DNA from: a virus
Reading direction: 5' to 3' (one strand)
IMG/VR virus record: IMGVR_UViG_3300035670_000014
Span: 32,001-96,000 of that record
Length of the DNA stretch: 64,000 nucleotides
Under the pieces are notes generated by a model. The model worked only from the letters and a program-made list of their open reading frames with translations. It was not told the origin of the DNA and did no database searches. This document shows positions 1-64,000 of this stretch, piece after piece. The position numbers and the translations under genes were made by a program. The first letter of the stretch is position 1. Every line of letters begins with the position of its first letter.

Positions 1-2
1 TC

Positions 3-980
3 AAAAGATACCATAATGAAAGTACATATGAATTTAAGAAGAGAGTTCTGGATACCTTTATCCATCGAGGGAATCCAAGTGGCTATGGAGTTGTATCTAC
101 AACTTCAAGAGCATTAGGAACACCAATAAGGACCTGGTTTTCCTTAAAGAGGAAAACAGACGAAGACGGGGTAGTCCTTAATCCCTATGCCGGAATAATC
201 ATAACCAATATCTCCATACAGTTCTATGAAGATGTAACTGGTGAAATACCAACTGATGAATTCTTCTTTGTAAAGAAAGATGACAAGTATCTAAACACTT
301 GGTGGTATGCTTCTGAGTTGATTGAGTATATATCTGATTCAGATACCTGGGAGTTTGATATTGAAATCAAACCGGGAGAAGAATCAAAGCTTTTACAGTT
401 TCTTGTTCCTTCTAATTCTTTTGTAAGAGGTCAGTCATTTGTCGGGAATACAGGAATGACCTACTTACCAAGAGAGTTCTCTTACCTTTCAGAAACACTA
501 CAAACCAATAGTGAATATCTAGTTAATCGTGTAGAGTCATTTGAAGAAGTTCTAGAAATTGGAGATTACTTTTTTGATGAAGTACAAAAAATAATCTATA
601 CAAAGGAAGCCGACAGGCGAGCTACATTTAACTTTTCAGTTGATACATTTGTAAATGAGTATTTTGTAGAGATTGCGCCGATATCATATAAGCCATTATG
701 CGATGCTAAGTTTAGAGAGCTCTTTACTGAGAGAGTTATTGGAGTTGATAACATCAACATAGAAGGCTTGTATTTGATGAATAATTGGCTGTTCTACGTC
801 CTTGAATCCATGAAGGTAGACAAGACCATGTGGATAGCAAAGGACGCAAATAAAAGCTCAATAGACGTCTATGGGGAGTCAAGAATTTCTGCAACTCTAC
901 TTGATGAAGTAGAAGAATTTTACTTCAGTAAACCGAATGAAAACTTTAGAAACCTCCTGAGCAGATATGGAAGTCGTTAA
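3..980 (+). CDS. Virion structural protein (baseplate/tail), 5'-truncated by the window edge
   Basis: The frame of the listed ORF 318..980 is open back to position 3 (KRYHNESTYEFKKRVLDTFIHRGNPSGYG...). The R-x3-E-x4-F-x2-R-I/V...G-N...G pattern resembles phage baseplate/tail proteins. Overlaps the next gene. Confidence 0.6.
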   Translation, partial: KRYHNESTYEFKKRVLDTFIHRGNPSGYGVVSTTSRALGTPIRTWFSLKRKTDEDGVVLNPYAGIIITNISIQFYEDVTGEIPTDEFFFVKKDDKYLNTWWYASELIEYISDSDTWEFDIEIKPGEESKLLQFLVPSNSFVRGQSFVGNTGMTYLPREFSYLSETLQTNSEYLVNRVESFEEVLEIGDYFFDEVQKIIYTKEADRRATFNFSVDTFVNEYFVEIAPISYKPLCDAKFRELFTERVIGVDNINIEGLYLMNNWLFYVLESMKVDKTMWIAKDANKSSIDVYGESRISATLLDEVEEFYFSKPNENFRNLLSRYGSR

Positions 981-3816
981 CCTGGAAGTAAAGATACATT
1001 CAAATGTATATGTAGAACAAATACCTGTATCTATTCCATACATTGAATTGAATCCTGATTTAGTGTCAGTGGATATAAGAGATGTTTTTCCTTCTCGGAG
1101 GCTAGAAGATACATTAGTTGGTGGAAATTATGTAAACATACCTAGGGAAAAGTATCCATATCTAATAGAAGAACAGTACCTGGAAAAGGGTGTAAGTAGC
1201 ATTATTGACTGCAAACTTCTAGAGCTAAAAGAAGTTTCTATTGAAAAGAAAGAGATAGAGCCAATTGTTAACGCTGGCTTTTATGTTTATGGTGAAGAGA
1301 AAAGATACCTATATCCAGATTGCTCTACAATCACTACTTCAGAAGAAGTAGATGTAGTAGATGGATTAGAAGAACATCCAATATCAGTTGCAATATTTAA
1401 AAGAAATTCAAGGCTTGAGCCTGTTATTCACAGGGAGTCACTTCAGGTCTATGATGAGGAATGGTTGGGCGATCTGGAAATAGAAGGGAGAAGTGATATA
1501 TCTTTTAACTCCCTTGATCAGTTTTCACTGGATATAGAAACAGGAGAAATTACCTTTAATAAGGTAATTGAAGAAGCAGTTCCACCTAGTGTAGATTTAT
1601 TAGACCCAGCTGTAACATATCCTGTTTTTTCTGAGTACCTAGAATTGGTAGGTACAAGTGATGGGCTTGGGTGTCAAGGTTTCTATACAAAGTACCTTCC
1701 CATTTCAAAAAGAAAACAAACTGAAACTCAGTTGATTATGTATGTTTTCCCACCAGGAATAACAGAAGAAACAACACTAAGTGATGCTGAGATCTGGTAT
1801 CCGGTAGATGATCTTCGAGAATATGATGGGACTGCTAAAGTTTTCTATGCAGACTATGACTTAGGATTCCTTCACATAGGAGGATTACTGGGTGAGAACG
1901 ACACGCTTCTATCTACTTGGTATCCAGATAGCCCTGAGGGGTTGACTTCAATTAGTATAGTAAATCCAGAAAGACACCCTGATAAGGGTGTTATTTTAAT
2001 TGAAGGCATTAAGGTTTTCTTTAAAGGAAAAATAGGACACAGACTTCTGATCGAAAAAATAGAAGGGGAAATAACAGTAGATGCTTTTGAAGCCGGGACA
2101 GAAGTTAAATACATACACACAGGAATGGTTCCTGAAGAAGGCAGCCTATGTTATGTTAGCTATGTTGCAATTCCTAGAATTGAATATGTAGATAAGAAGT
2201 ATATAAATGCAAAGTGCTCAAGGCCCGGGTCTTACAGTAGCAAAGTTTATCTGAAGAATAATGAGTCTATACTGGTAATAGGAAAAGATGTAGATCAAGC
2301 TATGTCCATTACACTTGAGGCTATGAATTTAAATTCATTAACGTTAAGTGGAGTGATGTATTATGGGCCTTTATCTTATGATGAAAATACAGTCTTACTA
2401 AGAGGCAGGGTATTAGATGGAAATGGGAATCCTGTTATAGAAGCTGAAGTAGAAGTATTTAGCCTAAATGGACTAGGTACATTCTATGGAGAAGACAGCA
2501 TAACTGTCTTTACTGATGACGAGGGTTATTTCTATACATCAATGTACATAGAAAGTACTGAGCTCTTTCAAGCTTCTTATGCAAGAGCTATAACCTTTGA
2601 AGAAGATGAAGAAGGAAACTGGAATAGTTATCTAGACTTTAATTACCCAGCAACTGCTTATGGAATCCCATCAAGGCTAGAAGAAATTCAGCTTTATACA
2701 GTAACAAAAGATGATGGCTTTACGGGGACTGTAGGTAGATACTATTTCACTCCCATAGAAGACTACTCGGATTATCCTTTTGTAGGATCTGTACTTGGTC
2801 GAGATTACTATCCCTATGATGTTGCAACTGTAGATCAGGCAGTTGGTTCAGGCTATCTTTCTGAACTTGGAACAGGGCCTGGCGCCATTGTTATAATCAA
2901 TCAATTTGAAAATGTAGATCCCAAGTTTTATGAAGATGGAACTCTGTATGTAGCTATAAGCAACAGTCCATATGTAGATGGAACTGAATCAACGCAGATT
3001 AAGAAAAGAAAAATACTAAAAGTATTAAGATACCCAAAACTGTGGGATAGTGAGATTACACCTGTTAGCAACTCTACTAGAATGTCTACATATCTAGTTA
3101 TTCTTGATGCAAGAGCTGTACCTCCTGGTAGATATATAAGAGACTGCTGGTTTGTTTCAAAAGATGAAGTAGAGTGGAACAAAGAAACTCTAGGTGGTAG
3201 GAAGTCAGTAATTAAAGTATTGCAAAATAAAGAGCAATCTAATGGTGAAGATTTTGTTGTAGATGAAAGTATTAGTACGTGGCTAAATCCTCAAGCAGAC
3301 TTGCCACCTCAGTATACTTTCGTACCGGTTACTCCAGCCGAATGGTTGGGTGGTAATAAGTTTAAGTTTACAGGTAAACTGCCTACATGTGAGGTTGCCA
3401 ATAGAAGGGTAAATTTAGGAGCTTATGCTGTCTATCTTGATAAAGTAGCAGAAGTGCAAGCAAGAGTAAAAGATAAATACTGTGTAGGAAAATACTACAA
3501 CAGTAATATAGTAAGGATAATATTTAGCGCCTCAGGCAAAGGAAAGGGAACCCATAGAGTAAATGAAAACTTTGTAGTTCCTTATGGATTTAGGTTGCCA
3601 GATACATATGAGTATTCATCTCTATTAGACGGACCAGTTTACTTAACACTTAACTGGCTGGGTACAAGATCTAACTTTGGCTTGAGTGTAGAAGATGACT
3701 TTAGTGTTCCTAAGATCTCATTTATAAATGAGATGGAAGAAATCGAATATTCGGATAATGAAATTAATCCTTATAATAACTATATAGGCTATCACTTAAC
3801 CATAACGAACTCATAA
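967..3816 (+). CDS. Baseplate wedge-like protein with an Ig-like (Big_1-type) domain
   Basis: GTSDGLGCQGF...WYPVDDL...VFYADYDLGFLHIGG...GMVPEEGSLCYVSY resembles the baseplate assembly/wedge motif. LRGRVLDGNGNPV...TDDEGYF is a typical Ig-like signature. Confidence 0.6.
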   Translation: MEVVNLEVKIHSNVYVEQIPVSIPYIELNPDLVSVDIRDVFPSRRLEDTLVGGNYVNIPREKYPYLIEEQYLEKGVSSIIDCKLLELKEVSIEKKEIEPIVNAGFYVYGEEKRYLYPDCSTITTSEEVDVVDGLEEHPISVAIFKRNSRLEPVIHRESLQVYDEEWLGDLEIEGRSDISFNSLDQFSLDIETGEITFNKVIEEAVPPSVDLLDPAVTYPVFSEYLELVGTSDGLGCQGFYTKYLPISKRKQTETQLIMYVFPPGITEETTLSDAEIWYPVDDLREYDGTAKVFYADYDLGFLHIGGLLGENDTLLSTWYPDSPEGLTSISIVNPERHPDKGVILIEGIKVFFKGKIGHRLLIEKIEGEITVDAFEAGTEVKYIHTGMVPEEGSLCYVSYVAIPRIEYVDKKYINAKCSRPGSYSSKVYLKNNESILVIGKDVDQAMSITLEAMNLNSLTLSGVMYYGPLSYDENTVLLRGRVLDGNGNPVIEAEVEVFSLNGLGTFYGEDSITVFTDDEGYFYTSMYIESTELFQASYARAITFEEDEEGNWNSYLDFNYPATAYGIPSRLEEIQLYTVTKDDGFTGTVGRYYFTPIEDYSDYPFVGSVLGRDYYPYDVATVDQAVGSGYLSELGTGPGAIVIINQFENVDPKFYEDGTLYVAISNSPYVDGTESTQIKKRKILKVLRYPKLWDSEITPVSNSTRMSTYLVILDARAVPPGRYIRDCWFVSKDEVEWNKETLGGRKSVIKVLQNKEQSNGEDFVVDESISTWLNPQADLPPQYTFVPVTPAEWLGGNKFKFTGKLPTCEVANRRVNLGAYAVYLDKVAEVQARVKDKYCVGKYYNSNIVRIIFSASGKGKGTHRVNENFVVPYGFRLPDTYEYSSLLDGPVYLTLNWLGTRSNFGLSVEDDFSVPKISFINEMEEIEYSDNEINPYNNYIGYHLTITNS

Positions 3817-3825
3817 GGCTTTAAG

Positions 3826-6800
3826 ATGTCGGATAAATATACAACTTTGTTTGGGGTAGATGCTTCATTCGTTCAAGGCGAACAGCCAACTCATACAAAA
3901 CTAACTAACATAGTAGCGCTTACTAGAAATGGACTTAGTGAGTTAGAGAAAGTTATTGGTATGACAAGAAACTCTCTACTGGTAGAGAGCACTGGAAATA
4001 CAAGCTGGGTTCCTGTACCTGCTAAAATTAGCTACAGTCCTTCTTATGTAGAGAGCCTTAAGTTAGATTTTCCTTCTAGTATTACTTCAATAGCTAGAGC
4101 TATTGGTCCAATGGGTGCTTTGAATCCTCGTTATCTATCGGGTCAAACTTGGAATAAAGATGACTTAGGCGGAGTGGCACTTGGGGTTCTTCTTAAGAGT
4201 GGTGTAACTGAGCAGCAGCTTCCATTTAAACCTCTTAATGTGAATACAATTCTGCCTGCAGATTTCAGTGGACCTCAGGTAAGCTTAATATTCGCAACAA
4301 GAGTTAGTAATTATGAAGAATCTTTAGAGGTTGGTAAATACTATGTAAGTTCAGAAGGTAGGCTTTTTACTGGAGCACCTGTAAGACCAGGTACAAGGCT
4401 AAGGTATAGTTTTGTTATTGGTGAAGGTGATGGCTATATTGGCTCTGGGTACAACGTAATACCAGACCCATCAATACTTACACTGAGTCTTGAAGAGAGG
4501 GATAACAAGACATTAGACACTTCAAATTATGGAGCTTGCCGTGTTTTAATTTCCTCAATAAATGAAGAAGCATTAGTTGTTGATATACTCCTACCGGAAG
4601 TAATATCTACACCGTTTTCTAAATTAAGCGCAAGTCATGAAGTTGAAGACTCAGATCCAGTAGGTAAGATTGATGAGGGCCTACCTGATCTTAGAAGGTA
4701 CAGCCTTCCTGACTTGTATCCTTCTTCCGGTTACATAGAAGATAACACTATGTACCTGTACTATACTGAGATAGGAAAGGTAATACCAGAAGCTAGATTT
4801 GAAAGAATCAGTGAATTTGTAATTAGGGCGTATTTACCAGCTCGATATAAAACAATAGTCAGAGCAGATGATGGAGAGCTATTTAATGTAGAAGGGCTAT
4901 CAAATACAAAGCATTTCTTCCTAATTACTAATGGAACTCAACTTGCTCCCCTAGTAGGTAAGCTAAGGCTTGAAATGGAAGAGCACTCCCATAACGGTCT
5001 AGATTCAGTCAGAGTGTCACATAGTGATTTAACTAATGTAAATCATATTACTCCATCTTTGCCAGCTCAATTAAGTATCTATTCAAATATAACAGGAGCA
5101 GCGCCTAATAAATCTATAACTCTAGATGGACTTCCTAGTAATTCAACTTTCTGGTTTAATAGGAAACTTAGCAAGGGTGATTTTCTTGAAGAGAATCCTC
5201 ATCCTTACTATTTGCATAGGCTAGGTTATCTTGGTGGTGGTACAGATGGAATCTACGCTGCAATGAATGCTCCAGGACTAGGAGCTTCACTTGGTAATGG
5301 TTTCACAGGTGACCTTGTTCTAATGCCTGTTAGTAAGAATCTAGATTATGAAGATACAGATCAGGCCTATTATAGTTGGGAATCTACAGAAGGCATAGAT
5401 TATTTAAAAAATAATTCAGCATCACACTCTCTTTGGTTTGGTCTTCCTTGGGAAGTTAATGCATTAGGTTCAACTGAAGCAATAAATCAAAGGCAAAGAA
5501 ATGGTTCTGTAAGAATGTACTTTGATCCCTGGATTAAAGTAATGGGTTTTACTTCTAGCTCTGCTCCTGCAAATGAACCTTTTGCAACTGAAGGATTGGG
5601 AATACTAAATACTGGAACTATAGGAGACGATGTATTTAGTAATAGCGTATTTGAAAATGCAATCAAAGGATTAAATATTCAAAGAGGAAACTTCTTCTTT
5701 GGTTATAACGAAGATAAATTCCTCAGTACAACAGAAAGGGCTAAAGGTAAATCAAGCTTTAATATTCTTGCTTCTGAGTTTAATGCAGTAGTAACTGCAA
5801 ATAAAAAAGCAACACAGTCTGGCGAAGTAAGATGGAAAGGTCAATCTGGTAACCGATCTGGGTTTGCAGTTAAGGCGATTGAAGGATCAAGTATTAACTT
5901 CTCAGTAGGTGGATTAACTGGAACAGCTGGTAATGATAACGTCAATACAGCATCACTTAGTAACTATTTTACTCCTGGAATTGAACTTGCAGGTTCATTT
6001 ACAGTAGAAGCTGCATTTGGAAATCAGTTAATATCCTTAGTAAAAGGACATGGTTCTGGAATTCTAATGTCTCCCGGTACAGGAACAACAAGGCTATTCC
6101 CCTGGCAATTAAAGTCTTTATTAATACCAATGGATGACTATTTACTGCCAACAAAATATGCAGGATGGAAGCACCTTGAAGAGATTAATAATAATTTTAT
6201 ATTTAATAACTCTCAGAATTTAGGTGGAGTTGGACATATATTTGCTATACTAGATTCTGCAGCAATAGAAAGTTATTTAACTTTTGCTAAGAATGTCGAC
6301 TTAACCGAGTCAGTTAAAAATAAAAACTCCTTCCCTTTTGGGAAGTTAATCCTTGAAGGTAGCTCTGGTATTGACTTACTTGTAAGCAGAGGTACCTATT
6401 CATCTAGTGTAGCTGGAATACTAAATGTATTAGATCTTAGCGAAGTAAGATTCTGGGCAAGAGAAGATCTAAAGGGAGACATAGATAATCAAATTCGAGA
6501 CAACCATGCAGTAGGGGCAAACCTTAATTTAATGTATGGATATGGAAAAGCTTATTCTAAGTTTGCGGTTAGCCTTCCCTGGACTGGAAGTGAAGAAGAT
6601 ATTAAAGGTTTAAAAGTACAAAACTTAGAATCAAACAGTGGAGGAATTAATCCCTGGACTTCATTAAGGACTGAAGGTTTAAATTCCTGGACCAATAAGG
6701 ATACAAGGGGATCTCAAATAAGACAGGCTTCATTTATAGAAGCAATGGAAGGATTTAGAAACGATCCGAACCAGCCTTTTACTGTATCTTATAAATTACC

Positions 6801-7953
6801 ATTTAGAGTAATTCAAAGACTTGATTGGATTAGTAATGGTTATACTACTGAACATGGAGTAGCAGTGGCAGCGTGGAGCGACCTTGGGGGAGTAACTACA
6901 GCTACCGGAGGAGGAGCACTTACACTAAAACAAGTGTTTATTCCTTCGGCTATTATAGGGAGTTTTCCAATAGCTAAACAAAGAGTCATTACTGATGATA
7001 TAGAAAATTATGATCCTAACTTAGGATACACAGTGAATCCTGCAATAAATGTTTCTTGTTATAAGAATCAGCCGGCTATTCAAAATGGAAGGTTTGTATT
7101 TAGTAGATCAGATACTCCAATTGATGACTTAGGTTATGGGGTATTTGTAGATCAAATAATAAGATATTATGATTTTCAAGATTGGGCCGCTTCTGGATAT
7201 GAAGGGAACTTTATACCAGGACAAAGTTTAATAGATTTTAAAGTAGATCTAAACTACTCAAAGCTTGTATATGGAGACAGTACAAGTGGAAACTATGGAA
7301 AATCAATACCTTATTCTCAAAATGTAGATCTTGATGATTTTACTTCTGAAGATGAAGAGAGTCTTAATTCTTACATATCTGGAAAACATTACTCTGTGAT
7401 AAGGGGAGTTGATTTAACAAATCCATCAAGAGATGGAGGTGTAGTTATTAGATCAATCGGATCAAGTTCTGGATTAGCTTCAAGTGCAGCATTAGATGGA
7501 AGTAGTTCCTGGGCAGCAAGTGCAACACAAGAACCATTTAAAGCATCCCTAATGCTAGGGAATATTAAGTTAAATGGAGATGATGACTACAAAGGAAGTG
7601 ATTCAATAGGACACGATCAATGGTTACTTTATCTTGATAAGATTAAGTCAAGTATTGATCCTGATGTTGCTTTGATTAAGCCGCAGTATAATGGGGAAAA
7701 AGATGAAGGTGGAACTCTTAATGTTCCTCAGCTAGCCTGGTTCTTGCAGCTAGAAGGTGAGCCTAAAATGGAAGACTATTCACTTCATAGGTTTGCTCCT
7801 TATGAGTTATTTATGAGTTCAAATGGAAAAGAGCATGGACTCGGACCTGGAGCACAACTAATGTTAGCATTTGATGGATATGTGACTTTAACCTTCAGAA
7901 CACTAGGTGGAACTCCTCCGGCTAGTTCTGGAGTAGTAACTCAACCTTCTTAA
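3826..7953 (+). CDS. Large tail/tail-fibre-like virion protein (1375 aa)
   Basis: Gly/Ser/Asn-rich, with HSHNG...SHSDL and NPHPYY motifs of the kind seen in fibre proteins. Lies in the structural operon. Confidence 0.5.
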   Translation: MSDKYTTLFGVDASFVQGEQPTHTKLTNIVALTRNGLSELEKVIGMTRNSLLVESTGNTSWVPVPAKISYSPSYVESLKLDFPSSITSIARAIGPMGALNPRYLSGQTWNKDDLGGVALGVLLKSGVTEQQLPFKPLNVNTILPADFSGPQVSLIFATRVSNYEESLEVGKYYVSSEGRLFTGAPVRPGTRLRYSFVIGEGDGYIGSGYNVIPDPSILTLSLEERDNKTLDTSNYGACRVLISSINEEALVVDILLPEVISTPFSKLSASHEVEDSDPVGKIDEGLPDLRRYSLPDLYPSSGYIEDNTMYLYYTEIGKVIPEARFERISEFVIRAYLPARYKTIVRADDGELFNVEGLSNTKHFFLITNGTQLAPLVGKLRLEMEEHSHNGLDSVRVSHSDLTNVNHITPSLPAQLSIYSNITGAAPNKSITLDGLPSNSTFWFNRKLSKGDFLEENPHPYYLHRLGYLGGGTDGIYAAMNAPGLGASLGNGFTGDLVLMPVSKNLDYEDTDQAYYSWESTEGIDYLKNNSASHSLWFGLPWEVNALGSTEAINQRQRNGSVRMYFDPWIKVMGFTSSSAPANEPFATEGLGILNTGTIGDDVFSNSVFENAIKGLNIQRGNFFFGYNEDKFLSTTERAKGKSSFNILASEFNAVVTANKKATQSGEVRWKGQSGNRSGFAVKAIEGSSINFSVGGLTGTAGNDNVNTASLSNYFTPGIELAGSFTVEAAFGNQLISLVKGHGSGILMSPGTGTTRLFPWQLKSLLIPMDDYLLPTKYAGWKHLEEINNNFIFNNSQNLGGVGHIFAILDSAAIESYLTFAKNVDLTESVKNKNSFPFGKLILEGSSGIDLLVSRGTYSSSVAGILNVLDLSEVRFWAREDLKGDIDNQIRDNHAVGANLNLMYGYGKAYSKFAVSLPWTGSEEDIKGLKVQNLESNSGGINPWTSLRTEGLNSWTNKDTRGSQIRQASFIEAMEGFRNDPNQPFTVSYKLPFRVIQRLDWISNGYTTEHGVAVAAWSDLGGVTTATGGGALTLKQVFIPSAIIGSFPIAKQRVITDDIENYDPNLGYTVNPAINVSCYKNQPAIQNGRFVFSRSDTPIDDLGYGVFVDQIIRYYDFQDWAASGYEGNFIPGQSLIDFKVDLNYSKLVYGDSTSGNYGKSIPYSQNVDLDDFTSEDEESLNSYISGKHYSVIRGVDLTNPSRDGGVVIRSIGSSSGLASSAALDGSSSWAASATQEPFKASLMLGNIKLNGDDDYKGSDSIGHDQWLLYLDKIKSSIDPDVALIKPQYNGEKDEGGTLNVPQLAWFLQLEGEPKMEDYSLHRFAPYELFMSSNGKEHGLGPGAQLMLAFDGYVTLTFRTLGGTPPASSGVVTQPS

Positions 7954-7968
7954 TTCAATACTTATCCC

Positions 7969-9969
7969 ATGACAGATGTTATATATAGTCTATCTATCTC
8001 TAGGGATATAGAGGCCAGTACTCCTACCTATAATCAAGTAGGTAAGTATCTGGAAAACTTTACCTATAGGAAGAGAGTAACCAGAGAAACTCAGCTAAGC
8101 TTTCTTAGCTTTGAGAAAGTCAATAAGACTAATCTTGTAGGTCATCTTAACCTTAATAGGTTTAAGTATAAAAATAGCCTGCAAAAAAGAACTGAGTCCT
8201 CAACAATAAGAAGTAAATCTAGATACATCCTTATTACAAATCAGTCCATTATTAAAAATGGATATAGTGTAGGTCTATTCCATGGAATGAAAATAAATGG
8301 AAGCTATCTAGGGTACGAATCAGACCTAAAAGAAGTAGATATAAAGTATGACCGAACTACTAATACTGTATGGACCAATACTCCTTCTGAATGGGATCCA
8401 GTAAATGAAAGATTTACAGGAATAAATATTCTCGTTAAAGAAGGAGAAGAAGTAAAAACTTATCTGTTCAATAGTCACCCTATTTTTAGAGAAGCAACAA
8501 TAGAAGACATAGATCCTGAAACTTCATTATTCTATGAAGATAGAATGATATATACAGTTGAGTATGATGCATTTGATGATTCCTATATCTATACGATTGT
8601 AAACGGAAGTGGTCCCTGGTTTTATAAAGAGCAAGCTGGATCAACTATCGAGCTAAAGAATGATGGCATGCAGGATGCGCAAGAGCCATGGTTCCCCTCT
8701 TATACACTTGGCGAAGTAAGAAGAGTAATAGATGGATCTACTTATTTCTACTCAACCGGAGAAATGGATTCACTAGTTTATAATCCAAGATTTCCATTTC
8801 AAGCTCAGAAGGAAAGCGCTAAGATTATAGGACCAAATCTAATAAAGCTAGATAGAAGCAACATAGTAATAAGACCAGAACAGAGACTTAACATTGACTT
8901 GATTGTTTTTAACAATCTAGGTAGCTTAAAGTTTGCCCTTACATCAGATCCTAGAAAAAATGGTCAAATTTATAATGCAAGTCAAAGAATAAAGTGGCAA
9001 TCTGTTGATTACAGGTATGACAGTTTTAATAGCGTAGTAGAAATATCCTGGGGAAATAGGTTGCTAAGTTCAGACTATATAGAAGCTACCTACCCTCATA
9101 CATCCTACTGCCAAGATGTAGTTAGTTTAAATCTTAACCCTAGGTATAATCCTAGGATTATGAATCATATCTATATTACATACCTTAAACCAGGAACAGG
9201 AAAGAAAGTTGAATGGGTGGAATTAATATTAGATACTGAAAATACCTATAGAATAACAAGGTATTCTGGAGAGCTTCCCCTTGCTATTGGGTCGCTTATT
9301 TCTATAGACTATGAAAACTCAACTTTTGTATCTGAGTCTGAAGGTGTAGATGGAAGCGAAATAGGAACATACTTAATATTAGATATGTTCCAGTTTACCA
9401 ATCCTCTTAGTTCAAGCAAAGCATATCTAAAGGATATTAGATTAAGGAATGGCCTTTCCCTGGACAAGGAGCTAGAGATTCTAAAGAAGAATCCTGTGCT
9501 CTGGCAGTTTAAGGAATTCTCGGAAAAGAATATTGAGTATAGTGATAAGTTTTTCTCTATTGTTGCAATAGACGCCGATGAAGTGCTAGCTCCAAAAGAG
9601 CAGCACCGAGAGATACTTGAGAAGCTGGTACCAATTGGACACGGCTTATATATTGAGTATCCAGAAGAACAAGTAGAAATAGTAAAAGCTGTAAGTGCAT
9701 ATGAAGATCAAATAGATGTAACAATCTATTCAAGATTAGATTCTTCTGTTTATTCCCTTGGGCTTACAGAACTTGGCATGCCAATAAACTTAGAAGAGGA
9801 TCTAATTATTACTTCTCCTTCAATCCTTCTAGAAGAAGGAAGAGAGCTAACGCTCAGATTTAATGTTGCAGATATTGTTAATTTAGCTGCTTGCTACTTG
9901 ATAGTTTCTGAAAATGAGAAAATACTTACAAGTAATATCTTTTATATAAAGGTTAGAAATGAAATCTAA
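7969..9969 (+). CDS. Putative virion structural protein
   Basis: 666-aa ORF coupled within the structural operon; no diagnostic motif recognised. Confidence 0.5.
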   Translation: MTDVIYSLSISRDIEASTPTYNQVGKYLENFTYRKRVTRETQLSFLSFEKVNKTNLVGHLNLNRFKYKNSLQKRTESSTIRSKSRYILITNQSIIKNGYSVGLFHGMKINGSYLGYESDLKEVDIKYDRTTNTVWTNTPSEWDPVNERFTGINILVKEGEEVKTYLFNSHPIFREATIEDIDPETSLFYEDRMIYTVEYDAFDDSYIYTIVNGSGPWFYKEQAGSTIELKNDGMQDAQEPWFPSYTLGEVRRVIDGSTYFYSTGEMDSLVYNPRFPFQAQKESAKIIGPNLIKLDRSNIVIRPEQRLNIDLIVFNNLGSLKFALTSDPRKNGQIYNASQRIKWQSVDYRYDSFNSVVEISWGNRLLSSDYIEATYPHTSYCQDVVSLNLNPRYNPRIMNHIYITYLKPGTGKKVEWVELILDTENTYRITRYSGELPLAIGSLISIDYENSTFVSESEGVDGSEIGTYLILDMFQFTNPLSSSKAYLKDIRLRNGLSLDKELEILKKNPVLWQFKEFSEKNIEYSDKFFSIVAIDADEVLAPKEQHREILEKLVPIGHGLYIEYPEEQVEIVKAVSAYEDQIDVTIYSRLDSSVYSLGLTELGMPINLEEDLIITSPSILLEEGRELTLRFNVADIVNLAACYLIVSENEKILTSNIFYIKVRNEI

Positions 9970-10603
9970 TATTCAACTATCCTGGCAATCAGCTGCTGAA
10001 ATCGGTGGTGTAGTAGATCTTGTTGTTGATAATAAATCTAATTCAATAAACTCATCAGGAACCATAGCTGAAAGAACCTGGACAGAGTTATACTGGTTAA
10101 AGAACCTAGGAAGGACTATAGTCGACATAGCAGACCCTGTAGCCTATAACTGTGGGTTTTATCTTGATAAGCTTCCATCATTTGATTCTCTTGATATAAG
10201 CTTGCCAGAGATATTAAGCTGGTCAAATATTATTGACCCAGGCGATGATTTACCTTGTGGTGTTTTTACTATCTTTGGATTTGATGAGTCAAATGAAAGC
10301 TACATAGAGAAGTATTTAGATGGAGCCATTACATCTGAAGAAATGTATTTTTTCTCTCATAACTGGATTCAAGGCCAGTCAAGAATAGATCAAATACCCT
10401 TAAGTACATCAAAGCGATATTTAAATACCGCTAGCTACATTCAAAGTGATGAGCTTGAAGGAGTAGGAGAAACTTTCTCAAGTAATGAGTATGATGAAAA
10501 AGCAGGAATACTAAGAGTAATGGTTTTGATTAGAGTTCCCAGTGGAATAGAAGCTAAGAAGCTGTCATTCGTACATAAGATTGGATATGATGAAAAAGCA
10601 TGA
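9959..10603 (+). CDS. Putative virion structural protein
   Basis: 214-aa ORF overlapping both neighbours; beta-rich composition. Confidence 0.45.
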   Translation: MKSNIQLSWQSAAEIGGVVDLVVDNKSNSINSSGTIAERTWTELYWLKNLGRTIVDIADPVAYNCGFYLDKLPSFDSLDISLPEILSWSNIIDPGDDLPCGVFTIFGFDESNESYIEKYLDGAITSEEMYFFSHNWIQGQSRIDQIPLSTSKRYLNTASYIQSDELEGVGETFSSNEYDEKAGILRVMVLIRVPSGIEAKKLSFVHKIGYDEKA

Positions 10604-11000
10604 AGTCAATTGGACAAAATATACGGAAGACGGTAGAAGGGTTTCTAATGCTGATCTTTCTGTATTGGATAATGATACTGATCTGGTTAATCTTACAGTC
10701 TACTACAACATCACGGAATTCTCGATAGGTCTTAGTGGGAAATACAATCTGTTCCATATGTACACAATGGACACATTAAACAACTCAAAAAGTCTATGTG
10801 GTGTAAAGGTTGAGGTTTTACTAAAAGAAGAAGTAGATAATATTTACTTTAGAAGAATAGGAAGCAAAGTTCTCATTTCTTCAGATAAGGTTGAAGAGAG
10901 TCCTCTTTTTGAAGCGGCTCAAAAGCAACCAATGAAAGGAAATAAAAAAATAACAATATTCCTATATCCATCTGGCAGGATTAAATGGAGAACTAAATGA
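10581..11000 (+). CDS. Hypothetical protein
   Basis: ORF in operon; the real start may be ATG at 10587 or 10590; overlaps the next start codon. Confidence 0.5.
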   Translation: MDMMKKHEVNWTKYTEDGRRVSNADLSVLDNDTDLVNLTVYYNITEFSIGLSGKYNLFHMYTMDTLNNSKSLCGVKVEVLLKEEVDNIYFRRIGSKVLISSDKVEESPLFEAAQKQPMKGNKKITIFLYPSGRIKWRTK

Positions 11001-12568
11001 GAGCTTCCCTTAAAGAGCCTAGGACTTTAGCTGAAGTTGAAAGTCGAATACTTGAAAAGTATGAATCTCTTTTCAAGAGGGATGAGTTTTCAAGTGGTAA
11101 TAACCAGGTACAGCAAGCTAGCACAAGAGTGCTAGTAAACAGCAAAGGACTTGAGTTTCAGTTAGTCGAGCTTTTTGAAGAGTGCAAGTCTATCTCAAGA
11201 AAGATAGAAGAGCTTGCAAGTGATATATCAAATTGTAAAGACTCTAGCAGCTTTGAAATTGAAAAGCTAGAACAGAGAATTAAACTATCAAGTATAAAGA
11301 AAGAAAATAACCAGAGTAAAGCTTACTTCATAAGTCTATCTAATAACGACGAAGATTACTTTGACCTGGAAACTCAAGAGTTTAGTTCCTTTCTGATTAA
11401 AGGTGTAAATGGCTTTCTTACTTTAGAAGTAAACTCAGAAGTAGAAAGGCCTAAAGTTGCATCAATAGAAACAAGCCTGGGTGGGATCGGTTTACTGAGT
11501 GAAGCTGAGCTTAGCAACTATCTTCCCAGTGAAGTCCTGGTTAAAAGCAGCGATACTAAGAAAGTAGTTTATACTTTAAATCCTGATTTAATAAAACAGT
11601 TCTCAACAAGAATAATCCTAGATAAGCCATCACAAGTTAACTTTCTTAAGTTAAATAGTTTCCTTATACAAGACTTCAGTGATACCACTAGCTATTCACT
11701 TAATGTAAAGTTTAAGTTAAATGGAAAGCTTACGGCTGAGCAGACAGTTGCGCTCTCTTCAAGATCTACACTATATGCAGTAGACTCAGTAATATGCAAT
11801 GAAGTCCTGATTACAGGAGGCAGAGGTTTTATAACCTCTCAGCCATATACTGTTACTCTTAAAGAAAGACTACCGTCAATGCCCGATAGCGAGGCCCGGA
11901 GTCTTTTTCTTATAGAAGAAAATGAATCAAAGTTAAACTGCTATATGGTAGCAGGGGGACTTGATTTAATAAGCCTTGGCTGTGGTGAGAAGAATAATGG
12001 AGCCATAGGCATAATAGAAAGTAATATTCTCACTGGAACAAATAGCTTCATGATAGAAGGAGATGTTCCTTCCGAGAATGGAACCTATATTGATTGCATC
12101 TATGAGGAAATTGAAGTAGATGGAACTATTTCATATAGAGAAAGATTCCCGATAGCTTCAATTCTAGATGATGGACTTATTAGAGAGTATCTTACCTTGG
12201 TAGATACAACTCCATCTTTCTATTTCTATAGACCCTCTCTTAAAATTAAAAACTTCATAACTGCAACTACAGACTTTGAAGTCACTAAAAATGGAGGTTC
12301 AACATGGACTCCAATTGGAAGTGGTATTGTTGATGACTTTACATTATTAAGAATCAATCGACCACTCACGAGAGAGGAGACATTAATTACCTACGATGTA
12401 GACTACAGGGTGCCAGTAGATATTAAGAATAAGATTTCCATTGATGGCTATCGTTCATTTTCTGTTACCTCTGATGTTCCATATAGAATAAAAGTAGCAA
12501 TAAAAACTAAACCTGGAAGCATAGGCTCTCAGGTAAGAATGAATGAAATATACCTACTGGTTAAATAA
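10997..12568 (+). CDS. Structural protein, paralog 1 (N-terminal coiled coil + beta-sandwich)
   Basis: Heptad-rich N-terminus followed by F-I...G-x-L-T-L and a beta-rich region shared with the next two genes. Confidence 0.5.
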   Translation: MRASLKEPRTLAEVESRILEKYESLFKRDEFSSGNNQVQQASTRVLVNSKGLEFQLVELFEECKSISRKIEELASDISNCKDSSSFEIEKLEQRIKLSSIKKENNQSKAYFISLSNNDEDYFDLETQEFSSFLIKGVNGFLTLEVNSEVERPKVASIETSLGGIGLLSEAELSNYLPSEVLVKSSDTKKVVYTLNPDLIKQFSTRIILDKPSQVNFLKLNSFLIQDFSDTTSYSLNVKFKLNGKLTAEQTVALSSRSTLYAVDSVICNEVLITGGRGFITSQPYTVTLKERLPSMPDSEARSLFLIEENESKLNCYMVAGGLDLISLGCGEKNNGAIGIIESNILTGTNSFMIEGDVPSENGTYIDCIYEEIEVDGTISYRERFPIASILDDGLIREYLTLVDTTPSFYFYRPSLKIKNFITATTDFEVTKNGGSTWTPIGSGIVDDFTLLRINRPLTREETLITYDVDYRVPVDIKNKISIDGYRSFSVTSDVPYRIKVAIKTKPGSIGSQVRMNEIYLLVK

Positions 12569-15336
12569 TGGAACTGTTTCTAATAAAAGAGCTATCATTC
12601 CTGATTGAGTCTCTTCTTAATTCTAGTTCGACTTTGGAAAATAAGAGTCGTATACTAAGTCTTGTAAACATGAAGATTGACGAGATAGAGTCGCAGGAAA
12701 TCTTCTATAGGTTAAACTTATATAAGCCAGAGAATGCAAGTAAGTTTTCAAGCGGAGAAATCTTAACACTTGAAATATTGAGTGCCTATGCCAGGCAACT
12801 AATCATGCTCTCTAGTGCTCTTAACAAAGATTTAACTGAATCGTATAATCAATATCTCTATGAAAAAGAATCAATATTAAAACTAACTAGAGATTCTGAA
12901 ACTAAAATTAAAGCACTTGAAGCATATAGAGATCAAGTTAATACTTTCATAAATTTAGTTAATAGTAAGACTGACTGGCTAGTCGGGCAGTTAAATGTTG
13001 ATGATGCATTTAATGGAATCACCTTGCCAATTGTTAGAACTGAGGTTGTTACTCCAAAAGTAATTACTCCATTTCAAATAAATGGATCATCATTTGGTTT
13101 TCCTTATGATGTCAATTCTTACATTGATTCAGATGAAATAAAGTCAATAGTAGATAGTAATCCAAATACATTTTTTTCGTTTTCTAAAGTAAGAACAAGA
13201 ACATGCGAAGGTGGCTTTGAGTTTTCTTTTACAAGGCCAGAGATTATCAATGCAATAGAGATTGACCTTGTCAGTGATGGCTTTGGAAATGAAGTAAGCT
13301 TAGTAAACATAGAAGCAAAAAAGCCATCTGGCTTAAAAGAAACCATAGTAGTAAACAGAATTATAAACGGGAAAAGAATAACTGTAATTAATCCCATAGA
13401 AGTTATAAGTGTTAGACTTAACTTAAAGTCTTCTGGATCAAAAGAAATAGTAACCTCAGCAGGTCTAACTACAACTCAAGCTTCCTTTTCTGTAAAGGAA
13501 GCAAGATTAATTAGATTTACTTTTGAAACAGAAGGATCTCTTAAATCGAGAAACCTTGATGCAGCTAATTCTACTTTATTTATTAGTAAACTTGATACTG
13601 AAGAAACAAATCAGGAAGCATTCACTTCTGAAGTTATTATTAATTCAGAGCCACCTAGTAAGTTAAATCCTCTAGCTGATGATACCAATGATTTTGTAAA
13701 GACAAATTCTGTTTCTCCTGATCTAATATTAACCATAACGCGAAAAAATAGTTTTCAATTTTTAACCAATCTTACAGGAAAAGAAACTCCAACTGATACT
13801 TTATACTTAACTCGTACACCAACAGGATCAAATGCCGAAATTGTATTTGTTAATGAAGGTCTAGGACTACATAGAGTAGGGGCTTGTCAGTTAACAGGTT
13901 TAGATTTCAATAACGAATTAATGTTTCCTTTTGCTTCATCATTTGTTGACTCAACAAATAGCTACAAATACTTTGAAGTGCTAGATTACTCATTAGAACA
14001 GTTAGTAGGAAATATTAAAGTATACTCTTTAGGAAGGGAACTTTATCCAGGAATAAATGAACTGCCACTTAGCAGAGAGTACTGTATATTAAGTGGAGCA
14101 ACACCACAGATAGTGGTCAATGTATCAGATCTTCCTGATGATGGAAACTTATATGTTTCCTTTGAAAGGAAACAACCATACTGTTCCTATTCTGAAGATG
14201 GACTGGTAATAAACTTAAATGAACCAATATTTCCAGATGTTGAAACTGTAAAAGTATTCAATAAACTAAGCCCTGTTGTTTATACTGAAAGAAGTGTTTC
14301 ATCTGAAGATAGGAATTTTATTAGATTAACTAAAAAGAATATAGTGCCAGGAACAGTCAATCTCATTAACCTTGCAACCTCAACACCATTGGTTTATCAG
14401 GAAGTAGAATTCTTACCGGGTGATTTGCTAGAGAATGACAAGATATATATGAACTACAAAGATGGAGTTATATACTTTAACTACCGTGTACCTGAAGACC
14501 TACTTTGTAGATATCAATATCAAGAACTAAAAGAAGTGGAAGGAGTAAAGCTTTTAACCTCAACCAGAGACCTCGTAGAAGGGGTTCATTTGACCAATGA
14601 AAGCGTTCAAATTACAAGCACGAGGGAAGTTATAGCACTCAATGCCCAAGGCATACAGAAGCTTAAAAAAGGGCAGGTTATAAAAGGTTCCATAACAATA
14701 GAACAACCTGATTCATCTCTTAGGTTTAATGAGTTTCCATATAGAGATGGATGGGGTGAGTTTACAGATAGTAACAAAGTAAAAGTAACAGTAACAAGTA
14801 TAGTAAGAGTTGGTACTAATATATGGAAATGTAGTTTCAATGTTAATGGTGTGATTGATGCATCAGTTCCACTGGAACCTGAGTCTGAACTTCTTATGAG
14901 AGAAGTTCCTTATGCTCTTGCAGGAATATCTCTCCTAGGAATGGGAGAGTACATGGTCGACTTTGGTTCTAAGCAGATATACTTTTACTCAGAGTCAACG
15001 CCAGATTACTTTGATGTTAATGTTTCTTTTGAAATTTCTGGATCAAATGTTAGCTGGTCGTGTGATTATAAAAATGGAGTTTTATATTTTAGTAGTCCAG
15101 TAGCACTAAGTGGGTTTCTTAACTATCAAGCTTGTGAACTGGAAATTGGATATAAGCAAGCAAAGCCTTTAAAGATAAATAAAAAAACAAATGATTTTAT
15201 AGAAATAAATTATGCAGGCATAGATCAAGAGAAAGATATTATTATTGTAAAAATAATACAAGAGAAAGAAAAGCTAGAAAAGCTTATTTCATACTATAGT
15301 CCTGTAATTAAATCTCTTGTTATAGGTAGGATATGA
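12568..15336 (+). CDS. Structural protein, paralog 2 (coiled coil + beta-sandwich + repeated xDY/F-x-x-G-x-I/L-Y-F units)
   Basis: TAATG-coupled. Internal repeats MNYKDGVIYF / VDFGSKQIYF / CDYKNGVLYF are typical of baseplate/tail proteins. Confidence 0.55.
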   Translation: MELFLIKELSFLIESLLNSSSTLENKSRILSLVNMKIDEIESQEIFYRLNLYKPENASKFSSGEILTLEILSAYARQLIMLSSALNKDLTESYNQYLYEKESILKLTRDSETKIKALEAYRDQVNTFINLVNSKTDWLVGQLNVDDAFNGITLPIVRTEVVTPKVITPFQINGSSFGFPYDVNSYIDSDEIKSIVDSNPNTFFSFSKVRTRTCEGGFEFSFTRPEIINAIEIDLVSDGFGNEVSLVNIEAKKPSGLKETIVVNRIINGKRITVINPIEVISVRLNLKSSGSKEIVTSAGLTTTQASFSVKEARLIRFTFETEGSLKSRNLDAANSTLFISKLDTEETNQEAFTSEVIINSEPPSKLNPLADDTNDFVKTNSVSPDLILTITRKNSFQFLTNLTGKETPTDTLYLTRTPTGSNAEIVFVNEGLGLHRVGACQLTGLDFNNELMFPFASSFVDSTNSYKYFEVLDYSLEQLVGNIKVYSLGRELYPGINELPLSREYCILSGATPQIVVNVSDLPDDGNLYVSFERKQPYCSYSEDGLVINLNEPIFPDVETVKVFNKLSPVVYTERSVSSEDRNFIRLTKKNIVPGTVNLINLATSTPLVYQEVEFLPGDLLENDKIYMNYKDGVIYFNYRVPEDLLCRYQYQELKEVEGVKLLTSTRDLVEGVHLTNESVQITSTREVIALNAQGIQKLKKGQVIKGSITIEQPDSSLRFNEFPYRDGWGEFTDSNKVKVTVTSIVRVGTNIWKCSFNVNGVIDASVPLEPESELLMREVPYALAGISLLGMGEYMVDFGSKQIYFYSESTPDYFDVNVSFEISGSNVSWSCDYKNGVLYFSSPVALSGFLNYQACELEIGYKQAKPLKINKKTNDFIEINYAGIDQEKDIIIVKIIQEKEKLEKLISYYSPVIKSLVIGRI

Positions 15337-17243
15337 ATAGACTTGAGTCACTATATATAAAAGAAATCTCAAGTCTTGCACTTGAAAGGTACCTTTATAA
15401 TAAGGTTTGTCCTACAGTTGAACAGGTAGAGATTCAAATAAGAGAACTACAGTCTATCTATAAAAAGATAGGTAGATCTCCATTAACTGGGCAAGTAAGA
15501 GATAGGTTTTCTCCGTTTAAAAAATCTTCACTAGAAGATATACAGAGCACAATAAATGAGCCAATCATAGACTTAACTGTTCTCAGAAAAGTAATAATTG
15601 ATGGCTATAGAGATTTAATAAATCTGCAATATGAATGGGATAGAGATTCTAAATATATAGAATCAATATTAAAAACTATAAATGAAAAGATTACCTTCCT
15701 TCTTTTTGAGGAAGGTAATAGTGAAGGATTCTTTGAATCTTTTATAGATAGATTCGAGACACTATCTTTAGTAAATCAAGTTGATACAAGTTGCTTTGTA
15801 AACACTGGTTCTGGTTTTGTATCCTTGGGCTACAAAGCAGGATTAACTCCAAAGATAGATATAAGTGGAAGTATAACTTCTATTGCTTTTGTAGGTAATA
15901 GAGGAACAGGAAGCCTAAGTTTACCACTGATAGCACAGTCGGGTAGTAGGCTTTCTTATATATTAAATGGCTCAAGGCAAGGCTATATTGCTACAGGTCA
16001 AACAAGTAGCCCAATAGACTCTGCAAGTGCAACTATAAATATACAGTTGCCAGGAGTATTTAATGTTTCAAGGGTAGAAATAGAAAGAATAAGAAGAGAG
16101 TATGGATCTACATCAATTCGATGCTTTGTAAGTTCTGATGGAATTGACTTTATTGATATGGGAAGTCAAAGCTACAGTGATAATGCAATATTTAGCTTTG
16201 GATCTCAAGAAGTTAAAGAAATAAACTTACTTATATTTAAGCCAACATACGATGCTTACTCAACAGAGAGTGGGCTATATGAATTCTTTCTAGATATGAA
16301 AGAAGTAAAGCTATTTAATGAGACAGATGCATTTGATCAAAATAAAAATACATTTAAATCTGTAAGCTATACCTCACTTAATAACTTTAATAAGGCAGCC
16401 TTAGAGGTATGTGAGGTAATAAGTGAATCTACCTCAATAGATTACTTTCTTAATGGAATACAGGTAACACCAGTAAACAAAGAAGGAAGCTACCCGAAGG
16501 TAATTCAATTCAACCCTTCCAGGGTTGAGACAAACCTTACAACAGGAACATTGATAGAAGAAGGAATTCTGAGGACAGGGGTTATAAATACTTTTGGAAT
16601 GGCAAGATTTCCATTTACTGATTCCAAAGTTTGGTGTATAAACTTAAACCTACCTAAGAGTAATCTGAAAAAAGTAAGCGTTTATAGAAACTGGAGAGAG
16701 CTATCTATAAATGAAGATGTAGAACCCTGGGCTGTATCTGGTACCTTTCTTAAAGCATATGTAAAGATAGATGAAGTCTGGACACTGAAGACAATAGAAA
16801 GAAGAAGATCAACTACAGTGTTAGGCGGGGCAACTTCTGAGTTTGATCTTAGATCTAAAGACCCACTCTTTCCTAGCAATATGAAACTTATGGCTGAGGG
16901 TTACAGGTATGGAGCAGGCTATATAGGGATAAAGCCCTATCCAGAAAGCCGGGAAATATGCGAGAAAGTTTTAACTCAAGCAATGACCTTAAATGAGTTA
17001 ACACTTGATCTTGATAATAAGTTCTATATTACAGATTATCTGGAAAGCCCGACTGAGCCTTATGTTAATATTTTAGTAGGAGAACCTGAATCGCGAGCTA
17101 CAATAGAATCAAAAGTGTTTTATGTTGTAGCTGAGTATACAACAGATGGAATTAACTCTATTGAGTTAACTGCCAAGTTTAATAGTAGAGAAGAAGGACT
17201 GTCTCCTTTATTGATTTCATATTCTATAAAAGTAGGTAACTAA
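15333..17243 (+). CDS. Structural protein, paralog 3 (coiled coil + discoidin-like beta-sandwich)
   Basis: ATGA-coupled. FIDRF...VNTGSGFVSLG and IRCFVSSDGIDF (F5/8-type-like) motifs; C-terminus SPLLISYSIKV. Confidence 0.5.
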   Translation: MNRLESLYIKEISSLALERYLYNKVCPTVEQVEIQIRELQSIYKKIGRSPLTGQVRDRFSPFKKSSLEDIQSTINEPIIDLTVLRKVIIDGYRDLINLQYEWDRDSKYIESILKTINEKITFLLFEEGNSEGFFESFIDRFETLSLVNQVDTSCFVNTGSGFVSLGYKAGLTPKIDISGSITSIAFVGNRGTGSLSLPLIAQSGSRLSYILNGSRQGYIATGQTSSPIDSASATINIQLPGVFNVSRVEIERIRREYGSTSIRCFVSSDGIDFIDMGSQSYSDNAIFSFGSQEVKEINLLIFKPTYDAYSTESGLYEFFLDMKEVKLFNETDAFDQNKNTFKSVSYTSLNNFNKAALEVCEVISESTSIDYFLNGIQVTPVNKEGSYPKVIQFNPSRVETNLTTGTLIEEGILRTGVINTFGMARFPFTDSKVWCINLNLPKSNLKKVSVYRNWRELSINEDVEPWAVSGTFLKAYVKIDEVWTLKTIERRRSTTVLGGATSEFDLRSKDPLFPSNMKLMAEGYRYGAGYIGIKPYPESREICEKVLTQAMTLNELTLDLDNKFYITDYLESPTEPYVNILVGEPESRATIESKVFYVVAEYTTDGINSIELTAKFNSREEGLSPLLISYSIKVGN

Positions 17244-18616
17244 TGGCTACAGGAGATAAAATTGGAGGCATGAGCCTTGGCTCATCTGTAAAAACAAATG
17301 CCTCCATAGCAGAAAGGTTCTTTAATAGTTACATATCAAATGTAACTTCAAAGATCAATGAAATAGTTCATTTTGTCTATGCTTATGATTCTTCAGGGAA
17401 AGGCGGCGTACTAAATACACCAACAGATCCAAGATATACCTTAGGCATTAACTTCTCAACAGAGAAAGGTATAAGTCCTATTTCATCTGGTATAGACGGA
17501 ACTAGTATCTATACTTTCTCAAGTACAGAGATGATAGCAGGAAAGAAAGCGTATGAAACGCTAAATCCTGTATTCTGGAAACAGGATTCACTATCTCCTT
17601 CCAGTACAAGGCCCAGGACTATTTACGAGACATTCCTTTCAGTGATGTCAAGATTTGATTCTCAGCTAGAAGCTATAAGGAGTCAAATAGTAGTTAGCTC
17701 TTCTCCAGGTGGAGTAAGCGAATATACAAAAGCTTTCATAGGCCAGGAAGCATTTAGTCCGACTGGAATAAATGCCACAGCATCAATGGCCTATAGGATT
17801 AATTATTTATCAGCCAAAATAAATGAAATAAAAGAAGATGTATACGGAGACCAGCATAACCTTAGAAGTGGGCTGGATAATACTGGGCAGTCAGTATGGT
17901 CCTTGTTACAAATAGTTGATACCCTACTTGAGCTACATGGTGGAGCGGATTACATGTCAGAGTATACATGGGAAAACCCCATAGTACTAAATCATGATTC
18001 CGTAGAAGATTTAATTACTGAAGCTATTACTGAAGTTGACGATAGAATTTCGGATTTAGAATCTAGTATTGCTGTAGTAAAAAGCGGGATAGAGGGAAAT
18101 CTATCCGTGATGGGTATTCAAGATTTATTCCTTCAAGCCTCAAGTAATCATTTAGAAAATACTTATGGAGTAGATCCACCTAGTAATGTCGGTCCGATAG
18201 ATGACTGGAATCCCTCAGTTGGAGTATTACTTGGTTTATTTACAAGATTAACTACTCTGGTAAGCACAACACTAAACTTTAGTACCTCAGCATTAACATC
18301 AATAGATAGTAATTATAGTGTACAAGTTGTCCCTGCTGCATCATCTCCATCTGTAAGATCTCTAATAGTAGATGAAGGAAATGATGAAGTAAAGAATTTT
18401 ATAACACTCTTTCTTGTAGCGCCTAAAGGAAGTGGGGATAATTTTGAGTTTAGCTTAAAAAATGGAGCAACTACGACCTTGATGCATACTTGTAATAACA
18501 CAACCACTTTTAGTTTGATTGTGTTAATTAGGGTTTGGGATTCAGCTCTTGGAAAGTCTAAATATTCCTCTATTAAGTTTGATGATTTAAAAATGATTGC
18601 TAACGCCTGGACTTAA
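17243..18616 (+). CDS. Putative virion protein with a central coiled coil
   Basis: TAATG-coupled 457-aa ORF. Confidence 0.5.
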   Translation: MATGDKIGGMSLGSSVKTNASIAERFFNSYISNVTSKINEIVHFVYAYDSSGKGGVLNTPTDPRYTLGINFSTEKGISPISSGIDGTSIYTFSSTEMIAGKKAYETLNPVFWKQDSLSPSSTRPRTIYETFLSVMSRFDSQLEAIRSQIVVSSSPGGVSEYTKAFIGQEAFSPTGINATASMAYRINYLSAKINEIKEDVYGDQHNLRSGLDNTGQSVWSLLQIVDTLLELHGGADYMSEYTWENPIVLNHDSVEDLITEAITEVDDRISDLESSIAVVKSGIEGNLSVMGIQDLFLQASSNHLENTYGVDPPSNVGPIDDWNPSVGVLLGLFTRLTTLVSTTLNFSTSALTSIDSNYSVQVVPAASSPSVRSLIVDEGNDEVKNFITLFLVAPKGSGDNFEFSLKNGATTTLMHTCNNTTTFSLIVLIRVWDSALGKSKYSSIKFDDLKMIANAWT

Positions 18617-18617
18617 T

Positions 18618-18953
18618 ATGCCATATCATTATCTAAATAATACAGATATATCTGGAGGAGGTGGTGGTGGAGGTACACTTGGTGTAGCCACTGTTTGGGC
18701 CACTGCTCCAACTATTACATTCCCGACTACCTCTCTAAGAGATGGAGATATATTCTCAGCAGACTCCTTAGGATTTACAGGATCAAGTGGAACTTTTAGA
18801 TATGACCTGGATGCTGGTATCTGGTTTCTTATATATGGAGTATTTGCAACAGAAGCAGATATGACTTCCTTTACTACTGATGTAGACAATGACATAGCAG
18901 AAGATGCAGTTCTAATTGTAAGTTCTGACCTATCAGGAGACTTAATCTCATGA
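18618..18953 (+). CDS. Small protein carrying most of one copy of the fibre repeat
   Basis: ATG at 18618 right after the previous stop. Poly-Gly linker then RDGD...G..RY..G.W.LI.G.F.T.A.M..F, matching the repeat in the next gene. Confidence 0.6.
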   Translation: MPYHYLNNTDISGGGGGGGTLGVATVWATAPTITFPTTSLRDGDIFSADSLGFTGSSGTFRYDLDAGIWFLIYGVFATEADMTSFTTDVDNDIAEDAVLIVSSDLSGDLIS

Positions 18954-21055
18954 GCTCTATTCCCTATATAAGAGAAGGTTCTTCTAATGTGAGAATGCCT
19001 AAAGACTATGGGTATGTATATGCTCAGGTTAATGACTGGGCTAGTCTAGAAGATTTAGTAGATCCCAAAGAAGGAGATATAGCTTACATCCAAGACCTTC
19101 CTACTGGAGGTGGAGGGGGGCTTGGTATGGTTTTGGGAGGCGAAGCAATCTATACTGGTGGTAGCTGGAAGTTAAGAAGAGCACAAGGACTTACAAAAGC
19201 TGCACTAGATGCATATCTTGATAGTGGAGAATATGGTTATGAGGCAATAGTTGGTTGCATAGGAGTTGTCCGTGTAACTCCATATGCTGATGCAAGTTCC
19301 AAATATTACTACTGGACTGGAAGCGAATGGCTACGTACTCCAGATGGAACTGGGTATATCCACCCTAGTGTTCCAAACTGGGATACTCTTCCTTCAGATA
19401 ATGTACAAGATGAGGATCAAGTTTTTGTTAACTCTCTTGATGATGTAGAAACTAGTAATGGAATTGCTAAGTGGTCCGAGTCAGATGAAGAATGGAAACT
19501 CCAAGAAGTAACTTATTCAGGTTGGAATCCATATACATTTAGTACTGCTTTTGCGGGCACTATTACAAATGGAGCCATTATTCGGACAGACGATGGGTCA
19601 TGGGAGGCGCCTCTTTATTTTTGGAATACTGTTGGATCTGACTGGATAAGGTCGCCTGAAAATGTTAACTATCTCTGGCCTCAAACTATTCCGGGTACTT
19701 GGGCTTCTCTTAATACAGATGGCAAGCTTAATGCGGATCGCATCTCAGTACCTAACTGGACTACAGGTGGCAGTGATGGCGTTGCACAATACGATGGCTC
19801 CGAGTGGAAGTTAGTAGAAGGTGTGGTTGATACCATTGCAAATCTTCTCGCCTTTACCGGGGAAAAAGAACCGGGAGCTAAAGTTACTGTAGGAACTGGT
19901 ATAGCAGCTGACCCTGTATATTTCTGGAGCGGCACTGGGTGGTTGCGAACTGCAGATCAGTCGCACTACATCTGGCCGCAGGTTAACAACTGGAGCGAGC
20001 TGACTACGCTACGACCTCATGCTATAAACAATGACGAAGTGCCTGTGCATACGCTTAACGTTTCTCAATCTAGCGGCACGGCGCAGTTGCATGGTGGTAC
20101 TTGGAAGCTAATTGAAGGAAAGTGGCCATCTGTAACTGACATGAACGACTGGGATGAAGGAGACATTCATTCGGGTGCAATAGCTTATGTGGACCCGACC
20201 CATCAGTATGATCAGGACTCAACTGTTTATTATTACACAGGTGGAGCTTGGGTTGCCACTCAGCCTGCTGGAGTTACAAAGGTTCACACCATTTCCTCCA
20301 TTTATGATTTTAGCGCGAGCGGTTTGGCCGATGGGGACTATGGCGTTCTGACTCCATCTGGCGGCTCTCCTATCGTGCTAAGGTACAAAGCGGCGTGTAC
20401 GATTGCGGCTGGCGGTACCCGTGCTGTCTGGATGACTCCTACTGCGTATGCTGGAAGTCCAGTTTTGCAAGCGTGGACCGACGGAACAGAAAACAATTCA
20501 ACCTTGGCCTCACAAGGGTGGACATTAGCTATTGGAACAGGCTGTACTCTTGGGCCAACTGGAGGCTATCAAAGAATGGCAACGCCCGGTTCTCAAGTTA
20601 GCGTATCGTTGGCTGCAATGTCCGGTGCGATAACATCGACCACAAAAGTAGAGTCGATTTATGAATGTAGAGGGTCAATTCCGGGAGGTTCAACTGTGCG
20701 ATCTAAACAGTTTTATCTTGCGGATGGAGTAAATGGCTATTCCATTGGTGACTCAGGCGCAGGCGGTTCCAATGGATATGGGTATCGACAAGCAGCTACT
20801 GGTGCGATTGTAAACACCCCTATTCGAGACGTTACAAGCGCAAGAATACCAGCGTTGGCGGCTACCCCATTTGTTTGTGTTGCCAGAGACGAAGGTAGAA
20901 CGGTTTTTGCATCTCTTTCAGTTAATGGAAATGCGTTTGCCGACTACCGAAGAAATCTTGGTAGTATCGCAGCCAGTATTTTTTATGTTTACATAACAGG
21001 CGATATTACTGCACCAATTACAATGGACTACCGAGGTCAGGTTCTCACCTATTAG
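18950..21055 (+). CDS. Tail fibre / receptor-binding protein built from about 100-115-aa Trp-rich repeats
   Basis: SD AGGAGA upstream. Four full repeats (Y-x-W/H-P-x-V-x-x-W...WKL...YY/FW-x-G-x-x-WLR-T/S-P/A-D) and a distinct C-terminal domain. Confidence 0.65.
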   Translation: MSSIPYIREGSSNVRMPKDYGYVYAQVNDWASLEDLVDPKEGDIAYIQDLPTGGGGGLGMVLGGEAIYTGGSWKLRRAQGLTKAALDAYLDSGEYGYEAIVGCIGVVRVTPYADASSKYYYWTGSEWLRTPDGTGYIHPSVPNWDTLPSDNVQDEDQVFVNSLDDVETSNGIAKWSESDEEWKLQEVTYSGWNPYTFSTAFAGTITNGAIIRTDDGSWEAPLYFWNTVGSDWIRSPENVNYLWPQTIPGTWASLNTDGKLNADRISVPNWTTGGSDGVAQYDGSEWKLVEGVVDTIANLLAFTGEKEPGAKVTVGTGIAADPVYFWSGTGWLRTADQSHYIWPQVNNWSELTTLRPHAINNDEVPVHTLNVSQSSGTAQLHGGTWKLIEGKWPSVTDMNDWDEGDIHSGAIAYVDPTHQYDQDSTVYYYTGGAWVATQPAGVTKVHTISSIYDFSASGLADGDYGVLTPSGGSPIVLRYKAACTIAAGGTRAVWMTPTAYAGSPVLQAWTDGTENNSTLASQGWTLAIGTGCTLGPTGGYQRMATPGSQVSVSLAAMSGAITSTTKVESIYECRGSIPGGSTVRSKQFYLADGVNGYSIGDSGAGGSNGYGYRQAATGAIVNTPIRDVTSARIPALAATPFVCVARDEGRTVFASLSVNGNAFADYRRNLGSIAASIFYVYITGDITAPITMDYRGQVLTY

Positions 21056-21062
21056 GACAAGT

Positions 21063-21299
21063 ATGCAGATTATAGCAAAGTATAGGCATCAGTTTTTAAA
21101 TGAATTAAAATCATACACAATTCATTTAGTAGATAACATTTGTACTTGTACCGAAGATGGCACTGAAGATGCGGTAGTTCTAAACTGGAATGGTGAATCA
21201 GTTTCTGGTAATTTGTCGGATGAAGTATTGAACGGGGTGTCAGCTTTAATTACAAAAACGATACAAGACGTAAGCGCAGCTGGATTATTATTAGTTTAA
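21063..21299 (+). CDS. Small protein, possibly a fibre assembly chaperone
   Basis: SD AGGA; position directly after the fibre gene. Function is inferred from position only. Confidence 0.45.
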   Translation: MQIIAKYRHQFLNELKSYTIHLVDNICTCTEDGTEDAVVLNWNGESVSGNLSDEVLNGVSALITKTIQDVSAAGLLLV

Positions 21300-21357
21300 A
21301 AAACTCATATACATAATTAAGGAATATCATGATCTATCTTGCTTTTAAAGCCGCCTA

Positions 21358-21522
21358 ATGTCTGATAGACAGGAATACCGCTATCCCTATCCGATACTTC
21401 TATCAGACTTACAAAGGCACATAGAAGCAGCATCTAAAAAGTTAAAGATGCCAATTGATCTTCTTGAAATAGTTCCAAATGAAACCCACCTCGTCATAAG
21501 AGTAAGGGAATTAGTAAAATAA
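21358..21522 (+). CDS. Small hypothetical protein (54 aa, not in the ORF track)
   Basis: MSDRQEYRYPYPILLSDLQRHIEAASKKLKMPIDLLEIVPNETHLVIRVRELVK; fills the gap and is TAATG-coupled to a 9-codon ORF at 21329-21358. Confidence 0.5.
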   Translation: MSDRQEYRYPYPILLSDLQRHIEAASKKLKMPIDLLEIVPNETHLVIRVRELVK

Positions 21523-21550
21523 ATTTAAATCAAACTTAATGGAGATATTA

Positions 21551-23341
21551 ATGAGTACAGATACTAGAGTTTCATTTGGTTCAATGGCAATATTAGTTGA
21601 AGCCGTCGAGAGTAATGCAGAGCTTAATGGGGTCCTTCCATTTAGCTTTACTGGAAATGAGATTGTAAATGTTGTATTGTTTAGCCGAAACTCTACAAGA
21701 GTTGTAACTCCGCTAAACGTAAGTACATTTAGAATGCTAAGTCAAACCTCAAAACTGTGTACTTCACTTGAGACAGTTAGAAATTCTAGATCGTCAAGCG
21801 AAGTTGGGAGATTCACTATAGCTGGAACTGGTAATCCAGTTACGGTATTTGGATTTCCTTATGAACTAATGCCAAAAGCAGGCGAGGTTACTTTTGGAAA
21901 TATATCTTCAGTAGGAATTAGCTCTAGAAGTTATCTACAAGAAAGATTTGATGAATCATCTGGAGAGTCTTTTGTTCCTATTATTATTAAGGCAGCAGAT
22001 TTCTCAGGAGTTGGTACTTTCAAAGTAGGCGACGTAGAATATCAAGTTGTAGGAGTCTGGGATTCCTTTCAAAACTTTACCTCGGGTAGCGAACTACCTC
22101 CTGATGAAGGAGGTGGAGGAGTTACCATCATTCCTAATGGTGGCACTCTAGAAGGCACCTACCAGGGAAGCGTAATATGTGAAGGTGAAGTAACAATAAC
22201 AGGTGGTTTACTTGTACAAGGATCACTTAATACTAAAGCTGGAAACTGCATAATAAATACTTTAAGTGAAGGTAATGACATTATAGTGCAAGGAGATTGG
22301 ATTTCCTCGCAAGTATTTAGTTATATGGGCGGAATTATAAGCAGTAACATTAGGATATATGGAGATTGGATATTTTCAAGTGTTAACCTAGTAAGAAATG
22401 AAGGATTTGTTTATGTACTTGGAGATCTAATTCAAGATATAGAAACCTATGGAGAATCAGAAGGTCAGTTCTATTTCTCTGTTTATACAGTAGACGGTGT
22501 AAATGGGGGTTTCATTGTGGTAGGTGGAGATTTAATAGTTCAACGATTTGAAGCAGTCGGAGGAGGACAAGATAAAGACTCAGGATCTGTGGGAAATGGA
22601 AGCTCCTTATTTGTAATGGGCAATATAAACTCTGAAACCATTCATTTATATGGTGGAAATATTACAAATGACGTAGAGGAAGTTTCTCTTCCTCAAGCAG
22701 GATCTGGCGGAGTTTTAGAGTGTGAAGGAAGTATAAACTGTGAAAATCTAGATCTATATGGTGGTAGTTGCTCTGTAATGGGACAGGGAGGAAATGGTGG
22801 GACTATACTATGCGGGGGACATTTAATTTCAAATTATATTAATTTAAATGGTGGTAATTCCTATGTAGAACAAGCAGGAACAGGCGGAATGGTAGAGGTA
22901 AATGGTTCAGCATCAGTGAAAAATACCATAAACCTAGCAGGAGGGGAGTCTTATGGAACAAATGAATATCCAGCAGGACCTGGAGGGTCATCTGGATCTT
23001 GCTATTTCTCTGGAGGTGGAAGCGTAGGGTATCTACAATTAACAGATGGAGGTGGAGTAGCTCCTACTGCGAATGCAGGGTTAGACTTCTCAGGAACCTT
23101 AAACGCTGGAACAATTGATCTCTCAATGAGATCAAATGTATATATAGTAGCAGAATCGGGATCAATTCTTAGAGTAAACTCTATGTCAGTAAAAGCAGCA
23201 CTCCATCATATTGTTGGTGATAACTATGTAGAATCTGGAGATATAAATGACTATACAATGGGCTCTATATTTTTATCAACAGGAAAGAATACAGAATGGA
23301 TGATCATACAAGGAGTTCCTGTTTCTAGCTTGTTCCCCTAA
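21551..23341 (+). CDS. Gly-rich beta-helix/beta-solenoid protein (spike, adhesin or decoration-like)
   Basis: GGAGA SD favours ATG at 21551. After a PPDEGGGG linker come repeated V/I-x-G-D/S-L/I and I-x-L-x-GG...G-x-GG units. Confidence 0.55.
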   Translation: MSTDTRVSFGSMAILVEAVESNAELNGVLPFSFTGNEIVNVVLFSRNSTRVVTPLNVSTFRMLSQTSKLCTSLETVRNSRSSSEVGRFTIAGTGNPVTVFGFPYELMPKAGEVTFGNISSVGISSRSYLQERFDESSGESFVPIIIKAADFSGVGTFKVGDVEYQVVGVWDSFQNFTSGSELPPDEGGGGVTIIPNGGTLEGTYQGSVICEGEVTITGGLLVQGSLNTKAGNCIINTLSEGNDIIVQGDWISSQVFSYMGGIISSNIRIYGDWIFSSVNLVRNEGFVYVLGDLIQDIETYGESEGQFYFSVYTVDGVNGGFIVVGGDLIVQRFEAVGGGQDKDSGSVGNGSSLFVMGNINSETIHLYGGNITNDVEEVSLPQAGSGGVLECEGSINCENLDLYGGSCSVMGQGGNGGTILCGGHLISNYINLNGGNSYVEQAGTGGMVEVNGSASVKNTINLAGGESYGTNEYPAGPGGSSGSCYFSGGGSVGYLQLTDGGGVAPTANAGLDFSGTLNAGTIDLSMRSNVYIVAESGSILRVNSMSVKAALHHIVGDNYVESGDINDYTMGSIFLSTGKNTEWMIIQGVPVSSLFP

Positions 23342-23344
23342 TCT

Positions 23345-24178
23345 ATGATAGATAGAGCAGTACTTACATGGATAAGTAAATCTGAAGAGTGGTCAGCAAG
23401 TAGCTGGCCACATCCAGATATACACAAGTGGAGCTGGAAAGCTTCTCTTGAATTGCTTAAAAAGCAATTCAGTGAGGTTGTTCTTTATACGGATAGCTAT
23501 GGATCTAAGCTTTTTGAAGATTTTAATTTCAGCGATATTCTTGTTTCTTTTGATAGTAATTACCCCAAAGAACTATGGGGAATAGCTAAACTAGAAACTC
23601 AGGCACTTCAAGTAAAACCTTTTGTTCACGTAGATGGAGACTTCTACCTCTTTAACTTTCCAGATGAAGCAAGAAAGTCTAAAGTAGTAGTGCAATCTAA
23701 AGAATATAGAATTGGAAAAGATTATGACAATTCCTACAAGTTCCTAAGAAAGCATAATCTATGTGAACCTTTTATGTCTAATCTTCTTTATAATGCTGGA
23801 TTCATAGGTGGTAACGATGTAAGTAAGCTGCATCAGTACTCTACATATGGATGCAAAAATGCAAAAGAGGCATTAAAGCTATTAGATAAAAAACAAAAAG
23901 CTGAGATAAAGCATTTAAACTTTTACTTCGAGCAATGTGAAATTGTTAGATTTTCATCAGCTCCAGATACTCACTTCCTTGGAAATCCTCACCAGTTTCT
24001 TGGATCTAGCAACTATAGTCATTTTATTAATCATATAAGAAATGCAGAAGCACTAGTTTTTCATTTAAACTATCTAAAAGAAGTAGAAAGAAAGTCAGGT
24101 ATATACATAGAAGATGTGTGCTCGGATGAAGCAATAGAAAAAATGAGAAAAGAAATAAAAAAACATTCAATAAAATAA
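23345..24178 (+). CDS. DUF6734-like nucleotide-sugar transferase-fold protein
   Basis: VVLYTDSYG...LWGIAKL...Q.KPFVHVDGD...VVVQ..E...YNAGFIGGND...FEQ; DxD motif present. Confidence 0.6.
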   Translation: MIDRAVLTWISKSEEWSASSWPHPDIHKWSWKASLELLKKQFSEVVLYTDSYGSKLFEDFNFSDILVSFDSNYPKELWGIAKLETQALQVKPFVHVDGDFYLFNFPDEARKSKVVVQSKEYRIGKDYDNSYKFLRKHNLCEPFMSNLLYNAGFIGGNDVSKLHQYSTYGCKNAKEALKLLDKKQKAEIKHLNFYFEQCEIVRFSSAPDTHFLGNPHQFLGSSNYSHFINHIRNAEALVFHLNYLKEVERKSGIYIEDVCSDEAIEKMRKEIKKHSIK

Positions 24179-24241
24179 TATATATAGGAGCATGGGATTG
24201 CCCTATATAATGAAGAAAAACTTTATTAAATAGGGTAAACT

Positions 24242-24910
24242 ATGACATGGCTAAAATCAGCAAGAAGTCTAATTGCAAGAGCAGGGCTATCTCTAATAGC
24301 TCCATCCAACGCCCCTCAAGTTGTAAAACTTGTAGAGACTAAAACAGAACAAGAGCTATATGGGGAAGCTATAGTTGCTTTAGCTAGGGAAGAAGTTGGA
24401 GTCAGAGAGATTCCTATGAATTCCAATAGAGGCCCCAGGGTTGAAGAGTACCAGAGAGTTGTAGGCGAGTGGGCTGTAGGAGGACACTGGTGTGCATCTT
24501 TCGTTTCTGCCATGTGTAAGTGGGCAGCAGAAAGATTACAAGAAGTTACTAATGTTCCAATCACTGGAGGGGTAACTAGGATGTGGAGGAAGTCCCATGA
24601 AAGAGGACTTCTTTGCTATACTCCTGAAGATGTTATAACTGGTCGAGTTGAAATAAAACCTGGTGACATATTCATACAATGTCATGACATAGAGAAAGTA
24701 AGAAGAATAAGAAATTTTGAAGAAATAAGCGCGCCTAGCCATACCGGTCTTTGTACTGGTGAATATGATAAAAGAACAAAGGAATACTTCACTATAGAAG
24801 GCAACAGCAATGTTGCTGGATCAAGGAATGGTGGTGGAGTATATGCCAGATCTAGAAACTTAGTAGATAATAAGCTAGTAGGCTTTATAAGACCAGAGTT
24901 AAAGAAATGA
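24242..24910 (+). CDS. CHAP-domain peptidoglycan hydrolase (endolysin)
   Basis: EVGVRE...SNRGPRVEEY, catalytic WCASFV, PGDIF, HTG and TIEGNS motifs. Confidence 0.85.
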   Translation: MTWLKSARSLIARAGLSLIAPSNAPQVVKLVETKTEQELYGEAIVALAREEVGVREIPMNSNRGPRVEEYQRVVGEWAVGGHWCASFVSAMCKWAAERLQEVTNVPITGGVTRMWRKSHERGLLCYTPEDVITGRVEIKPGDIFIQCHDIEKVRRIRNFEEISAPSHTGLCTGEYDKRTKEYFTIEGNSNVAGSRNGGGVYARSRNLVDNKLVGFIRPELKK

Positions 24911-25392
24911 GTAATAAGACTATTTATGTTGATTGTCAGGCTGTAAGTTCGAGTGAACTTTATGAGTTTTGTCTAAATGCACCCAATGACAAGAGTAGGT
25001 CAGTAAGGTATGTAGTCGTGATTAACAAGAATGTATCTGACTATGTACTACCAAAGGTAGGTAATGTAGAGTTTTTGAGGGCACCTGTAAGTGTAAATAC
25101 TATGAAACCATCAAGCGCAATTTCTGAAGCTAAAAGATTCCTTCTACAAAAGGAAGCTGAAGCCTTAATGGGAAAAGTAAAAGAAAAAATTGAAGAAGTG
25201 AAACCAGTCACTGAAGAAGTGAAAGTAAAAGCCCCCAAGAAAAAGAAAGAAGTAGAAGTAGTAGAGGCTCAGGAAGTTGAGCCTGTTGTTTCAGATAGCG
25301 AGGTTAGTCCTGACCAGGTGGAAGACCAGGCCGATGAATCCGGTAGTCAAAGCACCTACGATGAAAGTGGTGACTTTGGTAGTGAACTCTAA
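24907..25392 (+). CDS. Hypothetical protein with a charged low-complexity C-terminus
   Basis: ATGA-coupled to the endolysin; last gene of the + arm. Confidence 0.6.
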   Translation: MSNKTIYVDCQAVSSSELYEFCLNAPNDKSRSVRYVVVINKNVSDYVLPKVGNVEFLRAPVSVNTMKPSSAISEAKRFLLQKEAEALMGKVKEKIEEVKPVTEEVKVKAPKKKKEVEVVEAQEVEPVVSDSEVSPDQVEDQADESGSQSTYDESGDFGSEL

Positions 25393-25740
25393 CTTAGTCT
25401 TCTGTTCGCCTTCTTCCTTCGCCCTTTGAGCATTCTTTAAAGAGGATTCTTTGAATTCTGTGAGTGCTCTCTGGGCGTTGTCTATTTTAAGCTCTGTAAT
25501 AGAGTTTATGATAGACTTTTCCATGGCATGCATGTCAGTTCTGGTCTGGTTATGAGTTGTCTTCATTGTATCTTCTAAAGCAGATATACGATGATTGATT
25601 CTATGATCAAGATCTTTTATCTTATCATCAAATTCCCGCCTCATCTCTCTTGTATTTTCATCAATCTTTTTATCCAATTGATCACCTATATAGGCAAGAG
25701 TTTCACTGAGATCCTTCTGAAGAGTAATCACGTTGGCCAT
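25291..25740 (-). CDS. Coiled-coil protein with a C-terminal transmembrane helix (possibly lysis-related)
   Basis: SD GAGGA; heptad-rich body; hydrophobic TFIVGALTTGFIGLVFHLV tail. Confidence 0.65.
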   Translation of the reverse strand: MANVITLQKDLSETLAYIGDQLDKKIDENTREMRREFDDKIKDLDHRINHRISALEDTMKTTHNQTRTDMHAMEKSIINSITELKIDNAQRALTEFKESSLKNAQRAKEEGEQKTKLEFTTKVTTFIVGALTTGFIGLVFHLVRTNLAI

Positions 25741-25747
25741 TAAGTCC

Positions 25748-25966
25748 TCACTTTATCTTTAGGCGGGTTTTAATTAAAGACACCTCTGAAGATATTGTAG
25801 AAGTTATGATTTCAAGTTCACGGATTTTATCTTCAAGCAATAATCTGATTGCAGTTAGCTTAGAGAAGGTCACAGCATTCTTAAGTTGAGATTCCAAGAG
25901 TTCAATCTTAGATTCTAGAGCATTGATTTTTGTTATTAAATGGCTTATATCAGTTCCCGATGTCAT
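25748..25966 (-). CDS. Small coiled-coil protein
   Basis: 72 aa with leucine heptads; coupled to the holin-like gene. Confidence 0.6.
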   Translation of the reverse strand: MTSGTDISHLITKINALESKIELLESQLKNAVTFSKLTAIRLLLEDKIRELEIITSTISSEVSLIKTRLKIK

Positions 25967-26219
25967 TTATATTCTCACTGGAATCAACTGACAGGTTATT
26001 CTGTCTAGTTTTATTGTAAGAAACAGAACCAAGGGTATCTACACCAAAATAAGCAGCCCATATGGTTGTCATTAAAATGGTATAGTTGTTAGGATCCAGC
26101 AAACCTGCTGATAATAAACAAGTATTTAGAATAGAAAGAAAGTAGGAAGCAGAAAGCTTTCTACTAATATACCCCTCTCTATCTTTAAAAATACCCTGCA
26201 TTAAGTAATCTACAATCAT
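25950..26219 (-). CDS. Putative holin (two TM segments)
   Basis: SD AGGAGA. SRK motif followed by two hydrophobic segments ending AYFG, then a hydrophilic tail; near the endolysin. Confidence 0.5.
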   Translation of the reverse strand: MIVDYLMQGIFKDREGYISRKLSASYFLSILNTCLLSAGLLDPNNYTILMTTIWAAYFGVDTLGSVSYNKTRQNNLSVDSSENINDIGN

Positions 26220-26243
26220 AAGGTCTCCTGGAAAGTCAAGAGA

Positions 26244-26272
26244 ATTATAACTTAGTAAACTTAAGTTTCAAA
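26244..26272 (-). promoter_or_regulatory. Sigma70-type promoter for the holin-like operon
   Basis: Minus strand TTGAAA-N16-TATAAT immediately after a terminator and about 25 nt before the start codon. Confidence 0.6.
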
Positions 26273-26273
26273 G

Positions 26274-26299
26274 AAAAAAGCCCCTCTTTCAAGGGGCTT
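26274..26299 (-). terminator. Intrinsic terminator
   Basis: AAGCCCCT/AGGGGCTT stem followed by a U-run on the minus strand, after the 26328 stop. Confidence 0.8.
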
Positions 26300-26327
26300 C
26301 TTAGTAGGTAATAGAATGGCAGGCTAA

Positions 26328-26951
26328 TTAATTAGTTCGCCTTATGGCCATGTAGTATGGTGACCACTCTATAGCCTGGAATCTTTTATCCATCTCAAAC
26401 CTTGCCATGGCAGGAGCCAAGTCCATGGTGCTGACTTCAAGTCTTGCAAGATTCCTTGCAGCTACACCTTCAGCTCGAAGGGTTTCCCTATCAAGCTTAG
26501 GGTCGGTATGATAGTAAAGATAAAAGACATATGAGTTCTGAGATCTATCGACTTCAAGGCTAAAGCCTATTGCCTTAGGATCTGACAGGAAAGCTTCACC
26601 TACTGCATCTGCTACCTTAAGCCTGGTTAGGCGATCAGCTGTACCGGGAATCATAGACTTGACCATCCTGGTAGGATACTGCCCGCATAAGAATCCAATT
26701 GACTCTACAAGCCTGTTAGATTGCATGGCAAGGAAAACAGAGTGAGAGAAAGCTTGCTTATCAGCAAAGGGATTCTCTAGCTCAAGAACTGGTAAGGTAA
26801 TCAAATCGGGCTTCATAGTAGAGCCATGGAGTCGATTTACCTGATCAGCAATTTCTCTTTGAGATGTAGAGCTATTGATAATGTCACGAAATGCCTTAGG
26901 GCGGTTATCAAATACTGCATCTCTGGAGAGTACGCCTGGCGCTATTGTCAT
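26328..26951 (-). CDS. Hypothetical protein
   Basis: 207-aa ORF, ATGA-coupled to the upstream gene. Confidence 0.65.
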   Translation of the reverse strand: MTIAPGVLSRDAVFDNRPKAFRDIINSSTSQREIADQVNRLHGSTMKPDLITLPVLELENPFADKQAFSHSVFLAMQSNRLVESIGFLCGQYPTRMVKSMIPGTADRLTRLKVADAVGEAFLSDPKAIGFSLEVDRSQNSYVFYLYYHTDPKLDRETLRAEGVAARNLARLEVSTMDLAPAMARFEMDKRFQAIEWSPYYMAIRRTN

Positions 26952-27220
26952 AAATACCTATTGGTTGTTGATCTTGTAGTAATTTTTATGGGCGGGATAT
27001 CTAATATATTACATATCCTTTTAAGAATATATTCATATTCCTGCTTAAGTAAACCTTTCTTCTGAAAAAACATATCAGCCAAAGTGGCAGGGTTAATATC
27101 AGACTCAAGCCAGCTTAGAGCGGCTCTTTCTTCTAGGTTTAATTTCTTTAGGAGCAGAGACTCTTCTTGGAGTCTTAGGCTTTGGTTCTCTAAGTGTTGT
27201 TGGTAGGCTGACTGATTCAT
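26948..27220 (-). CDS. Small hypothetical protein, possibly HTH-like
   Basis: Fills the gap between rusA and 26951; its 5' end overlaps the rusA tail. Confidence 0.4.
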   Translation of the reverse strand: MNQSAYQQHLENQSLRLQEESLLLKKLNLEERAALSWLESDINPATLADMFFQKKGLLKQEYEYILKRICNILDIPPIKITTRSTTNRYL

Positions 27221-27605
27221 CGTAAGCAAGTGGTATGACTTCTATTTCGACCCTGGGAGAAAGCTTGTCGTATTTCTTCTTCAGGTTCATCTCAACAATC
27301 TGAGAGTCATCTTTATAGAAAGCACCATTAAGGGCATCGCAAGTAGTCTTAGGAAGATTAGGTAAATCCTTAACCCTATGACTACTTAGGTAGTAAGTAA
27401 TATTACATATTACAGGTCCCTTATCTATTATCTTCTTTCCAGTAGTAGTCAAGAAGTGTAAGCAAGCTGTCTTCACCATTGTCTCGTAGTTTTTAAACTT
27501 TGAATCATAGGTAAACTTGCCTCTGAACATCTTACCTGCATTAGACTTTGTTATTGGTTCTCCTAAAACCACCACTTTTAATGCCCTGTCCTGAAATGAA
27601 TCCAT
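27105..27605 (-). CDS. rusA: RusA-family Holliday junction resolvase
   Basis: GEPITKSN...DLPNLPKTTCDALNG..YKDDSQIVE..KKY...PRVEI. Start moved to ATG at 27605 (AAAGG upstream). Confidence 0.85.
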   Translation of the reverse strand: MDSFQDRALKVVVLGEPITKSNAGKMFRGKFTYDSKFKNYETMVKTACLHFLTTTGKKIIDKGPVICNITYYLSSHRVKDLPNLPKTTCDALNGAFYKDDSQIVEMNLKKKYDKLSPRVEIEVIPLAYDESVSLPTTLREPKPKTPRRVSAPKEIKPRRKSRSKLA

Positions 27606-28086
27606 TATTACCTTTATTAAATGAAGAAGAATTATTCCAGATAGTTTCAGTTTTAGAGAATGAAGACTTCTTTGTTTCTTCACTCTTTATTTTATTTGAA
27701 TCTATATTTAGAATAGCTTCTCTATAAGCTGTAAAGAATGAATCAGGAGTTAAAGACTTTAGGTCTTTATAAGAGTAAGCAAGATAGGCAAAGCCAGCAA
27801 GGTCTGCGTAGTAAGCTTTATCATTGTCAGATAAAACTTGACGAACGTAATTTGTTTCAGCCTTAGACTTAGCTATACCACCAAAGGTAGCAGGACTATA
27901 GTGTTGTTCGCCGTGTATTTCTACAACCAGCCTCCATGTAGGAATATAGAAGTCAAACCTATGACGTCCTGAGTTCCATTCAGGATTGATAAGGTTTACT
28001 GGGTACTCCTCTTCTATACAGGAGGCTGGTATAGAAAGTTCGTTCAACAAGAATTGCTTAAACTTATTATGATAAGAAGAAGACAT
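27541..28086 (-). CDS. Vsr/DUF559-like PD-(D/E)xK endonuclease
   Basis: EEY...RFDFYIP...VVEIHGEQHY...D..K motif. Confidence 0.75.
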   Translation of the reverse strand: MSSSYHNKFKQFLLNELSIPASCIEEEYPVNLINPEWNSGRHRFDFYIPTWRLVVEIHGEQHYSPATFGGIAKSKAETNYVRQVLSDNDKAYYADLAGFAYLAYSYKDLKSLTPDSFFTAYREAILNIDSNKIKSEETKKSSFSKTETIWNNSSSFNKGNNGFISGQGIKSGGFRRTNNKV

Positions 28087-28400
28087 TAGCCTACTGTGCT
28101 ACCTTCTGGTTTAATTCTGTTGTGATAATCATCAACATAAGATGCAAGCTCATTAAAGAGTTCCTCATCCTCTATCAGTTTTAGCTGATTAGTCAAAGGG
28201 TCTTGCTCCTCAATGTAGTATCTAATCTCTCCTATTGGATTGTCCATCCTAAAGTACACATAAGTATGCATACCTCTGCCTAGAAGTAGTAGCTGCTTAC
28301 ACTTCCATCCCTTTTGAATGACTGGGATGTCATATTGATTACCATCAATAATCCTTATATTACCGCCAGTATAGGGCATAACAATATTTGGTCTATCCAT
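28086..28400 (-). CDS. Hypothetical protein (weak DUF1292-like C-terminus)
   Basis: SD AGGAGA; LKLIEDEELFNEL motif. Confidence 0.5.
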   Translation of the reverse strand: MDRPNIVMPYTGGNIRIIDGNQYDIPVIQKGWKCKQLLLLGRGMHTYVYFRMDNPIGEIRYYIEEQDPLTNQLKLIEDEELFNELASYVDDYHNRIKPEGSTVG

Positions 28401-28423
28401 AAATCTCCTGAAGTTAATTTGTA

Positions 28424-29008
28424 TTAAGAGTTATTACTTGAGCCAAAGCCACCGGCTCCCCTTGATGTAGTCCTTATCTCTTCTGGTACTTCTTCTATAG
28501 AAGGTACTATTAGAAACTTTACCTCAGGATTAGGACTCCAAGCCTGGAACCACGGCTTACTCAAGTCAAGTAGAACAGGTGTAGTTACATCCGTCATGTC
28601 AACTTCGAGACGAGCCCTTGCCATTACTATACCTCTATAATCCCTGTCAATAAGACCAACAGTATTAAGAAGGTAAATAGAGGCTATATCTTTAACTTTA
28701 TTTAAAGATAGAGGTACTCCATCCTGCGAGTAAGCAGGGTGCTGTGAAAAGGTACCACCAAGAACAGAAGAGGCACTACTCCTCGGCAAGATAAGGTAAT
28801 CACCCGCTTCGGGAGTAGGATAAGTCTTTACTCCCAAAGAACAAGTAAAAGATGAAGACCTGTAGAAGGGAACCTTCCCTGTATAGGGCTGACCCTTGTC
28901 ATCGTTTACATGAAAGAATAAATCAATTGTTCCACTGTCATGTCCCTTTAGTGGAGTACTAGATCCAGGCTCTGGCACTACATAGATAATCTTATTGCTC
29001 ACTATCAA
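28424..29008 (-). CDS. dut: Trimeric dUTPase
   Basis: Motifs ILPRSS, NTVGLIDRDYRG, FQ, TSRGAGGFGSS. Confidence 0.9.
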   Translation of the reverse strand: MIVSNKIIYVVPEPGSSTPLKGHDSGTIDLFFHVNDDKGQPYTGKVPFYRSSSFTCSLGVKTYPTPEAGDYLILPRSSASSVLGGTFSQHPAYSQDGVPLSLNKVKDIASIYLLNTVGLIDRDYRGIVMARARLEVDMTDVTTPVLLDLSKPWFQAWSPNPEVKFLIVPSIEEVPEEIRTTSRGAGGFGSSNNS

Positions 29009-29345
29009 ACCTCTCTATGGTTTTGTTGTAAATTTCTAAGTATTGAGGACTCTCAAGTCTGCTTATTGCAATTCCATTGAAGATGGAATATGTCATCTCA
29101 GTCCTGTACTTGTCATGCAAGTACCAGTTAACCTTTGCCCAGTGAGGAATCCTGTTGCTTAATACAGCAGCCTCAATGTACATGTCAAAGTGTTGAGAGT
29201 TACCCTTGAGTTCAAGAAGAACATCGTCAATAGGTATTGACCTTGACGTTATATAAGAATGTAATTCGTTAAAAGCAACCTCAAAAATAATAGAAAAAGT
29301 CCGAGATAATTCTTTAGTTATTCTTTTATTCATTCTATTTAACAA
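28992..29345 (-). CDS. Hypothetical protein
   Basis: Overlaps both neighbours in the operon. Confidence 0.55.
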   Translation of the reverse strand: MLNRMNKRITKELSRTFSIIFEVAFNELHSYITSRSIPIDDVLLELKGNSQHFDMYIEAAVLSNRIPHWAKVNWYLHDKYRTEMTYSIFNGIAISRLESPQYLEIYNKTIERFDSEQ

Positions 29346-30054
29346 TCTTTCTATTAGAAGTGCAATCCATATAGTAGGAGCAGTTATAGTTCTTACAGTT
29401 ATAGATTGGTATATAAATCTTTTTAGCTATGCCAAGAGTTAGAGAGCTTATATAGCCATAAGAAGTTTCAGGGTCAAAGTTTCTTTTAGTCTGATAGTCT
29501 TTGATAGACATACCGTCATCGTCTACGCTTATTAGCTTTATCCACTGAGGTAGATTAGCAGCATTATCTGTCAACATCAAAGCGAGATCTACAGATTCAA
29601 AAAACTCAGCAACACTAGAATATAGATTAAACATATAAATCGTGTCACTGGTTCTTAAGAATTCATAGTAAGAAACTTCAACCTTATTAATAGTAAAAGC
29701 CTTATTCAAGCACAAAGATTCAATCTTCTTTCCAGATTGAATAACATTAACAAGAATATTCCTAAGGAACAAACAGGCTGATACTATCTGATTCATGTCA
29801 GAAAACAAAACAATTCTACCTTTAGATACAAGGTGTCTTTGTATTTCTTTGGCTTTACTGAGCATAGCCACTTCAGTTGGCATAGCTCTAGAAACTAATA
29901 ACTCATAACATAGCCATCTCCACAGCCCGTAATAGAGCGATACATCTGGTGACATTGGATTGTATAACTGTACTTCAGTACTGGGGTCCTTATAAGCCTG
30001 GTAGTACTTACCACACCTTGCATAGGATCTTAGTTCATCTAATGTAACATTCAT
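29335..30054 (-). CDS. Degenerate Cas4/AddB-like PD-(D/E)xK-fold protein
   Basis: N-terminal ELRSYARCGKYY and C-terminal P...NCKNYNCSYYMDC give a 1+3 Cys pattern; no clear catalytic D...D/E-x-K. Start moved to ATG at 30054. Confidence 0.5.
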   Translation of the reverse strand: MNVTLDELRSYARCGKYYQAYKDPSTEVQLYNPMSPDVSLYYGLWRWLCYELLVSRAMPTEVAMLSKAKEIQRHLVSKGRIVLFSDMNQIVSACLFLRNILVNVIQSGKKIESLCLNKAFTINKVEVSYYEFLRTSDTIYMFNLYSSVAEFFESVDLALMLTDNAANLPQWIKLISVDDDGMSIKDYQTKRNFDPETSYGYISSLTLGIAKKIYIPIYNCKNYNCSYYMDCTSNRKIVK

Positions 30055-30056
30055 AT

Positions 30057-30998
30057 TTACAGTCTTGTATGGAATCCTAAACCTGCTCCATAGGACCCAG
30101 GGCCAGTCCATTGGACGAATGGAGAAATCCACAAGTCTGAAATAAAAGGAATTGGATTACCCAGGTTATAAGAGAAAGGCATAAGGTTAAAATTAAATTT
30201 ACCTATAGAGTTAAAGCCTAAACTCATATCAAGGAAAGACCACTCATCTTCTCCAGATTGATCTCTAAGATACATATAACCCACTCCCAAAGAGGCCTGA
30301 GGCACCATTCTAGGGTCTCTAAATGGAACCCCTAGCCCTACCCCTAAAGTAAGATTAGGACGCATATGAAAGCGTTCTAGAGGCTTAGAATCTTGTGTGT
30401 TATAGCTTGTATCTATCCTGAAAGAAGGATCAACAACTGTTGTCGAGTGGACTGGCAAGACATAAGGATTGCCGTTTGAAAGCAAAGTTAATCTTGTCAC
30501 AGTAGTAAGAGATCTCTCATCAGTTTGAACTATAGAAGTATCAACATTTATATCTAGATCATAAGAAGTAGTAGTCAGGTTACCTAGCTCTGTCAAAGCG
30601 ACAGAGCCAACTGGAACCTGGACTTCATCAAAGTCTACAATTAATTCCTGTTGCACAGGAGTAACTGTTTGACCTGGCTCAGTCACTACAATTACCTCAG
30701 TCCTTCTACCTGAAGAAGAGGCAACTGTAGTTGACTGGCCTATGAGTTCATAGTTAAGCCTTGATAGTTCTTCCTGGAGAACTCTAAGCTCTTCCTCTAG
30801 AAGGATGTAATCTTCCATATCTATATAGGCTGTATCTGCCATATGGAATCCGGGAGAGATCTCTCGTCCTTCTATGGGCGCAGGATCTTTAAGTGGCTCC
30901 TTCTTATTGCAGTTCTTAACCAGAAGAATCAAGCAAGTAATGATAAGCGCAAGATTAAAAATCTTGTAAGTCCAGTAAAGAATTTTATCCAGAATCAT
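30057..30998 (-). CDS. Membrane-anchored coiled-coil protein with C-terminal amphipathic beta-strands
   Basis: SD GAGGA and ATGA overlap with the primase stop. N-terminal TM, coiled coil, then alternating-hydrophobic strands ending YGAGLGFHTRL. Confidence 0.65.
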   Translation of the reverse strand: MILDKILYWTYKIFNLALIITCLILLVKNCNKKEPLKDPAPIEGREISPGFHMADTAYIDMEDYILLEEELRVLQEELSRLNYELIGQSTTVASSSGRRTEVIVVTEPGQTVTPVQQELIVDFDEVQVPVGSVALTELGNLTTTSYDLDINVDTSIVQTDERSLTTVTRLTLLSNGNPYVLPVHSTTVVDPSFRIDTSYNTQDSKPLERFHMRPNLTLGVGLGVPFRDPRMVPQASLGVGYMYLRDQSGEDEWSFLDMSLGFNSIGKFNFNLMPFSYNLGNPIPFISDLWISPFVQWTGPGSYGAGLGFHTRL

Positions 30999-33532
30999 AA
31001 TTCCTCTTCTAAACCCCATTCATCAGAATCAGTTGATTCTACTTTGGAGCCAGATTCATTTGCTTGAGCAAGCTTAACTGCCTCAGCAATTGGTATGTGT
31101 ATAAAATTAGAAGCATAAGGATGGAACTTAAAGAACTCAGTTCCCTTGTTACCGTCAATCTTATTCTTGCCAACTATGGCTTCTACAATGGGAAGTTTAG
31201 TTGGGTGAAAGTCCCAGGGATGTTTTACTTCATGAAACCATGGAGACTCCCTGGGGTCCTTATGCAAGTCATTATAAAGGTGGATGATAGCATCGGCATC
31301 ATACTTGAATGCTCTAGCTTCTGCCAGTGACTCGTTAGTCGGCCTACCAGACTTTGTTTTCTTATCAGTTGACGTGTTGTATTCTAATGTACAACCAACT
31401 GATATATCAAACTCGTTAGTCATCTGCTTCAGCTTGTTAGAAACTGAAGTATAGAAAAGCCGGGGCTCGCCCTTAACGGGGAGCTTGTGAGCATTATCTA
31501 TGTGCATGTATATGTTATCATTGGGATATTGGCGTCTCATTCTGATTGCTGCCCGCCTGAAATCCTCAAGATCATAAACATAAGGTATGCCTAGAATCAT
31601 AAATCTTTCTTCGCGTGCGTACCAGTAGGCAAGCTCATAGCCCATCTTAAGAGCATTAAACATATCATCTTTCATGCCATCGGGTAAAACGTTGGCCCAG
31701 TAATTAGGCCTTGTAACCCAATTAAGATGCATAGGAAAACCACCTAGATGTTTATACTTAGGCCAATCCCTGGTAGCCCACTTTGAAAAGATGGCAACTT
31801 GCTTGGTAAACAATGTTTGGACGGAGTCATCTATAGTCATATAGATAACTCTACAGTTATTAGTTTCACTTAGGCAAAGATTGCTGCCCATCCATATACC
31901 GAAGCTAGACTTACCTGCATTCTCTGAACCGCCTATTGCAAGCATCTTGCCCTTGGACCAATCATTAGAGAATACTTTCTGAAAGTCAGGAGCCATAGGA
32001 AATTCATAGCCAGGAAACTCTTCGCCTCGGCTGTCAAATTCTTCCTTGAAAGAAGAAAGTAAGCCAGAGTAAAACTCACCAGATAGGTAATCCGAGTTGA
32101 CTTCGGCATCAAGAGCCATGATCTTAACCTTAGCTTCATCAAGAATAGATGCAGCTTCAGCTGGTGATTTCATAGCAGCGTAAGCTGCTTCTTCTACTGC
32201 TTCCTTTATCCTGGATGCTTTGCTTATCTCTGTCTTATTGACTATAGCATTAACTTCTTCTAAGAGTGTCAGGGTAGAGAAGTCAGTTAGGAATGCAACC
32301 TCTTTAACTAGCGATTCTCTCTGAATCGCAGTAGGGAAGGTAGCAATAACCTGAACAGCTTTCTCTGCAAGCTCCTCTAGTGAAGCACAGTTATCTTTAT
32401 AGTAATCTAGAAGATAGGTAAAAGCAGTAGGGCGGGGAAGTGAAGTAAACTCCCTTACTCCATTCTTCTGGATAAATGAATCAGGATCTTCTCCATTGCC
32501 TATGCTAAGAACAAACTTCTTAGCAGGACCTAGAGAAGAAAGGTGAAGCTGAAGAAGCTTTACTGTAGCTTCCTGACCTGCATTGTCGCCATCTAAGGCA
32601 AAGACAATGTTAGCAGGAGCAAGCTTCCTAATAAGCCTTGCATGTTCATCTGTAAAAGATGAAGAGCAAATAGCTGCCGCAGCAAAGCCGCACTGATGTA
32701 GTGTAAGTGCGTCACCTTGACCTTCTACTATATATAAGGTATCAACTTTGCCTTTCTTAATCAAAGTAGAAGCATTGTTGAAATTATACAGGTAGTTATT
32801 CTTAAGGAAATAAGGTGAATCTAGTAGCTTTGAACCATTCCATTTTGGGTTATCTTTATCAACTGTACCCATGTACCTTGAAGTATAACCAACAGTATTA
32901 CCAAGAGTATCCTTAAATGGAAAGACCAAAGAGTTAGCATTTATGAATCTATCACTAAGACCAAAAGACCTAAGTGCTGATTCACTGTAGCCAATACCTT
33001 CCATTGCCTTAACAAAGTTAGGCCATGAATAGTAACCTAGACCAAAAGATTCTATAGCTTCAGCTGCATCCCAGCCTCTGGAGTCAATAAAGCTTGATAG
33101 AGTTGCATTGCTACCTTGCAGCTCAATCTCAAGATTTCTTGAGAGTATGCCATCTACTACAGAGTAGAACTGCAAATAAGATTGCTTCTTAATATCCTCT
33201 GCAGTCAAAGAAGCAAAGTTAACAGGTATGTCAAGTTCCTTTGCTGCATACTCCATAGTATGAACAAAGTCCTGACCAGTTAATCCAAATCCATTAAATA
33301 GTGCACAAGCTGAAATAGTGTCATGCTTAGCACCACAACCATAACAAACAGCATAAAAATTCTCGGGATCTTTAGTATGAGCCCTAACCTTCATAGAAGG
33401 AGAGCTATCATTATGAGCAGGATTAATACACCTAATAAACCCCTGAGAGTTTGGCTTCATGCCATATAGCTCAAGGTAATCAGGCAGTCTTGCCTTTAAT
33501 GCTTTTGATAATTCATAAAGAGAAGTAATCAA
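30995..33532 (-). CDS. DnaG-type primase / DnaB-like SF4 helicase fusion
   Basis: CHC2 finger (C..PAH...CYGC); TOPRIM IVEGQGD and LDGDNAG, EDPD; Walker A GSENAGKS; YDAD..IHLY; IVGKNK. TTG start with AAGGAG. Confidence 0.92.
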   Translation of the reverse strand: MITSLYELSKALKARLPDYLELYGMKPNSQGFIRCINPAHNDSSPSMKVRAHTKDPENFYAVCYGCGAKHDTISACALFNGFGLTGQDFVHTMEYAAKELDIPVNFASLTAEDIKKQSYLQFYSVVDGILSRNLEIELQGSNATLSSFIDSRGWDAAEAIESFGLGYYSWPNFVKAMEGIGYSESALRSFGLSDRFINANSLVFPFKDTLGNTVGYTSRYMGTVDKDNPKWNGSKLLDSPYFLKNNYLYNFNNASTLIKKGKVDTLYIVEGQGDALTLHQCGFAAAAICSSSFTDEHARLIRKLAPANIVFALDGDNAGQEATVKLLQLHLSSLGPAKKFVLSIGNGEDPDSFIQKNGVREFTSLPRPTAFTYLLDYYKDNCASLEELAEKAVQVIATFPTAIQRESLVKEVAFLTDFSTLTLLEEVNAIVNKTEISKASRIKEAVEEAAYAAMKSPAEAASILDEAKVKIMALDAEVNSDYLSGEFYSGLLSSFKEEFDSRGEEFPGYEFPMAPDFQKVFSNDWSKGKMLAIGGSENAGKSSFGIWMGSNLCLSETNNCRVIYMTIDDSVQTLFTKQVAIFSKWATRDWPKYKHLGGFPMHLNWVTRPNYWANVLPDGMKDDMFNALKMGYELAYWYAREERFMILGIPYVYDLEDFRRAAIRMRRQYPNDNIYMHIDNAHKLPVKGEPRLFYTSVSNKLKQMTNEFDISVGCTLEYNTSTDKKTKSGRPTNESLAEARAFKYDADAIIHLYNDLHKDPRESPWFHEVKHPWDFHPTKLPIVEAIVGKNKIDGNKGTEFFKFHPYASNFIHIPIAEAVKLAQANESGSKVESTDSDEWGLEEEL

Positions 33533-33553
33533 GGCTCTCCTTCGAGGTTTAAG

Positions 33554-34549
33554 TTAGTCGTTTTTTATAGAGTTAGATAGAAGCTGCCTCAATGCACCTT
33601 GTATCGTTTCTCTTGGCTTTGTCACTATGAAGCCGGCTTTATAAAGTAAAGCTTGAAGCTGGGCATAGTGGCAGGGCGGATTGTCTCCAAGCCCTAGCCT
33701 GTGTACTAGGGTTATTCTATTTATAGGATCTAAAGAATACAAAGCTTCGTTCATAGAAACAATTAAAGTTTCAAAGTCAAGTGTATCCCTAAGATACTCT
33801 ATCTTACCAAAAGAGTCTTCATCAAAGTAATCTTCAGATTCAGACTCTGATTCAGATGACTCGTCTTCTGAGTATGAATCAGAGATATGATTCAAAGGGT
33901 TAAAAGAAAGAATGTAGTTGAGTAAAGCTTCAGCTTTCTTATCACTGAAGCCAAACTCTTCAACAACGTATGATATTGCATCATTGTTTATGGGTATATC
34001 ATTCTTCTTAACAAAAGCAAGGACCTTGCTTACGTCAGTAAGTACATGAACTGGGAGTCTGATTACTCTGTTCTTGTTGCTTATAGCCCTTGTAATTGCC
34101 TGTCTAATCCACCAGGTGGCATAGGTGGCTAGCTTCACACCCTCATCAAGATCAAAGCGCTCTATGGCCCTTATAAAGCCTATAACGCCCTCTTGAAAGA
34201 CATCATCAAATGGAAGACCGTTGTTTTGATAATACTTGGCATTCTTTATAACAAGCTTAAGGTTATGCTCTACAAGTTTATTCCTAAAGGAATTTGCTTT
34301 CTTAAGCATGTCGCTGTTATCTAGAATGTAATCTATTTCTGCAAGATCATCCATGTAGAAAAGATTTTCTATTGCAGATTCATTCAGTAGTATCTGCTCT
34401 TCAATTCTCTTCTTCTCTTTTAGTAACTGTGCCCTGGTGTTATAAGCACACTTAAATACAGTTAAGTAGTGAGCTTCCTGTTCCTTTGTAAGTCGAGGAT
34501 GCTTGTTAATAAAAGAAGATATAAAGTTTAAGGTTGTTTGTTCTGACAT
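33554..34549 (-). CDS. Sigma70-family RNA polymerase sigma factor (RpoD-like region 2)
   Basis: NLKLV..AK.Y..NGL.F.D..QEG.IG..RA.ERFD...G.KLATYATWWIRQAITRAI...R.IRLPVH. Confidence 0.93.
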   Translation of the reverse strand: MSEQTTLNFISSFINKHPRLTKEQEAHYLTVFKCAYNTRAQLLKEKKRIEEQILLNESAIENLFYMDDLAEIDYILDNSDMLKKANSFRNKLVEHNLKLVIKNAKYYQNNGLPFDDVFQEGVIGFIRAIERFDLDEGVKLATYATWWIRQAITRAISNKNRVIRLPVHVLTDVSKVLAFVKKNDIPINNDAISYVVEEFGFSDKKAEALLNYILSFNPLNHISDSYSEDESSESESESEDYFDEDSFGKIEYLRDTLDFETLIVSMNEALYSLDPINRITLVHRLGLGDNPPCHYAQLQALLYKAGFIVTKPRETIQGALRQLLSNSIKND

Positions 34550-34551
34550 GG

Positions 34552-35667
34552 TTACTCCTCTGTAGTCTCTTCGACTTCAGATACATCTTGATAAATTATT
34601 TCTCCTTGAACTTTACCATCAGGATATTCAATTGGAGTCTTCTTTGCATCAGCAGAGTAACACATATTAGAAAAGGGGCAATATCTACATTGCCAATCAC
34701 CTATCTTTATTTGAGAGAATTTATCTTTTGATGCTTTTTCTGAGTCAGTCTTATTAAGACTTCCAGATTCATAAAGTTCCTTGATCTTCTCTTCACTGTA
34801 GAAGAAGTCGTAATCCCTGGGAGGGATTAGATCAAGGTGAATAAACTTATGAGCAGACATGTATCTTCTTAAGATGTCTTCTGCGTAGAGTGTATACTTG
34901 TAAGGTTTCTTATTTACATAAACTCTATGCTGAACTCTACCAAGAGAAACACTGACCTCAGGTATAAGGTCAATATCGAACTCTACGCGACTACCATTCT
35001 CTCTAGAGAGATAAACTAACTTGAAGTAAGCCATCTCTTGCTGAAGTACACAAAAGAAATAAGCATAAAGAACAGTCTGAAGTAAGTTATCTTCTTTAGG
35101 CTCAGGTGGGACGTATATACCGCCCTTCTTTCTATGACCAAATACTTGCTTCATACCTTTGAAGCCGGTAATAGATTTAATTTCTACACCAACTTTAACA
35201 CCTGACTCAGGTGATTGGTAGGTTACAAGGTCAACTTCTCCTGAGATCAAGGCATCAGGTAGATTCTGATGAAGGGTGGGAATATACCATCTGAACTTTC
35301 TGGAGTTCTCGCTATAGACCATAGCTCTTTTAGCTTCGTCAGTTATTGCGTTTTCTGTATAACTAGAAATCTTAAACTTCCAAAGCTCTTGAGGAGTAAA
35401 CTCTTGCTTGTCAATGACGAGGTTCTGCTTCGTGGCAAACTCATTGTTTATCATTTGCCTTTGAAGTTTGTTTCTGAACCATGTCTTTCTTAAACAAGCC
35501 CCCAAAGAAACATAACCTCCATCTTCACCTATAGCTAAAGCAGAAGCTTCGCTAGGGTGTAGACTGACTTCAGTTGATGTCCTTGGGGGCTGTTCAAGTA
35601 TTGACTTATCTAGAGTCTCCCAGAAGTTAAAAGGATAGACTTCTGATAGAAACTTAGATTCAGTCAT
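34552..35667 (-). CDS. Cas4-like Fe-S PD-(D/E)xK exonuclease
   Basis: HPSEAS...CLRK.W, SGEVD...VEIKS, Q..LY, WQCRYCPFSNMC. Confidence 0.8.
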   Translation of the reverse strand: MTESKFLSEVYPFNFWETLDKSILEQPPRTSTEVSLHPSEASALAIGEDGGYVSLGACLRKTWFRNKLQRQMINNEFATKQNLVIDKQEFTPQELWKFKISSYTENAITDEAKRAMVYSENSRKFRWYIPTLHQNLPDALISGEVDLVTYQSPESGVKVGVEIKSITGFKGMKQVFGHRKKGGIYVPPEPKEDNLLQTVLYAYFFCVLQQEMAYFKLVYLSRENGSRVEFDIDLIPEVSVSLGRVQHRVYVNKKPYKYTLYAEDILRRYMSAHKFIHLDLIPPRDYDFFYSEEKIKELYESGSLNKTDSEKASKDKFSQIKIGDWQCRYCPFSNMCYSADAKKTPIEYPDGKVQGEIIYQDVSEVEETTEE

Positions 35668-35670
35668 GTA

Positions 35671-36096
35671 TTATTCTCCAGGTGCTTCCGTTGCTTCTTG
35701 AGAAGCTGAGGGAAGATTAAGGGATAGCTGGTCTGTAGTAGTCATGGTAGGAGTAGCTGCTTTTAGTTTCTCAGCAACTTCCTGTACAACTTCATTAAGT
35801 TTAGCTTGAGCTTCGTCTCTCGACTTAGTAGCCCTCTCAAAGATTTCCTTGAACTGATCAAAGTTAAACTCTCCAGGAGAAACAATCTTCTCAAGAGTTA
35901 GCATGACTGCATCACAGAAAGCAGTGTAGTCAATGATTAGGTTCTCAAGAGAAACCTTTACGAGAAAGTTTGCAATAGCCATCTGATCAAGATTACCTAG
36001 GATCAACTTATCGCGATTGTTAAGTTCAGATACAGAGGTATTAAGAGAATCAAGTTCAGATTGGCACTGGCAGCACTGTTCGTTATTAGTAGACAT
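35671..36096 (-). CDS. Hypothetical helical protein
   Basis: 141-aa ORF in operon. Confidence 0.6.
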   Translation of the reverse strand: MSTNNEQCCQCQSELDSLNTSVSELNNRDKLILGNLDQMAIANFLVKVSLENLIIDYTAFCDAVMLTLEKIVSPGEFNFDQFKEIFERATKSRDEAQAKLNEVVQEVAEKLKAATPTMTTTDQLSLNLPSASQEATEAPGE

Positions 36097-36102
36097 GTAA
36101 AC

Positions 36103-37425
36103 TCACTCAAATATGTTAATTGTTTTTATGTAATTAAAGTTGCTAATATCAGGACGGATATTACCATCTTTATCTTGGTAAATAACTGCATAGCCAACTA
36201 TAGAAGGTCTCCTTCTAAACTCAGCTTGCTTAAGGTAGCCTTGGGTCAAACATAGTGCACCTTGCTCTATGAGCAGTTTATTCTGCTCTATAAGCTTAGC
36301 TTGCTTATGTGTATGCCCCATTACGATAGAGTCAAATGAATTCCATGGCAATTGGCCTCTTAAATATTCCATGCCTCTTGTTACAGTAGCACCAGGCTGT
36401 GCAAGGTATGTATCAGGATGCATGAATATAGTCTTACCTACCTTGCCTAGCCAAGGTAAGCCTAGTTCGTTGTAGTAAACATTGGTGAAGTTGTAAGACC
36501 TACCAGTAAAACCGTTCTCATCTAGAATGAGGCCTTTAGATAGTTTATCAACAATATCGCGATTTCCAAGTATTGCTGAATAAGGGTCAAGCTTTTGGCT
36601 GAGATATCTATCAACTCTATTTTCATGATTACCCTTTACTAAGTGAACTTCGTCAAATCTGGAAGCCATTTCCTTAATGAAATTCAAGGCAAGCTGATAT
36701 TCTGACTGAAGAGGTATGCCCTTATCTTTTGAATAAGAAGATACTGAGTAACAGTCAAGTATGTCTCCGTTAAGAACAAGTATGTCTGCATTACCATCAT
36801 GCTCAAGTGCCATCTCTATTGCTTCAGTGTCATGGAAAGGCATGTGTAAGTCAGACAGGCTTAGTATTTTTCTTGTAGCCGGATTAGTAGAGAAGTAAAC
36901 TATCCCTGGTTTAGTTTTAGATAAGTACTCATTTCTTGCTGACATGTACTGCTCTGTAGCAGCAGCAGCCAAGTCAACCTTCGCTGCCTTTGCCGGCTTA
37001 ATCTCAACAGGAGCACAAGCTTCCTGGGTAGCTTCAGCTGTAGCAGAAGCTGCAACAGAGGCATCGCTAGACGAAGAGCTTCTAAGGGCATTTGACCTAA
37101 GGTTACAAGCTACATACCCAGGGGTTACAATCGGAAGATTGTCCATGTTAATTTCAGGAAAGTCCTGAGACTTAAAATGATGCCAAAGATTTGAGTAAAT
37201 AGAATTAATCAAACCAGCAGTAGGCCTGAATAGAAACTTAATATTAAAAGCATTAACTTCCATGACATGCATGTCAGAGTTCCTAATGCCTTGCTTGGGA
37301 TGTATATTGCAAATTGTATTTACCTTCTTTGCAGTATAGAAACCAAGTGAGCCATAGTATTCAAGTAAGCTTTCTCTTGTTTTAAATTCAGAAGGTTTTT
37401 TTAAGTTTAGTTTATTATTCGACAT
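36103..37425 (-). CDS. Calcineurin-like metallophosphoesterase with an N-terminal extension
   Basis: SDLH, NGDILD, GNHE, MHP, MGHTH motifs. Confidence 0.88.
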   Translation of the reverse strand: MSNNKLNLKKPSEFKTRESLLEYYGSLGFYTAKKVNTICNIHPKQGIRNSDMHVMEVNAFNIKFLFRPTAGLINSIYSNLWHHFKSQDFPEINMDNLPIVTPGYVACNLRSNALRSSSSSDASVAASATAEATQEACAPVEIKPAKAAKVDLAAAATEQYMSARNEYLSKTKPGIVYFSTNPATRKILSLSDLHMPFHDTEAIEMALEHDGNADILVLNGDILDCYSVSSYSKDKGIPLQSEYQLALNFIKEMASRFDEVHLVKGNHENRVDRYLSQKLDPYSAILGNRDIVDKLSKGLILDENGFTGRSYNFTNVYYNELGLPWLGKVGKTIFMHPDTYLAQPGATVTRGMEYLRGQLPWNSFDSIVMGHTHKQAKLIEQNKLLIEQGALCLTQGYLKQAEFRRRPSIVGYAVIYQDKDGNIRPDISNFNYIKTINIFE

Positions 37426-37427
37426 GT

Positions 37428-39860
37428 TTACCCATTGATAAATTTAATAACGCCGTTCTGTTTAAGTCTAAGAACTGCGGATCTTTCATCTACGCTGTAT
37501 TTAAAGTAGATAATAGACCCTACTTTAATCTTATCTTTATACTCCTCAACTGCATTTGGAAAGAGTGTTAGCTCAGCAACACCCGTCTTGTCCTCAACAG
37601 TGCAAGCATAAAGAGACTTGCCCTTCATCTTGCCTCTTTTTATCTGAATGTCCTCTATTCTGGTGATTACAACTAAACACCTACCAGACTGAGAGACCTG
37701 AGGTACGAGGTTATTAATGTAATCAAGTTCTATAGTAGGCGGTATTTTAATAAAGTCAATAGGGTGAGCTGAAATATATAAACCACAGTACTCACCTTCC
37801 CAGTCTACCATCTGCTTTGTGATTGATCTCTTTTCATAAACAGGAAGTTCAGGAAAAGAAGGCTCTTCTTTTGGCTTAGGAATTATAGGCTTCTTCGGCT
37901 TAGGCTCTGTATATATTTGCTTAGTACCATTCTCATCTATGACGGGAGTGGCAAGTCTGGTTATTACTTTAGTCTTGTAAAGATATTCCCAGTTAGCAAC
38001 TTCTATAGACCATTGCTCTAGTTCTTTATTCTTTAATTTTATATTAGCCTGATTCTCAAGATAAGAATCATACTGATTAAAGTAATCTAGAAGCAAAGGA
38101 AGTGAATCAACAAGGTCTTCTCTCTTGTGACCAAAAGCATCCAGTGCGCCTACTTTAGCAAGGATCGCCAAAGAGCCAGAGTTAACCTTTGATCTGTTGA
38201 TATTAGATAGCCAGTCCTTGAGAGTCTTAGCCTTGTGTACATTGCCGGCGATTAGATAGTTCGCCACAGATTTACCTATACCTTTTAGAATATCAATGCC
38301 AAATCTTATCTTGTTAGCTCCAACCTTGGCAAAGCCAATGTGAGGAGTAGTAACAGAAGGAGGAAGCATTTCTATTCCCATCGCTCTACACTCGTCTATA
38401 TAGGACTTAAGTTTATCTGGCTTATTAGACCTGAGACTCATAAGCTCAATCATAAACTCTACTGTAGAGTAAGCCTTTAGATAGGCGCAAGAGTAAGCTA
38501 TCAATGCATAAGCATAAGCATGTGGCTTGTTAAAGCCATAGCCTGAAAACTTATCAATGTATTCCCATACATAGCTTGCTTCACTCTCTGTAATCTTAGA
38601 GTTCTGAATGCAACCTTGAATAAACCTATCCTTCCACGACTGCATCTCTACTGGGTCCTTCTTACCCATTGCTCTTCTTACATTGTCAGAAGTCTCTTCA
38701 GAGAAGCCAGCAAGAACAGAAAGTGCAGCCATGCACTGTTCCTGGTAAACAAGAACACCGCCTGTCTCGGCTAGGACTGAATCAAGAAGTGGGTGAATCT
38801 TATTCTGAAGTAAGCCTGTTTTCTTGTACTCAATCCAGTCGTCAGTAAGACCATTGTCTTTAGGACCCGGTCTGATTAGTGCGCTAATAGCAGCTAAGTC
38901 TGCAACAGTAGTAGGCTGAACCTCGCTAATAACCTGGAATACATGGGACTCTTCCATCTGGAAAATGCCAGAAACAAATCCCTGGTTTATTAGCGTGAAA
39001 GCTTTAGGATCGTCAAGAGGAACCTCTTCCTGAATCCAGTCAACTGTTTTTCCGATTGCTGCTGTTGTATTCTTGAGTAGATCAAGGTTGTCAATAACAA
39101 GAATGTCAAACTTAATAAGGTTGCAATTCTTCTCAAGAGCGCCAGCTTCCCACTGAGATAAGTAGTACCAATTACCTTGATCATCTTTCTCTCCTTTAAC
39201 CTTACGTAAAGGGATATAGCTGTCCAAATAATCAGAGCCAATAATCACAGCAGAAGCATGCTGAGATTGATTCATAGGTTGCTTGTCCATTGTAGCAACA
39301 CATGAAAATACTTCTTTGTGCTGTTCTATAATCTCAGCGTAAACAGGATCATCCTTAAGGTCAATCCAGGTAGTTGCCTTACCACGATAGCTATCAGGCA
39401 GGCTGTCAGCCAAGGCGCGACCTTCTTCAAAAGTTCCACCTAGTGCTTTTGTAAAGTCAACTGTAGAACTCTTAACAGAATAAGGAGTATAAGTAGTAGG
39501 TCTAATAACACAAAGTTCACCATATTTATTCTGTAATTCTTTTATAATTACATCTTTCCCTGATGGAGAAAAGTCTGTATCTATATCTGGTCCTGCGCCA
39601 GTTACAGTAGAAGAACACCTCTTAGACTTGTCATAGTTATCACTATCAGAAAACAAGTAGAGCAATATGGAGTTACTTTTATTCTCAAGCTTCTTATTGA
39701 TATACTTCTTATCTATTACAATGCGAGTAAAGTCTTCATCGGTGATATACTTTAACTCGAATAGCAAATACCTGAAAGGTACATTCAATGTATACTTTAG
39801 ATAATCTAGCTTCTCATTAGCTTCCCTATTAACAATCTCTAGTTTAGTTTTTAAGTCCAA
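37428..39860 (-). CDS. dnaE: DNA polymerase III alpha, C-terminal part (catalytic palm, fingers, HhH, OB)
   Basis: PDIDTDF, HASAVII, LIKFDIL, GIFQME, ALIRPGP, ETGGVLVYQEQ, GYGFNKPHA, IRFG..LKGIG, E....G.YISAHP. Likely TTG start at 39860 with GGAGA SD. Confidence 0.92.
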   Translation of the reverse strand: MDLKTKLEIVNREANEKLDYLKYTLNVPFRYLLFELKYITDEDFTRIVIDKKYINKKLENKSNSILLYLFSDSDNYDKSKRCSSTVTGAGPDIDTDFSPSGKDVIIKELQNKYGELCVIRPTTYTPYSVKSSTVDFTKALGGTFEEGRALADSLPDSYRGKATTWIDLKDDPVYAEIIEQHKEVFSCVATMDKQPMNQSQHASAVIIGSDYLDSYIPLRKVKGEKDDQGNWYYLSQWEAGALEKNCNLIKFDILVIDNLDLLKNTTAAIGKTVDWIQEEVPLDDPKAFTLINQGFVSGIFQMEESHVFQVISEVQPTTVADLAAISALIRPGPKDNGLTDDWIEYKKTGLLQNKIHPLLDSVLAETGGVLVYQEQCMAALSVLAGFSEETSDNVRRAMGKKDPVEMQSWKDRFIQGCIQNSKITESEASYVWEYIDKFSGYGFNKPHAYAYALIAYSCAYLKAYSTVEFMIELMSLRSNKPDKLKSYIDECRAMGIEMLPPSVTTPHIGFAKVGANKIRFGIDILKGIGKSVANYLIAGNVHKAKTLKDWLSNINRSKVNSGSLAILAKVGALDAFGHKREDLVDSLPLLLDYFNQYDSYLENQANIKLKNKELEQWSIEVANWEYLYKTKVITRLATPVIDENGTKQIYTEPKPKKPIIPKPKEEPSFPELPVYEKRSITKQMVDWEGEYCGLYISAHPIDFIKIPPTIELDYINNLVPQVSQSGRCLVVITRIEDIQIKRGKMKGKSLYACTVEDKTGVAELTLFPNAVEEYKDKIKVGSIIYFKYSVDERSAVLRLKQNGVIKFING

Positions 39861-40248
39861 AGTAATCTCCGTAATCAGGTAAAGTTTCAGACAAAGCACC
39901 AAGGGTAGCAAGAACAGAGAACTCAAAAGTGGTAATACCGAAAGGAACAAACTCTAAAAGTCTAATTGAGTTTAGAATGTCAAGTTTATCAAAGTTATTT
40001 ATAAGAACAGATCCATAACTTGTCCTGTCTGCATTAATCACTTTAGTTATTCCTCTTATTTCCCTTACGGCAAGTTCAACAAAAGGTCCCTGAAAAGTTG
40101 GTGGAGATATATATGTTCCATTGGTTAATCCGGCAATGGTTACTATATAGAAATATGCAAGATTGTGACTTCTTGAATACCATGTAGGAAAACAATAGAT
40201 TGAAGAATCATCAAAATCTAATTTAAAGTAAGATTTGTTTTCACTCAT
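39844..40248 (-). CDS. Orphan protein between the two dnaE halves
   Basis: ATG overlaps the end of dnaE-N (ATGAGTGA); its stop overlaps the dnaE-C start. No intein or homing-endonuclease motif recognised. Confidence 0.65.
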   Translation of the reverse strand: MSENKSYFKLDFDDSSIYCFPTWYSRSHNLAYFYIVTIAGLTNGTYISPPTFQGPFVELAVREIRGITKVINADRTSYGSVLINNFDKLDILNSIRLLEFVPFGITTFEFSVLATLGALSETLPDYGDYFGLKN

Positions 40249-41491
40249 CAAGCTCACCACAGAAGTCAAGAGAAACTTTAACTCTACCTGGGTTTAAGAA
40301 TCTTGAAAAGTAAAATCCATTAGCAATGGGGTCCATATGCTTACCAGTAAGACCCAAAGCCCAAGCAAGGAGAGAGCCACCAGATGAACCTCTACCTGGG
40401 CCAACTGGTATGTCGTTATCTTTAGCTATCTTAATATAGTCAGCAACCATTAAGAAGTAAGAGTTATAAGAGCTATCATCAATCAGATCAATCTCGAACT
40501 TTAGTTGCTTCTTATAAGCGGGAGGAATTGGATCAGTATCTGACAAGTTAAGCCTAGACCTGAGGCCTTCAAAGGCCAGTCTCTCAAGCTCATAGAAAGC
40601 TTCCTCGTTTGACATATGGTCAAACTTAATAGGCGGATTCTTAATAGATGAAAAGAAGTAAGAGCTATCTACCATGTCTGCAACATAGCCAGTATTGTGC
40701 ACTGCTTCCTCGGGTATGTTCCATTGCCTACATAACTCCAAAGCAAAGTCTGTATCATACAACCATGCATTGTAGTCTTGTATTGGATACTTAGAATCCA
40801 GATAAGACATGTGCCATCCAATGCACTGAACTAGACCTCTAAGTTTCCATTGATCTTGATCTGACTGGTGGGCGTCAGCAGTAAGAACCAAGGGAACATT
40901 ATGCTTCTTAGAAAGAGGAATAATAAGCTGATCATTAAATTGTTTCTGAAGGTCAACATTATTAACTTGAACTTCTGCAAAGAAGTTATCTCGGCCAACA
41001 ATATCTCTAATCTTCAAGAACCATTCTTCTGCGAGGTCTAACCTGTTAGCTTTAAAGAATGTTGCCATGTGGCTGGATAAGCAAGTAGAAGTAACTATAA
41101 GGCCATCACAATGCTTAGAGAAAGTCTCTATGTCAATACGAGGAAACCTGTGAAAGCCATCACTAAAGGCATAAGTATTAAGCTTAAGTAAGTTCTTATA
41201 GCCTGTCTCATTCTTTGCAAGGCAAAGAAAGTGTCCGTTATTACCCCAGTCCTCATGTGTCTTTTCAGTAGCAGGGCCAAAAGAAAGATAAGTTTCGTTG
41301 CCAATGATTGGCTTAACTCCAGCTTTCTGACAGCCTTTTGCGAATTCTAGAACACCTGATAAAGTACCATGGTCACTTAATGCACAAGCAGTCATGCCTC
41401 TAGACTTGACAACATCACCAATCTTATCCGCTCTCTGAATGCCGTCCTTTAGAGAATTACTCGAATGAACATGTAAATGTACAAATGGCAT
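40241..41491 (-). CDS. dnaE: DNA polymerase III alpha, N-terminal part (PHP domain + start of palm)
   Basis: FVHLHVHS, ALSDHG, KPIIGNE, LAKNETGYKNL, PRID, ADAH, VGPGRGSSGGSL, FSRFLNPGR, then a stop. Confidence 0.93.
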   Translation of the reverse strand: MPFVHLHVHSSNSLKDGIQRADKIGDVVKSRGMTACALSDHGTLSGVLEFAKGCQKAGVKPIIGNETYLSFGPATEKTHEDWGNNGHFLCLAKNETGYKNLLKLNTYAFSDGFHRFPRIDIETFSKHCDGLIVTSTCLSSHMATFFKANRLDLAEEWFLKIRDIVGRDNFFAEVQVNNVDLQKQFNDQLIIPLSKKHNVPLVLTADAHQSDQDQWKLRGLVQCIGWHMSYLDSKYPIQDYNAWLYDTDFALELCRQWNIPEEAVHNTGYVADMVDSSYFFSSIKNPPIKFDHMSNEEAFYELERLAFEGLRSRLNLSDTDPIPPAYKKQLKFEIDLIDDSSYNSYFLMVADYIKIAKDNDIPVGPGRGSSGGSLLAWALGLTGKHMDPIANGFYFSRFLNPGRVKVSLDFCGELDE

Positions 41492-41567
41492 ATTTACCCT
41501 TGAATAAGGAAATACAAGTAGAGATAGCTAAAGAATCCCTACTTGATAAGTATTTAAAGTACTAAAG

Positions 41568-41597
41568 TACTCTATGCAGCTTGACCCGCATAGAGCA
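41568..41597 (-). other. RNA hairpin between phoH and dnaE-N (terminator-like or processing site)
   Basis: Minus strand TGCTCTATGCGG-GTCAAG-CTGCATAGAGTA, a 12-bp stem with G:U pairs, followed by CTTT. Confidence 0.55.
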
Positions 41598-41603
41598 TGC
41601 AGA

Positions 41604-42509
41604 TCACTTAAAGATTTCAATCATCAGGTCAACCAAAGGATGACGCATTACCTTCCTTAGATTTACCCAGGAAGTATAAGGTGACTGAAGATAAAGTGGA
41701 TGATTAACCATAGAGATTAGAGAGTTCTCTCCTTGAAGTCTACGGGATGCTTTATCATCTTGCTTAGTGTCTCCCATGAGTACAAGCTTAGAGTTTTTAC
41801 CTATTCTTGTGCTTAGGGTTTCAAGTTGACGTCGCCCAAGATTCTGGGCCTCATCACATATAACCAAGGCATTGCTAAAGTCAACGCCTCTCATATGCTC
41901 CAAAGGAATAATCTGTATTACGCCTTTGTCAATTAAAGTCTGTATAAATGTAGCTGAATTGTTACCAAGTATTTTGTTAAGTGCGATGTTGTAGCTAATC
42001 ATCTGAGGAGACATCTTCTCAAAGATGCCACCAGGGACTTCGCCCATAGCCTCGTCGTCATCGTCATGCACCTGCGTCCTAGGTTTAGTTAGTACAAGGG
42101 TGTCATAAACTTTATTGGTAAAGACTGAGTCGACAGCAAATGCCATAGTAAGCAAAGTTTTACCTGAGCCTGCATTGCCAGTAATAACATTACATGCAAT
42201 GTCAGGATTGCGAAGAGACAATAGAGCAATCTCTTGCTCTAGATTAGCTGGACGAACTTTAACGCTCTTTCCAATAGTGCCCGAAGGGCTTGGAACAGCA
42301 ACAATAGAGTCAGCTCGATACAAGACTATTTGAGATTTATTACCAGACCTAAAGCATCTATACTGATTGACACCAGGTATAGATAGTATAGCTTCCTCGT
42401 CTGATAAATCAAGACATAAGTTACGAATTTCGTCGTAAGTTATAGATCCATGGTCGTCAAGAAACTTTAAAATAATTGGATCAATTAAGTCCAAAACTAA
42501 TTCTGACAT
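41604..42509 (-). CDS. phoH: PhoH-family ATPase
   Basis: N.EQ.IAL, GNAGSGKT, MGEVPG...EKM.P, MRGVDF...ICDEAQN, TRIG..SKLV.MGD..Q. Confidence 0.9.
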   Translation of the reverse strand: MSELVLDLIDPIILKFLDDHGSITYDEIRNLCLDLSDEEAILSIPGVNQYRCFRSGNKSQIVLYRADSIVAVPSPSGTIGKSVKVRPANLEQEIALLSLRNPDIACNVITGNAGSGKTLLTMAFAVDSVFTNKVYDTLVLTKPRTQVHDDDDEAMGEVPGGIFEKMSPQMISYNIALNKILGNNSATFIQTLIDKGVIQIIPLEHMRGVDFSNALVICDEAQNLGRRQLETLSTRIGKNSKLVLMGDTKQDDKASRRLQGENSLISMVNHPLYLQSPYTSWVNLRKVMRHPLVDLMIEIFK

Positions 42510-42515
42510 ATTTAC

Positions 42516-43718
42516 TCATTGAATATGGTAGTAATTACATGGAACCTTAGATAGATTATTCTTTGGTCCTTTATTAATTACCAGTATATCTAAAGGAATA
42601 TTAATTGTGGTGTCAATAGGTGAGTATACGCCATCGCTTAATAATAAAACTCTAGATACATCAGGTAATGAATCTGCAAGGCTAAGTGCCTCTGTAAAGT
42701 TTGTACCACCTCCTCCTCTAAATTCAGCCTTAAGAAAGTCCGCAAGAGAAGAATAAGAAGATACAACCTTACAGTCAGAAACAATTATCTTTGTGTTTAT
42801 ACCTCTTCTTGTAAAACCCAAAGCAACCTGAAGATAAAGATTATAGTAATCTTTATTAGTTGAACCTGATGTATCTAGAATTAAACAGACAGAGTTATTG
42901 TGATTAACTTTAACTCTACCTGGAAGGGTGTCATGGTATCTATTAATACGAGAGTATGAGTAGTCATAGTCCTGACTATCAGAAAGAAACTCATCGTAAG
43001 GATAAAGCTTAATTAAAAGTGGATTTATCCTTGTAAGAGATACGCCGGAAAGAAAAGAATTATTTGAGGAAGAAGTCTCAGGTAACATGGAGTTACTAAG
43101 AGACTTCATCAAGGAAGCAGAAGATTCCATAATCTTTAGATTAGACTTTAAGTCTATACTCTTGGACTCGTTAATACAAATAATCATATCCGTAGAGTCA
43201 GGAGTATAGTTTTCGTTATCTATAAGTTCCTCAAAGTAAATATCCTCGACAGTATGAGTTTCAAGACTCTGATTTGACTTGAGAAAATAACCAGAAAATG
43301 GATATGTAAAGTCAAGATCAATAGTCAGAATCTTTTGAATCCAAGAATTAATATATCTATCTAGAGCTACATTCCTTCTATATAGATCTTCGACAGTATT
43401 AATTTGATCTTGGACTCTCCATGGGTGACCGAGGAATAAATGAGCTGTCTCATGTAGTATGAGATGTAAAAGTTGAGGATCCGATATTGAGTCTATATAA
43501 GGTGAGTGATAAATGACACTATACTTATTGTCTTTACCGAAGTAAAGACATGCAGTTAGTTTAAAATCACTACCGTACTGAGACTTAAGTGCATCCTCAT
43601 TTTCTTTTGTCATCTCCAGCCAAGGAAGAAGCTTGGCCATTTTAGAAATATCGCCTACTTTATGAGACAATTTCATTAGAGTATTTTTGCAATTCTCAAT
43701 GCGAGAATAAGCAGACAT
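42516..43718 (-). CDS. Zincin-like metallopeptidase + vWA domain protein (DUF2201-like)
   Basis: HETAH (HExxH)...H..R, N.A.D..IN; MIDAS LDTSGS, GGGTNF, LSDG. Confidence 0.85.
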   Translation of the reverse strand: MSAYSRIENCKNTLMKLSHKVGDISKMAKLLPWLEMTKENEDALKSQYGSDFKLTACLYFGKDNKYSVIYHSPYIDSISDPQLLHLILHETAHLFLGHPWRVQDQINTVEDLYRRNVALDRYINSWIQKILTIDLDFTYPFSGYFLKSNQSLETHTVEDIYFEELIDNENYTPDSTDMIICINESKSIDLKSNLKIMESSASLMKSLSNSMLPETSSSNNSFLSGVSLTRINPLLIKLYPYDEFLSDSQDYDYSYSRINRYHDTLPGRVKVNHNNSVCLILDTSGSTNKDYYNLYLQVALGFTRRGINTKIIVSDCKVVSSYSSLADFLKAEFRGGGGTNFTEALSLADSLPDVSRVLLLSDGVYSPIDTTINIPLDILVINKGPKNNLSKVPCNYYHIQ

Positions 43719-44839
43719 TACTTCACCTTTAACATTGAACTGAAATAAGCATCTTGCTTAAGGGTCTTTAGGATTGAGCGACCACTATCAGTTCTTGTTA
43801 TGTAAGTCAAGCAGGCAGAGAATAATTCGGGAGATTCTTTCTTAAGTCCTTGAAGTACAAGGGAAAGATTGGAAGTGTAGGTAACAGACTTCTTAGAATT
43901 TATAATGACGTCCATCAAGTCAGTCTGGCAAATCTCATCAACTATATTAATATAGTCTACAGATATAAGGTCCTTAATCTTGTTGGGATCTTCTAGAAGA
44001 TCTATTACACTTATTTGCTTCTGATAGAACCTTGACAGGTAAATGGCAGTATTAACCTTACCTATCAGGCCGTCAGATAAAGCCTCGACTGCAAGTATGA
44101 AGTCTGTTCCTTCAATGGAAATATTGTTATGCTGAGACCTGTAGGATTCAACATAGTCAAATATTCTCTTAAAGTTTGTCAAAGACCTCGGACACAGAGC
44201 AGAGTAGGAACTTATTGATTCTATATCTGCAGAAGATGTAGCTATAGGTTCAGAGATAGAAAAGTGAGAATAAGATACAAGTGACTTAAACTCAGAATCA
44301 GAAGAATCTAAAGTTGCAGATACAAAAGATTCTTTGTTAGACTCTACATAAACATGAGAGAATCTATTCTTCTCTTGTTCCTTCAGAGGCGAGCCACCGA
44401 ATCTTGCAATGTCGTAATTACCTGCAGCAAAGATTACTGTATTAGCAGGCAAAGGATACTCATGCAGGATTCTTTCTGAAAGCATTTGCATTGAGGCTGC
44501 CCTTTCCTGCTTAGCACCGAGTGGATACTCGTCAAGGAATAATACAAATAATCCTTTGAAGTCAGAAGTAGGAAGCCAGTGTGGCCTTGATCTTCGATTA
44601 ACTTTATGTCCGTTTACTTCTATGAAGTAGGGAATACCCCACTCGTCGGGCTGACAATCAGCTAGGCGTAAATCTACAAACTTTAAGTCAATTTTATTTG
44701 ACTCTGCAAACTTCTTGGCAGAAGATGCGATTATGGAGCTCTTACCTATACCGCTAGGGCCCCAAAAGAAAGTATCAATTTGACATTCTAAAGCAAGAAA
44801 GCATACCTGTTCCATCAGGTCGATGTCAATGGTTATCAA
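43718..44839 (-). CDS. MoxR-like AAA+ ATPase
   Basis: Walker A GPSGIGKS, DLRL, Walker B LFLDE, AAGN, NRF, PRS; coupled to the vWA gene. Confidence 0.88.
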   Translation of the reverse strand: MITIDIDLMEQVCFLALECQIDTFFWGPSGIGKSSIIASSAKKFAESNKIDLKFVDLRLADCQPDEWGIPYFIEVNGHKVNRRSRPHWLPTSDFKGLFVLFLDEYPLGAKQERAASMQMLSERILHEYPLPANTVIFAAGNYDIARFGGSPLKEQEKNRFSHVYVESNKESFVSATLDSSDSEFKSLVSYSHFSISEPIATSSADIESISSYSALCPRSLTNFKRIFDYVESYRSQHNNISIEGTDFILAVEALSDGLIGKVNTAIYLSRFYQKQISVIDLLEDPNKIKDLISVDYINIVDEICQTDLMDVIINSKKSVTYTSNLSLVLQGLKKESPELFSACLTYITRTDSGRSILKTLKQDAYFSSMLKVK

Positions 44840-45953
44840 AAGCAGGCTCCAGGCTAATTAAGCTATCAATATCAGTAGCAGGTATTTGAGCTATCTGCTG
44901 CTTTCTATGAAGGAAATCTCTTGCCTCAATCGGGGGCAAGGAATGGGCAGATGAAAGCTTAGCAAGCAACTCTGAATTACTTCTGAGTAGTTCGTAAAAC
45001 TTATCACCTTGACCCTTAAGTAGAACTTCACCAGTCTCAGGGTCAATAATTGTGTACCACTTGTTTGCGCCAAGTAGGAACCAGGGACTCTTACACCTGA
45101 TAAAGTAATTTATCAGTGACTGAATTCTGTCAATGCCGTAGTTGTGAACTACAGAGAACGTGCAAGTGGCGTGAACCTGAGCAGCTGTCTTACTCTTGAT
45201 AATAGTAGCAACTCTAGTGTCATCTTTAGAGTTAGGCTTTGTAAGTTCTATCCTTACGTCTGGATAGAATACTGCAGCCCTGCCGCCGCTAGCATTATTA
45301 CCTCTAGCACCCATTGGGGTAATGTTAACCCTAAGCTGATTTGCCATCAGGAAGAGAACATTGTTCTGTGCTGCCGAGTTCTTTAGAAACTTAAGAACAT
45401 CTGTGCCGAACCTGGCTAGAGCGCCTACGCTCTGATTGCCGATCTCTTCTGCTTTCTGCTCTGTAGGAGTCTCTATGGCAGCCCATGAATCTATTGCAAT
45501 AACAGCAACAGCTCCTGATTCCATCAAGTCCATTGCAGTATTAACAATCTCTTGGCCGTTAATAGATGGGTCAATGATAACCCGACCTTCATACCATGGG
45601 TCACCAATAAGAAAAGCAGCATACTCTCTGTCGAGAGTACCTTCTACGTCAGCAAGGTAAGCATACTTAGTTGGATACTTCTTCAGTACTTGGGCAATAG
45701 TCTCTAGAATAAGAGTAGATTTGCCGCCTGAGAAAAGGCTCTCTATAGAATACATTCTACCCATTGCAAAGCCACCTCCTAGAAGTGAGTCTAGCTCTGG
45801 GTCATTAAGAGGAACAAGTTCCCAGTCAGGAACATCAAGAGATGACAGCAAATGATTAGTCTTCCTTGACTTAGAAATAGCGTCAATAATGGCTTGAACT
45901 TTTTTAGATTCGTTTGATGAAGTGGGTTTTTCTTCTTGTGCTTTTCTTGCCAT
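44826..45953 (-). CDS. recA: RecA/UvsX recombinase
   Basis: LDSLLGGG...GR, SGGKST, D.EG.LD..YA, IAIDSWAA, VGALAR, ANQLR, SGGRA..FY..VRI. Confidence 0.92.
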   Translation of the reverse strand: MARKAQEEKPTSSNESKKVQAIIDAISKSRKTNHLLSSLDVPDWELVPLNDPELDSLLGGGFAMGRMYSIESLFSGGKSTLILETIAQVLKKYPTKYAYLADVEGTLDREYAAFLIGDPWYEGRVIIDPSINGQEIVNTAMDLMESGAVAVIAIDSWAAIETPTEQKAEEIGNQSVGALARFGTDVLKFLKNSAAQNNVLFLMANQLRVNITPMGARGNNASGGRAAVFYPDVRIELTKPNSKDDTRVATIIKSKTAAQVHATCTFSVVHNYGIDRIQSLINYFIRCKSPWFLLGANKWYTIIDPETGEVLLKGQGDKFYELLRSNSELLAKLSSAHSLPPIEARDFLHRKQQIAQIPATDIDSLISLEPAFDNH

Positions 45954-45960
45954 GAAATCC

Positions 45961-46770
45961 TCAGTATGATTGATCTATTAGTATATCTAGAATCCTGTTA
46001 AACTTACGCTCAAATCTTTGAGCTTTAGCTCCAACACCAGAGTATCCTGAGATATTCCAGTGGCCATTAGAATAGTCAAATCTATTAATAAATTGAGCTG
46101 TATATGGATAAGCAAACTCTGGATTTATTAAGTCGGAACAAGAAGGGCGATTTCTTAACCTCATGCTTCTATTACTAAGGACTTGAGTCGGCCCACATGC
46201 AATGTAGTTTTCCCTGTTAGATATTTCTTCTGGAGTAGAACAGTGATGAGAAACATATGATCCATCTATATCCTGGGTATAGGTCCTACAGTCGCCGTAG
46301 GATTCGTTTGTATAGTTACTTTCGTAGCCGGCAATAATTATTAATCCAGCTGCAGTTGCGTAAGCATCTGGATATTGTCTTGCTGCATTGGCTATGTAAG
46401 TTGCAACCTCATCAAGCTCAGGCTCAGGGAGGAGTCTAATCCTAGCTCTAGGATAGAGACCCTCTTGAACAAGCATGAGATCTATATCTACCATCTTAAC
46501 GAGTGACCTCTTAACGAAGTCCTTTAAGTTATCTGGTGAACTGTAGTTAGACCGATAAGTTGCGTAGTCATCCTGAGATGAATAGTTAGCATCAACAGGA
46601 CATTCAATGTTTTCATAAGTAGGTTGTTCTTCATCAATAACAACTTCTACAGTAGTATCTTGTGTTTCAAGATTATCAGGAACGAGTACTGCCTTTACAT
46701 ACTGAGAGATAAGTAAAATAGTAATCATAAAGATAATAGAAACCAAAATATTTCTTTTATTGTTGTTCAT
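45961..46770 (-). CDS. Membrane-anchored lysozyme-fold / lytic transglycosylase-like protein
   Basis: N-terminal TM; IAGYESNY (catalytic Glu), ACGPTQV, ISGYSG. Confidence 0.6.
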   Translation of the reverse strand: MNNNKRNILVSIIFMITILLISQYVKAVLVPDNLETQDTTVEVVIDEEQPTYENIECPVDANYSSQDDYATYRSNYSSPDNLKDFVKRSLVKMVDIDLMLVQEGLYPRARIRLLPEPELDEVATYIANAARQYPDAYATAAGLIIIAGYESNYTNESYGDCRTYTQDIDGSYVSHHCSTPEEISNRENYIACGPTQVLSNRSMRLRNRPSCSDLINPEFAYPYTAQFINRFDYSNGHWNISGYSGVGAKAQRFERKFNRILDILIDQSY

Positions 46771-46777
46771 TTTATTT

Positions 46778-46996
46778 TTACTTTTCGTTTTGGAAAACTA
46801 GATCAAGAAGCTCAGTATGAGTATACTTCTTGTTGCCTAGCTGAATATAGTTATCTCCAGATTTAACACCCACAGCATAAGAATGAAGTAGATCTGAAGC
46901 ATCAGAAGAAGCTTCCTCTATAAGCAGAAGCAGACTGCTTACTAGCTTAAGTGCATCTTCTTTGTCTCTTATTACTGGCTTAAGTTGTTCACTCAT
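46778..46996 (-). CDS. Hypothetical protein
   Basis: SD GAGGA; 72 aa. Confidence 0.6.
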   Translation of the reverse strand: MSEQLKPVIRDKEDALKLVSSLLLLIEEASSDASDLLHSYAVGVKSGDNYIQLGNKKYTHTELLDLVFQNEK

Positions 46997-47121
46997 TTCA
47001 TCCTCTTTATTAGTTTAAAATTAAAGTTCTCAAGAATCTTGTAATAGAAAGCCTGGTTCTCATTTTGAGCAAGAATAAAGGTACAAATACCCCAGGCAAA
47101 GTAACTGAAAGTTATTAAGGG

Positions 47122-49119
47122 CTAAAACTTAACAACGCATCCAGTAGAGTCGCAGTACTTCTCTCCTACTCCCTCTTCGTTAGAAGACAGAGTCATACTA
47201 GAAGTATCAGTAATAGATGCAAGCATCTCATTATACTTAGCTTCATCTATTGCCTCATATGGAGCCTGGATGTAACCAGTCTCAGAAAGCTTTAAGAAAG
47301 AAATAGTTTTAAGCTCGGAGTCGAAAGCTTCGAGGACAGGCTTAATTTGATTTGCTTCATCTTCCTTAAATGTTACAGTTACACTGACTGAGTTATCAGC
47401 CCAATACTTCTGCAGGTCAGCGCAAAGCTTTACCTGCTCCCATATGGTTACATCAAACTTAGTCTTGGTAAAGTACTTTTCCTTAACAGGAAAAGATACA
47501 ACCATTGCATTAGAACCGTAAGCATCAGGCTCAACATGATAGCCCATCTGGATAAAGTCCTGAACCATGGGATTATCATTAGCAAATCTAATCCGGCGAA
47601 TATAGTACTCACTCTCTGGATAGTGCATACCAGGTGTAGCACCTGCAAGCAAGCTTACAGAACCAGAAGGCTTCACCGTTGTGAGCTTCTTGCTCCTTGG
47701 AATACAGAGCCAATCTGAGTAGGACTCATCCCAAGACTTGATTAAGCTATACAAGTATGATGAATTGTCCATAAACTTTCTATAGCCAAACTTGGCAATG
47801 GCCTGAGTTATTCCTGACTGGCTGATTCCGAGTCTTCTGTTCTTTAGCATTACAGCATTGGTCTTGGGCCAATGAGTATTGGTCAAAGTAACAGACTTGT
47901 TGTAAAGGTAAGCAAGCTTACCTATAGATACAAGCTCCTCAATAGAATCAAGATGAGCAGGGAATATTTCTACAAGGTTACAGAGCTCTCTGTTCTCAAG
48001 AGTAATCTCTGCACAAGGATTTACGCCTTTAACTTTGACATCAAAGTTTCCTTTGCCATCTAAAGTACGGCCGTAATGTCTTGAGTTATCAAGCCAGTGA
48101 AATCCAGGTTCGCCATTGATAACACACTGCTGAGATAGTTCAGAGTAATCCATACCCGGTGTAGCAGTAACAGTATTGTTACTATTCCAGCGCCAAGCAT
48201 AAAGTTTCTCTTGATCATTCTTAAGCAAAGTAAACACCTTATCTTCTGGATCGCCAATAGCAATTGCAGCAGAACGTCTTACGTTACCAGCAACAACACA
48301 TCGACCAATAACATTCTGTGTATCCACGATAAGTTCAGAGTCAATAAGCTGACCTACTTTAGCGTTCCATAATTGACGTATAGTCGTGTGTAAAAGCTTT
48401 AAAGGCTCAGGGCCAGAGGATGTACCTCCAAAGCGAACAATAGCACATCCAGCATCTCTAAGCAAGCTATAGTCAAAGACTACCGTAGCAGTACCATCAA
48501 TATAAGAATTAACCAAATGCTTAACTGATTCAGCCCAGCCTTCTCTGGAATCAGGAATAGTGTAAACAAATGTTTCATTAGGATTAGGAGCCTTAACGTG
48601 TAGGCGTCCAGCACCTAAAGTGTCGTAACCTACACCAATGCCAAGCATAAGGGCATCCATAATCCATTCAAAGATTTCACCTTTGTCTGTTTCAATTGTC
48701 TCAGTAGAAATAAAAGAACAATTATAAAGAGCAGCACCAGTACGCTCCATAACATACCGAGTTCCCATCATCCATAAGCCTCTACCTGGAGGTAGAAACT
48801 TAAAGTTGAACATGGCATCGTACATAGCTTCAGCAGTAGCGTTAGCTTTAGATTCTATCCATGGAAGTCCTGCATTTTTACAGTGATCTTTCTGTATAGA
48901 GAATACACCATTAACTACACGCTGAATGCACTCATGCCATTCTTCTGTCCTTTGTGGATCAAAGGATTCATGCCTCTCTTGCATCCGTCGAGAGTAAGTT
49001 CTCTTGAATGTAATGTATCCTACAGGGCCCCAGTCAATAGACCGGGTAGCATAAGAGTCTACAAAGTCTTGATTAAGTTGAAAGCTAAGATGGGGAAAGT
49101 AGTTAATTTCTTGATGCAT
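47122..49119 (-). CDS. nrdJ: Class II (adenosylcobalamin-dependent) monomeric ribonucleoside-triphosphate reductase
   Basis: TFKRTYSR, PPGRGLW, NCSF, PDSREGW, VVAGNVRRSA, NPCAEITL, CNLVE, TTVKPSG, C-terminal CDSTGC. Confidence 0.93.
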   Translation of the reverse strand: MHQEINYFPHLSFQLNQDFVDSYATRSIDWGPVGYITFKRTYSRRMQERHESFDPQRTEEWHECIQRVVNGVFSIQKDHCKNAGLPWIESKANATAEAMYDAMFNFKFLPPGRGLWMMGTRYVMERTGAALYNCSFISTETIETDKGEIFEWIMDALMLGIGVGYDTLGAGRLHVKAPNPNETFVYTIPDSREGWAESVKHLVNSYIDGTATVVFDYSLLRDAGCAIVRFGGTSSGPEPLKLLHTTIRQLWNAKVGQLIDSELIVDTQNVIGRCVVAGNVRRSAAIAIGDPEDKVFTLLKNDQEKLYAWRWNSNNTVTATPGMDYSELSQQCVINGEPGFHWLDNSRHYGRTLDGKGNFDVKVKGVNPCAEITLENRELCNLVEIFPAHLDSIEELVSIGKLAYLYNKSVTLTNTHWPKTNAVMLKNRRLGISQSGITQAIAKFGYRKFMDNSSYLYSLIKSWDESYSDWLCIPRSKKLTTVKPSGSVSLLAGATPGMHYPESEYYIRRIRFANDNPMVQDFIQMGYHVEPDAYGSNAMVVSFPVKEKYFTKTKFDVTIWEQVKLCADLQKYWADNSVSVTVTFKEDEANQIKPVLEAFDSELKTISFLKLSETGYIQAPYEAIDEAKYNEMLASITDTSSMTLSSNEEGVGEKYCDSTGCVVKF

Positions 49120-49148
49120 ATATATAGAGGGGTTAAGGGGGTTATAAG

Positions 49149-49177
49149 ATTATATCAACCTTCCCTTTGAGGTTAAA
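49149..49177 (-). promoter_or_regulatory. Extended -10 promoter upstream of nrdJ
   Basis: Minus strand TTTAAC-N17-TATAAT with TGaTATAAT. Confidence 0.6.
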
Positions 49178-49254
49178 GAACTTATTAAGCTCTTTTACAA
49201 ATTAGAGCATAAATTAAAGTTAATTAAAGTCAAAGACTTAGATAACTTAATAGA

Positions 49255-49308
49255 TGCTTTAACAAGTTAAGCGCCACACTTTTTATGTAGCGCCTAACTT
49301 GCAAAGCA
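49255..49308 (-). other. Long RNA hairpin in the 3' UTR of the lipoprotein gene
   Basis: CAAGTTAGGCGCTACAT-AAAAA-GTGTGGCGCTTAACTTG is a 17-bp stem with three G:U pairs (minus strand only), extended by TGCTTT/AAAGCA. Confidence 0.7.
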
Positions 49309-49332
49309 AAGACAGACTTGTAGTTTTAAAAA

Positions 49333-49638
49333 TTAGGCACCTGCTCCTGAACCTTCAGAAGCTGAACCTTCGGTAGCTGATCCCTCAGTAGGTGAACTTC
49401 CCTCTTCAGTAGGTGCTGAACCTTCTTCAGTGGAGCCTTCTTGGGTTGAACCTTCAGCATCTGGTTCAACAGGACCTGAGTCTTCACTTGTAGAATCCTC
49501 AACAACATCGACATCAGCAGCTACATCGGCATCAACAGGTGTGACTTCTTCCTCGTCTCCACCACAGGCAGCAAGATAAACTGATAGAACTAATAGAGCA
49601 AAGAACAAGGTAAAGATACGAAAAGAAAATGTATTCAC
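49333..49638 (-). CDS. Acidic, disordered lipoprotein with EGS repeats
   Basis: GTG start, SD AGGAG, signal peptide with lipobox LAA-C, mature part CGGDEEE...(EGS-x2-4)n. Confidence 0.8.
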   Translation of the reverse strand: MNTFSFRIFTLFFALLVLSVYLAACGGDEEEVTPVDADVAADVDVVEDSTSEDSGPVEPDAEGSTQEGSTEEGSAPTEEGSSPTEGSATEGSASEGSGAGA

Positions 49639-49700
49639 GAAAAACTCCTAAGTTAGTAATTCGAGGGTAAAAGCACCCAAGAATATAAAGGTATTTATAT

Positions 49701-49729
49701 ATTATATCAATCTTTTATCTGAAGCTAAA
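49701..49729 (-). promoter_or_regulatory. Extended -10 promoter upstream of the lipoprotein gene
   Basis: Minus strand TTTAGC-N17-TATAAT, with the same TTGATATAAT as the nrdJ promoter. Confidence 0.6.
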
Positions 49730-49797
49730 CAATTTACTAGATTCTCTTATATATTAGAGTATCTTAAGAAGATAAGCCATCTCAGTGTAGATTGCTG

Positions 49798-50823
49798 CTA
49801 TTTCCTGCCTCTTAAGCTAGAGACAAACAGTAATTCTTTATTCCTTAAATGGCTCACTTCTCCTACTACTTCTCCGCTAGGATTATAGATTCCAATTTGT
49901 GCGCCCACATAACGCTTGAAATCTTTTTCAATAACCATGAGGTCAGCGTCACGCTCTAGTAAGATTTGTTCAATCTGTTCGCGGCTTAAGTATCCTTCGT
50001 CATTGAAGGATACTACTAAATGGGGACACTTAGCAGAAGAAACAATATGACGTAAACCTGATTCAGCTTCACGTTTCCGATTAAAAATACTTGATCTCTC
50101 TCGAACATCAACGCGCTTACAGGCTATTCCATACACTTCCGGCTTGTCCCACAATACCAGAGATTCCCAAATATGGTAGTTTCCCAGGTAGTTGTGCTGG
50201 TTGTACGGTGGGTCAATATAGCAAATATCAGCATCGAGAGTGCCAACTATATCGAGTGCATCTCCCTGGTTGGCTTCTCCTTTTCCAGATGCAGCCCTAT
50301 TTAAAATATTTGGCAAGCGCAAATTGAGATCATTGTTTGACCTTGCTGCCCATTGCTTCAAGTAGGCCATCTGAACGCCAGTCGTCGAGTCGACACGGTC
50401 AGCTGCTTCCATGAGTGAAACGAGAACCACGGCTCTCAGTTCAGGTTCGAGTCCCATCTCCTCGATACGCTCACGAATAGCATCAATCCGTTCTCCATTT
50501 TTAGGTTGGAAGAATCTACTATTTTCGCAGAATGTTTCAGTGAAATATCCTGGACGGCCAGGTATTTGATTCAGTTCTGTAATAATTCTTAGTGCGTCGT
50601 CAGCACAATCTTCTCGATCTGCAACAACGTAGCACTGTGCCAACTCCTTTGCATATGCATTGAGGTCGTTTGAAATTACTCTATAACCTGCCCCCTTAGC
50701 AGCATGACCTACCCGACTAGTACCTGAGAATAGGTCGACGACCGTACCACTAGGAGTCAGCTGCTGAAAGGTTTCAATAATAGTTGGTAATAGGGTTCTT
50801 TTAGAACCTAGATACTTGATCAT
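49798..50823 (-). CDS. N6-adenine DNA methyltransferase (D12/Dam-like class), orphan
   Basis: IKYLGSK, VDLFSGT, SND, YIDPPY...Y..NYH, VSFNDEG. Confidence 0.9.
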   Translation of the reverse strand: MIKYLGSKRTLLPTIIETFQQLTPSGTVVDLFSGTSRVGHAAKGAGYRVISNDLNAYAKELAQCYVVADREDCADDALRIITELNQIPGRPGYFTETFCENSRFFQPKNGERIDAIRERIEEMGLEPELRAVVLVSLMEAADRVDSTTGVQMAYLKQWAARSNNDLNLRLPNILNRAASGKGEANQGDALDIVGTLDADICYIDPPYNQHNYLGNYHIWESLVLWDKPEVYGIACKRVDVRERSSIFNRKREAESGLRHIVSSAKCPHLVVSFNDEGYLSREQIEQILLERDADLMVIEKDFKRYVGAQIGIYNPSGEVVGEVSHLRNKELLFVSSLRGRK

Positions 50824-50892
50824 AAGAAACTCCTAAGTTAATTAATTTCTAGATCAAAGTATCTAGAAAAATAAAAGTACTAATATAGTAAA

Positions 50893-51492
50893 TCAATCTT
50901 CTCTATGGGTAACAGGTGCATTCTTAAGCTCCTGGCCCACGGTATAAGAGAGAGTCTCTAGTGTTCTTCTTACAAAGGTAAGCCTTTCTCTTTTAGTTTG
51001 CCAGAAGAAAGTCAAATAATCTGCGAGCATTTTTTGATTATGTATCTCAGTATTCTCTGCTTCTATCTGGTACTTAAGCTCGTCATTACTTGGAGCCTTA
51101 GTACCAGACCTAGAAGACTTGAGTGCTCTGAATCTCTTAGAAGAGATGTCATCTAGCTCGCGAGACAGAGCAGAGCTAACCAAGGTAGATTCCTCAAACT
51201 TAAAGCTAGCATACTCGTAAAGAGAAGAGCATTTAGAGAGAAGCTCTTTAATGTCAGAAGAGTCTGGAGATTTAGGAATCTTAATAGCAAATATAGAATT
51301 CCATTCCTCCAGAGTCTTATTATCAATCTTAAGAAGTTTATAGTCATCAATCAAAGAAAGAACAGCCCTACGACTCCTAGCCATAGACTTAAAGAACTCG
51401 GCAGAGTTTCTTTTGCCGTCTTCCTCAATGGAAATAACCGGGACTTCTTCAGCTGGAGCTGCAACTGGACTGCTGTCAGTTTCTTGATCCAT
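50893..51492 (-). CDS. Helical coiled-coil protein (possibly a UvsY-like recombination mediator)
   Basis: Long helices flanking K.PS.DEL...I; function is weak inference. Confidence 0.45.
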   Translation of the reverse strand: MDQETDSSPVAAPAEEVPVISIEEDGKRNSAEFFKSMARSRRAVLSLIDDYKLLKIDNKTLEEWNSIFAIKIPKSPDSSDIKELLSKCSSLYEYASFKFEESTLVSSALSRELDDISSKRFRALKSSRSGTKAPSNDELKYQIEAENTEIHNQKMLADYLTFFWQTKRERLTFVRRTLETLSYTVGQELKNAPVTHRED

Positions 51493-51525
51493 TCCTATTC
51501 CCTTGCTTGTTGTGAGTTCTCAAAG

Positions 51526-51546
51526 AGAAAAGCCCCTAGCGGGGCC
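51526..51546 (-). terminator. Intrinsic terminator after spoVG
   Basis: GCCCC-GCTA-GGGGC followed by TTTTCTCTTT on the minus strand. Confidence 0.75.
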
Positions 51547-51554
51547 CAGAACAA

Positions 51555-51995
51555 TTAGAATTGATCCATTTCGTCATCAATAATGTTCCAGGGGTCCTTT
51601 TCTTGCCCTTTCAGGGCGGGTGAGTTAATCTTAGCTGATGCCTTCTCTCTATATTCTTGAGGAATCTTAGAGTTAGATGGATTACTTTGAGGCCTTGGAG
51701 TCGAGGCAACAGAAGATCCAGAAACCTTTCGGTTATAGGCATCAAGTATTTGTCTTGAAAATTCAGGTCCTAGTTCCTCGCCTAGAACTTCTACGATGTT
51801 AACGTACTTGGTAGTACCATCGTTAGCCTGGTATGAGCGACTCGGGGCAGATACAAATGCATCGCCCTTCTTGCTCTTGATTATCTTGTAATCATTAACT
51901 TTAAGTAAGTTATTGAAAGTTACAGTAACCATACCAAGGATTGAAGAGTTTGACTTAGGAATGTAAACCTGAACATCTGTAATTTGTAATGACAT
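51555..51995 (-). CDS. spoVG: SpoVG-family nucleic-acid-binding protein with an acidic C-terminal tail
   Basis: ITDVQV...LG.VTVTFN..L.V.D.KII....G.FVSAPSR...Y..IV...I..AY, then a linker and DDEMDQF. Confidence 0.85.
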   Translation of the reverse strand: MSLQITDVQVYIPKSNSSILGMVTVTFNNLLKVNDYKIIKSKKGDAFVSAPSRSYQANDGTTKYVNIVEVLGEELGPEFSRQILDAYNRKVSGSSVASTPRPQSNPSNSKIPQEYREKASAKINSPALKGQEKDPWNIIDDEMDQF

Positions 51996-52004
51996 TTTTA
52001 TACC

Positions 52005-52346
52005 TTATGAATGTATTGTTAAATAACCTGAAGAGTGTAGAACACTCAATAGCGTTGGAAATGCTGATGCAAGCTCTATGCTAGGTATTAGCATGTCTTC
52101 TGCAAGTACCTCTATTGCATCATAGTGCTTAAGGCCTGACTTAAGCATTTGAATAATAATAGCCGATGAATGGCCTGAAAGGCTAGCTGCAAGGCTATAC
52201 TTATCCTTTAGGTCCGGTATAGAGTTTATTATTCCTTCAATGTTTTCTGCCTCTGAGTCATCCATAAACATATGAATGAACTGCTCCAAAGACATAGGAC
52301 CAAGGCCCGGTAAGTCTACTAATACTCTAAGTGGATTAATCTTCAT
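52005..52346 (-). CDS. Hypothetical protein
   Basis: ATGA-coupled ORF. Confidence 0.6.
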   Translation of the reverse strand: MKINPLRVLVDLPGLGPMSLEQFIHMFMDDSEAENIEGIINSIPDLKDKYSLAASLSGHSSAIIIQMLKSGLKHYDAIEVLAEDMLIPSIELASAFPTLLSVLHSSGYLTIHS

Positions 52347-52861
52347 TTATTAACCTGATTGAGTAACCTGTAAGAAGGAATCTTAATCATATACTTCCTC
52401 AAGAAGTATGTAATCAAGCCAGGAGTATAGACAGGTATGAACTTCCTACCTGTACTAAATGATTCCTTATGTACCATGGAGTAGTTAGTTGCAAAATCTA
52501 AGAACCAACAATACTCAGGTAAATACTTAACATTAGAATAACTAATGTAAAGATTCCTACTTCCACTAACACCAATCCAACCAGACCAGATGTTAGAAAC
52601 GTCTGGATAGTAGTTGTTAAATTGATGAATTAAAGAATGCAAGTTACACTCTTGCTCTGGGACTTCTATATCCAAAGTAGAAGATTGGGGATGCTTCTTG
52701 TAGAAAAGAAAAGAATACATAAACATATTCATTCTTTCCAAGTCTAAAATATAAAGCTCAGTAGGGCGATAGTAAGAAACTATCAGTTCCCTGAGGAACT
52801 TTAAATTATTTAGCACAGAAGTAAAGTAGAACTTTATATATTTGTATATACTAGAATCCAT
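52343..52861 (-). CDS. Hypothetical protein
   Basis: Overlaps both neighbours. Confidence 0.55.
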   Translation of the reverse strand: MDSSIYKYIKFYFTSVLNNLKFLRELIVSYYRPTELYILDLERMNMFMYSFLFYKKHPQSSTLDIEVPEQECNLHSLIHQFNNYYPDVSNIWSGWIGVSGSRNLYISYSNVKYLPEYCWFLDFATNYSMVHKESFSTGRKFIPVYTPGLITYFLRKYMIKIPSYRLLNQVNK

Positions 52862-53336
52862 ACCAACCTATAATTTGAGGAAGTGAAGATTTGCACAGCT
52901 CAATAAACACAAGCCACTCGCCATAAGAGAGTGGTAGCATTACTGAACTGGATGTAGCTTCATCACCAATCTTAAGAAGTCTTGATTGATAAAACTTAGA
53001 TGATGAATCATTATTTAATTGAATAGTAAGCTTCTTACCTGGCTTCTTAGCACCTGGGGTATTACCTCCAGGTACATGATAGAGGTTTAGATCGTTATTA
53101 AGTTTGTCTGCCTCTAGTAGAGATTGAATGTCAGCAATGCCTAGAGAAAACTTTATTTTCTTAGCATCTGACCAGTCATAAACCTTGTTATCCCAATCTT
53201 TACATGGAGCAAATTCCATATAGACCGCACCGCTTCTTGCATCCTTGTAACCTCCGTCCGTACCGGTCTTAAAAGGTATGAAAGATACTTGAAGTGCTCC
53301 GCTCTTTTTATAAGTTTGCCATTGCCCTCTAGCCAT
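52851..53336 (-). CDS. Whirly-domain ssDNA-binding protein
   Basis: Colinear Whirly motifs: YKKSGAL, GAVYMEFAP, YDW, KIKFSL, LYHVP, KKLTI, LPLSYGEW.VF, LPQIIGW. SD GAGGA. Confidence 0.8.
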   Translation of the reverse strand: MARGQWQTYKKSGALQVSFIPFKTGTDGGYKDARSGAVYMEFAPCKDWDNKVYDWSDAKKIKFSLGIADIQSLLEADKLNNDLNLYHVPGGNTPGAKKPGKKLTIQLNNDSSSKFYQSRLLKIGDEATSSSVMLPLSYGEWLVFIELCKSSLPQIIGWYGF

Positions 53337-53628
53337 TTGTTCCTCTTTTGTAATTAATAAAGTTTCTTAAGGTTAATAAAGTTTGGAGAAGGTAGCTATG
53401 AATCATAGGACTTATTGCATCATGGCTTTCAGCCTTCTCTAGATAGCTAATAGTAGTATCTATATTTGTATAGTCAAGGTCTGTCAGTTCCCCCACGATA
53501 TATAAATTGTGAAAGATAAGAGAATATATTAGCTCATCAGACTTGATAGGCTGAGGCCAAGATTCAATTACTTTAAAAGTCGAGTCAGCCAAAGACTTGG
53601 CTAGCTCAGGAAAAACAATTTTAGACAT
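53329..53628 (-). CDS. Hypothetical protein
   Basis: Coupled to the Whirly-like gene. Confidence 0.6.
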   Translation of the reverse strand: MSKIVFPELAKSLADSTFKVIESWPQPIKSDELIYSLIFHNLYIVGELTDLDYTNIDTTISYLEKAESHDAISPMIHSYLLQTLLTLRNFINYKRGTNG

Positions 53629-53640
53629 TAGTTAATTTTG

Positions 53641-54024
53641 TTAATTTTTGTTTATGAAGTCCAAGATAGATTTGGACATTTTTTGTTTGAGATCCTCCAC
53701 CATTGAAGGATGAACAAGGGAGAAGAAGAAGTTACCCTGTTCAAAGTCTATTGTAACATAGTTAGTGCCATCCTCATCAAGGCACTTTACTTTAAATAAA
53801 GTTACAGGCAAGCATTTCAGTATGGACATGATGTCTGGATTGGGAGAAGACATGACGGCCATTAGAGTTTCTTTAGTTCCCATCCCGAAGGTAATACCTT
53901 CTTTATCGGAAGTGGGAAGAAAGAAAGGTCTGACTTCATAAGAAGCAGGACCTAAAGAAATGTTAACTGACTTTAATTTCAGCAGTTGTTTAAAAGGTGC
54001 ATTTGAGACTTTATGTTTCTCCAT
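53641..54024 (-). CDS. Hypothetical protein
   Basis: SD GAGGA; 127 aa. Confidence 0.6.
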   Translation of the reverse strand: MEKHKVSNAPFKQLLKLKSVNISLGPASYEVRPFFLPTSDKEGITFGMGTKETLMAVMSSPNPDIMSILKCLPVTLFKVKCLDEDGTNYVTIDFEQGNFFFSLVHPSMVEDLKQKMSKSILDFINKN

Positions 54025-54599
54025 CTATCCTCGGCAGTTTCATTTATCTTTTGTGTAAATAGATTAGTAGAAAAATACTGGAAGTATAAATCTAATCTAT
54101 ATGAAATCTGATAGCTCACGTTTAGGAATTCATCCTCTTCAAGATCAAGGAAGGAATCAATCAAAACGGGCTCATCAATAAAAGGATAAATAGAAGCAAG
54201 TGACTTAACAATCCTGCTAGCTAAGAAGAATAGATAGTCAGAATTGTAATCGCTCTCAAAGTCTGATTTAATAATTGGAAAATCATAAAACTCAGACAAG
54301 CCAGAGCAAGACAACCTAAGAACAAGAGTATCTTCTGTAACTCTAGCCACAAGAGAATAGCTAAAGTCAGATGGATAACTACTGATTGAAGATAAAGAGT
54401 TCTCGCCAACCTTTAAGGTTTCGATAACTTGACTATCTGGAGGAGAAGGCAAGACCTCCTGTTTAAGTGCAGGAGGCTCTGCCTTAATGTAAGGTTTCAT
54501 TTTAAATTCAGGCTTAGGCTTTAGTAGCCTATTTAGAATCTTATTAAGCAAATAGACCTCAATCGTACATACAAGCGACAAAGCCACCAAGCCAAGCAA
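53979..54599 (-). CDS. Hypothetical protein with an N-terminal hydrophobic segment
   Basis: Fills the gap and overlaps both neighbours; start uncertain. Confidence 0.5.
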   Translation of the reverse strand: MLGLVALSLVCTIEVYLLNKILNRLLKPKPEFKMKPYIKAEPPALKQEVLPSPPDSQVIETLKVGENSLSSISSYPSDFSYSLVARVTEDTLVLRLSCSGLSEFYDFPIIKSDFESDYNSDYLFFLASRIVKSLASIYPFIDEPVLIDSFLDLEEDEFLNVSYQISYRLDLYFQYFSTNLFTQKINETAEDRWRNIKSQMHLLNNC

Positions 54600-54924
54600 T
54601 AACTTCAGTAATACTTGTCATGGCAACCCGAGTAGGAGCATCAGGGTCAGGCAAGGGAAGAGAAACATTGTTAGATGTTCTAAGATAGAATTTTGTTTGA
54701 GTATAGGAGTGATCTTCCCCTGAAGTAAGGGGGACAACTACATCCAACCTAATTCCATTTGAATTATAAGGAGAGGGGAAAGAGCCAGAATATGTTATCT
54801 GGCGAGATACATTGGTTACAGCCTTCCATCCCAGTGCAGGCATGGCCAAGACGAAAGCATCAAGATTATCTTTTACTTCTCCAACTTCGGCCGCAGAAAG
54901 AGAAAGAACAGTTGCATCACTCAT
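54559..54924 (-). CDS. Hypothetical protein
   Basis: SD GAGG; 121 aa. Confidence 0.6.
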   Translation of the reverse strand: MSDATVLSLSAAEVGEVKDNLDAFVLAMPALGWKAVTNVSRQITYSGSFPSPYNSNGIRLDVVVPLTSGEDHSYTQTKFYLRTSNNVSLPLPDPDAPTRVAMTSITEVIAWLGGFVACMYD

Positions 54925-54932
54925 ATTAACCT

Positions 54933-55907
54933 CTAATCAGAAAGTATGTTTAGGAACAAAGAGATTTTCTCATGAAGCTCACTTGCTTCACTAGAAGTTA
55001 TAGTATAACCTTGTTCTTTCTTCAATAGAGAAACAACATTATCTATCTCATAAGAATGCAGTAAGACTTTATTTAGCAACTCTTTTAGAGCAGCTATGTC
55101 TGCAGAAGAAAGAGTAAGGGCATTGAATATGTAATCTCTTGCTGCCTTTATTGTAGCAGGAGCAAGAAGTTCTATATACTCAAGCATTTTATTTGCAATA
55201 ACTCTTATCTCGAACTGAGCATCAGAAGCAGTCCTTAGTCTTAAGAAGTGCAATAAGTTATGCAAGTCCATAGTTACAACAAAAGATGTGAAAGTAGCAG
55301 TAGGGAGTATACCTCTTGCTATTTCTCGTGAAACTCCTGCTTCAAGTAACTTTGTATAAGACTCATAAGAGGAGCTAATGGAGTCCCTATAGCTATCATG
55401 TAAGTCTTTCTGATCTTCAAGGTAACTTGAAGTATCAGTGCATTGTTTATTTTGTTTATGCTGGCCAAAGAAAGCATAGGGCTCATAGATCTTATCAGGA
55501 GCCTGACTATATCTATAGGATGCCTGATTATACTTGCCAGTTCTGTGTCTCATAAACTGAGCAGCAACATAGAGCGGACACTCAATGTCAAATGTAAACG
55601 AGACATGTTCAAAAGGACTAGTATGTTTATCTCGCAACAATCTCCGAAGGAGAGCAACATCGCTGGACTTCCTGGAGGTTCCCTTAGAGTAAGATCTCCT
55701 CGCAATATCTACAATGTGAGAATCTAAAGGACTAAGTGTTGAGTTCCAGTCATCCTGTATTACTTCAAGAGGAAAAGCACCAGGGCTAGCCTCTATTAAA
55801 GTAACAGAACCAAGATAGTAAGATTTATTATCAGAGTCAACTCTTTCAATAGCTGGCTCAATGTGAGAGACTTTAGAAAGTACAGAGTAGAGTGGTGATT
55901 GTGTCAT
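54933..55907 (-). CDS. thyX: Flavin-dependent thymidylate synthase
   Basis: AR.SY, HTSPFEH, QFMRHR...NQASYRY, GV.RE.AR..LP, NLLHFL.LR...AQ.EIR. Start moved to ATG at 55907, downstream of the terminator. Confidence 0.93.
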   Translation of the reverse strand: MTQSPLYSVLSKVSHIEPAIERVDSDNKSYYLGSVTLIEASPGAFPLEVIQDDWNSTLSPLDSHIVDIARRSYSKGTSRKSSDVALLRRLLRDKHTSPFEHVSFTFDIECPLYVAAQFMRHRTGKYNQASYRYSQAPDKIYEPYAFFGQHKQNKQCTDTSSYLEDQKDLHDSYRDSISSSYESYTKLLEAGVSREIARGILPTATFTSFVVTMDLHNLLHFLRLRTASDAQFEIRVIANKMLEYIELLAPATIKAARDYIFNALTLSSADIAALKELLNKVLLHSYEIDNVVSLLKKEQGYTITSSEASELHEKISLFLNILSD

Positions 55908-55928
55908 TATATTGCTACCTAATAAAGT

Positions 55929-55950
55929 AAAAAAAATAGCCCCGAAGGGC
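55929..55950 (-). terminator. Intrinsic terminator with a C(UUCG)G loop
   Basis: GCCC-TTCG-GGGC-TA-TTTTTTTT on the minus strand. Confidence 0.8.
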
Positions 55951-55976
55951 AAGGCTTTAATAAGACTAAAGTCTTA

Positions 55977-56426
55977 TTAAGCTAGTGTAACTGGAACTGA
56001 AACAACAATCTCAGTGCTGTTAGACGAGGCTCGCCATGCTCGAATGTCTTCATCGTTTCGACAGACAAGACCCGACGGAAGTCGAGAAACCTGACCTTGA
56101 ACTGTCAGTACGCCGGTGCTCCTGTTGAAATCAGGGTCACCATGTAGCTGACGAGAGTCATAGGTGAACTCATAACGACGAGTTGAATCGTTATAAGACC
56201 CAGTAATGACAGGCATCAGTGACCTTGCCGGGGCAACATGGCCAACAGCAACACGATATGTACCTTCATTCGGGCTAACTTCCGTTAGTACCTCTGCAAG
56301 GACTTCGTCGATGTTGTGAGGAAACCAGCCGCCGTAAGCCTGGTAGCCATGAACGATTGGATTATTGCCATTGAATAGAGAGGCAATGCGTCTAGCAAAT
56401 TCTTCTGTTTGTCGTTGTGTCAGCAT
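55977..56426 (-). CDS. Hypothetical protein with atypical (CG-rich) codon usage
   Basis: 149 aa; many CGN Arg codons, unlike its neighbours; has its own structured leader and terminator. Confidence 0.7.
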   Translation of the reverse strand: MLTQRQTEEFARRIASLFNGNNPIVHGYQAYGGWFPHNIDEVLAEVLTEVSPNEGTYRVAVGHVAPARSLMPVITGSYNDSTRRYEFTYDSRQLHGDPDFNRSTGVLTVQGQVSRLPSGLVCRNDEDIRAWRASSNSTEIVVSVPVTLA

Positions 56427-56450
56427 TTGTTTTTACCTAGGTTGGGCTGA

Positions 56451-56551
56451 GCATCTCTCGATGCAAGTTGACATTCTAAATTGCCGGAACGGCAATAACT
56501 GCATAACAATAGAATCTTGACTACACAGATGTAGCAGTCAAAAGTTATGCA
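56451..56551 (-). ncRNA. Candidate structured cis-RNA (three consecutive hairpins)
   Basis: TGCATAAC..TTGACT...AGTCAA...GTTATGCA; ATTGCCG-TTC-CGGCAAT; GCATC-GAGA-GATGC (GNRA loop). Confidence 0.4.
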
Positions 56552-56553
56552 TA

Positions 56554-58989
56554 CTAAAGGCCAAATAGATTTACATTAACAGGAATATTTTGTTCTGTAG
56601 AAATGGATATACTAATAGGAATAGAGGTATCTTCTACTTCCGGGGTGTTTCTAAAATTGGAAGTTATAAAGAAGTCTGTATAAGAATAAAGGCTCGGAGT
56701 CTTTGAAGGATTCAAGTAAATAGAATTAGCATCAAGACTTACAAAATCCATAGTATTAATAATAGAATTCTTATCTAGAACTGGAGGTGAAGTTTCCGGG
56801 ACCTTTACATATTCTTGATAATAAGATTCTAGTAAATAAGCTTCTGAAATTGTAGAGATAAGTTCAAGAGCATCAAAGACATGCTGTACATCATCAATCA
56901 AATCTCTCTGTATGATGACGCCCTTCTGAGCTTCGATAAGTAAATTAACTAGTCTAACTATTTTTGGAAATGTTTGATTATCTGGTTCTAGTAAGTCAGA
57001 GGCTTCTTGAATAGATGGCAAACTCAAGAGATAGTTAGAAAGAATTGCATACAGAGGAAAAGTCTTTGAAATGAAATGACCACTCTTAACATAGGTATCA
57101 AGAGTATAGTTGTAATTTGAATGAGCATTAAATTGATGATAGCTATAATCAACAGAGTAAGAACTCTGACGAATACCACCTTCGTAACCTATCAGTGACT
57201 GATTTGTCATAGCAAAAGCGTCTACAAGTAGTTTGATCTCACTGACAATGTTAAGAGCTTTAGTTAGCTTAAAAAGCATATTTACTTGGCTGGCAGATAA
57301 GAATACAAGGCTACTCTTAAACACTATTACTTCTGTAATACCAGCAGAGACAGGCAAAGTAAACCTGTCAATACAATTATTCATCTTAAGGCCATTACTG
57401 GTAGCAGATGAATGATTGTATGTATCATTGACAGTTAACTTTGTAGAAGGAATTGCACTGTCATTAGAGACAACCAGGAATACTGAGCTATTGTTATTTA
57501 GCCAATTAAGAGGAGCAGAAGGTGCATCACTAATAAGCTTAGTCAAGCCGTTATTAGCCTTAGGAATAAAGAATGGACTAAAATCTTGAATAGTGATTGT
57601 GTCATCGTAATAATTAAAGCACATAGCAGTGCATAGATTAAAAATGTTTCTAAAGAAAGAGTCAACTGTAGAGTTAATCTCTATAGAATATTGATTATTA
57701 ATTTTGCTTGAGAGCCTTTCACTAAAAATAGCTTGAGGATTCAAATTATAAAGCCTAGAAGATATCTTATGCCTTGTCAGGGCATAGTGGGGATCAGTAA
57801 AAGCACAGCTGAGTATAGGAGATTTCTTCTTGTAAACAATAGACTTGTGATAGTCATTTGTTTCTTGAAAGCCAAATACATAAGTATCTCTGCAGGATCT
57901 CTTAAAACTCTGAGTGTAATCACTGGAAGGGGGATTATAAAGAGTGGAATCAATAAAGCAAAAGGGTGAATTATTCAAGCTATTGTAAATAGGATTCATT
58001 ATCCTATTAATGCATGCTATGAAATCTTCATAGTTAGAGTTATCAACATCACACTGCAAGTGACAGTCAACGTATGAAGATATCTCGAACTCAGAATGGA
58101 AACAAAAGAAAGGAGATAGTCCTTGTGCTCCAAAGGTATCCTTAACTTTTGTATTCATGTATTCCAGTGCTGTAATGAAAGCCTTAATTCTCATGTAGGG
58201 TGAGTCTTCAGGCATACACTGAGCATGCTTAATGTATGAAATTATATTCAAATAGAAGAAAAGAATAGTAAAATCTTTCAGCGCAATAGAAACTTCGTTA
58301 TGATTGTCGAATGATAAGTTACCGAAAGTAGTACAGATTGATTCAAAGTTGCAAGCATACAAGAACCAATTCTGCTGCGCATGAAGAAAAGACGACATGA
58401 TAGACTTGTAAGTAAACTTCTGCTTGGGGTCGCCAGTTTCCAGTGGAAGTTTAAACTGGGACCAGCAATCACCATAAGTGATAAGCTGAAAAGTCAAACA
58501 AAAGAAAAGAATATTCTTAAATATAAAAGGGTTTATCTTTTCAATAGAATAATTTTGACTTGAAGTTATAAAGTTCAGAAAGTCAATTGTAAATTCATTT
58601 GACAATATCTCTCGAAGATAGACAGCACTATCAGTATACATAAGCTCAGCAATCATTGGATGGGGAACATCCTGCAATGATTGAAAGTCTTTAAATATGG
58701 TTTTACTTCCAGTGCGTGGGTGCTGAGTCAGTATCGTTATGATCAAAGCCTTTGAGGCTTTAGAATACTTAAGCCAGGAGTCATAGTCATTAACGAACTT
58801 ACTTGCAAAGACCTCGTCGTCATCTAAATTAGAAATATTTAGATTATGCTTAAGTGCAAACTTAAACCTGAGATCAGGATTGCAAATCATCTTCATGAAA
58901 GATTGAGGCGTGATCTTGCTCAGGGTATCTGGTAATTCTACTAACCCATTTTTAATTTTGACCTTAAAGTCTGCTCTTAGATTTACCAT
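56554..58989 (-). CDS. Large orphan protein (811 aa)
   Basis: Long ORF; no motif recognised. Confidence 0.7.
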   Translation of the reverse strand: MVNLRADFKVKIKNGLVELPDTLSKITPQSFMKMICNPDLRFKFALKHNLNISNLDDDEVFASKFVNDYDSWLKYSKASKALIITILTQHPRTGSKTIFKDFQSLQDVPHPMIAELMYTDSAVYLREILSNEFTIDFLNFITSSQNYSIEKINPFIFKNILFFCLTFQLITYGDCWSQFKLPLETGDPKQKFTYKSIMSSFLHAQQNWFLYACNFESICTTFGNLSFDNHNEVSIALKDFTILFFYLNIISYIKHAQCMPEDSPYMRIKAFITALEYMNTKVKDTFGAQGLSPFFCFHSEFEISSYVDCHLQCDVDNSNYEDFIACINRIMNPIYNSLNNSPFCFIDSTLYNPPSSDYTQSFKRSCRDTYVFGFQETNDYHKSIVYKKKSPILSCAFTDPHYALTRHKISSRLYNLNPQAIFSERLSSKINNQYSIEINSTVDSFFRNIFNLCTAMCFNYYDDTITIQDFSPFFIPKANNGLTKLISDAPSAPLNWLNNNSSVFLVVSNDSAIPSTKLTVNDTYNHSSATSNGLKMNNCIDRFTLPVSAGITEVIVFKSSLVFLSASQVNMLFKLTKALNIVSEIKLLVDAFAMTNQSLIGYEGGIRQSSYSVDYSYHQFNAHSNYNYTLDTYVKSGHFISKTFPLYAILSNYLLSLPSIQEASDLLEPDNQTFPKIVRLVNLLIEAQKGVIIQRDLIDDVQHVFDALELISTISEAYLLESYYQEYVKVPETSPPVLDKNSIINTMDFVSLDANSIYLNPSKTPSLYSYTDFFITSNFRNTPEVEDTSIPISISISTEQNIPVNVNLFGL

Positions 58990-59011
58990 TTGATCTCTAG
59001 TTTATAGTTTA

Positions 59012-60661
59012 TTAATTAAACAAATCCATAATTAGATGTATAGATTCTTGATTGCTAGAATCTTTAAGCAAATAATAGAAGTACGTCAGTAGACTTACTT
59101 CTGTAGATTCACTATGATTGAATGCATAGTCAACAATAGCATGTAGCTTAGAGTCAAAGTAATCAAGGTTAGGATTAAGATTACTTTCATTGCCGCTAGC
59201 CATGGTATCTTTTATATTCAAAGCATGAGAATAGAAAGAAGAAAGGACACTAAGGCTAAAAGAACGCACAAAGTAGTTCTTTATAGTAGGGTTTTCTTCT
59301 GTTGAAGTGAATGTTGAAATTGGGTTGTAAGAGTTGGTAGCGTTAGCCTTGTAGGGACTTTCTTTGAAGAAAGTATAAGGACTAAAAGGCAAGGCTCTAA
59401 CTGCCTTCTTTCCAAGAAAGTAAACAGCATAGTTGTAAGATGGATCAATAAGATAATTCTTATTCAAGAATAAAGACTCTAGATTATTTGCTGGCTCTTT
59501 ATAGAGATTAAGACTCTTAGCTTTATCTATGATAGAGCTTGAAAAATCACCAAAGGATTTACTCAAGTTAAGATTTGAAAAGTGAATATTATTTGAATGC
59601 TTACTACAAATAGATTTAGTTCCGGTATTGAAGTTCATAAAGAAGTCAATATTGGAACCAAAGAAGTTAAGACTAAAAGGCTTAGAGTGAACATTAGAAG
59701 CATTAGTAATAGGGCTAAATGTAATAGGACTAACTTTAGTAGAAGCCTCTACATCATTAGCAAGCTCAAACGAGAATAAAGAATTAATACTGGATGTTAC
59801 ACATTGAGCCATAGACTCACAAGCAGAGTCCTCATCCAAAGATGAAAACATACTATTCTTGGAGAGGCGCCTAAAGTACTCAGGAATTGAATAAGGAATC
59901 ATAAAAGGACTTGAAGTTGCAAAGACAAAGTCCTGAACGAATCCTTCTTCAAGAAGAAGAGACTGGTAATGTTCCTGGTATGGAACTTGAGAAAGAGAGC
60001 AGTATATTTTGTAGTTTGTATTTTTCAGTGTAAAAGATTCCGAAGACACACTTGCAATAAAACTACCGTCCTTAAAATCAGAAGGCTGCTTGCCATAGTA
60101 GTCAAATACATTTGGGTACTTACAGCTTACAAGCTCAAAGTTATCAACATCAGAAGTAAAGTTAAGAGTGAATGTTCCATTCTTAACAGCATTACTAATG
60201 GACTTACATACAGACTTAAACTTAGTTACAGTAGGAGAGCTCTTGTAGAGCTCAACAATGAAGTAAGCAACACTCATAGAGTAGAGGTCGATAAAAGAAA
60301 TATCTAGGTATATGTCTTCTTCGCCATTGTGAACAAATGCATCTGTATCAGTAGATGCATCATACAAGTGCTTAAGGAAGTCCCCGTAGAATATACCAGT
60401 AGAACTATACTTCTTAAAGACAGGAATGCCCAGGATGTTTTCCTTAATAGGAATATTTAGAATAAGGGCTTCACTTAGAACAGATTCCGATAAAGCAGAA
60501 CCATAACTATTTATATTAGACAAGAATACATTAAGCTTATCAGGATTAAAGTTTATAGATAAGCCAATGCTATTTTGATAAATGAATAAAGATTGTAGAT
60601 TAATGGCATCAAAAACGTTAAAAAACTCATCAGTAAATAGAGTTCTCTTTTTTCTTGTCAT
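59012..60661 (-). CDS. Large orphan protein (549 aa)
   Basis: Long ORF, ATGA-coupled; no motif recognised. Confidence 0.7.
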   Translation of the reverse strand: MTRKKRTLFTDEFFNVFDAINLQSLFIYQNSIGLSINFNPDKLNVFLSNINSYGSALSESVLSEALILNIPIKENILGIPVFKKYSSTGIFYGDFLKHLYDASTDTDAFVHNGEEDIYLDISFIDLYSMSVAYFIVELYKSSPTVTKFKSVCKSISNAVKNGTFTLNFTSDVDNFELVSCKYPNVFDYYGKQPSDFKDGSFIASVSSESFTLKNTNYKIYCSLSQVPYQEHYQSLLLEEGFVQDFVFATSSPFMIPYSIPEYFRRLSKNSMFSSLDEDSACESMAQCVTSSINSLFSFELANDVEASTKVSPITFSPITNASNVHSKPFSLNFFGSNIDFFMNFNTGTKSICSKHSNNIHFSNLNLSKSFGDFSSSIIDKAKSLNLYKEPANNLESLFLNKNYLIDPSYNYAVYFLGKKAVRALPFSPYTFFKESPYKANATNSYNPISTFTSTEENPTIKNYFVRSFSLSVLSSFYSHALNIKDTMASGNESNLNPNLDYFDSKLHAIVDYAFNHSESTEVSLLTYFYYLLKDSSNQESIHLIMDLFN

Positions 60662-60888
60662 TCAGGATGGTAGTTTAGTAGGTCTTTGATAGCTACAAGA
60701 ACATAGTTAGGAATCATACTAGCCCTAACTGTGGCCATAGTATAGGCTTGCTTAAGTACCTGATTAGACATGTGAGTACCTTTAAGCAAGTGATCAGTTA
60801 AATGGTTCTCTCCGAAGTGAATCATAATAGCAACTTCGTATATCTTTTTCTTGCGATCGTAATCTTCATCAAATTTAAATATAGTCAT
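60658..60888 (-). CDS. Hypothetical protein
   Basis: ATGA-coupled on both sides. Confidence 0.6.
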   Translation of the reverse strand: MTIFKFDEDYDRKKKIYEVAIMIHFGENHLTDHLLKGTHMSNQVLKQAYTMATVRASMIPNYVLVAIKDLLNYHPE

Positions 60889-61472
60889 ATAAGTATGTTC
60901 TGGATTTTAGACCGCTGATATCCAGACATAGGTATCATGGTCGAGTCAGCATGTATAGTAAAGCTATGCTTATCTGAAGCATTGCATTCTATTACTATTG
61001 TGTAGTGCTGGCCAGAATTTACTCTCTTGTAGTACTGGCTTACATTTACTTTGAAATCACCAACATCAACAACAGAGTCATCAAAGTAATCACTTGACAT
61101 GCCATCTGGTATTTGAGTTGGATTCAAGTCGAAAGCAAGATGCATTAGATTAATAAACTCATCAGCTTCAACGAGAGGCTTGTAGACCTCAGGTAACTCA
61201 AAAGTTTCAATTGAAGTAGTCAAGCTTTGAAGTAACTCATCTGAAATATTAAACTCACAAGTATCGTCTGGTTTAACAGATTCATTTATGTAAAGTGGCT
61301 CTACAGACAGAGTGTGAGTAAAGATCTCCTTATCGTTGTAAGTATAAATTACAAAAGTATTAAACTTGTAAGGAAGATTGTAATCTGGAATCTCAGCAAT
61401 ATTACGACTGAGCCTCCTTCTGATCAGAAGAAACAGAAGTGCTGCTATAAGCAGGGCAAAGAGTGCTAGCAT
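60885..61472 (-). CDS. Hypothetical membrane-anchored protein
   Basis: SD GAGGA; N-terminal TM followed by RRR. Confidence 0.65.
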   Translation of the reverse strand: MLALFALLIAALLFLLIRRRLSRNIAEIPDYNLPYKFNTFVIYTYNDKEIFTHTLSVEPLYINESVKPDDTCEFNISDELLQSLTTSIETFELPEVYKPLVEADEFINLMHLAFDLNPTQIPDGMSSDYFDDSVVDVGDFKVNVSQYYKRVNSGQHYTIVIECNASDKHSFTIHADSTMIPMSGYQRSKIQNILI

Positions 61473-63210
61473 TTTCCTCTAGTAGCTTAATAATAGAAGC
61501 TTGAATTTTGTATCCACGAATAGCATTGAATGTATCAACTGCAGTCATTTGTGGATTGTGAAAATAAATAATAAACTTGGGAGTAAATGAAAACTTTTCC
61601 AGGCAGGAAAACGGAGAAATAGATACAGAGTAATCATCTGGATTTGTAAACTTGTAAAACAAGTCAACTTCTCCGGTTATCAACCTGGTAAATAGTTCAA
61701 GATTAATCTCCAGATTATGGAATATATGATAGTTTACATAAGAGTAAACTTTCTTGGAAATCTTTTGAAACAGATTATAGTAAAGAGAGTTGGGACTATT
61801 GAAGAAAAGTTTCCTTGCTTCAATAATCTTATTACCAAGTTGCTTAAGGCAAGCCCTTAGGTAGTGCAGCTGAGATGCAGTAAAGGGAACCTCATTAAGA
61901 TAAGCTCCAATGTAAGAGTCAACCTTTGCATCAATCTTACTGACGGTAGTAGAATCACAAGACTTAACAAGATTAATCAAGTATGATTCATATGCGTGAT
62001 CGTAAAAATCCTGACTCCTTAGCTTCAAGAACTTATAGGAGTTAAAGTTTTCATCCTCATAGGGATACTCAGAACTAGAAACTATCTCTCCAATAAGAGT
62101 ATCTTTGACCTTAGTAGGAACACACATAGAAATAATACTAAGAGGAACCTTTACACGTCCTCTCTTAGAGGGAAAATTGGCCATTGTATGCTTTGCTTTG
62201 ACCCAGTCCTCAGCTATCCTAGGGTCTTTAGTATAGCCCACTAGAGTGCCATCTGAAGTGCTTAGAGCCCATCTGGTAACGAGCCTTAAATCATCAGCAA
62301 GATTATAAAAGTATTCCTGAGTAGTCTCTGGTAAATGACTTACAAAGGTTTCAATTGAAGAAACAGTAAGCGGAACCTGGTTCTCAACAAACACAGAGAA
62401 AATACTTTTATTACCCTTAAGGATTTGAAGCTTAGCTATATCAATGTAGCTTTCGAGCCTGAGTTGATTCTCAATAGAATCCTTACTGGACATAAGAAGA
62501 TTGTAAAGTCCAGTAGACTCTTGAACTATATTGAATATTTCCTGGTACTTGGACTCAAGCTGAATAAAGTTTTCAGTGATCCAGGCTGGACTAAACTGAG
62601 GAGGATCAAGTGAGGGAACAGATCCAACTTCAATCTCTTGATTGTAGATGACACCAAATGATTCAAGGACCTCAAGGAAGTCCTGATGCCTTTGATTGTT
62701 TCTGCTTGTATAGAGCCCAGTACTGTTAAGAAGAATTGTATGACTAGGTATGGTAGAACCACACTCTCCTGATACCAAAGTACCATGCTTAAGTTGATGA
62801 GCAAAGTACTTTCTATTGTCAGTATTCTGTAATGTGATTCTTTTCTCGGGGAGAAATTCTCTTTCCGCTTGAATGAAAGAAGGAAACTCTGTGTAATTTA
62901 TATCGTAAGTTAAAGTGGACTCATGAATAACATCAGTATTTTCAATTTCTTGTTCAAGCTCTTCAAGTGTTTTCATCTGCTTTTTTGTTAGAGATTTTTT
63001 CTTTAATGATTGAATCCAATTCTTCACAAGTAAATCATCTTGCAAGTCTTGAGAATTAAGAGTGAGCTGGTTTGATAAATAACAATAACCATTGTTAATT
63101 AGATCAAGTGCCATCTCCCAATCTGAATTACAAAAAAGTGACTGATCAAAGTAAAGAGTAAAATCTTCATCCAACCAGTCACTTGTGGTAATCTTTGTTT
63201 TTAACTTCAT
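61402..63210 (-). CDS. Large orphan protein (602 aa)
   Basis: SD AGGGGG; no motif recognised. Confidence 0.7.
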   Translation of the reverse strand: MKLKTKITTSDWLDEDFTLYFDQSLFCNSDWEMALDLINNGYCYLSNQLTLNSQDLQDDLLVKNWIQSLKKKSLTKKQMKTLEELEQEIENTDVIHESTLTYDINYTEFPSFIQAEREFLPEKRITLQNTDNRKYFAHQLKHGTLVSGECGSTIPSHTILLNSTGLYTSRNNQRHQDFLEVLESFGVIYNQEIEVGSVPSLDPPQFSPAWITENFIQLESKYQEIFNIVQESTGLYNLLMSSKDSIENQLRLESYIDIAKLQILKGNKSIFSVFVENQVPLTVSSIETFVSHLPETTQEYFYNLADDLRLVTRWALSTSDGTLVGYTKDPRIAEDWVKAKHTMANFPSKRGRVKVPLSIISMCVPTKVKDTLIGEIVSSSEYPYEDENFNSYKFLKLRSQDFYDHAYESYLINLVKSCDSTTVSKIDAKVDSYIGAYLNEVPFTASQLHYLRACLKQLGNKIIEARKLFFNSPNSLYYNLFQKISKKVYSYVNYHIFHNLEINLELFTRLITGEVDLFYKFTNPDDYSVSISPFSCLEKFSFTPKFIIYFHNPQMTAVDTFNAIRGYKIQASIIKLLEENASTLCPAYSSTSVSSDQKEAQS

Positions 63211-63230
63211 GAGTTCCCCCTGAAAAGATA

Positions 63231-63254
63231 CAAAGGAAACAACCTGAAAGGTTG
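63231..63254 (-). terminator. Possible weak terminator
   Basis: CAACCT-TTC-AGGTTG followed by TTTCCTTT, just after the 63261 stop. Confidence 0.45.
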
Positions 63255-63260
63255 GTAATT

Positions 63261-63962
63261 CTATAGGTTTTGCAAGTCAGAATAAACCGACTCAAACCAT
63301 TCTAGATCCAAATCTCTGAGGTACTTCTCATGGGCAGTAAGTAAGCTTAACATAACACTCTTATAAGTATTCAGGTTGCGATCAACAAGAAAACTATAAG
63401 TACGAGATAGAAGTATAAACTGAAAGCAGTCATTGCCTGCTTTCTTAGAGGCAAGAAAACGAAGTCCCTTTACCGTTTCGTTTATAAACTTGACTTCTGG
63501 CTCAGTAGGGATAAAATCCTTGCCCTTATATCTGTGAATGAAGGCATGAGCTCTATAACCCTTATTAAAAAAAAGAACCTTATTCAACAGTGAAGTTAAA
63601 TAAGGCTCTTTATCCGGGAAACCTGGAAGAGTAATCAGTACGCCGCTATCTTGCTTGCGGTTTTTCATAGATTCATCTTCTGAATTAACAGAGACAGGGA
63701 CTATACTTTCAATTGGTAATCCAGTATTGTCTTCCTGAGATGATTCCGTCTTCGCTATCTCGTCTAAAGTATTGACAGATAACTCCGATACATTCGTACT
63801 ATCTTGCTCGATGTACTCCTGGTTTCCAGAACTAGAGAGTATTAATTCTACTAGTTCTTTTTTGGTTTGACCTGCTGTTGTTGCAGTATCAAATCCAAAA
63901 CTCTCAGCTACATAAAGTAGCTGTTGTTTGTTCATTTTTCCAAGTTCAGAAGGTGTATGCAT
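63261..63962 (-). CDS. Protein with an N-terminal Rho-N/HeH-like nucleic-acid-binding motif
   Basis: EL.KM.K.QL..VA..FG......TKKELVELIL, then an acidic linker and a second domain. Confidence 0.6.
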   Translation of the reverse strand: MHTPSELGKMNKQQLLYVAESFGFDTATTAGQTKKELVELILSSSGNQEYIEQDSTNVSELSVNTLDEIAKTESSQEDNTGLPIESIVPVSVNSEDESMKNRKQDSGVLITLPGFPDKEPYLTSLLNKVLFFNKGYRAHAFIHRYKGKDFIPTEPEVKFINETVKGLRFLASKKAGNDCFQFILLSRTYSFLVDRNLNTYKSVMLSLLTAHEKYLRDLDLEWFESVYSDLQNL

Positions 63963-63991
63963 AGTTTAATAGGGGTTAAATGTACCTATTA

Positions 63992-63997
63992 ATTATA
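63992..63997 (-). promoter_or_regulatory. -10 element (TATAAT); the rest lies outside the window
   Basis: TATAAT 29 nt upstream of the 63962 start, the same distance as for nrdJ. Confidence 0.45.
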
Positions 63998-64000
63998 CTT

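Follow-up and report, generated by a model that had tools for sequence, protein, structure and literature searches.

A phage DnaE polymerase encoded as two separate proteins that probably share one palm active site

Introduction

The closest published parallel to the arrangement described here comes from jumbo phages of group 2.2, which have a split, 'minimal' Pol III alpha (Iyer, Anantharaman, Krishnan, Burroughs and Aravind, 2021, Viruses 13:63, PMC7824862). There, an N-terminal NTP-binding protein and a C-terminal protein that binds Mg2+ and DNA are predicted to reconstitute one enzyme (PMC7824862). Fractured genes with split inteins (Dassa et al., 2009, PMC2677866) are also comparable: in these, a replication gene is divided in two, and the halves in some cases flank an endonuclease gene. 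The palm of the bacterial-type replicase, which is pol-beta-like, is generally regarded as a single folding unit, whereas in the system described below its halves are separate proteins, in an arrangement that is natural and widespread.

We analysed a window of 64,000 nucleotides (the whole stretch of DNA presented here) from the complete 171-kb genome of an uncultured phage with direct terminal repeats. The only recognisable DNA polymerase in this complete genome is of the DnaE type and is encoded as two separate proteins, and a search of the complete genome for PolA, PolB or a further DnaE copy detected none. Since no other DNA polymerase family, intron or intein was found, the sequences are best read as encoding a replicative polymerase that would consist of two separately translated, co-transcribed DnaE polypeptides associating non-covalently. 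We put the probability of this reading at roughly 0.75.

Results

The domain order of a C-family DnaE (PHP, palm [DNA_pol3_alpha], fingers and HhH) is recovered by Pfam across two ORFs, dnaE-N and dnaE-C (Table 1). The PHP profile matches residues 5–175 of dnaE-N (E 1.3e-37), and DNA_pol3_alpha is covered from profile position 2 to 101 on dnaE-N (E 3.2e-27) and from 102 to 259 on dnaE-C, so that the break is exact and nothing has been lost. The cut separates the half of the catalytic core that binds the nucleotide from the half that binds metal, and the G-S loop, RFLNPxR, PDxDxDF and the third aspartate in KxD are all present and invariant, divided between the two polypeptides. The two genes are adjacent and translationally coupled, with no terminator-like site found between them. 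They do not encode the single polypeptide expected of DnaE, being separated by a stop after the tail of dnaE-N, a change of frame, a 134-aa gene and a separate Shine-Dalgarno sequence and start. An alternative genetic code was rejected, as the N frame reads into TGA, TAA and more stops.

Table 1. Coordinates of the split dnaE locus in the window
Feature	Position	Strand	Description and basis
dnaE-N gene, 416 aa	40241..41491	(-)	PHP, nucleotide-binding palm half, 13-aa tail; ORF and Pfam
PHP domain	40967..41479	(-)	full metal-ligand set; Pfam and invariance in alignment A1
GRGS, copy 1	40385..40396	(-)	G-S motif of pol-beta-like nucleotidyltransferase fold; read from sequence
RFLNPGR motif	40283..40303	(-)	read from sequence
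N-tail VKVSLDFCGELDE	40244..40282	(-)	consensus [VI]x[VI]x[LI]D[FY]xx[DE][LM]
Middle gene, 134 aa	39844..40248	(-)	overlaps both dnaE halves
dnaE-C gene, 810 aa	37428..39860	(-)	leader, metal-binding palm half, fingers, HhH, OB; ORF and Pfam
GGAG Shine-Dalgarno of dnaE-C	39867..39870	(-)	6 nt ahead of TTG
C-leader, residues 1-90	39591..39860	(-)	degenerate second copy of nucleotide-binding palm half
PDIDTDF	39570..39590	(-)	strand with two catalytic aspartates; residues 91-97
K250-F-D252 (IKFDIL)	39105..39113	(-)	third catalytic Asp and partner Lys; invariant in alignment A4
Fingers domain	38601..39089	(-)	Pfam DNA_pol3_finger, E 6.5e-42
Helix-hairpin-helix (HHH_6)	38115..38378	(-)	Pfam, E 5.1e-11
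OB fold	37500..37646	(-)	Pfam tRNA_anti-codon, E 4.2e-05, below curated cut-off

The C-terminus of dnaE-N is FSRFLNPGRVKVSLDFCGELDE, with the stop codon (40241–40243) 13 residues past FSRFLNPGR, and 17 homologues of 396–440 aa share the same ending. In the alignment of these 17 N-fragments (A1) the PHP ligands H41, E66, H87, C137, D206 and H208 are invariant and H5, H7, H9 and D16 nearly so; also invariant are R367, G368 and S369 of GRGS and R397, F398, L399, N400, G402 and R403 of RFLNPGR. The PHP domain is probably a proofreading nuclease. The short tail was aligned opposite PDIDTDF by hhalign, a weak match.

The dnaE-C frame is open from 39950, and its real start is the TTG at 39860, which is preceded by ctgattacggagattact. 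Homologues back this start: that of P0122 is at the same position and that of P0121 four codons upstream, and P0121–P0123, at 815–825 aa, have matching starts. P0001/P0121 and P0002/P0122 are the closest relatives. In PDIDTDF, D92, D94 and D96 are invariant and the motif lies on a strand (E93–97) of the AF2 model, while we take K250 and D252 to be the equivalents of E. coli K553 and D555. The initial annotation had described a DnaE split into two genes in different frames, the first keeping its PHP His/Asp metal ligands and ending shortly after FSRFLNPGR, the second with its own Shine-Dalgarno sequence and TTG and with PDIDTDF about 90 aa in; ORFs, motifs and Pfam bear out all of these statements, with PDIDTDF starting at residue 91 in the other frame, behind GGAG.

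The broken frame could in itself signal a decaying pseudogene or an assembly error, and it is all that speaks for such a view. A survey for the same breakpoint elsewhere found it in 17 N-fragment clusters at 43–92% identity, at 12 IMG/VR loci and in ~90 C-fragment clusters among the best 150 representatives, the latter with PDxDxDF at residue 70–105 and without GRGS or RFLN. The recurrence of this architecture across many independent assemblies excludes an assembly error at this locus. In relatives each half evolves under strong purifying selection, and together the two form the only polymerase of a complete genome, which makes decay or misassembly a barely credible explanation.

In one relative, L021, a distance of 1 nt separates the stop of N from the start of C; the gap contains no gene and the leader is 84 aa long. 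In L021-type relatives the C-fragment alone carries a complete-looking palm sequence, which speaks against the two-subunit reading. GenBank phages gave no DNA match, and none of their records had a match that takes in a leader; the matches there to the L021 leader are to the ordinary nucleotide-binding palm half (palm-N) of contiguous DnaEs. Two inspected 'phage' matches in GenBank are unverified, unannotated records. Single-protein scans of viral contigs for close relatives and a metagenome scan with the leader alignment found nothing, and the N alignment, run against the metagenomes, brought up canonical DnaEs alone, most of them bacterial.

The 690-nt interval from RFLNPGR to PDIDTDF is wholly covered by three reading frames under purifying selection, with dN/dS of 0.04–0.09 for the tail (computed in L002/L003/L005), 0.11–0.14 for the middle ORF and 0.07–0.13 for the leader; values for the bodies are 0.003–0.03. 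The ATG of the middle gene overlaps the dnaE-N stop (ATGAGTGA) and its final 17 nt overlap the dnaE-C start. Six homologous clusters of this gene, at 69–99% identity, are each exactly 134 aa long. It has no match in Pfam, PHROG or Atlas, and none to a nuclease family; a GIY-YIG-like reading by eye of YFYIVTIAGLTNGTYIS was dropped for want of statistical support. The product could be a third subunit.

Could the 690 nt be an unrecognised self-splicing intron in which the middle ORF travels as a passenger, yielding a single mRNA and a single protein? An exact insertion at a highly conserved site, present or absent among relatives and with homing endonucleases in L014 and L015, is typical of group I introns, and U/...G boundaries can be drawn by eye. 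However, a search of Rfam, which could miss divergent intron classes that it does not list, gave no hit at E<=1, and within the window nothing reached gathering level; nor is there a fold signal, as the folding energy of the gap RNA equals that of shuffles (MFE z +0.18). Tail and leader are, moreover, selected as protein and read through in frame in contiguous relatives, and L021 retains its leader with nothing between stop and start. We therefore consider splicing of the RNA very unlikely.

Joining of the halves after translation, through a very short atypical split intein, appears more improbable still. Protein trans-splicing has precedents, since phage-like metagenomic DNA contains fractured genes whose halves bear split inteins and enclose a free-standing endonuclease (PMC2677866), and the site is an intein hot spot, with a true intein within the GRGS of the contiguous DnaE P0210, between GRG and S. 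Yet no Hint/intein Pfam family was detected in N, C or leader, the first tail position varies (S, E, D, Q, N, H, T) without a conserved Cys/Ser, and no Asn followed by Cys/Ser/Thr stands ahead of PDID, where the sequences are GAG, GEG, GSL and GAA. The tail is, besides, merely 8–20 aa long among relatives. Intein termini are thus lacking, as had been noted from the start.

Between RFLNPGR and PDxDxDF, contiguous metagenomic DnaEs (P0183, P0189, P0198, P0255 and P0210) have the tail (xxYDFEL) and the NS-type second copy in common with the split forms. In P0183, P0189, P0255 and P0210 tail and leader together make up an in-frame insertion of ~110 aa, and since they are read through there, the break in the split forms sits inside an inserted module. 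The contiguous proteins are one chain with a linker of ~45 aa, whereas here a stop, a gene and a start are found instead. The break had been placed inside the active-site motif: it is real, but its site is this module and not literally the motif. The L021 leader is ~65% identical to P0183 residues 502–548. Structural comparison of the P0183 model with Pol III alpha from E. coli and Taq gives Z 44–46.

The window leader has NKSNS where GRGSxxGS is expected, and lacks RFLNP. Two of its positions, E35 and S64, do not vary across 93 C-fragments (alignment A4), and two more, N60 and N63, are almost invariant. Its direct comparison with dnaE-N by hhalign is colinear across 80 columns (E 0.0067) with a probability of only 5.7%, and the canonical palm-N HMM gives no significant match to it. 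The relationship is, however, solid by transitivity: the window dnaE-C aligns to the L021 C-fragment, leader included (E 6e-14), and a single HSP (E 8e-41), in which the leader falls on palm-N, joins residues 23–200 of the latter to a canonical DnaE, so that the leader is a palm-N homologue. The resemblance to the last helices of the N gene, without GRGS, that the initial annotation had pointed out is therefore genuine. Its attribution to a duplication-fission event holds in that the leader is a real degenerate copy, but not as simply a scar of this lineage, since contiguous DnaEs carry tail and leader as well.

AF2 models the C-fragment at an overall pLDDT of 92.3, with leader helices at 3–13, 15–24, 29–38, 41–49 and 65–69 (pLDDT ~90). 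Pol III alpha structures match residues 88–330 of this model only (Z 14.1, rmsd 3.0 and 225 aligned residues for 4iqj_C), and hence the place of the canonical palm-N is left unfilled by the leader. The confidently modelled helical bundle does not superpose on that position in rigid structural alignments, which fits a role for the leader other than catalysis.

A self-sufficient dnaE-C, with the leader (copy 2) completing the palm and dnaE-N reduced to a separate PHP proofreading subunit whose palm half is a structural remnant or adaptor, is the alternative that we take most seriously, although we consider it unlikely. The leader is homologous to the entire nucleotide-binding half and confidently folded, and Pfam reads the second copy of P0183 within one continuous palm (profile 5–260). 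The AF2 model of P0183 also has low confidence at the copy-1 catalytic loops (pLDDT <50 for the GS loop at 393–404 and the RFLNPGR region at 422–441; ~80 for the insertion helices). Against this, every leader is devoid of the G-S motif and RFLNPxR, while both are invariant on N-fragments down to 43% identity, which would be unexpected for a remnant, and the failure of the leader to superpose on the canonical position also speaks against this alternative.

Discussion

In the non-covalent two-subunit enzyme that we favour, dnaE-N would supply the PHP domain and the nucleotide-binding palm half with GRGS and RFLNPGR, and dnaE-C the metal-binding half, with PDIDTDF and the KFD aspartate, together with the fingers, HhH and OB domains. 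One active site would be reconstituted from the two proteins, using copy 1 from dnaE-N. That the active site is spread over two polypeptides had been proposed initially, and is consistent with the invariance of the motifs on each half and with these being the only detectable polymerase genes. The break falls in the ~110-aa module that a subfamily of DnaEs carries, in which a short tail resembling a strand is followed by a linker and then by a decayed copy of the nucleotide-binding half without GS and RFLNP; in this phage and in ~90 related protein clusters a stop, an optional gene (a homing endonuclease in some relatives, the 134-aa gene here) and a new start stand in place of the linker. Tail and leader may form or stabilise the interface between the N and C proteins; the initial annotation had suggested that the duplicate may be a docking surface.

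How did the split state arise? On the tree, split DnaEs do not form a single clade but lie scattered between canonical ones (AU test p = 2e-5), and split C-fragments are 49–58% identical to particular canonical DnaEs and only 25–38% to other split ones. The gap of L014 contains a LAGLIDADG homing endonuclease gene (phrog_4645, E 4e-49; Pfam LAGLIDADG_3) and that of L015 a broken one. The scattered split state and the homing endonucleases in some gaps point either to a mobile cassette gained several times over or to precise loss on repeated occasions. It is conceivable, though we would not favour it, that tail, optional endonuclease and leader constitute an undescribed mobile cassette, which homes into dnaE at its best-conserved codons, between RFLNPGR and PDIDxDF, and holds the halves together, without RNA or protein splicing, by complementary protein pieces of its own that stem from a copy of the nucleotide-binding subdomain of its target. 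Such mobility would explain the scatter among canonical DnaEs, the odd pattern of identities and the endonucleases in the gaps. Leader-versus-body identity was set aside as a test of cassette transfer, because inteins distort some bodies and the leader core is under lineage-specific constraint. If mobile, a cassette of this kind would add to introns and inteins a third route by which a selfish element can reside inside an essential active site.

The split enzyme must be processive and accurate enough for a 171-kb genome, and with this system one can test how the G-S loop meets the DxD strand. For the engineering of two-piece C-family polymerases it also provides a split site found in nature and parts that may serve for docking. 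For annotation, it matters that gene callers label the halves as 'partial' or duplicate dnaE genes.

In Aeromonas phage Aeh1, as Friedrich and colleagues are said to have described in 2007, a free-standing homing endonuclease has left a gene in pieces, nrdA-a/mobE/nrdA-b; the split gp43 polymerase of Aeh1-like phages is also a gene in pieces. There, likewise, an essential enzyme is cut near its active site and the genes are adjacent; the pieces assemble non-covalently without splicing, as we propose for the present enzyme, and an endonuclease gene between the halves, as in Aeh1 nrdA, is seen in our relatives L014 and L015. In contrast to Aeh1, the gap in the window has no recognisable endonuclease, and the cut lies inside a pre-existing insertion that duplicates part of the enzyme; we know of no insertion duplicating its target enzyme described for NrdA or gp43. 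Cyanobacteria have a known split intein in DnaE; intein hallmarks are absent here, and the cyanobacterial split sits at another DnaE position. The split Pol III alpha of jumbo phages is divided at the same subdomain boundary as the present enzyme (PMC7824862). That version is minimal, without PHP or other domains, and its genes lie far apart, with a family B polymerase alongside (PMC7824862), whereas here a full-length DnaE with PHP, fingers, HhH and OB is encoded by adjacent, coupled genes as the sole polymerase, and its C half bears a decayed second copy of the N half.

Organisation of the split dnaE locus

DnaE (DNA polymerase III alpha) is encoded in the window by two genes, dnaE-N and dnaE-C, whose matches to the Pfam DNA_pol3_alpha profile adjoin exactly, at 101|102, so that, as far as Pfam can see, the polymerase has neither lost nor duplicated any part. 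The half of the palm that binds the nucleotide (palm-N), with GRGS and RFLNPGR, lies on dnaE-N, which ends in a short tail after RFLNPGR (N-tail), while dnaE-C opens with a leader of 90 residues. The longest form of dnaE-C starts at TTG 39950, but its opening 30 codons are the neighbouring gene read out of frame and encode a hydrophobic stretch. The true start is TTG 39860, preceded by GGAG; the homologous protein cluster P0122 begins at the matching position and P0121 begins four codons upstream. Counted from TTG 39860, PDIDTDF occupies residues 91–97, in agreement with the initial annotation, which had placed this motif in a separate gene, in a different frame, with its own SD and TTG start. 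P0121 (86% identical) opens dnaE-C as M-E-I-T-L, and the window (39858–39872) has ACG for that ATG; the first start available after it is the TTG four codons on, so that a point change has shifted the start.

The middle ORF overlaps both of its neighbours, the stop of dnaE-N with its ATG (ATGAGTGA) and the start of dnaE-C with its final 17 nt. This gene is found again in six clusters at 69–99% identity, with the same length in every one. The record is a complete virus of 170,948 bp with terminal repeats, and Pfam-family searches of this genome detected neither a family A nor a family B polymerase, nor any further DnaE. As the sole polymerase of a complete genome, with all catalytic residues conserved over two coupled genes, the window DnaE is best read, from its sequence, as a two-subunit enzyme.

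Coding features of the split dnaE locus and contents of the gap between the two halves at homologous loci
Feature	Locus	Coordinates	Strand	Content
dnaE-N ORF	window	40241-41491	minus	416 aa; PHP domain and Pfam DNA_pol3_alpha profile positions 2-101
dnaE-N C-terminal end	window		minus	FSRFLNPGR-VKVSLDFCGELDE-stop, read from ORF
Middle ORF	window	39844-40248	minus	134 aa; third frame, between dnaE-N and dnaE-C
dnaE-C ORF	window		minus	frame other than that of dnaE-N; profile positions 102-259, then fingers, HhH, OB fold (Pfam)
Gap	window			134-aa gene
Gap	L021			nothing
Gap	L002-L008			~100-aa gene with hydrophobic helix
Gap	L013	7178-8153		two antisense ORFs (187 and 135 aa) in 907 nt
Gap	L014			LAGLIDADG homing endonuclease (phrog_4645, E 4e-49)
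Gap	L015			broken LAGLIDADG homing endonuclease

Could the two halves nevertheless be joined? For an intron, there is no Rfam match at E<=1 in 39300–40600 and none across the window at the gathering threshold, and the predicted fold of the candidate interval is no more stable than that of shuffled sequences (z +0.18). The dnaE-N frame meets several different stop codons, so that a reassigned stop codon is of no help. Inteins, which the initial annotation had considered absent, are indeed missing: Pfam detects no Hint or intein domain in dnaE-N, dnaE-C or the leader, the first residue of the N-tail varies freely and no Asn-Cys/Ser/Thr precedes PDID. In the relatives L002, L003, L005 and L006, dN/dS is 0.04–0.09 for the tail, 0.11–0.14 for the middle ORF and 0.07–0.13 for the leader (0.003–0.03 for the polymerase bodies), and these low values indicate that all three stretches are translated. 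At locus L021 a single base separates the N stop from the C start, yet the C gene keeps an 84-aa leader. An assembly error is likewise discounted by the recurrence of the split layout in 17 N-fragment clusters (43–92% identity) and at twelve IMG/VR loci.

The leader and the tail–leader insertion

The resemblance of the leader to the last helices of dnaE-N, proposed initially, is weak when tested directly on the window and firm when followed through relatives. Alignment of the leader with N-fragment profiles in hhalign is colinear over 80 columns (E 0.0067, probability only 5.7%) and sets the N-tail against PDIDTDF, and a canonical palm-N HMM does not rank the window leader above shuffled sequences. 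However, the same HMM scores the L021 and L015 leaders above all 500 shuffles. Residues 23–200 of the L021 C-fragment align to a canonical DnaE in one HSP (E 8e-41), with GKPNKCNSSIAYCLGVTDEEP placed onto GRGSGAGSIAAYSVGITDIDP, and the window C-fragment aligns with that of L021 from residue 21 on, leader covered (E 6e-14). Followed through these relatives, the leader is a decayed copy of palm-N. As noted for the window, it lacks GRGS: across 93 C-fragments it never carries GRGS or RFLNPxR. Its E35 and S64 are invariant and N60 and N63 nearly so, and in N-fragments R367-G368-S369 and RFLN-G-R are invariant.

The same breakpoint was sought elsewhere with a profile of the leader plus the first 40 palm-C residues, among 1.84 billion representative proteins. 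About 90 clusters of 750–850 aa among the best 150 matches have the split C-fragment layout, with PDxDxDF at residue 70–105 after an N-x-x-N-S...Y..G.TD leader, which makes split DnaE a large family. A small number of full-length proteins also matched in this search, and these carry the leader internally. In one of them, P0183, the order after RFLNPGR is CSIYDFELPG, a ~45-aa linker and the palm-N helices once again, now leading into ...PNKANSWIAYSLGITNEKPTGQLILIEQGSL-PDVDSDF; besides the first copy, its residues 469–707 match Pfam profile positions 5–260. The L021 leader is ~65% identical to P0183 502–548 and the window leader aligns to 513–548. Tail and leader, shared by fused and split forms, thus make up an insertion module found within a single chain as well as divided over two, with the fission in its linker. 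Of the duplication-fission origin suggested initially, the duplicate copy stands, but tail and leader also occur inside a contiguous protein and the break falls in the linker.

Split forms are interspersed with canonical ones in a tree built from 139 rows and the 480 residues that follow PDID, the well-supported branches of which force at least 16 changes, and a constraint placing all canonical forms on one side was rejected in a 50-row IQ-TREE tree (delta lnL 1103, p-AU 2e-5). The C-fragments P0211, P0248, P0164 and P0125 (L015) are 49–58% identical to particular contiguous DnaEs (L120, L020, L028, L011) and only 25–38% to other split C-fragments. The window falls in an all-split clade of nine rows, the sister of which is a canonical protein.

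The contents of the gap appear to be swapped from lineage to lineage. The ~100-aa gap gene of the sister clade (L002:7277-7588, L006:7274-7561; dN/dS 0.11–0.14) has no obvious similarity to the window's gene in an informal comparison. The antisense ORFs of L013 have no Pfam or PHROG match, and the longer of the two overlaps the N-tail. Precise presence or absence at a site that is among the best conserved in a conserved gene, together with endonuclease riders, is the pattern of a homing element; the alternative is repeated precise loss, and a comparison of leader and body identities, confounded by inteins and lineage-specific constraint, does not separate gain from loss.

Structural models

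The AlphaFold2 model of window C-fragment residues 1–330, built from an alignment of split C-fragments only, has a pLDDT of 92.3; the leader is a helix bundle, and uncertainty is confined to residues 81–90, just ahead of the catalytic strand. Superposition with solved Pol III alpha structures covers residues 88–330 only (4iqj_C: Z 14.1, rmsd 3.0, 225 aligned; the E. coli match is 398–639), and structural alignments that take in the leader have an rmsd of 13–15 Å. Therefore, the leader in the model is not in the canonical place of the nucleotide-binding half, and this place would be left free for the copy on dnaE-N, which kept GRGS and the arginines. We propose that the N-tail and dnaE-C residues 81–90 pair beside the active site and that the leader may help to hold the two proteins together. 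At the corresponding spot the contiguous relatives L030 and L031 have a small hairpin-like insertion (IKIKADGSIAAKDF). The model of fused P0183 (pLDDT 88.1), which matches Pol III alpha at Z 44–46, has low confidence precisely at the GS loop and RFLNPGR of its first copy, and so the possibility that the C half is autonomous as a polymerase keeps some weight beside the two-subunit reading.

Other interruptions near the active site

A third lineage is broken differently at the same site, RFLNEGR|PDID (L051:7120-7500, L058:7036-7416, L056:1930-3130, L033:6028-6350). Its N ORF is extended by a beta-rich tail of ~52 aa that matches Intein_splicing weakly and below cut-off (E 0.043), after which a short ORF (MSKITKIKIEDRKGFVRVSLPD) rebuilds RV..SLPD. 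Then come 37 nt comprising GAG TAG and a 9-bp hairpin (GCCCCCATC/GGTGGGGGC), and IDVDF resumes in the +1 frame. The gap in L033 is only 7 nt (CCT GAC TAG C GAT ATT), and take-off at GAC with landing at GAT would give canonical LPDIDTD. The arrangement suggests a candidate ribosome hop, similar to that in T4 gene 60 and located at the catalytic motif. In L056 the gap holds a 284-aa ORF without Pfam match. The contiguous, insertion-bearing DnaE P0210 (1488 aa) has a true intein (Hint and LAGLIDADG; residues ~380–800) at GRG|S, and P0125, the L015 C-fragment, has an intein in the fingers. Within ~40 codons of the active site DnaE thus hosts an intein, the tail–leader cassette and an intein-like variant.

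Comparison with known systems

Genes can be left in pieces by free-standing endonucleases, as in Aeh1 NrdA. The closest mechanisms are this route and that of fractured genes, whose pieces carry split inteins (PMC2677866), although the intein features of the latter are absent from the window locus. A search of GenBank phages found the leader in none of their records. The cultured jumbo phage Bacillus phage vB_BauM_KLEB27-3 (OM634661.1, 146701–149259) has DnaE split at another site, where two 'DNA polymerase III alpha subunit' genes and an HNH endonuclease are annotated under one match. Iyer et al. (2021; PMC7824862) predicted for group 2.2 jumbo phages a minimal Pol III alpha that is divided at the subdomain boundary which also separates the halves of the window DnaE; in contrast to the latter, it is without PHP, its genes are distant and it stands beside a family B polymerase.

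Follow-up and report, generated by a model that had tools for sequence, protein, structure and literature searches.

A bare Whirly-domain protein encoded in a complete phage genome and its probable role as an accessory binder of single-stranded DNA

Whirly proteins have been described in reviews as plant-specific (PMC9070903), and a 2024 study placed their origin in the ancestor of Chloroplastida/green plants (PMC11135702). The locus reported here raises the question of whether a phage also encodes a member of this family and, if so, what the protein does there. The virus record IMGVR_UViG_3300035670_000014 is a complete phage genome of 170,948 bp, with direct terminal repeats and a rating of 100% complete. 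The stretch analyzed (hereafter the window, 64,000 nucleotides) corresponds to bases 32001-96000 of this record. A minus-strand ORF at 52851-53336 of the window had been predicted to encode a phage Whirly protein, and this assignment was borne out by the profile search, the predicted fold, the predicted tetramer and the phage nature of the genome, as described below.

The ORF extends from an ATG at 53336 to a stop codon at 52851 and encodes a protein of 161 amino acids with a pI of 8.95. A reading-frame check found the plus strand across 52851-53336 to be closed by many stops. The Whirly-like motifs quoted in the original prediction were all present in the minus-strand translation, namely YKKSGAL, GAVYMEFAP, YDWS, KIKFSLGIADI, LYHVP, KKLTI, MLPLSYGEWLVF and LPQIIGW. 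The Shine-Dalgarno sequence GAGGA was read at 53341-53345 on the minus strand, 4 nt 5' of the ATG, and the start is kept in the closest relative (MSSGQWQVYKQ, compared with MARGQWQTYKK in the window protein). As the Whirly domain starts at residue 9, the protein has no transit peptide, in agreement with the bare domain that had been proposed. An orthologue of the plant type would be the product of a nuclear gene with an organelle-targeting peptide, whereas this one, with its domain starting so close to the N-terminus, is encoded in a phage genome behind a Shine-Dalgarno sequence.

Sequence comparison confirmed the 161-aa ORF as a true Whirly-family protein made up of the bare domain, with a likeness far beyond chance. 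The Pfam profile PF08536 (Whirly) matched with 50.3 bits (E 2.9e-13), when compared to a curated cut-off of 23 bits, and the match covered positions 2-133 of the 136 in the profile. The search against this profile had been proposed as a check, and its outcome was positive over the whole domain. In phmmer against the PDB sequences, the significant matches were all plant Whirly proteins, led by AtWHY1 (1.4e-8) and followed by WHY3, PBF-2 p24, AtWHY2 and StWhy2. A profile built from 30 bare-domain relatives matched potato PBF-2 p24, WHY1-3 and StWhy2 at E 2e-24 to 1e-22, and hhalign against 20 eukaryotic Whirly members aligned 146 columns with a probability of 99.95% (E 1.6e-38). No PF00436 (OB-fold SSB) match to this ORF came up in the Pfam scan, which extended to E 0.1, and PHROGs contained no family for the protein.

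The conserved residues also agreed with the family assignment. Within the phage set, little or no variation was seen at K10, G36, W55, K60, F63, D69, H87, K101, E140 and G157, and these align with the YK, G-x-hydrophobic-FAP, YDW, K-x-x-FSL, FHDP, K-x-L-K, AEF and GW that are conserved in plants. The KGKAAL hallmark is not present as such: the window protein reads YKKSGAL, where the second Lys (K67 in StWhy2) is replaced by Ser12, while the first Lys (K10) is nearly invariant across the phage set and the consensus across the relatives is [YHF]-K-x-x-[GA]-A-hydrophobic. According to a 2022 review, KGKAAL is likewise missing from the Whirly-like proteins of algae and liverworts, indicating that the motif marks the higher-plant members and not the whole family.

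The AF2 model of the protein (pLDDT 92, pTM 0.85) showed the order bbbb-a-bbbb-a, that is, two beta4-alpha repeats. Foldseek against the PDB gave 16 significant matches, all of them plant Whirly chains (StWhy2, AtWHY1-3 and PBF-2), with TM of 0.70-0.78 and E of about 1e-8. PUR-alpha (E 4e-3, TM 0.37) and MRP1/2 (TM about 0.5) stood far below them. The protein was further predicted to form a homotetramer through helices 67-79 and 137-160. The four-copy prediction reached an ipSAE of 0.92, compared with 0.01 for the best control. Among proteins solved as pairs of one chain, 20 of 30 attained that mark, as did 1 of 23 among those solved as single chains. The contacts agreed by at least 95% among the tetramer runs, and the partner pLDDT was at least 88. 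An AlphaFold tetramer and a comparison with the solved Whirly structures had also been suggested as a check, and within the limits of predicted models a tetramer was obtained and the modelled fold had the plant Whirly proteins as its top matches; as the plant tetramers have already been solved, the prediction shows likeness to them and may stem from the memory of the model.

The Whirly gene sits in a block of genes for replication, recombination and nucleotide metabolism, all on the minus strand. The upstream 99-aa ORF (53329-53628) runs 8 nt into the Whirly gene, where its stop codon TAG overlaps codons 2-3, and the downstream 172-aa ORF (52343-52861) shares 11 nt with the other end of the gene, its ATG overlapping the Whirly stop codon. 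These overlaps suggest that Whirly lies in a tightly packed and probably translationally coupled operon. From the overlap, the 172-aa ORF is likely to be translationally coupled to Whirly. Neither neighbor had a Pfam or PHROG match, nor did the 113-aa ORF (52005-52346) located between Whirly and the SpoVG gene. The relatives of the 172-aa ORF were limited to a near-identical cluster, another at 78% identity and, in the related locus L002, a weak homolog at the corresponding position (E 0.004), and its AF2 model had a pLDDT of 35, too low for the fold to be read. A genome-wide search with Pfam Rad52 found none in the phage genome.

On one side of these ORFs lies the ThyX thymidylate synthase gene (54933-55952; PF02511, E 2.7e-50), which has the same position relative to Whirly in L002. 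On the other side, the order is a SpoVG-domain protein that has a disordered linker and ends in the acidic tip ...IIDDEMDQF (51555-51995; PF04026, E 2.5e-13), a Dam-type methylase (49798-50823), a class II ribonucleotide reductase (RNR, 47122-49119), a RecA-like recombinase (44826-45953; PF00154, E 6.3e-26), PhoH (41604-42509), two genes that make up a split DnaE (Pol III alpha; 40241-41491 and 37428-39950), a metallophosphoesterase (36103-37425), a sigma factor (33554-34549) and a DnaG-DnaB primase-helicase fusion (30995-33532). The RecA-like recombinase is the likely functional partner of Whirly.

Two other features of the window were observed. The split in DnaE falls inside the DNA_pol3_alpha domain, with profile positions 2-101 in the N-terminal gene and 102-259 in the C-terminal one. 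A 141-aa ORF (39844-40269) bridges the junction, and no intein domains were detected at the split genes by Pfam. At 967-18616 on the plus strand, large ORFs of 949, 1375, 666, 523, 922, 636 and 457 aa showed almost no PHROG or Pfam matches apart from one weak match to a 'virion structural protein'; this region is presumably a highly divergent structural module.

An exhaustive HMMER scan of 1.84 billion cluster representatives identified 159 clusters at E up to 1e-3. For the tree, 135 rows were kept, 86 of which consisted of the bare domain and 49 carried N-terminal extensions. The contigs of eight bare-domain relatives (P0002, P0005, P0009, P0019, P0153, P0136, P0112 and P0028; 31-44% identity), chosen from across the tree, were inspected, and all eight, on contigs of 11 to about 195 kb, lay in DNA-metabolism modules of the phage type. 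When the window was counted together with these relatives, SpoVG was located within about 2 kb of Whirly in six of the nine contexts, and a RecA-family gene within 10 kb in seven of only nine contexts. The closest arrangement was found in L010 (NCBI GCA_043955495.1, contig JBINOJ010001093.1, 195 kb, 'Acinetobacter sp.' MAG), where RecA is directly adjacent to Whirly on its upstream side. The same contig encodes an RNA ligase, a methylase, a ResIII helicase and a PolA that has UDG and carries an intein. Its Whirly, P0136, was deposited under the name of a hypothetical protein from an Acinetobacter MAG, and judging by the gene content the contig looks like a large (jumbo) phage binned into a bacterial MAG. 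In relatives of the phage, the RNR, RecA and PolA genes that lie near Whirly contain inteins or homing endonucleases (L011:13757-17269 and 18585-20537; L010:12985-16218; L005:19564-20540).

The SpoVG proteins linked to Whirly were themselves unusual in having a low-complexity linker and an acidic C-terminal tip that ends in an aromatic residue. Such tips were seen in L002:11384-11785 (...SDEWGDEF), L009:10920-11324 (...PDDDYQW) and L012:5771-6112 (...DPFDDDDEF), and in a weaker form in L003:11421-11765. Bacterial SpoVG is only about 100 aa long and is not known to carry such an acidic tail. The tips are similar to the docking tip found on bacterial SSB, and the proteins may serve as SSB-like hubs with a SpoVG domain as their base.

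In the ESM Atlas, the Whirly protein fell among clusters of 50-469 members whose known taxa were mostly Uroviricota. A tblastn search with the window protein, P0136, P0033 and P0009, which represent different subclades, found no match among 50,697 GenBank phage records, and megablast of 15 kb of the window against deposited phage genomes found nothing. With four subclade queries giving no match in so many phage genomes, the family appears to occur largely in uncultivated phages, and the lack of cultivated carriers probably accounts for its having gone unnoticed.

We consider it probable that the phage Whirly is a homotetrameric accessory binder of ssDNA that modulates recombination-dependent replication and repair. 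The ssDNA binding is inferred from the homology, the conserved residues and the pI, and the recombination role from the plant family. Probably expressed within the operon for replication, recombination and nucleotide metabolism and coupled in translation to its neighbors, the protein would assemble into a whirligig of four copies held together by the two helices. By analogy with the plant proteins, the tetramer would bind single-stranded nucleic acid, mainly ssDNA, on or between the beta-sheet blades. While replication and repair proceed by recombination, it could thereby cover strands that have been resected or displaced, modulate the RecA-like recombinase of the phage and limit spurious annealing at microhomologies, as the plant Whirlies do beside the organellar SSB and RecA. 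Plant Whirlies prevent spurious annealing (PMC3245945), and a 2026 preprint reported that Arabidopsis Whirlies stimulate RecA-mediated strand exchange while canonical mitochondrial SSBs do not (bioRxiv 10.64898/2026.10.24.761589). The phage has the same cast as the plant system, that is, an OB-fold SSB, a RecA-like protein and Whirly, which favors the accessory, recombination-modulating role.

The original prediction had left the choice between a viral SSB and a recombination regulator. The location of the gene within a replication module would suit a principal replicative SSB that takes the place of the OB-fold type, but the genome carries two PF00436 genes of its own, about 1.3 kb apart and outside the window (129602-129883 and 128079-128306 of the virus record, minus strand), which both score above the cut-off (E 1.6e-9 and 3.2e-9). 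A Gly-rich linker and the acidic tip ...SSEDEALPF are present in one of them, and the other is without an acidic tip, whereas Whirly ends in ...IIGWYGF with neither linker nor acidic tip. Both OB-fold SSBs were noticeably rich in Ala, Gly, Arg and Pro relative to the proteins of the AT-rich window, and a genome-wide search found neither gp32-type nor gp2.5-type SSB families. Because the phage has its own OB-fold SSBs, Whirly is more likely to be an accessory ssDNA binder or recombination modulator, and a role as the principal SSB appears highly unlikely. The regulator half of the prediction fits better with the linkage to RecA and SpoVG across the relatives, and the SSB half fits less well in view of the two SSB genes.

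The protein might instead act mainly on RNA or on gene expression, for instance by keeping hold of mRNA or of promoter DNA in single-stranded or hairpin form, in concert with its SpoVG-like neighbor or with a non-canonical transcription apparatus of the phage. ChmC, a phage tetramer of Whirly-type folds, favors RNA and works on mRNA (PMC11077065). Plant WHY1 also binds RNA, and its first description was as a transcription factor on single-stranded promoter elements. The SpoVG family has been reported to bind both DNA and RNA and is linked to Whirly in six of the nine phage contexts, and a sigma-factor gene belongs to the same block. Against this, ChmC shares only the fold while the window protein is closest to the ssDNA-binding Whirlies of plants, and RecA and the genes of DNA metabolism neighbor Whirly at least as consistently as SpoVG does; we therefore regard such a function as unlikely, if still worth weighing. 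A factor for counter-defense or host takeover, which would hide ssDNA intermediates of the phage from sensing by the host, or compact the DNA of either host or phage, and have no direct role in recombination, is brought to mind by the Whirly/PC4-fold domains proposed as single-stranded nucleic-acid sensors in Shedu and by the compaction of nucleoids by plant WHY1. The gene has nevertheless kept its position inside the core DNA-metabolism modules of deeply diverged phages (31-44% identity), rather than in variable accessory regions, and it has no recurring defense-related neighbors, so that this explanation seems the least probable of all. The accessory ssDNA binder that modulates recombination thus remains our preferred reading.

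The relationship to the eukaryotic proteins was analyzed with a maximum-likelihood tree of 130 rows (LG+C20), drawn from the best 150 matches of a phage query. The window protein and its sister P0002 (99/91) belong to a 57-row clade (98/95 support) in which all but one row consist of the bare domain and which includes three other phage proteins verified by context. The other side of the tree contains further bare lineages, including the phage-verified P0112 group, and a clade (99/88) in which the phage-verified P0028 and the likewise phage-verified P0136 group (98/89) are successive neighbors of a 40-row group (97/89). This group consists nearly entirely of proteins with long N-termini and was eukaryotic wherever checked: P0014 comes from EukProt, the P0018 cluster holds an MMETSP transcript, P0055 adjoins WD40/IFT-like and choline-transporter genes, and P0071 adjoins sestrin, LMBR1, Myb and RhoGEF-PH genes. 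As judged from the sequences in this tree, eukaryotic Whirly is one group and the remaining verifiable diversity is all phage-encoded. Recent capture of a plant or algal gene by this phage was rejected on the basis of the place of its protein in the phage-type clade, far from the eukaryotic group.

P0071 (224 aa), which branches basally among the eukaryotic proteins, is encoded at L014:8001-8675 on a 122-kb contig (JGI 3300062231), where an EGF gene accompanies the sestrin (PA26), LMBR1, Myb and RhoGEF-PH genes. These neighbors do not look like those of a plant, suggesting that Whirly may occur in eukaryotes outside the green lineage.

Under midpoint rooting, in which the root is not inferred, the eukaryotes were nested among the phage lineages. 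With this uninferred root, the high rates of the phage proteins and sampling from the best 150 matches, the tree does not give the direction of transfer. The suggestion that the locus bears on the origin of plant Whirly therefore held in part: the single eukaryotic group is flanked by phage lineages, while the copy of this phage lies outside the lineage nearest to the eukaryotes. We put forward two possibilities jointly and only tentatively, with somewhat more doubt than trust. Tailed phages might hold the main diversity of Whirly, the eukaryotic group having been acquired from a phage lineage related to P0136 and P0028; and the tail-less Whirly might pair with SpoVG, whose acidic tip would mimic the one used for docking by bacterial SSB. 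Twinkle and the phage-type RNA polymerase are phage-derived organelle factors, and if the proposal is true, Whirly would be another phage-derived factor for organelle genome maintenance beside them.

The presence of a sequence-level member in a complete phage genome widens the range of the Whirly family. At 50% identity, at least about 90 bare-domain clusters were found, and all nine with an inspected context were phage-encoded, making phage Whirly a candidate source of the eukaryotic gene. The combination of Whirly, RecA, SSB and SpoVG would also provide a minimal phage system for testing how Whirly modulates recombination, a matter of relevance to both plant-organelle and phage-recombination biology.

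The protein can be compared with several known systems. The OB-fold SSB (PF00436) shares with Whirly the presumed ssDNA binding, tetramer formation and a role in replication or recombination, but has an unrelated fold, and this phage encodes SSBs of that type itself. PUR-alpha and T. brucei MRP1/MRP2 belong to the same general fold class (PMC7549692), and the match to them here was weak in structure and absent in sequence. ChmC (PhiPA3 gp61 and phiKZ gp67, from the nucleus-forming chimalliviruses) is likewise a phage homotetramer of Whirly-type folds that binds single-stranded nucleic acid, but it has no detectable sequence similarity to known proteins, a bbba repeat, a disordered C-terminal region, a preference for RNA and a role in mRNA handling (PMC11077065). 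By contrast, the phage Whirly is a member of PF08536 at the sequence level and has no disordered tail. The closest neighbors of the window protein were thus the plant Whirlies, with higher TM than PUR-alpha or MRP1/2, and not the ChmC, PUR or MRP proteins. In the literature searched, no published description of phage members of PF08536 was found, as ChmC, the N-terminal domains of the bacterial Shedu defense and the PC4-like proteins share the Whirly fold only. A0A6J5NR37 of an uncultured Caudovirales phage, found in BFVD with TM 0.79/0.89, resembles the window protein in being a bare Whirly domain from a phage (31% identity). It differs in its length of 141 aa, in its subclade and in having automatic annotation only, under the UniProt name 'Whirly transcription factor'. 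The phage Whirly adds a new member to a known family, from a setting that published accounts have not recognized.

The plant organellar Whirlies (StWhy1 = PBF-2 p24, StWhy2 and AtWHY1/2/3; PF08536; PDB 1L3A, 3N1H, 4KOO, 4KOP and 4KOQ) are of the same sequence family as the phage protein, and share with it the predicted fold, the best structural matches and the predicted tetramer through the helices. The core residues of the plant proteins, namely the K of YK, the G of the third strand, YDW, the H of FHxP, the E of the last helix and the C-terminal GW, are also present in the phage protein. The phage protein differs from them in being phage-encoded, in having neither a transit peptide nor a C-terminal extension, in its identity of only 22-26%, in the operon beside SpoVG and in the phage clade (98/95) apart from the eukaryotic group. 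It also carries Ser where KGKAAL has its second lysine (YKKSGAL in the phage protein). In StWhy2 this lysine drives assembly into 24-mers, and its lack argues against such an assembly of the phage protein. In both plant organelles and the phage, Whirly is found beside a separate SSB and RecA.
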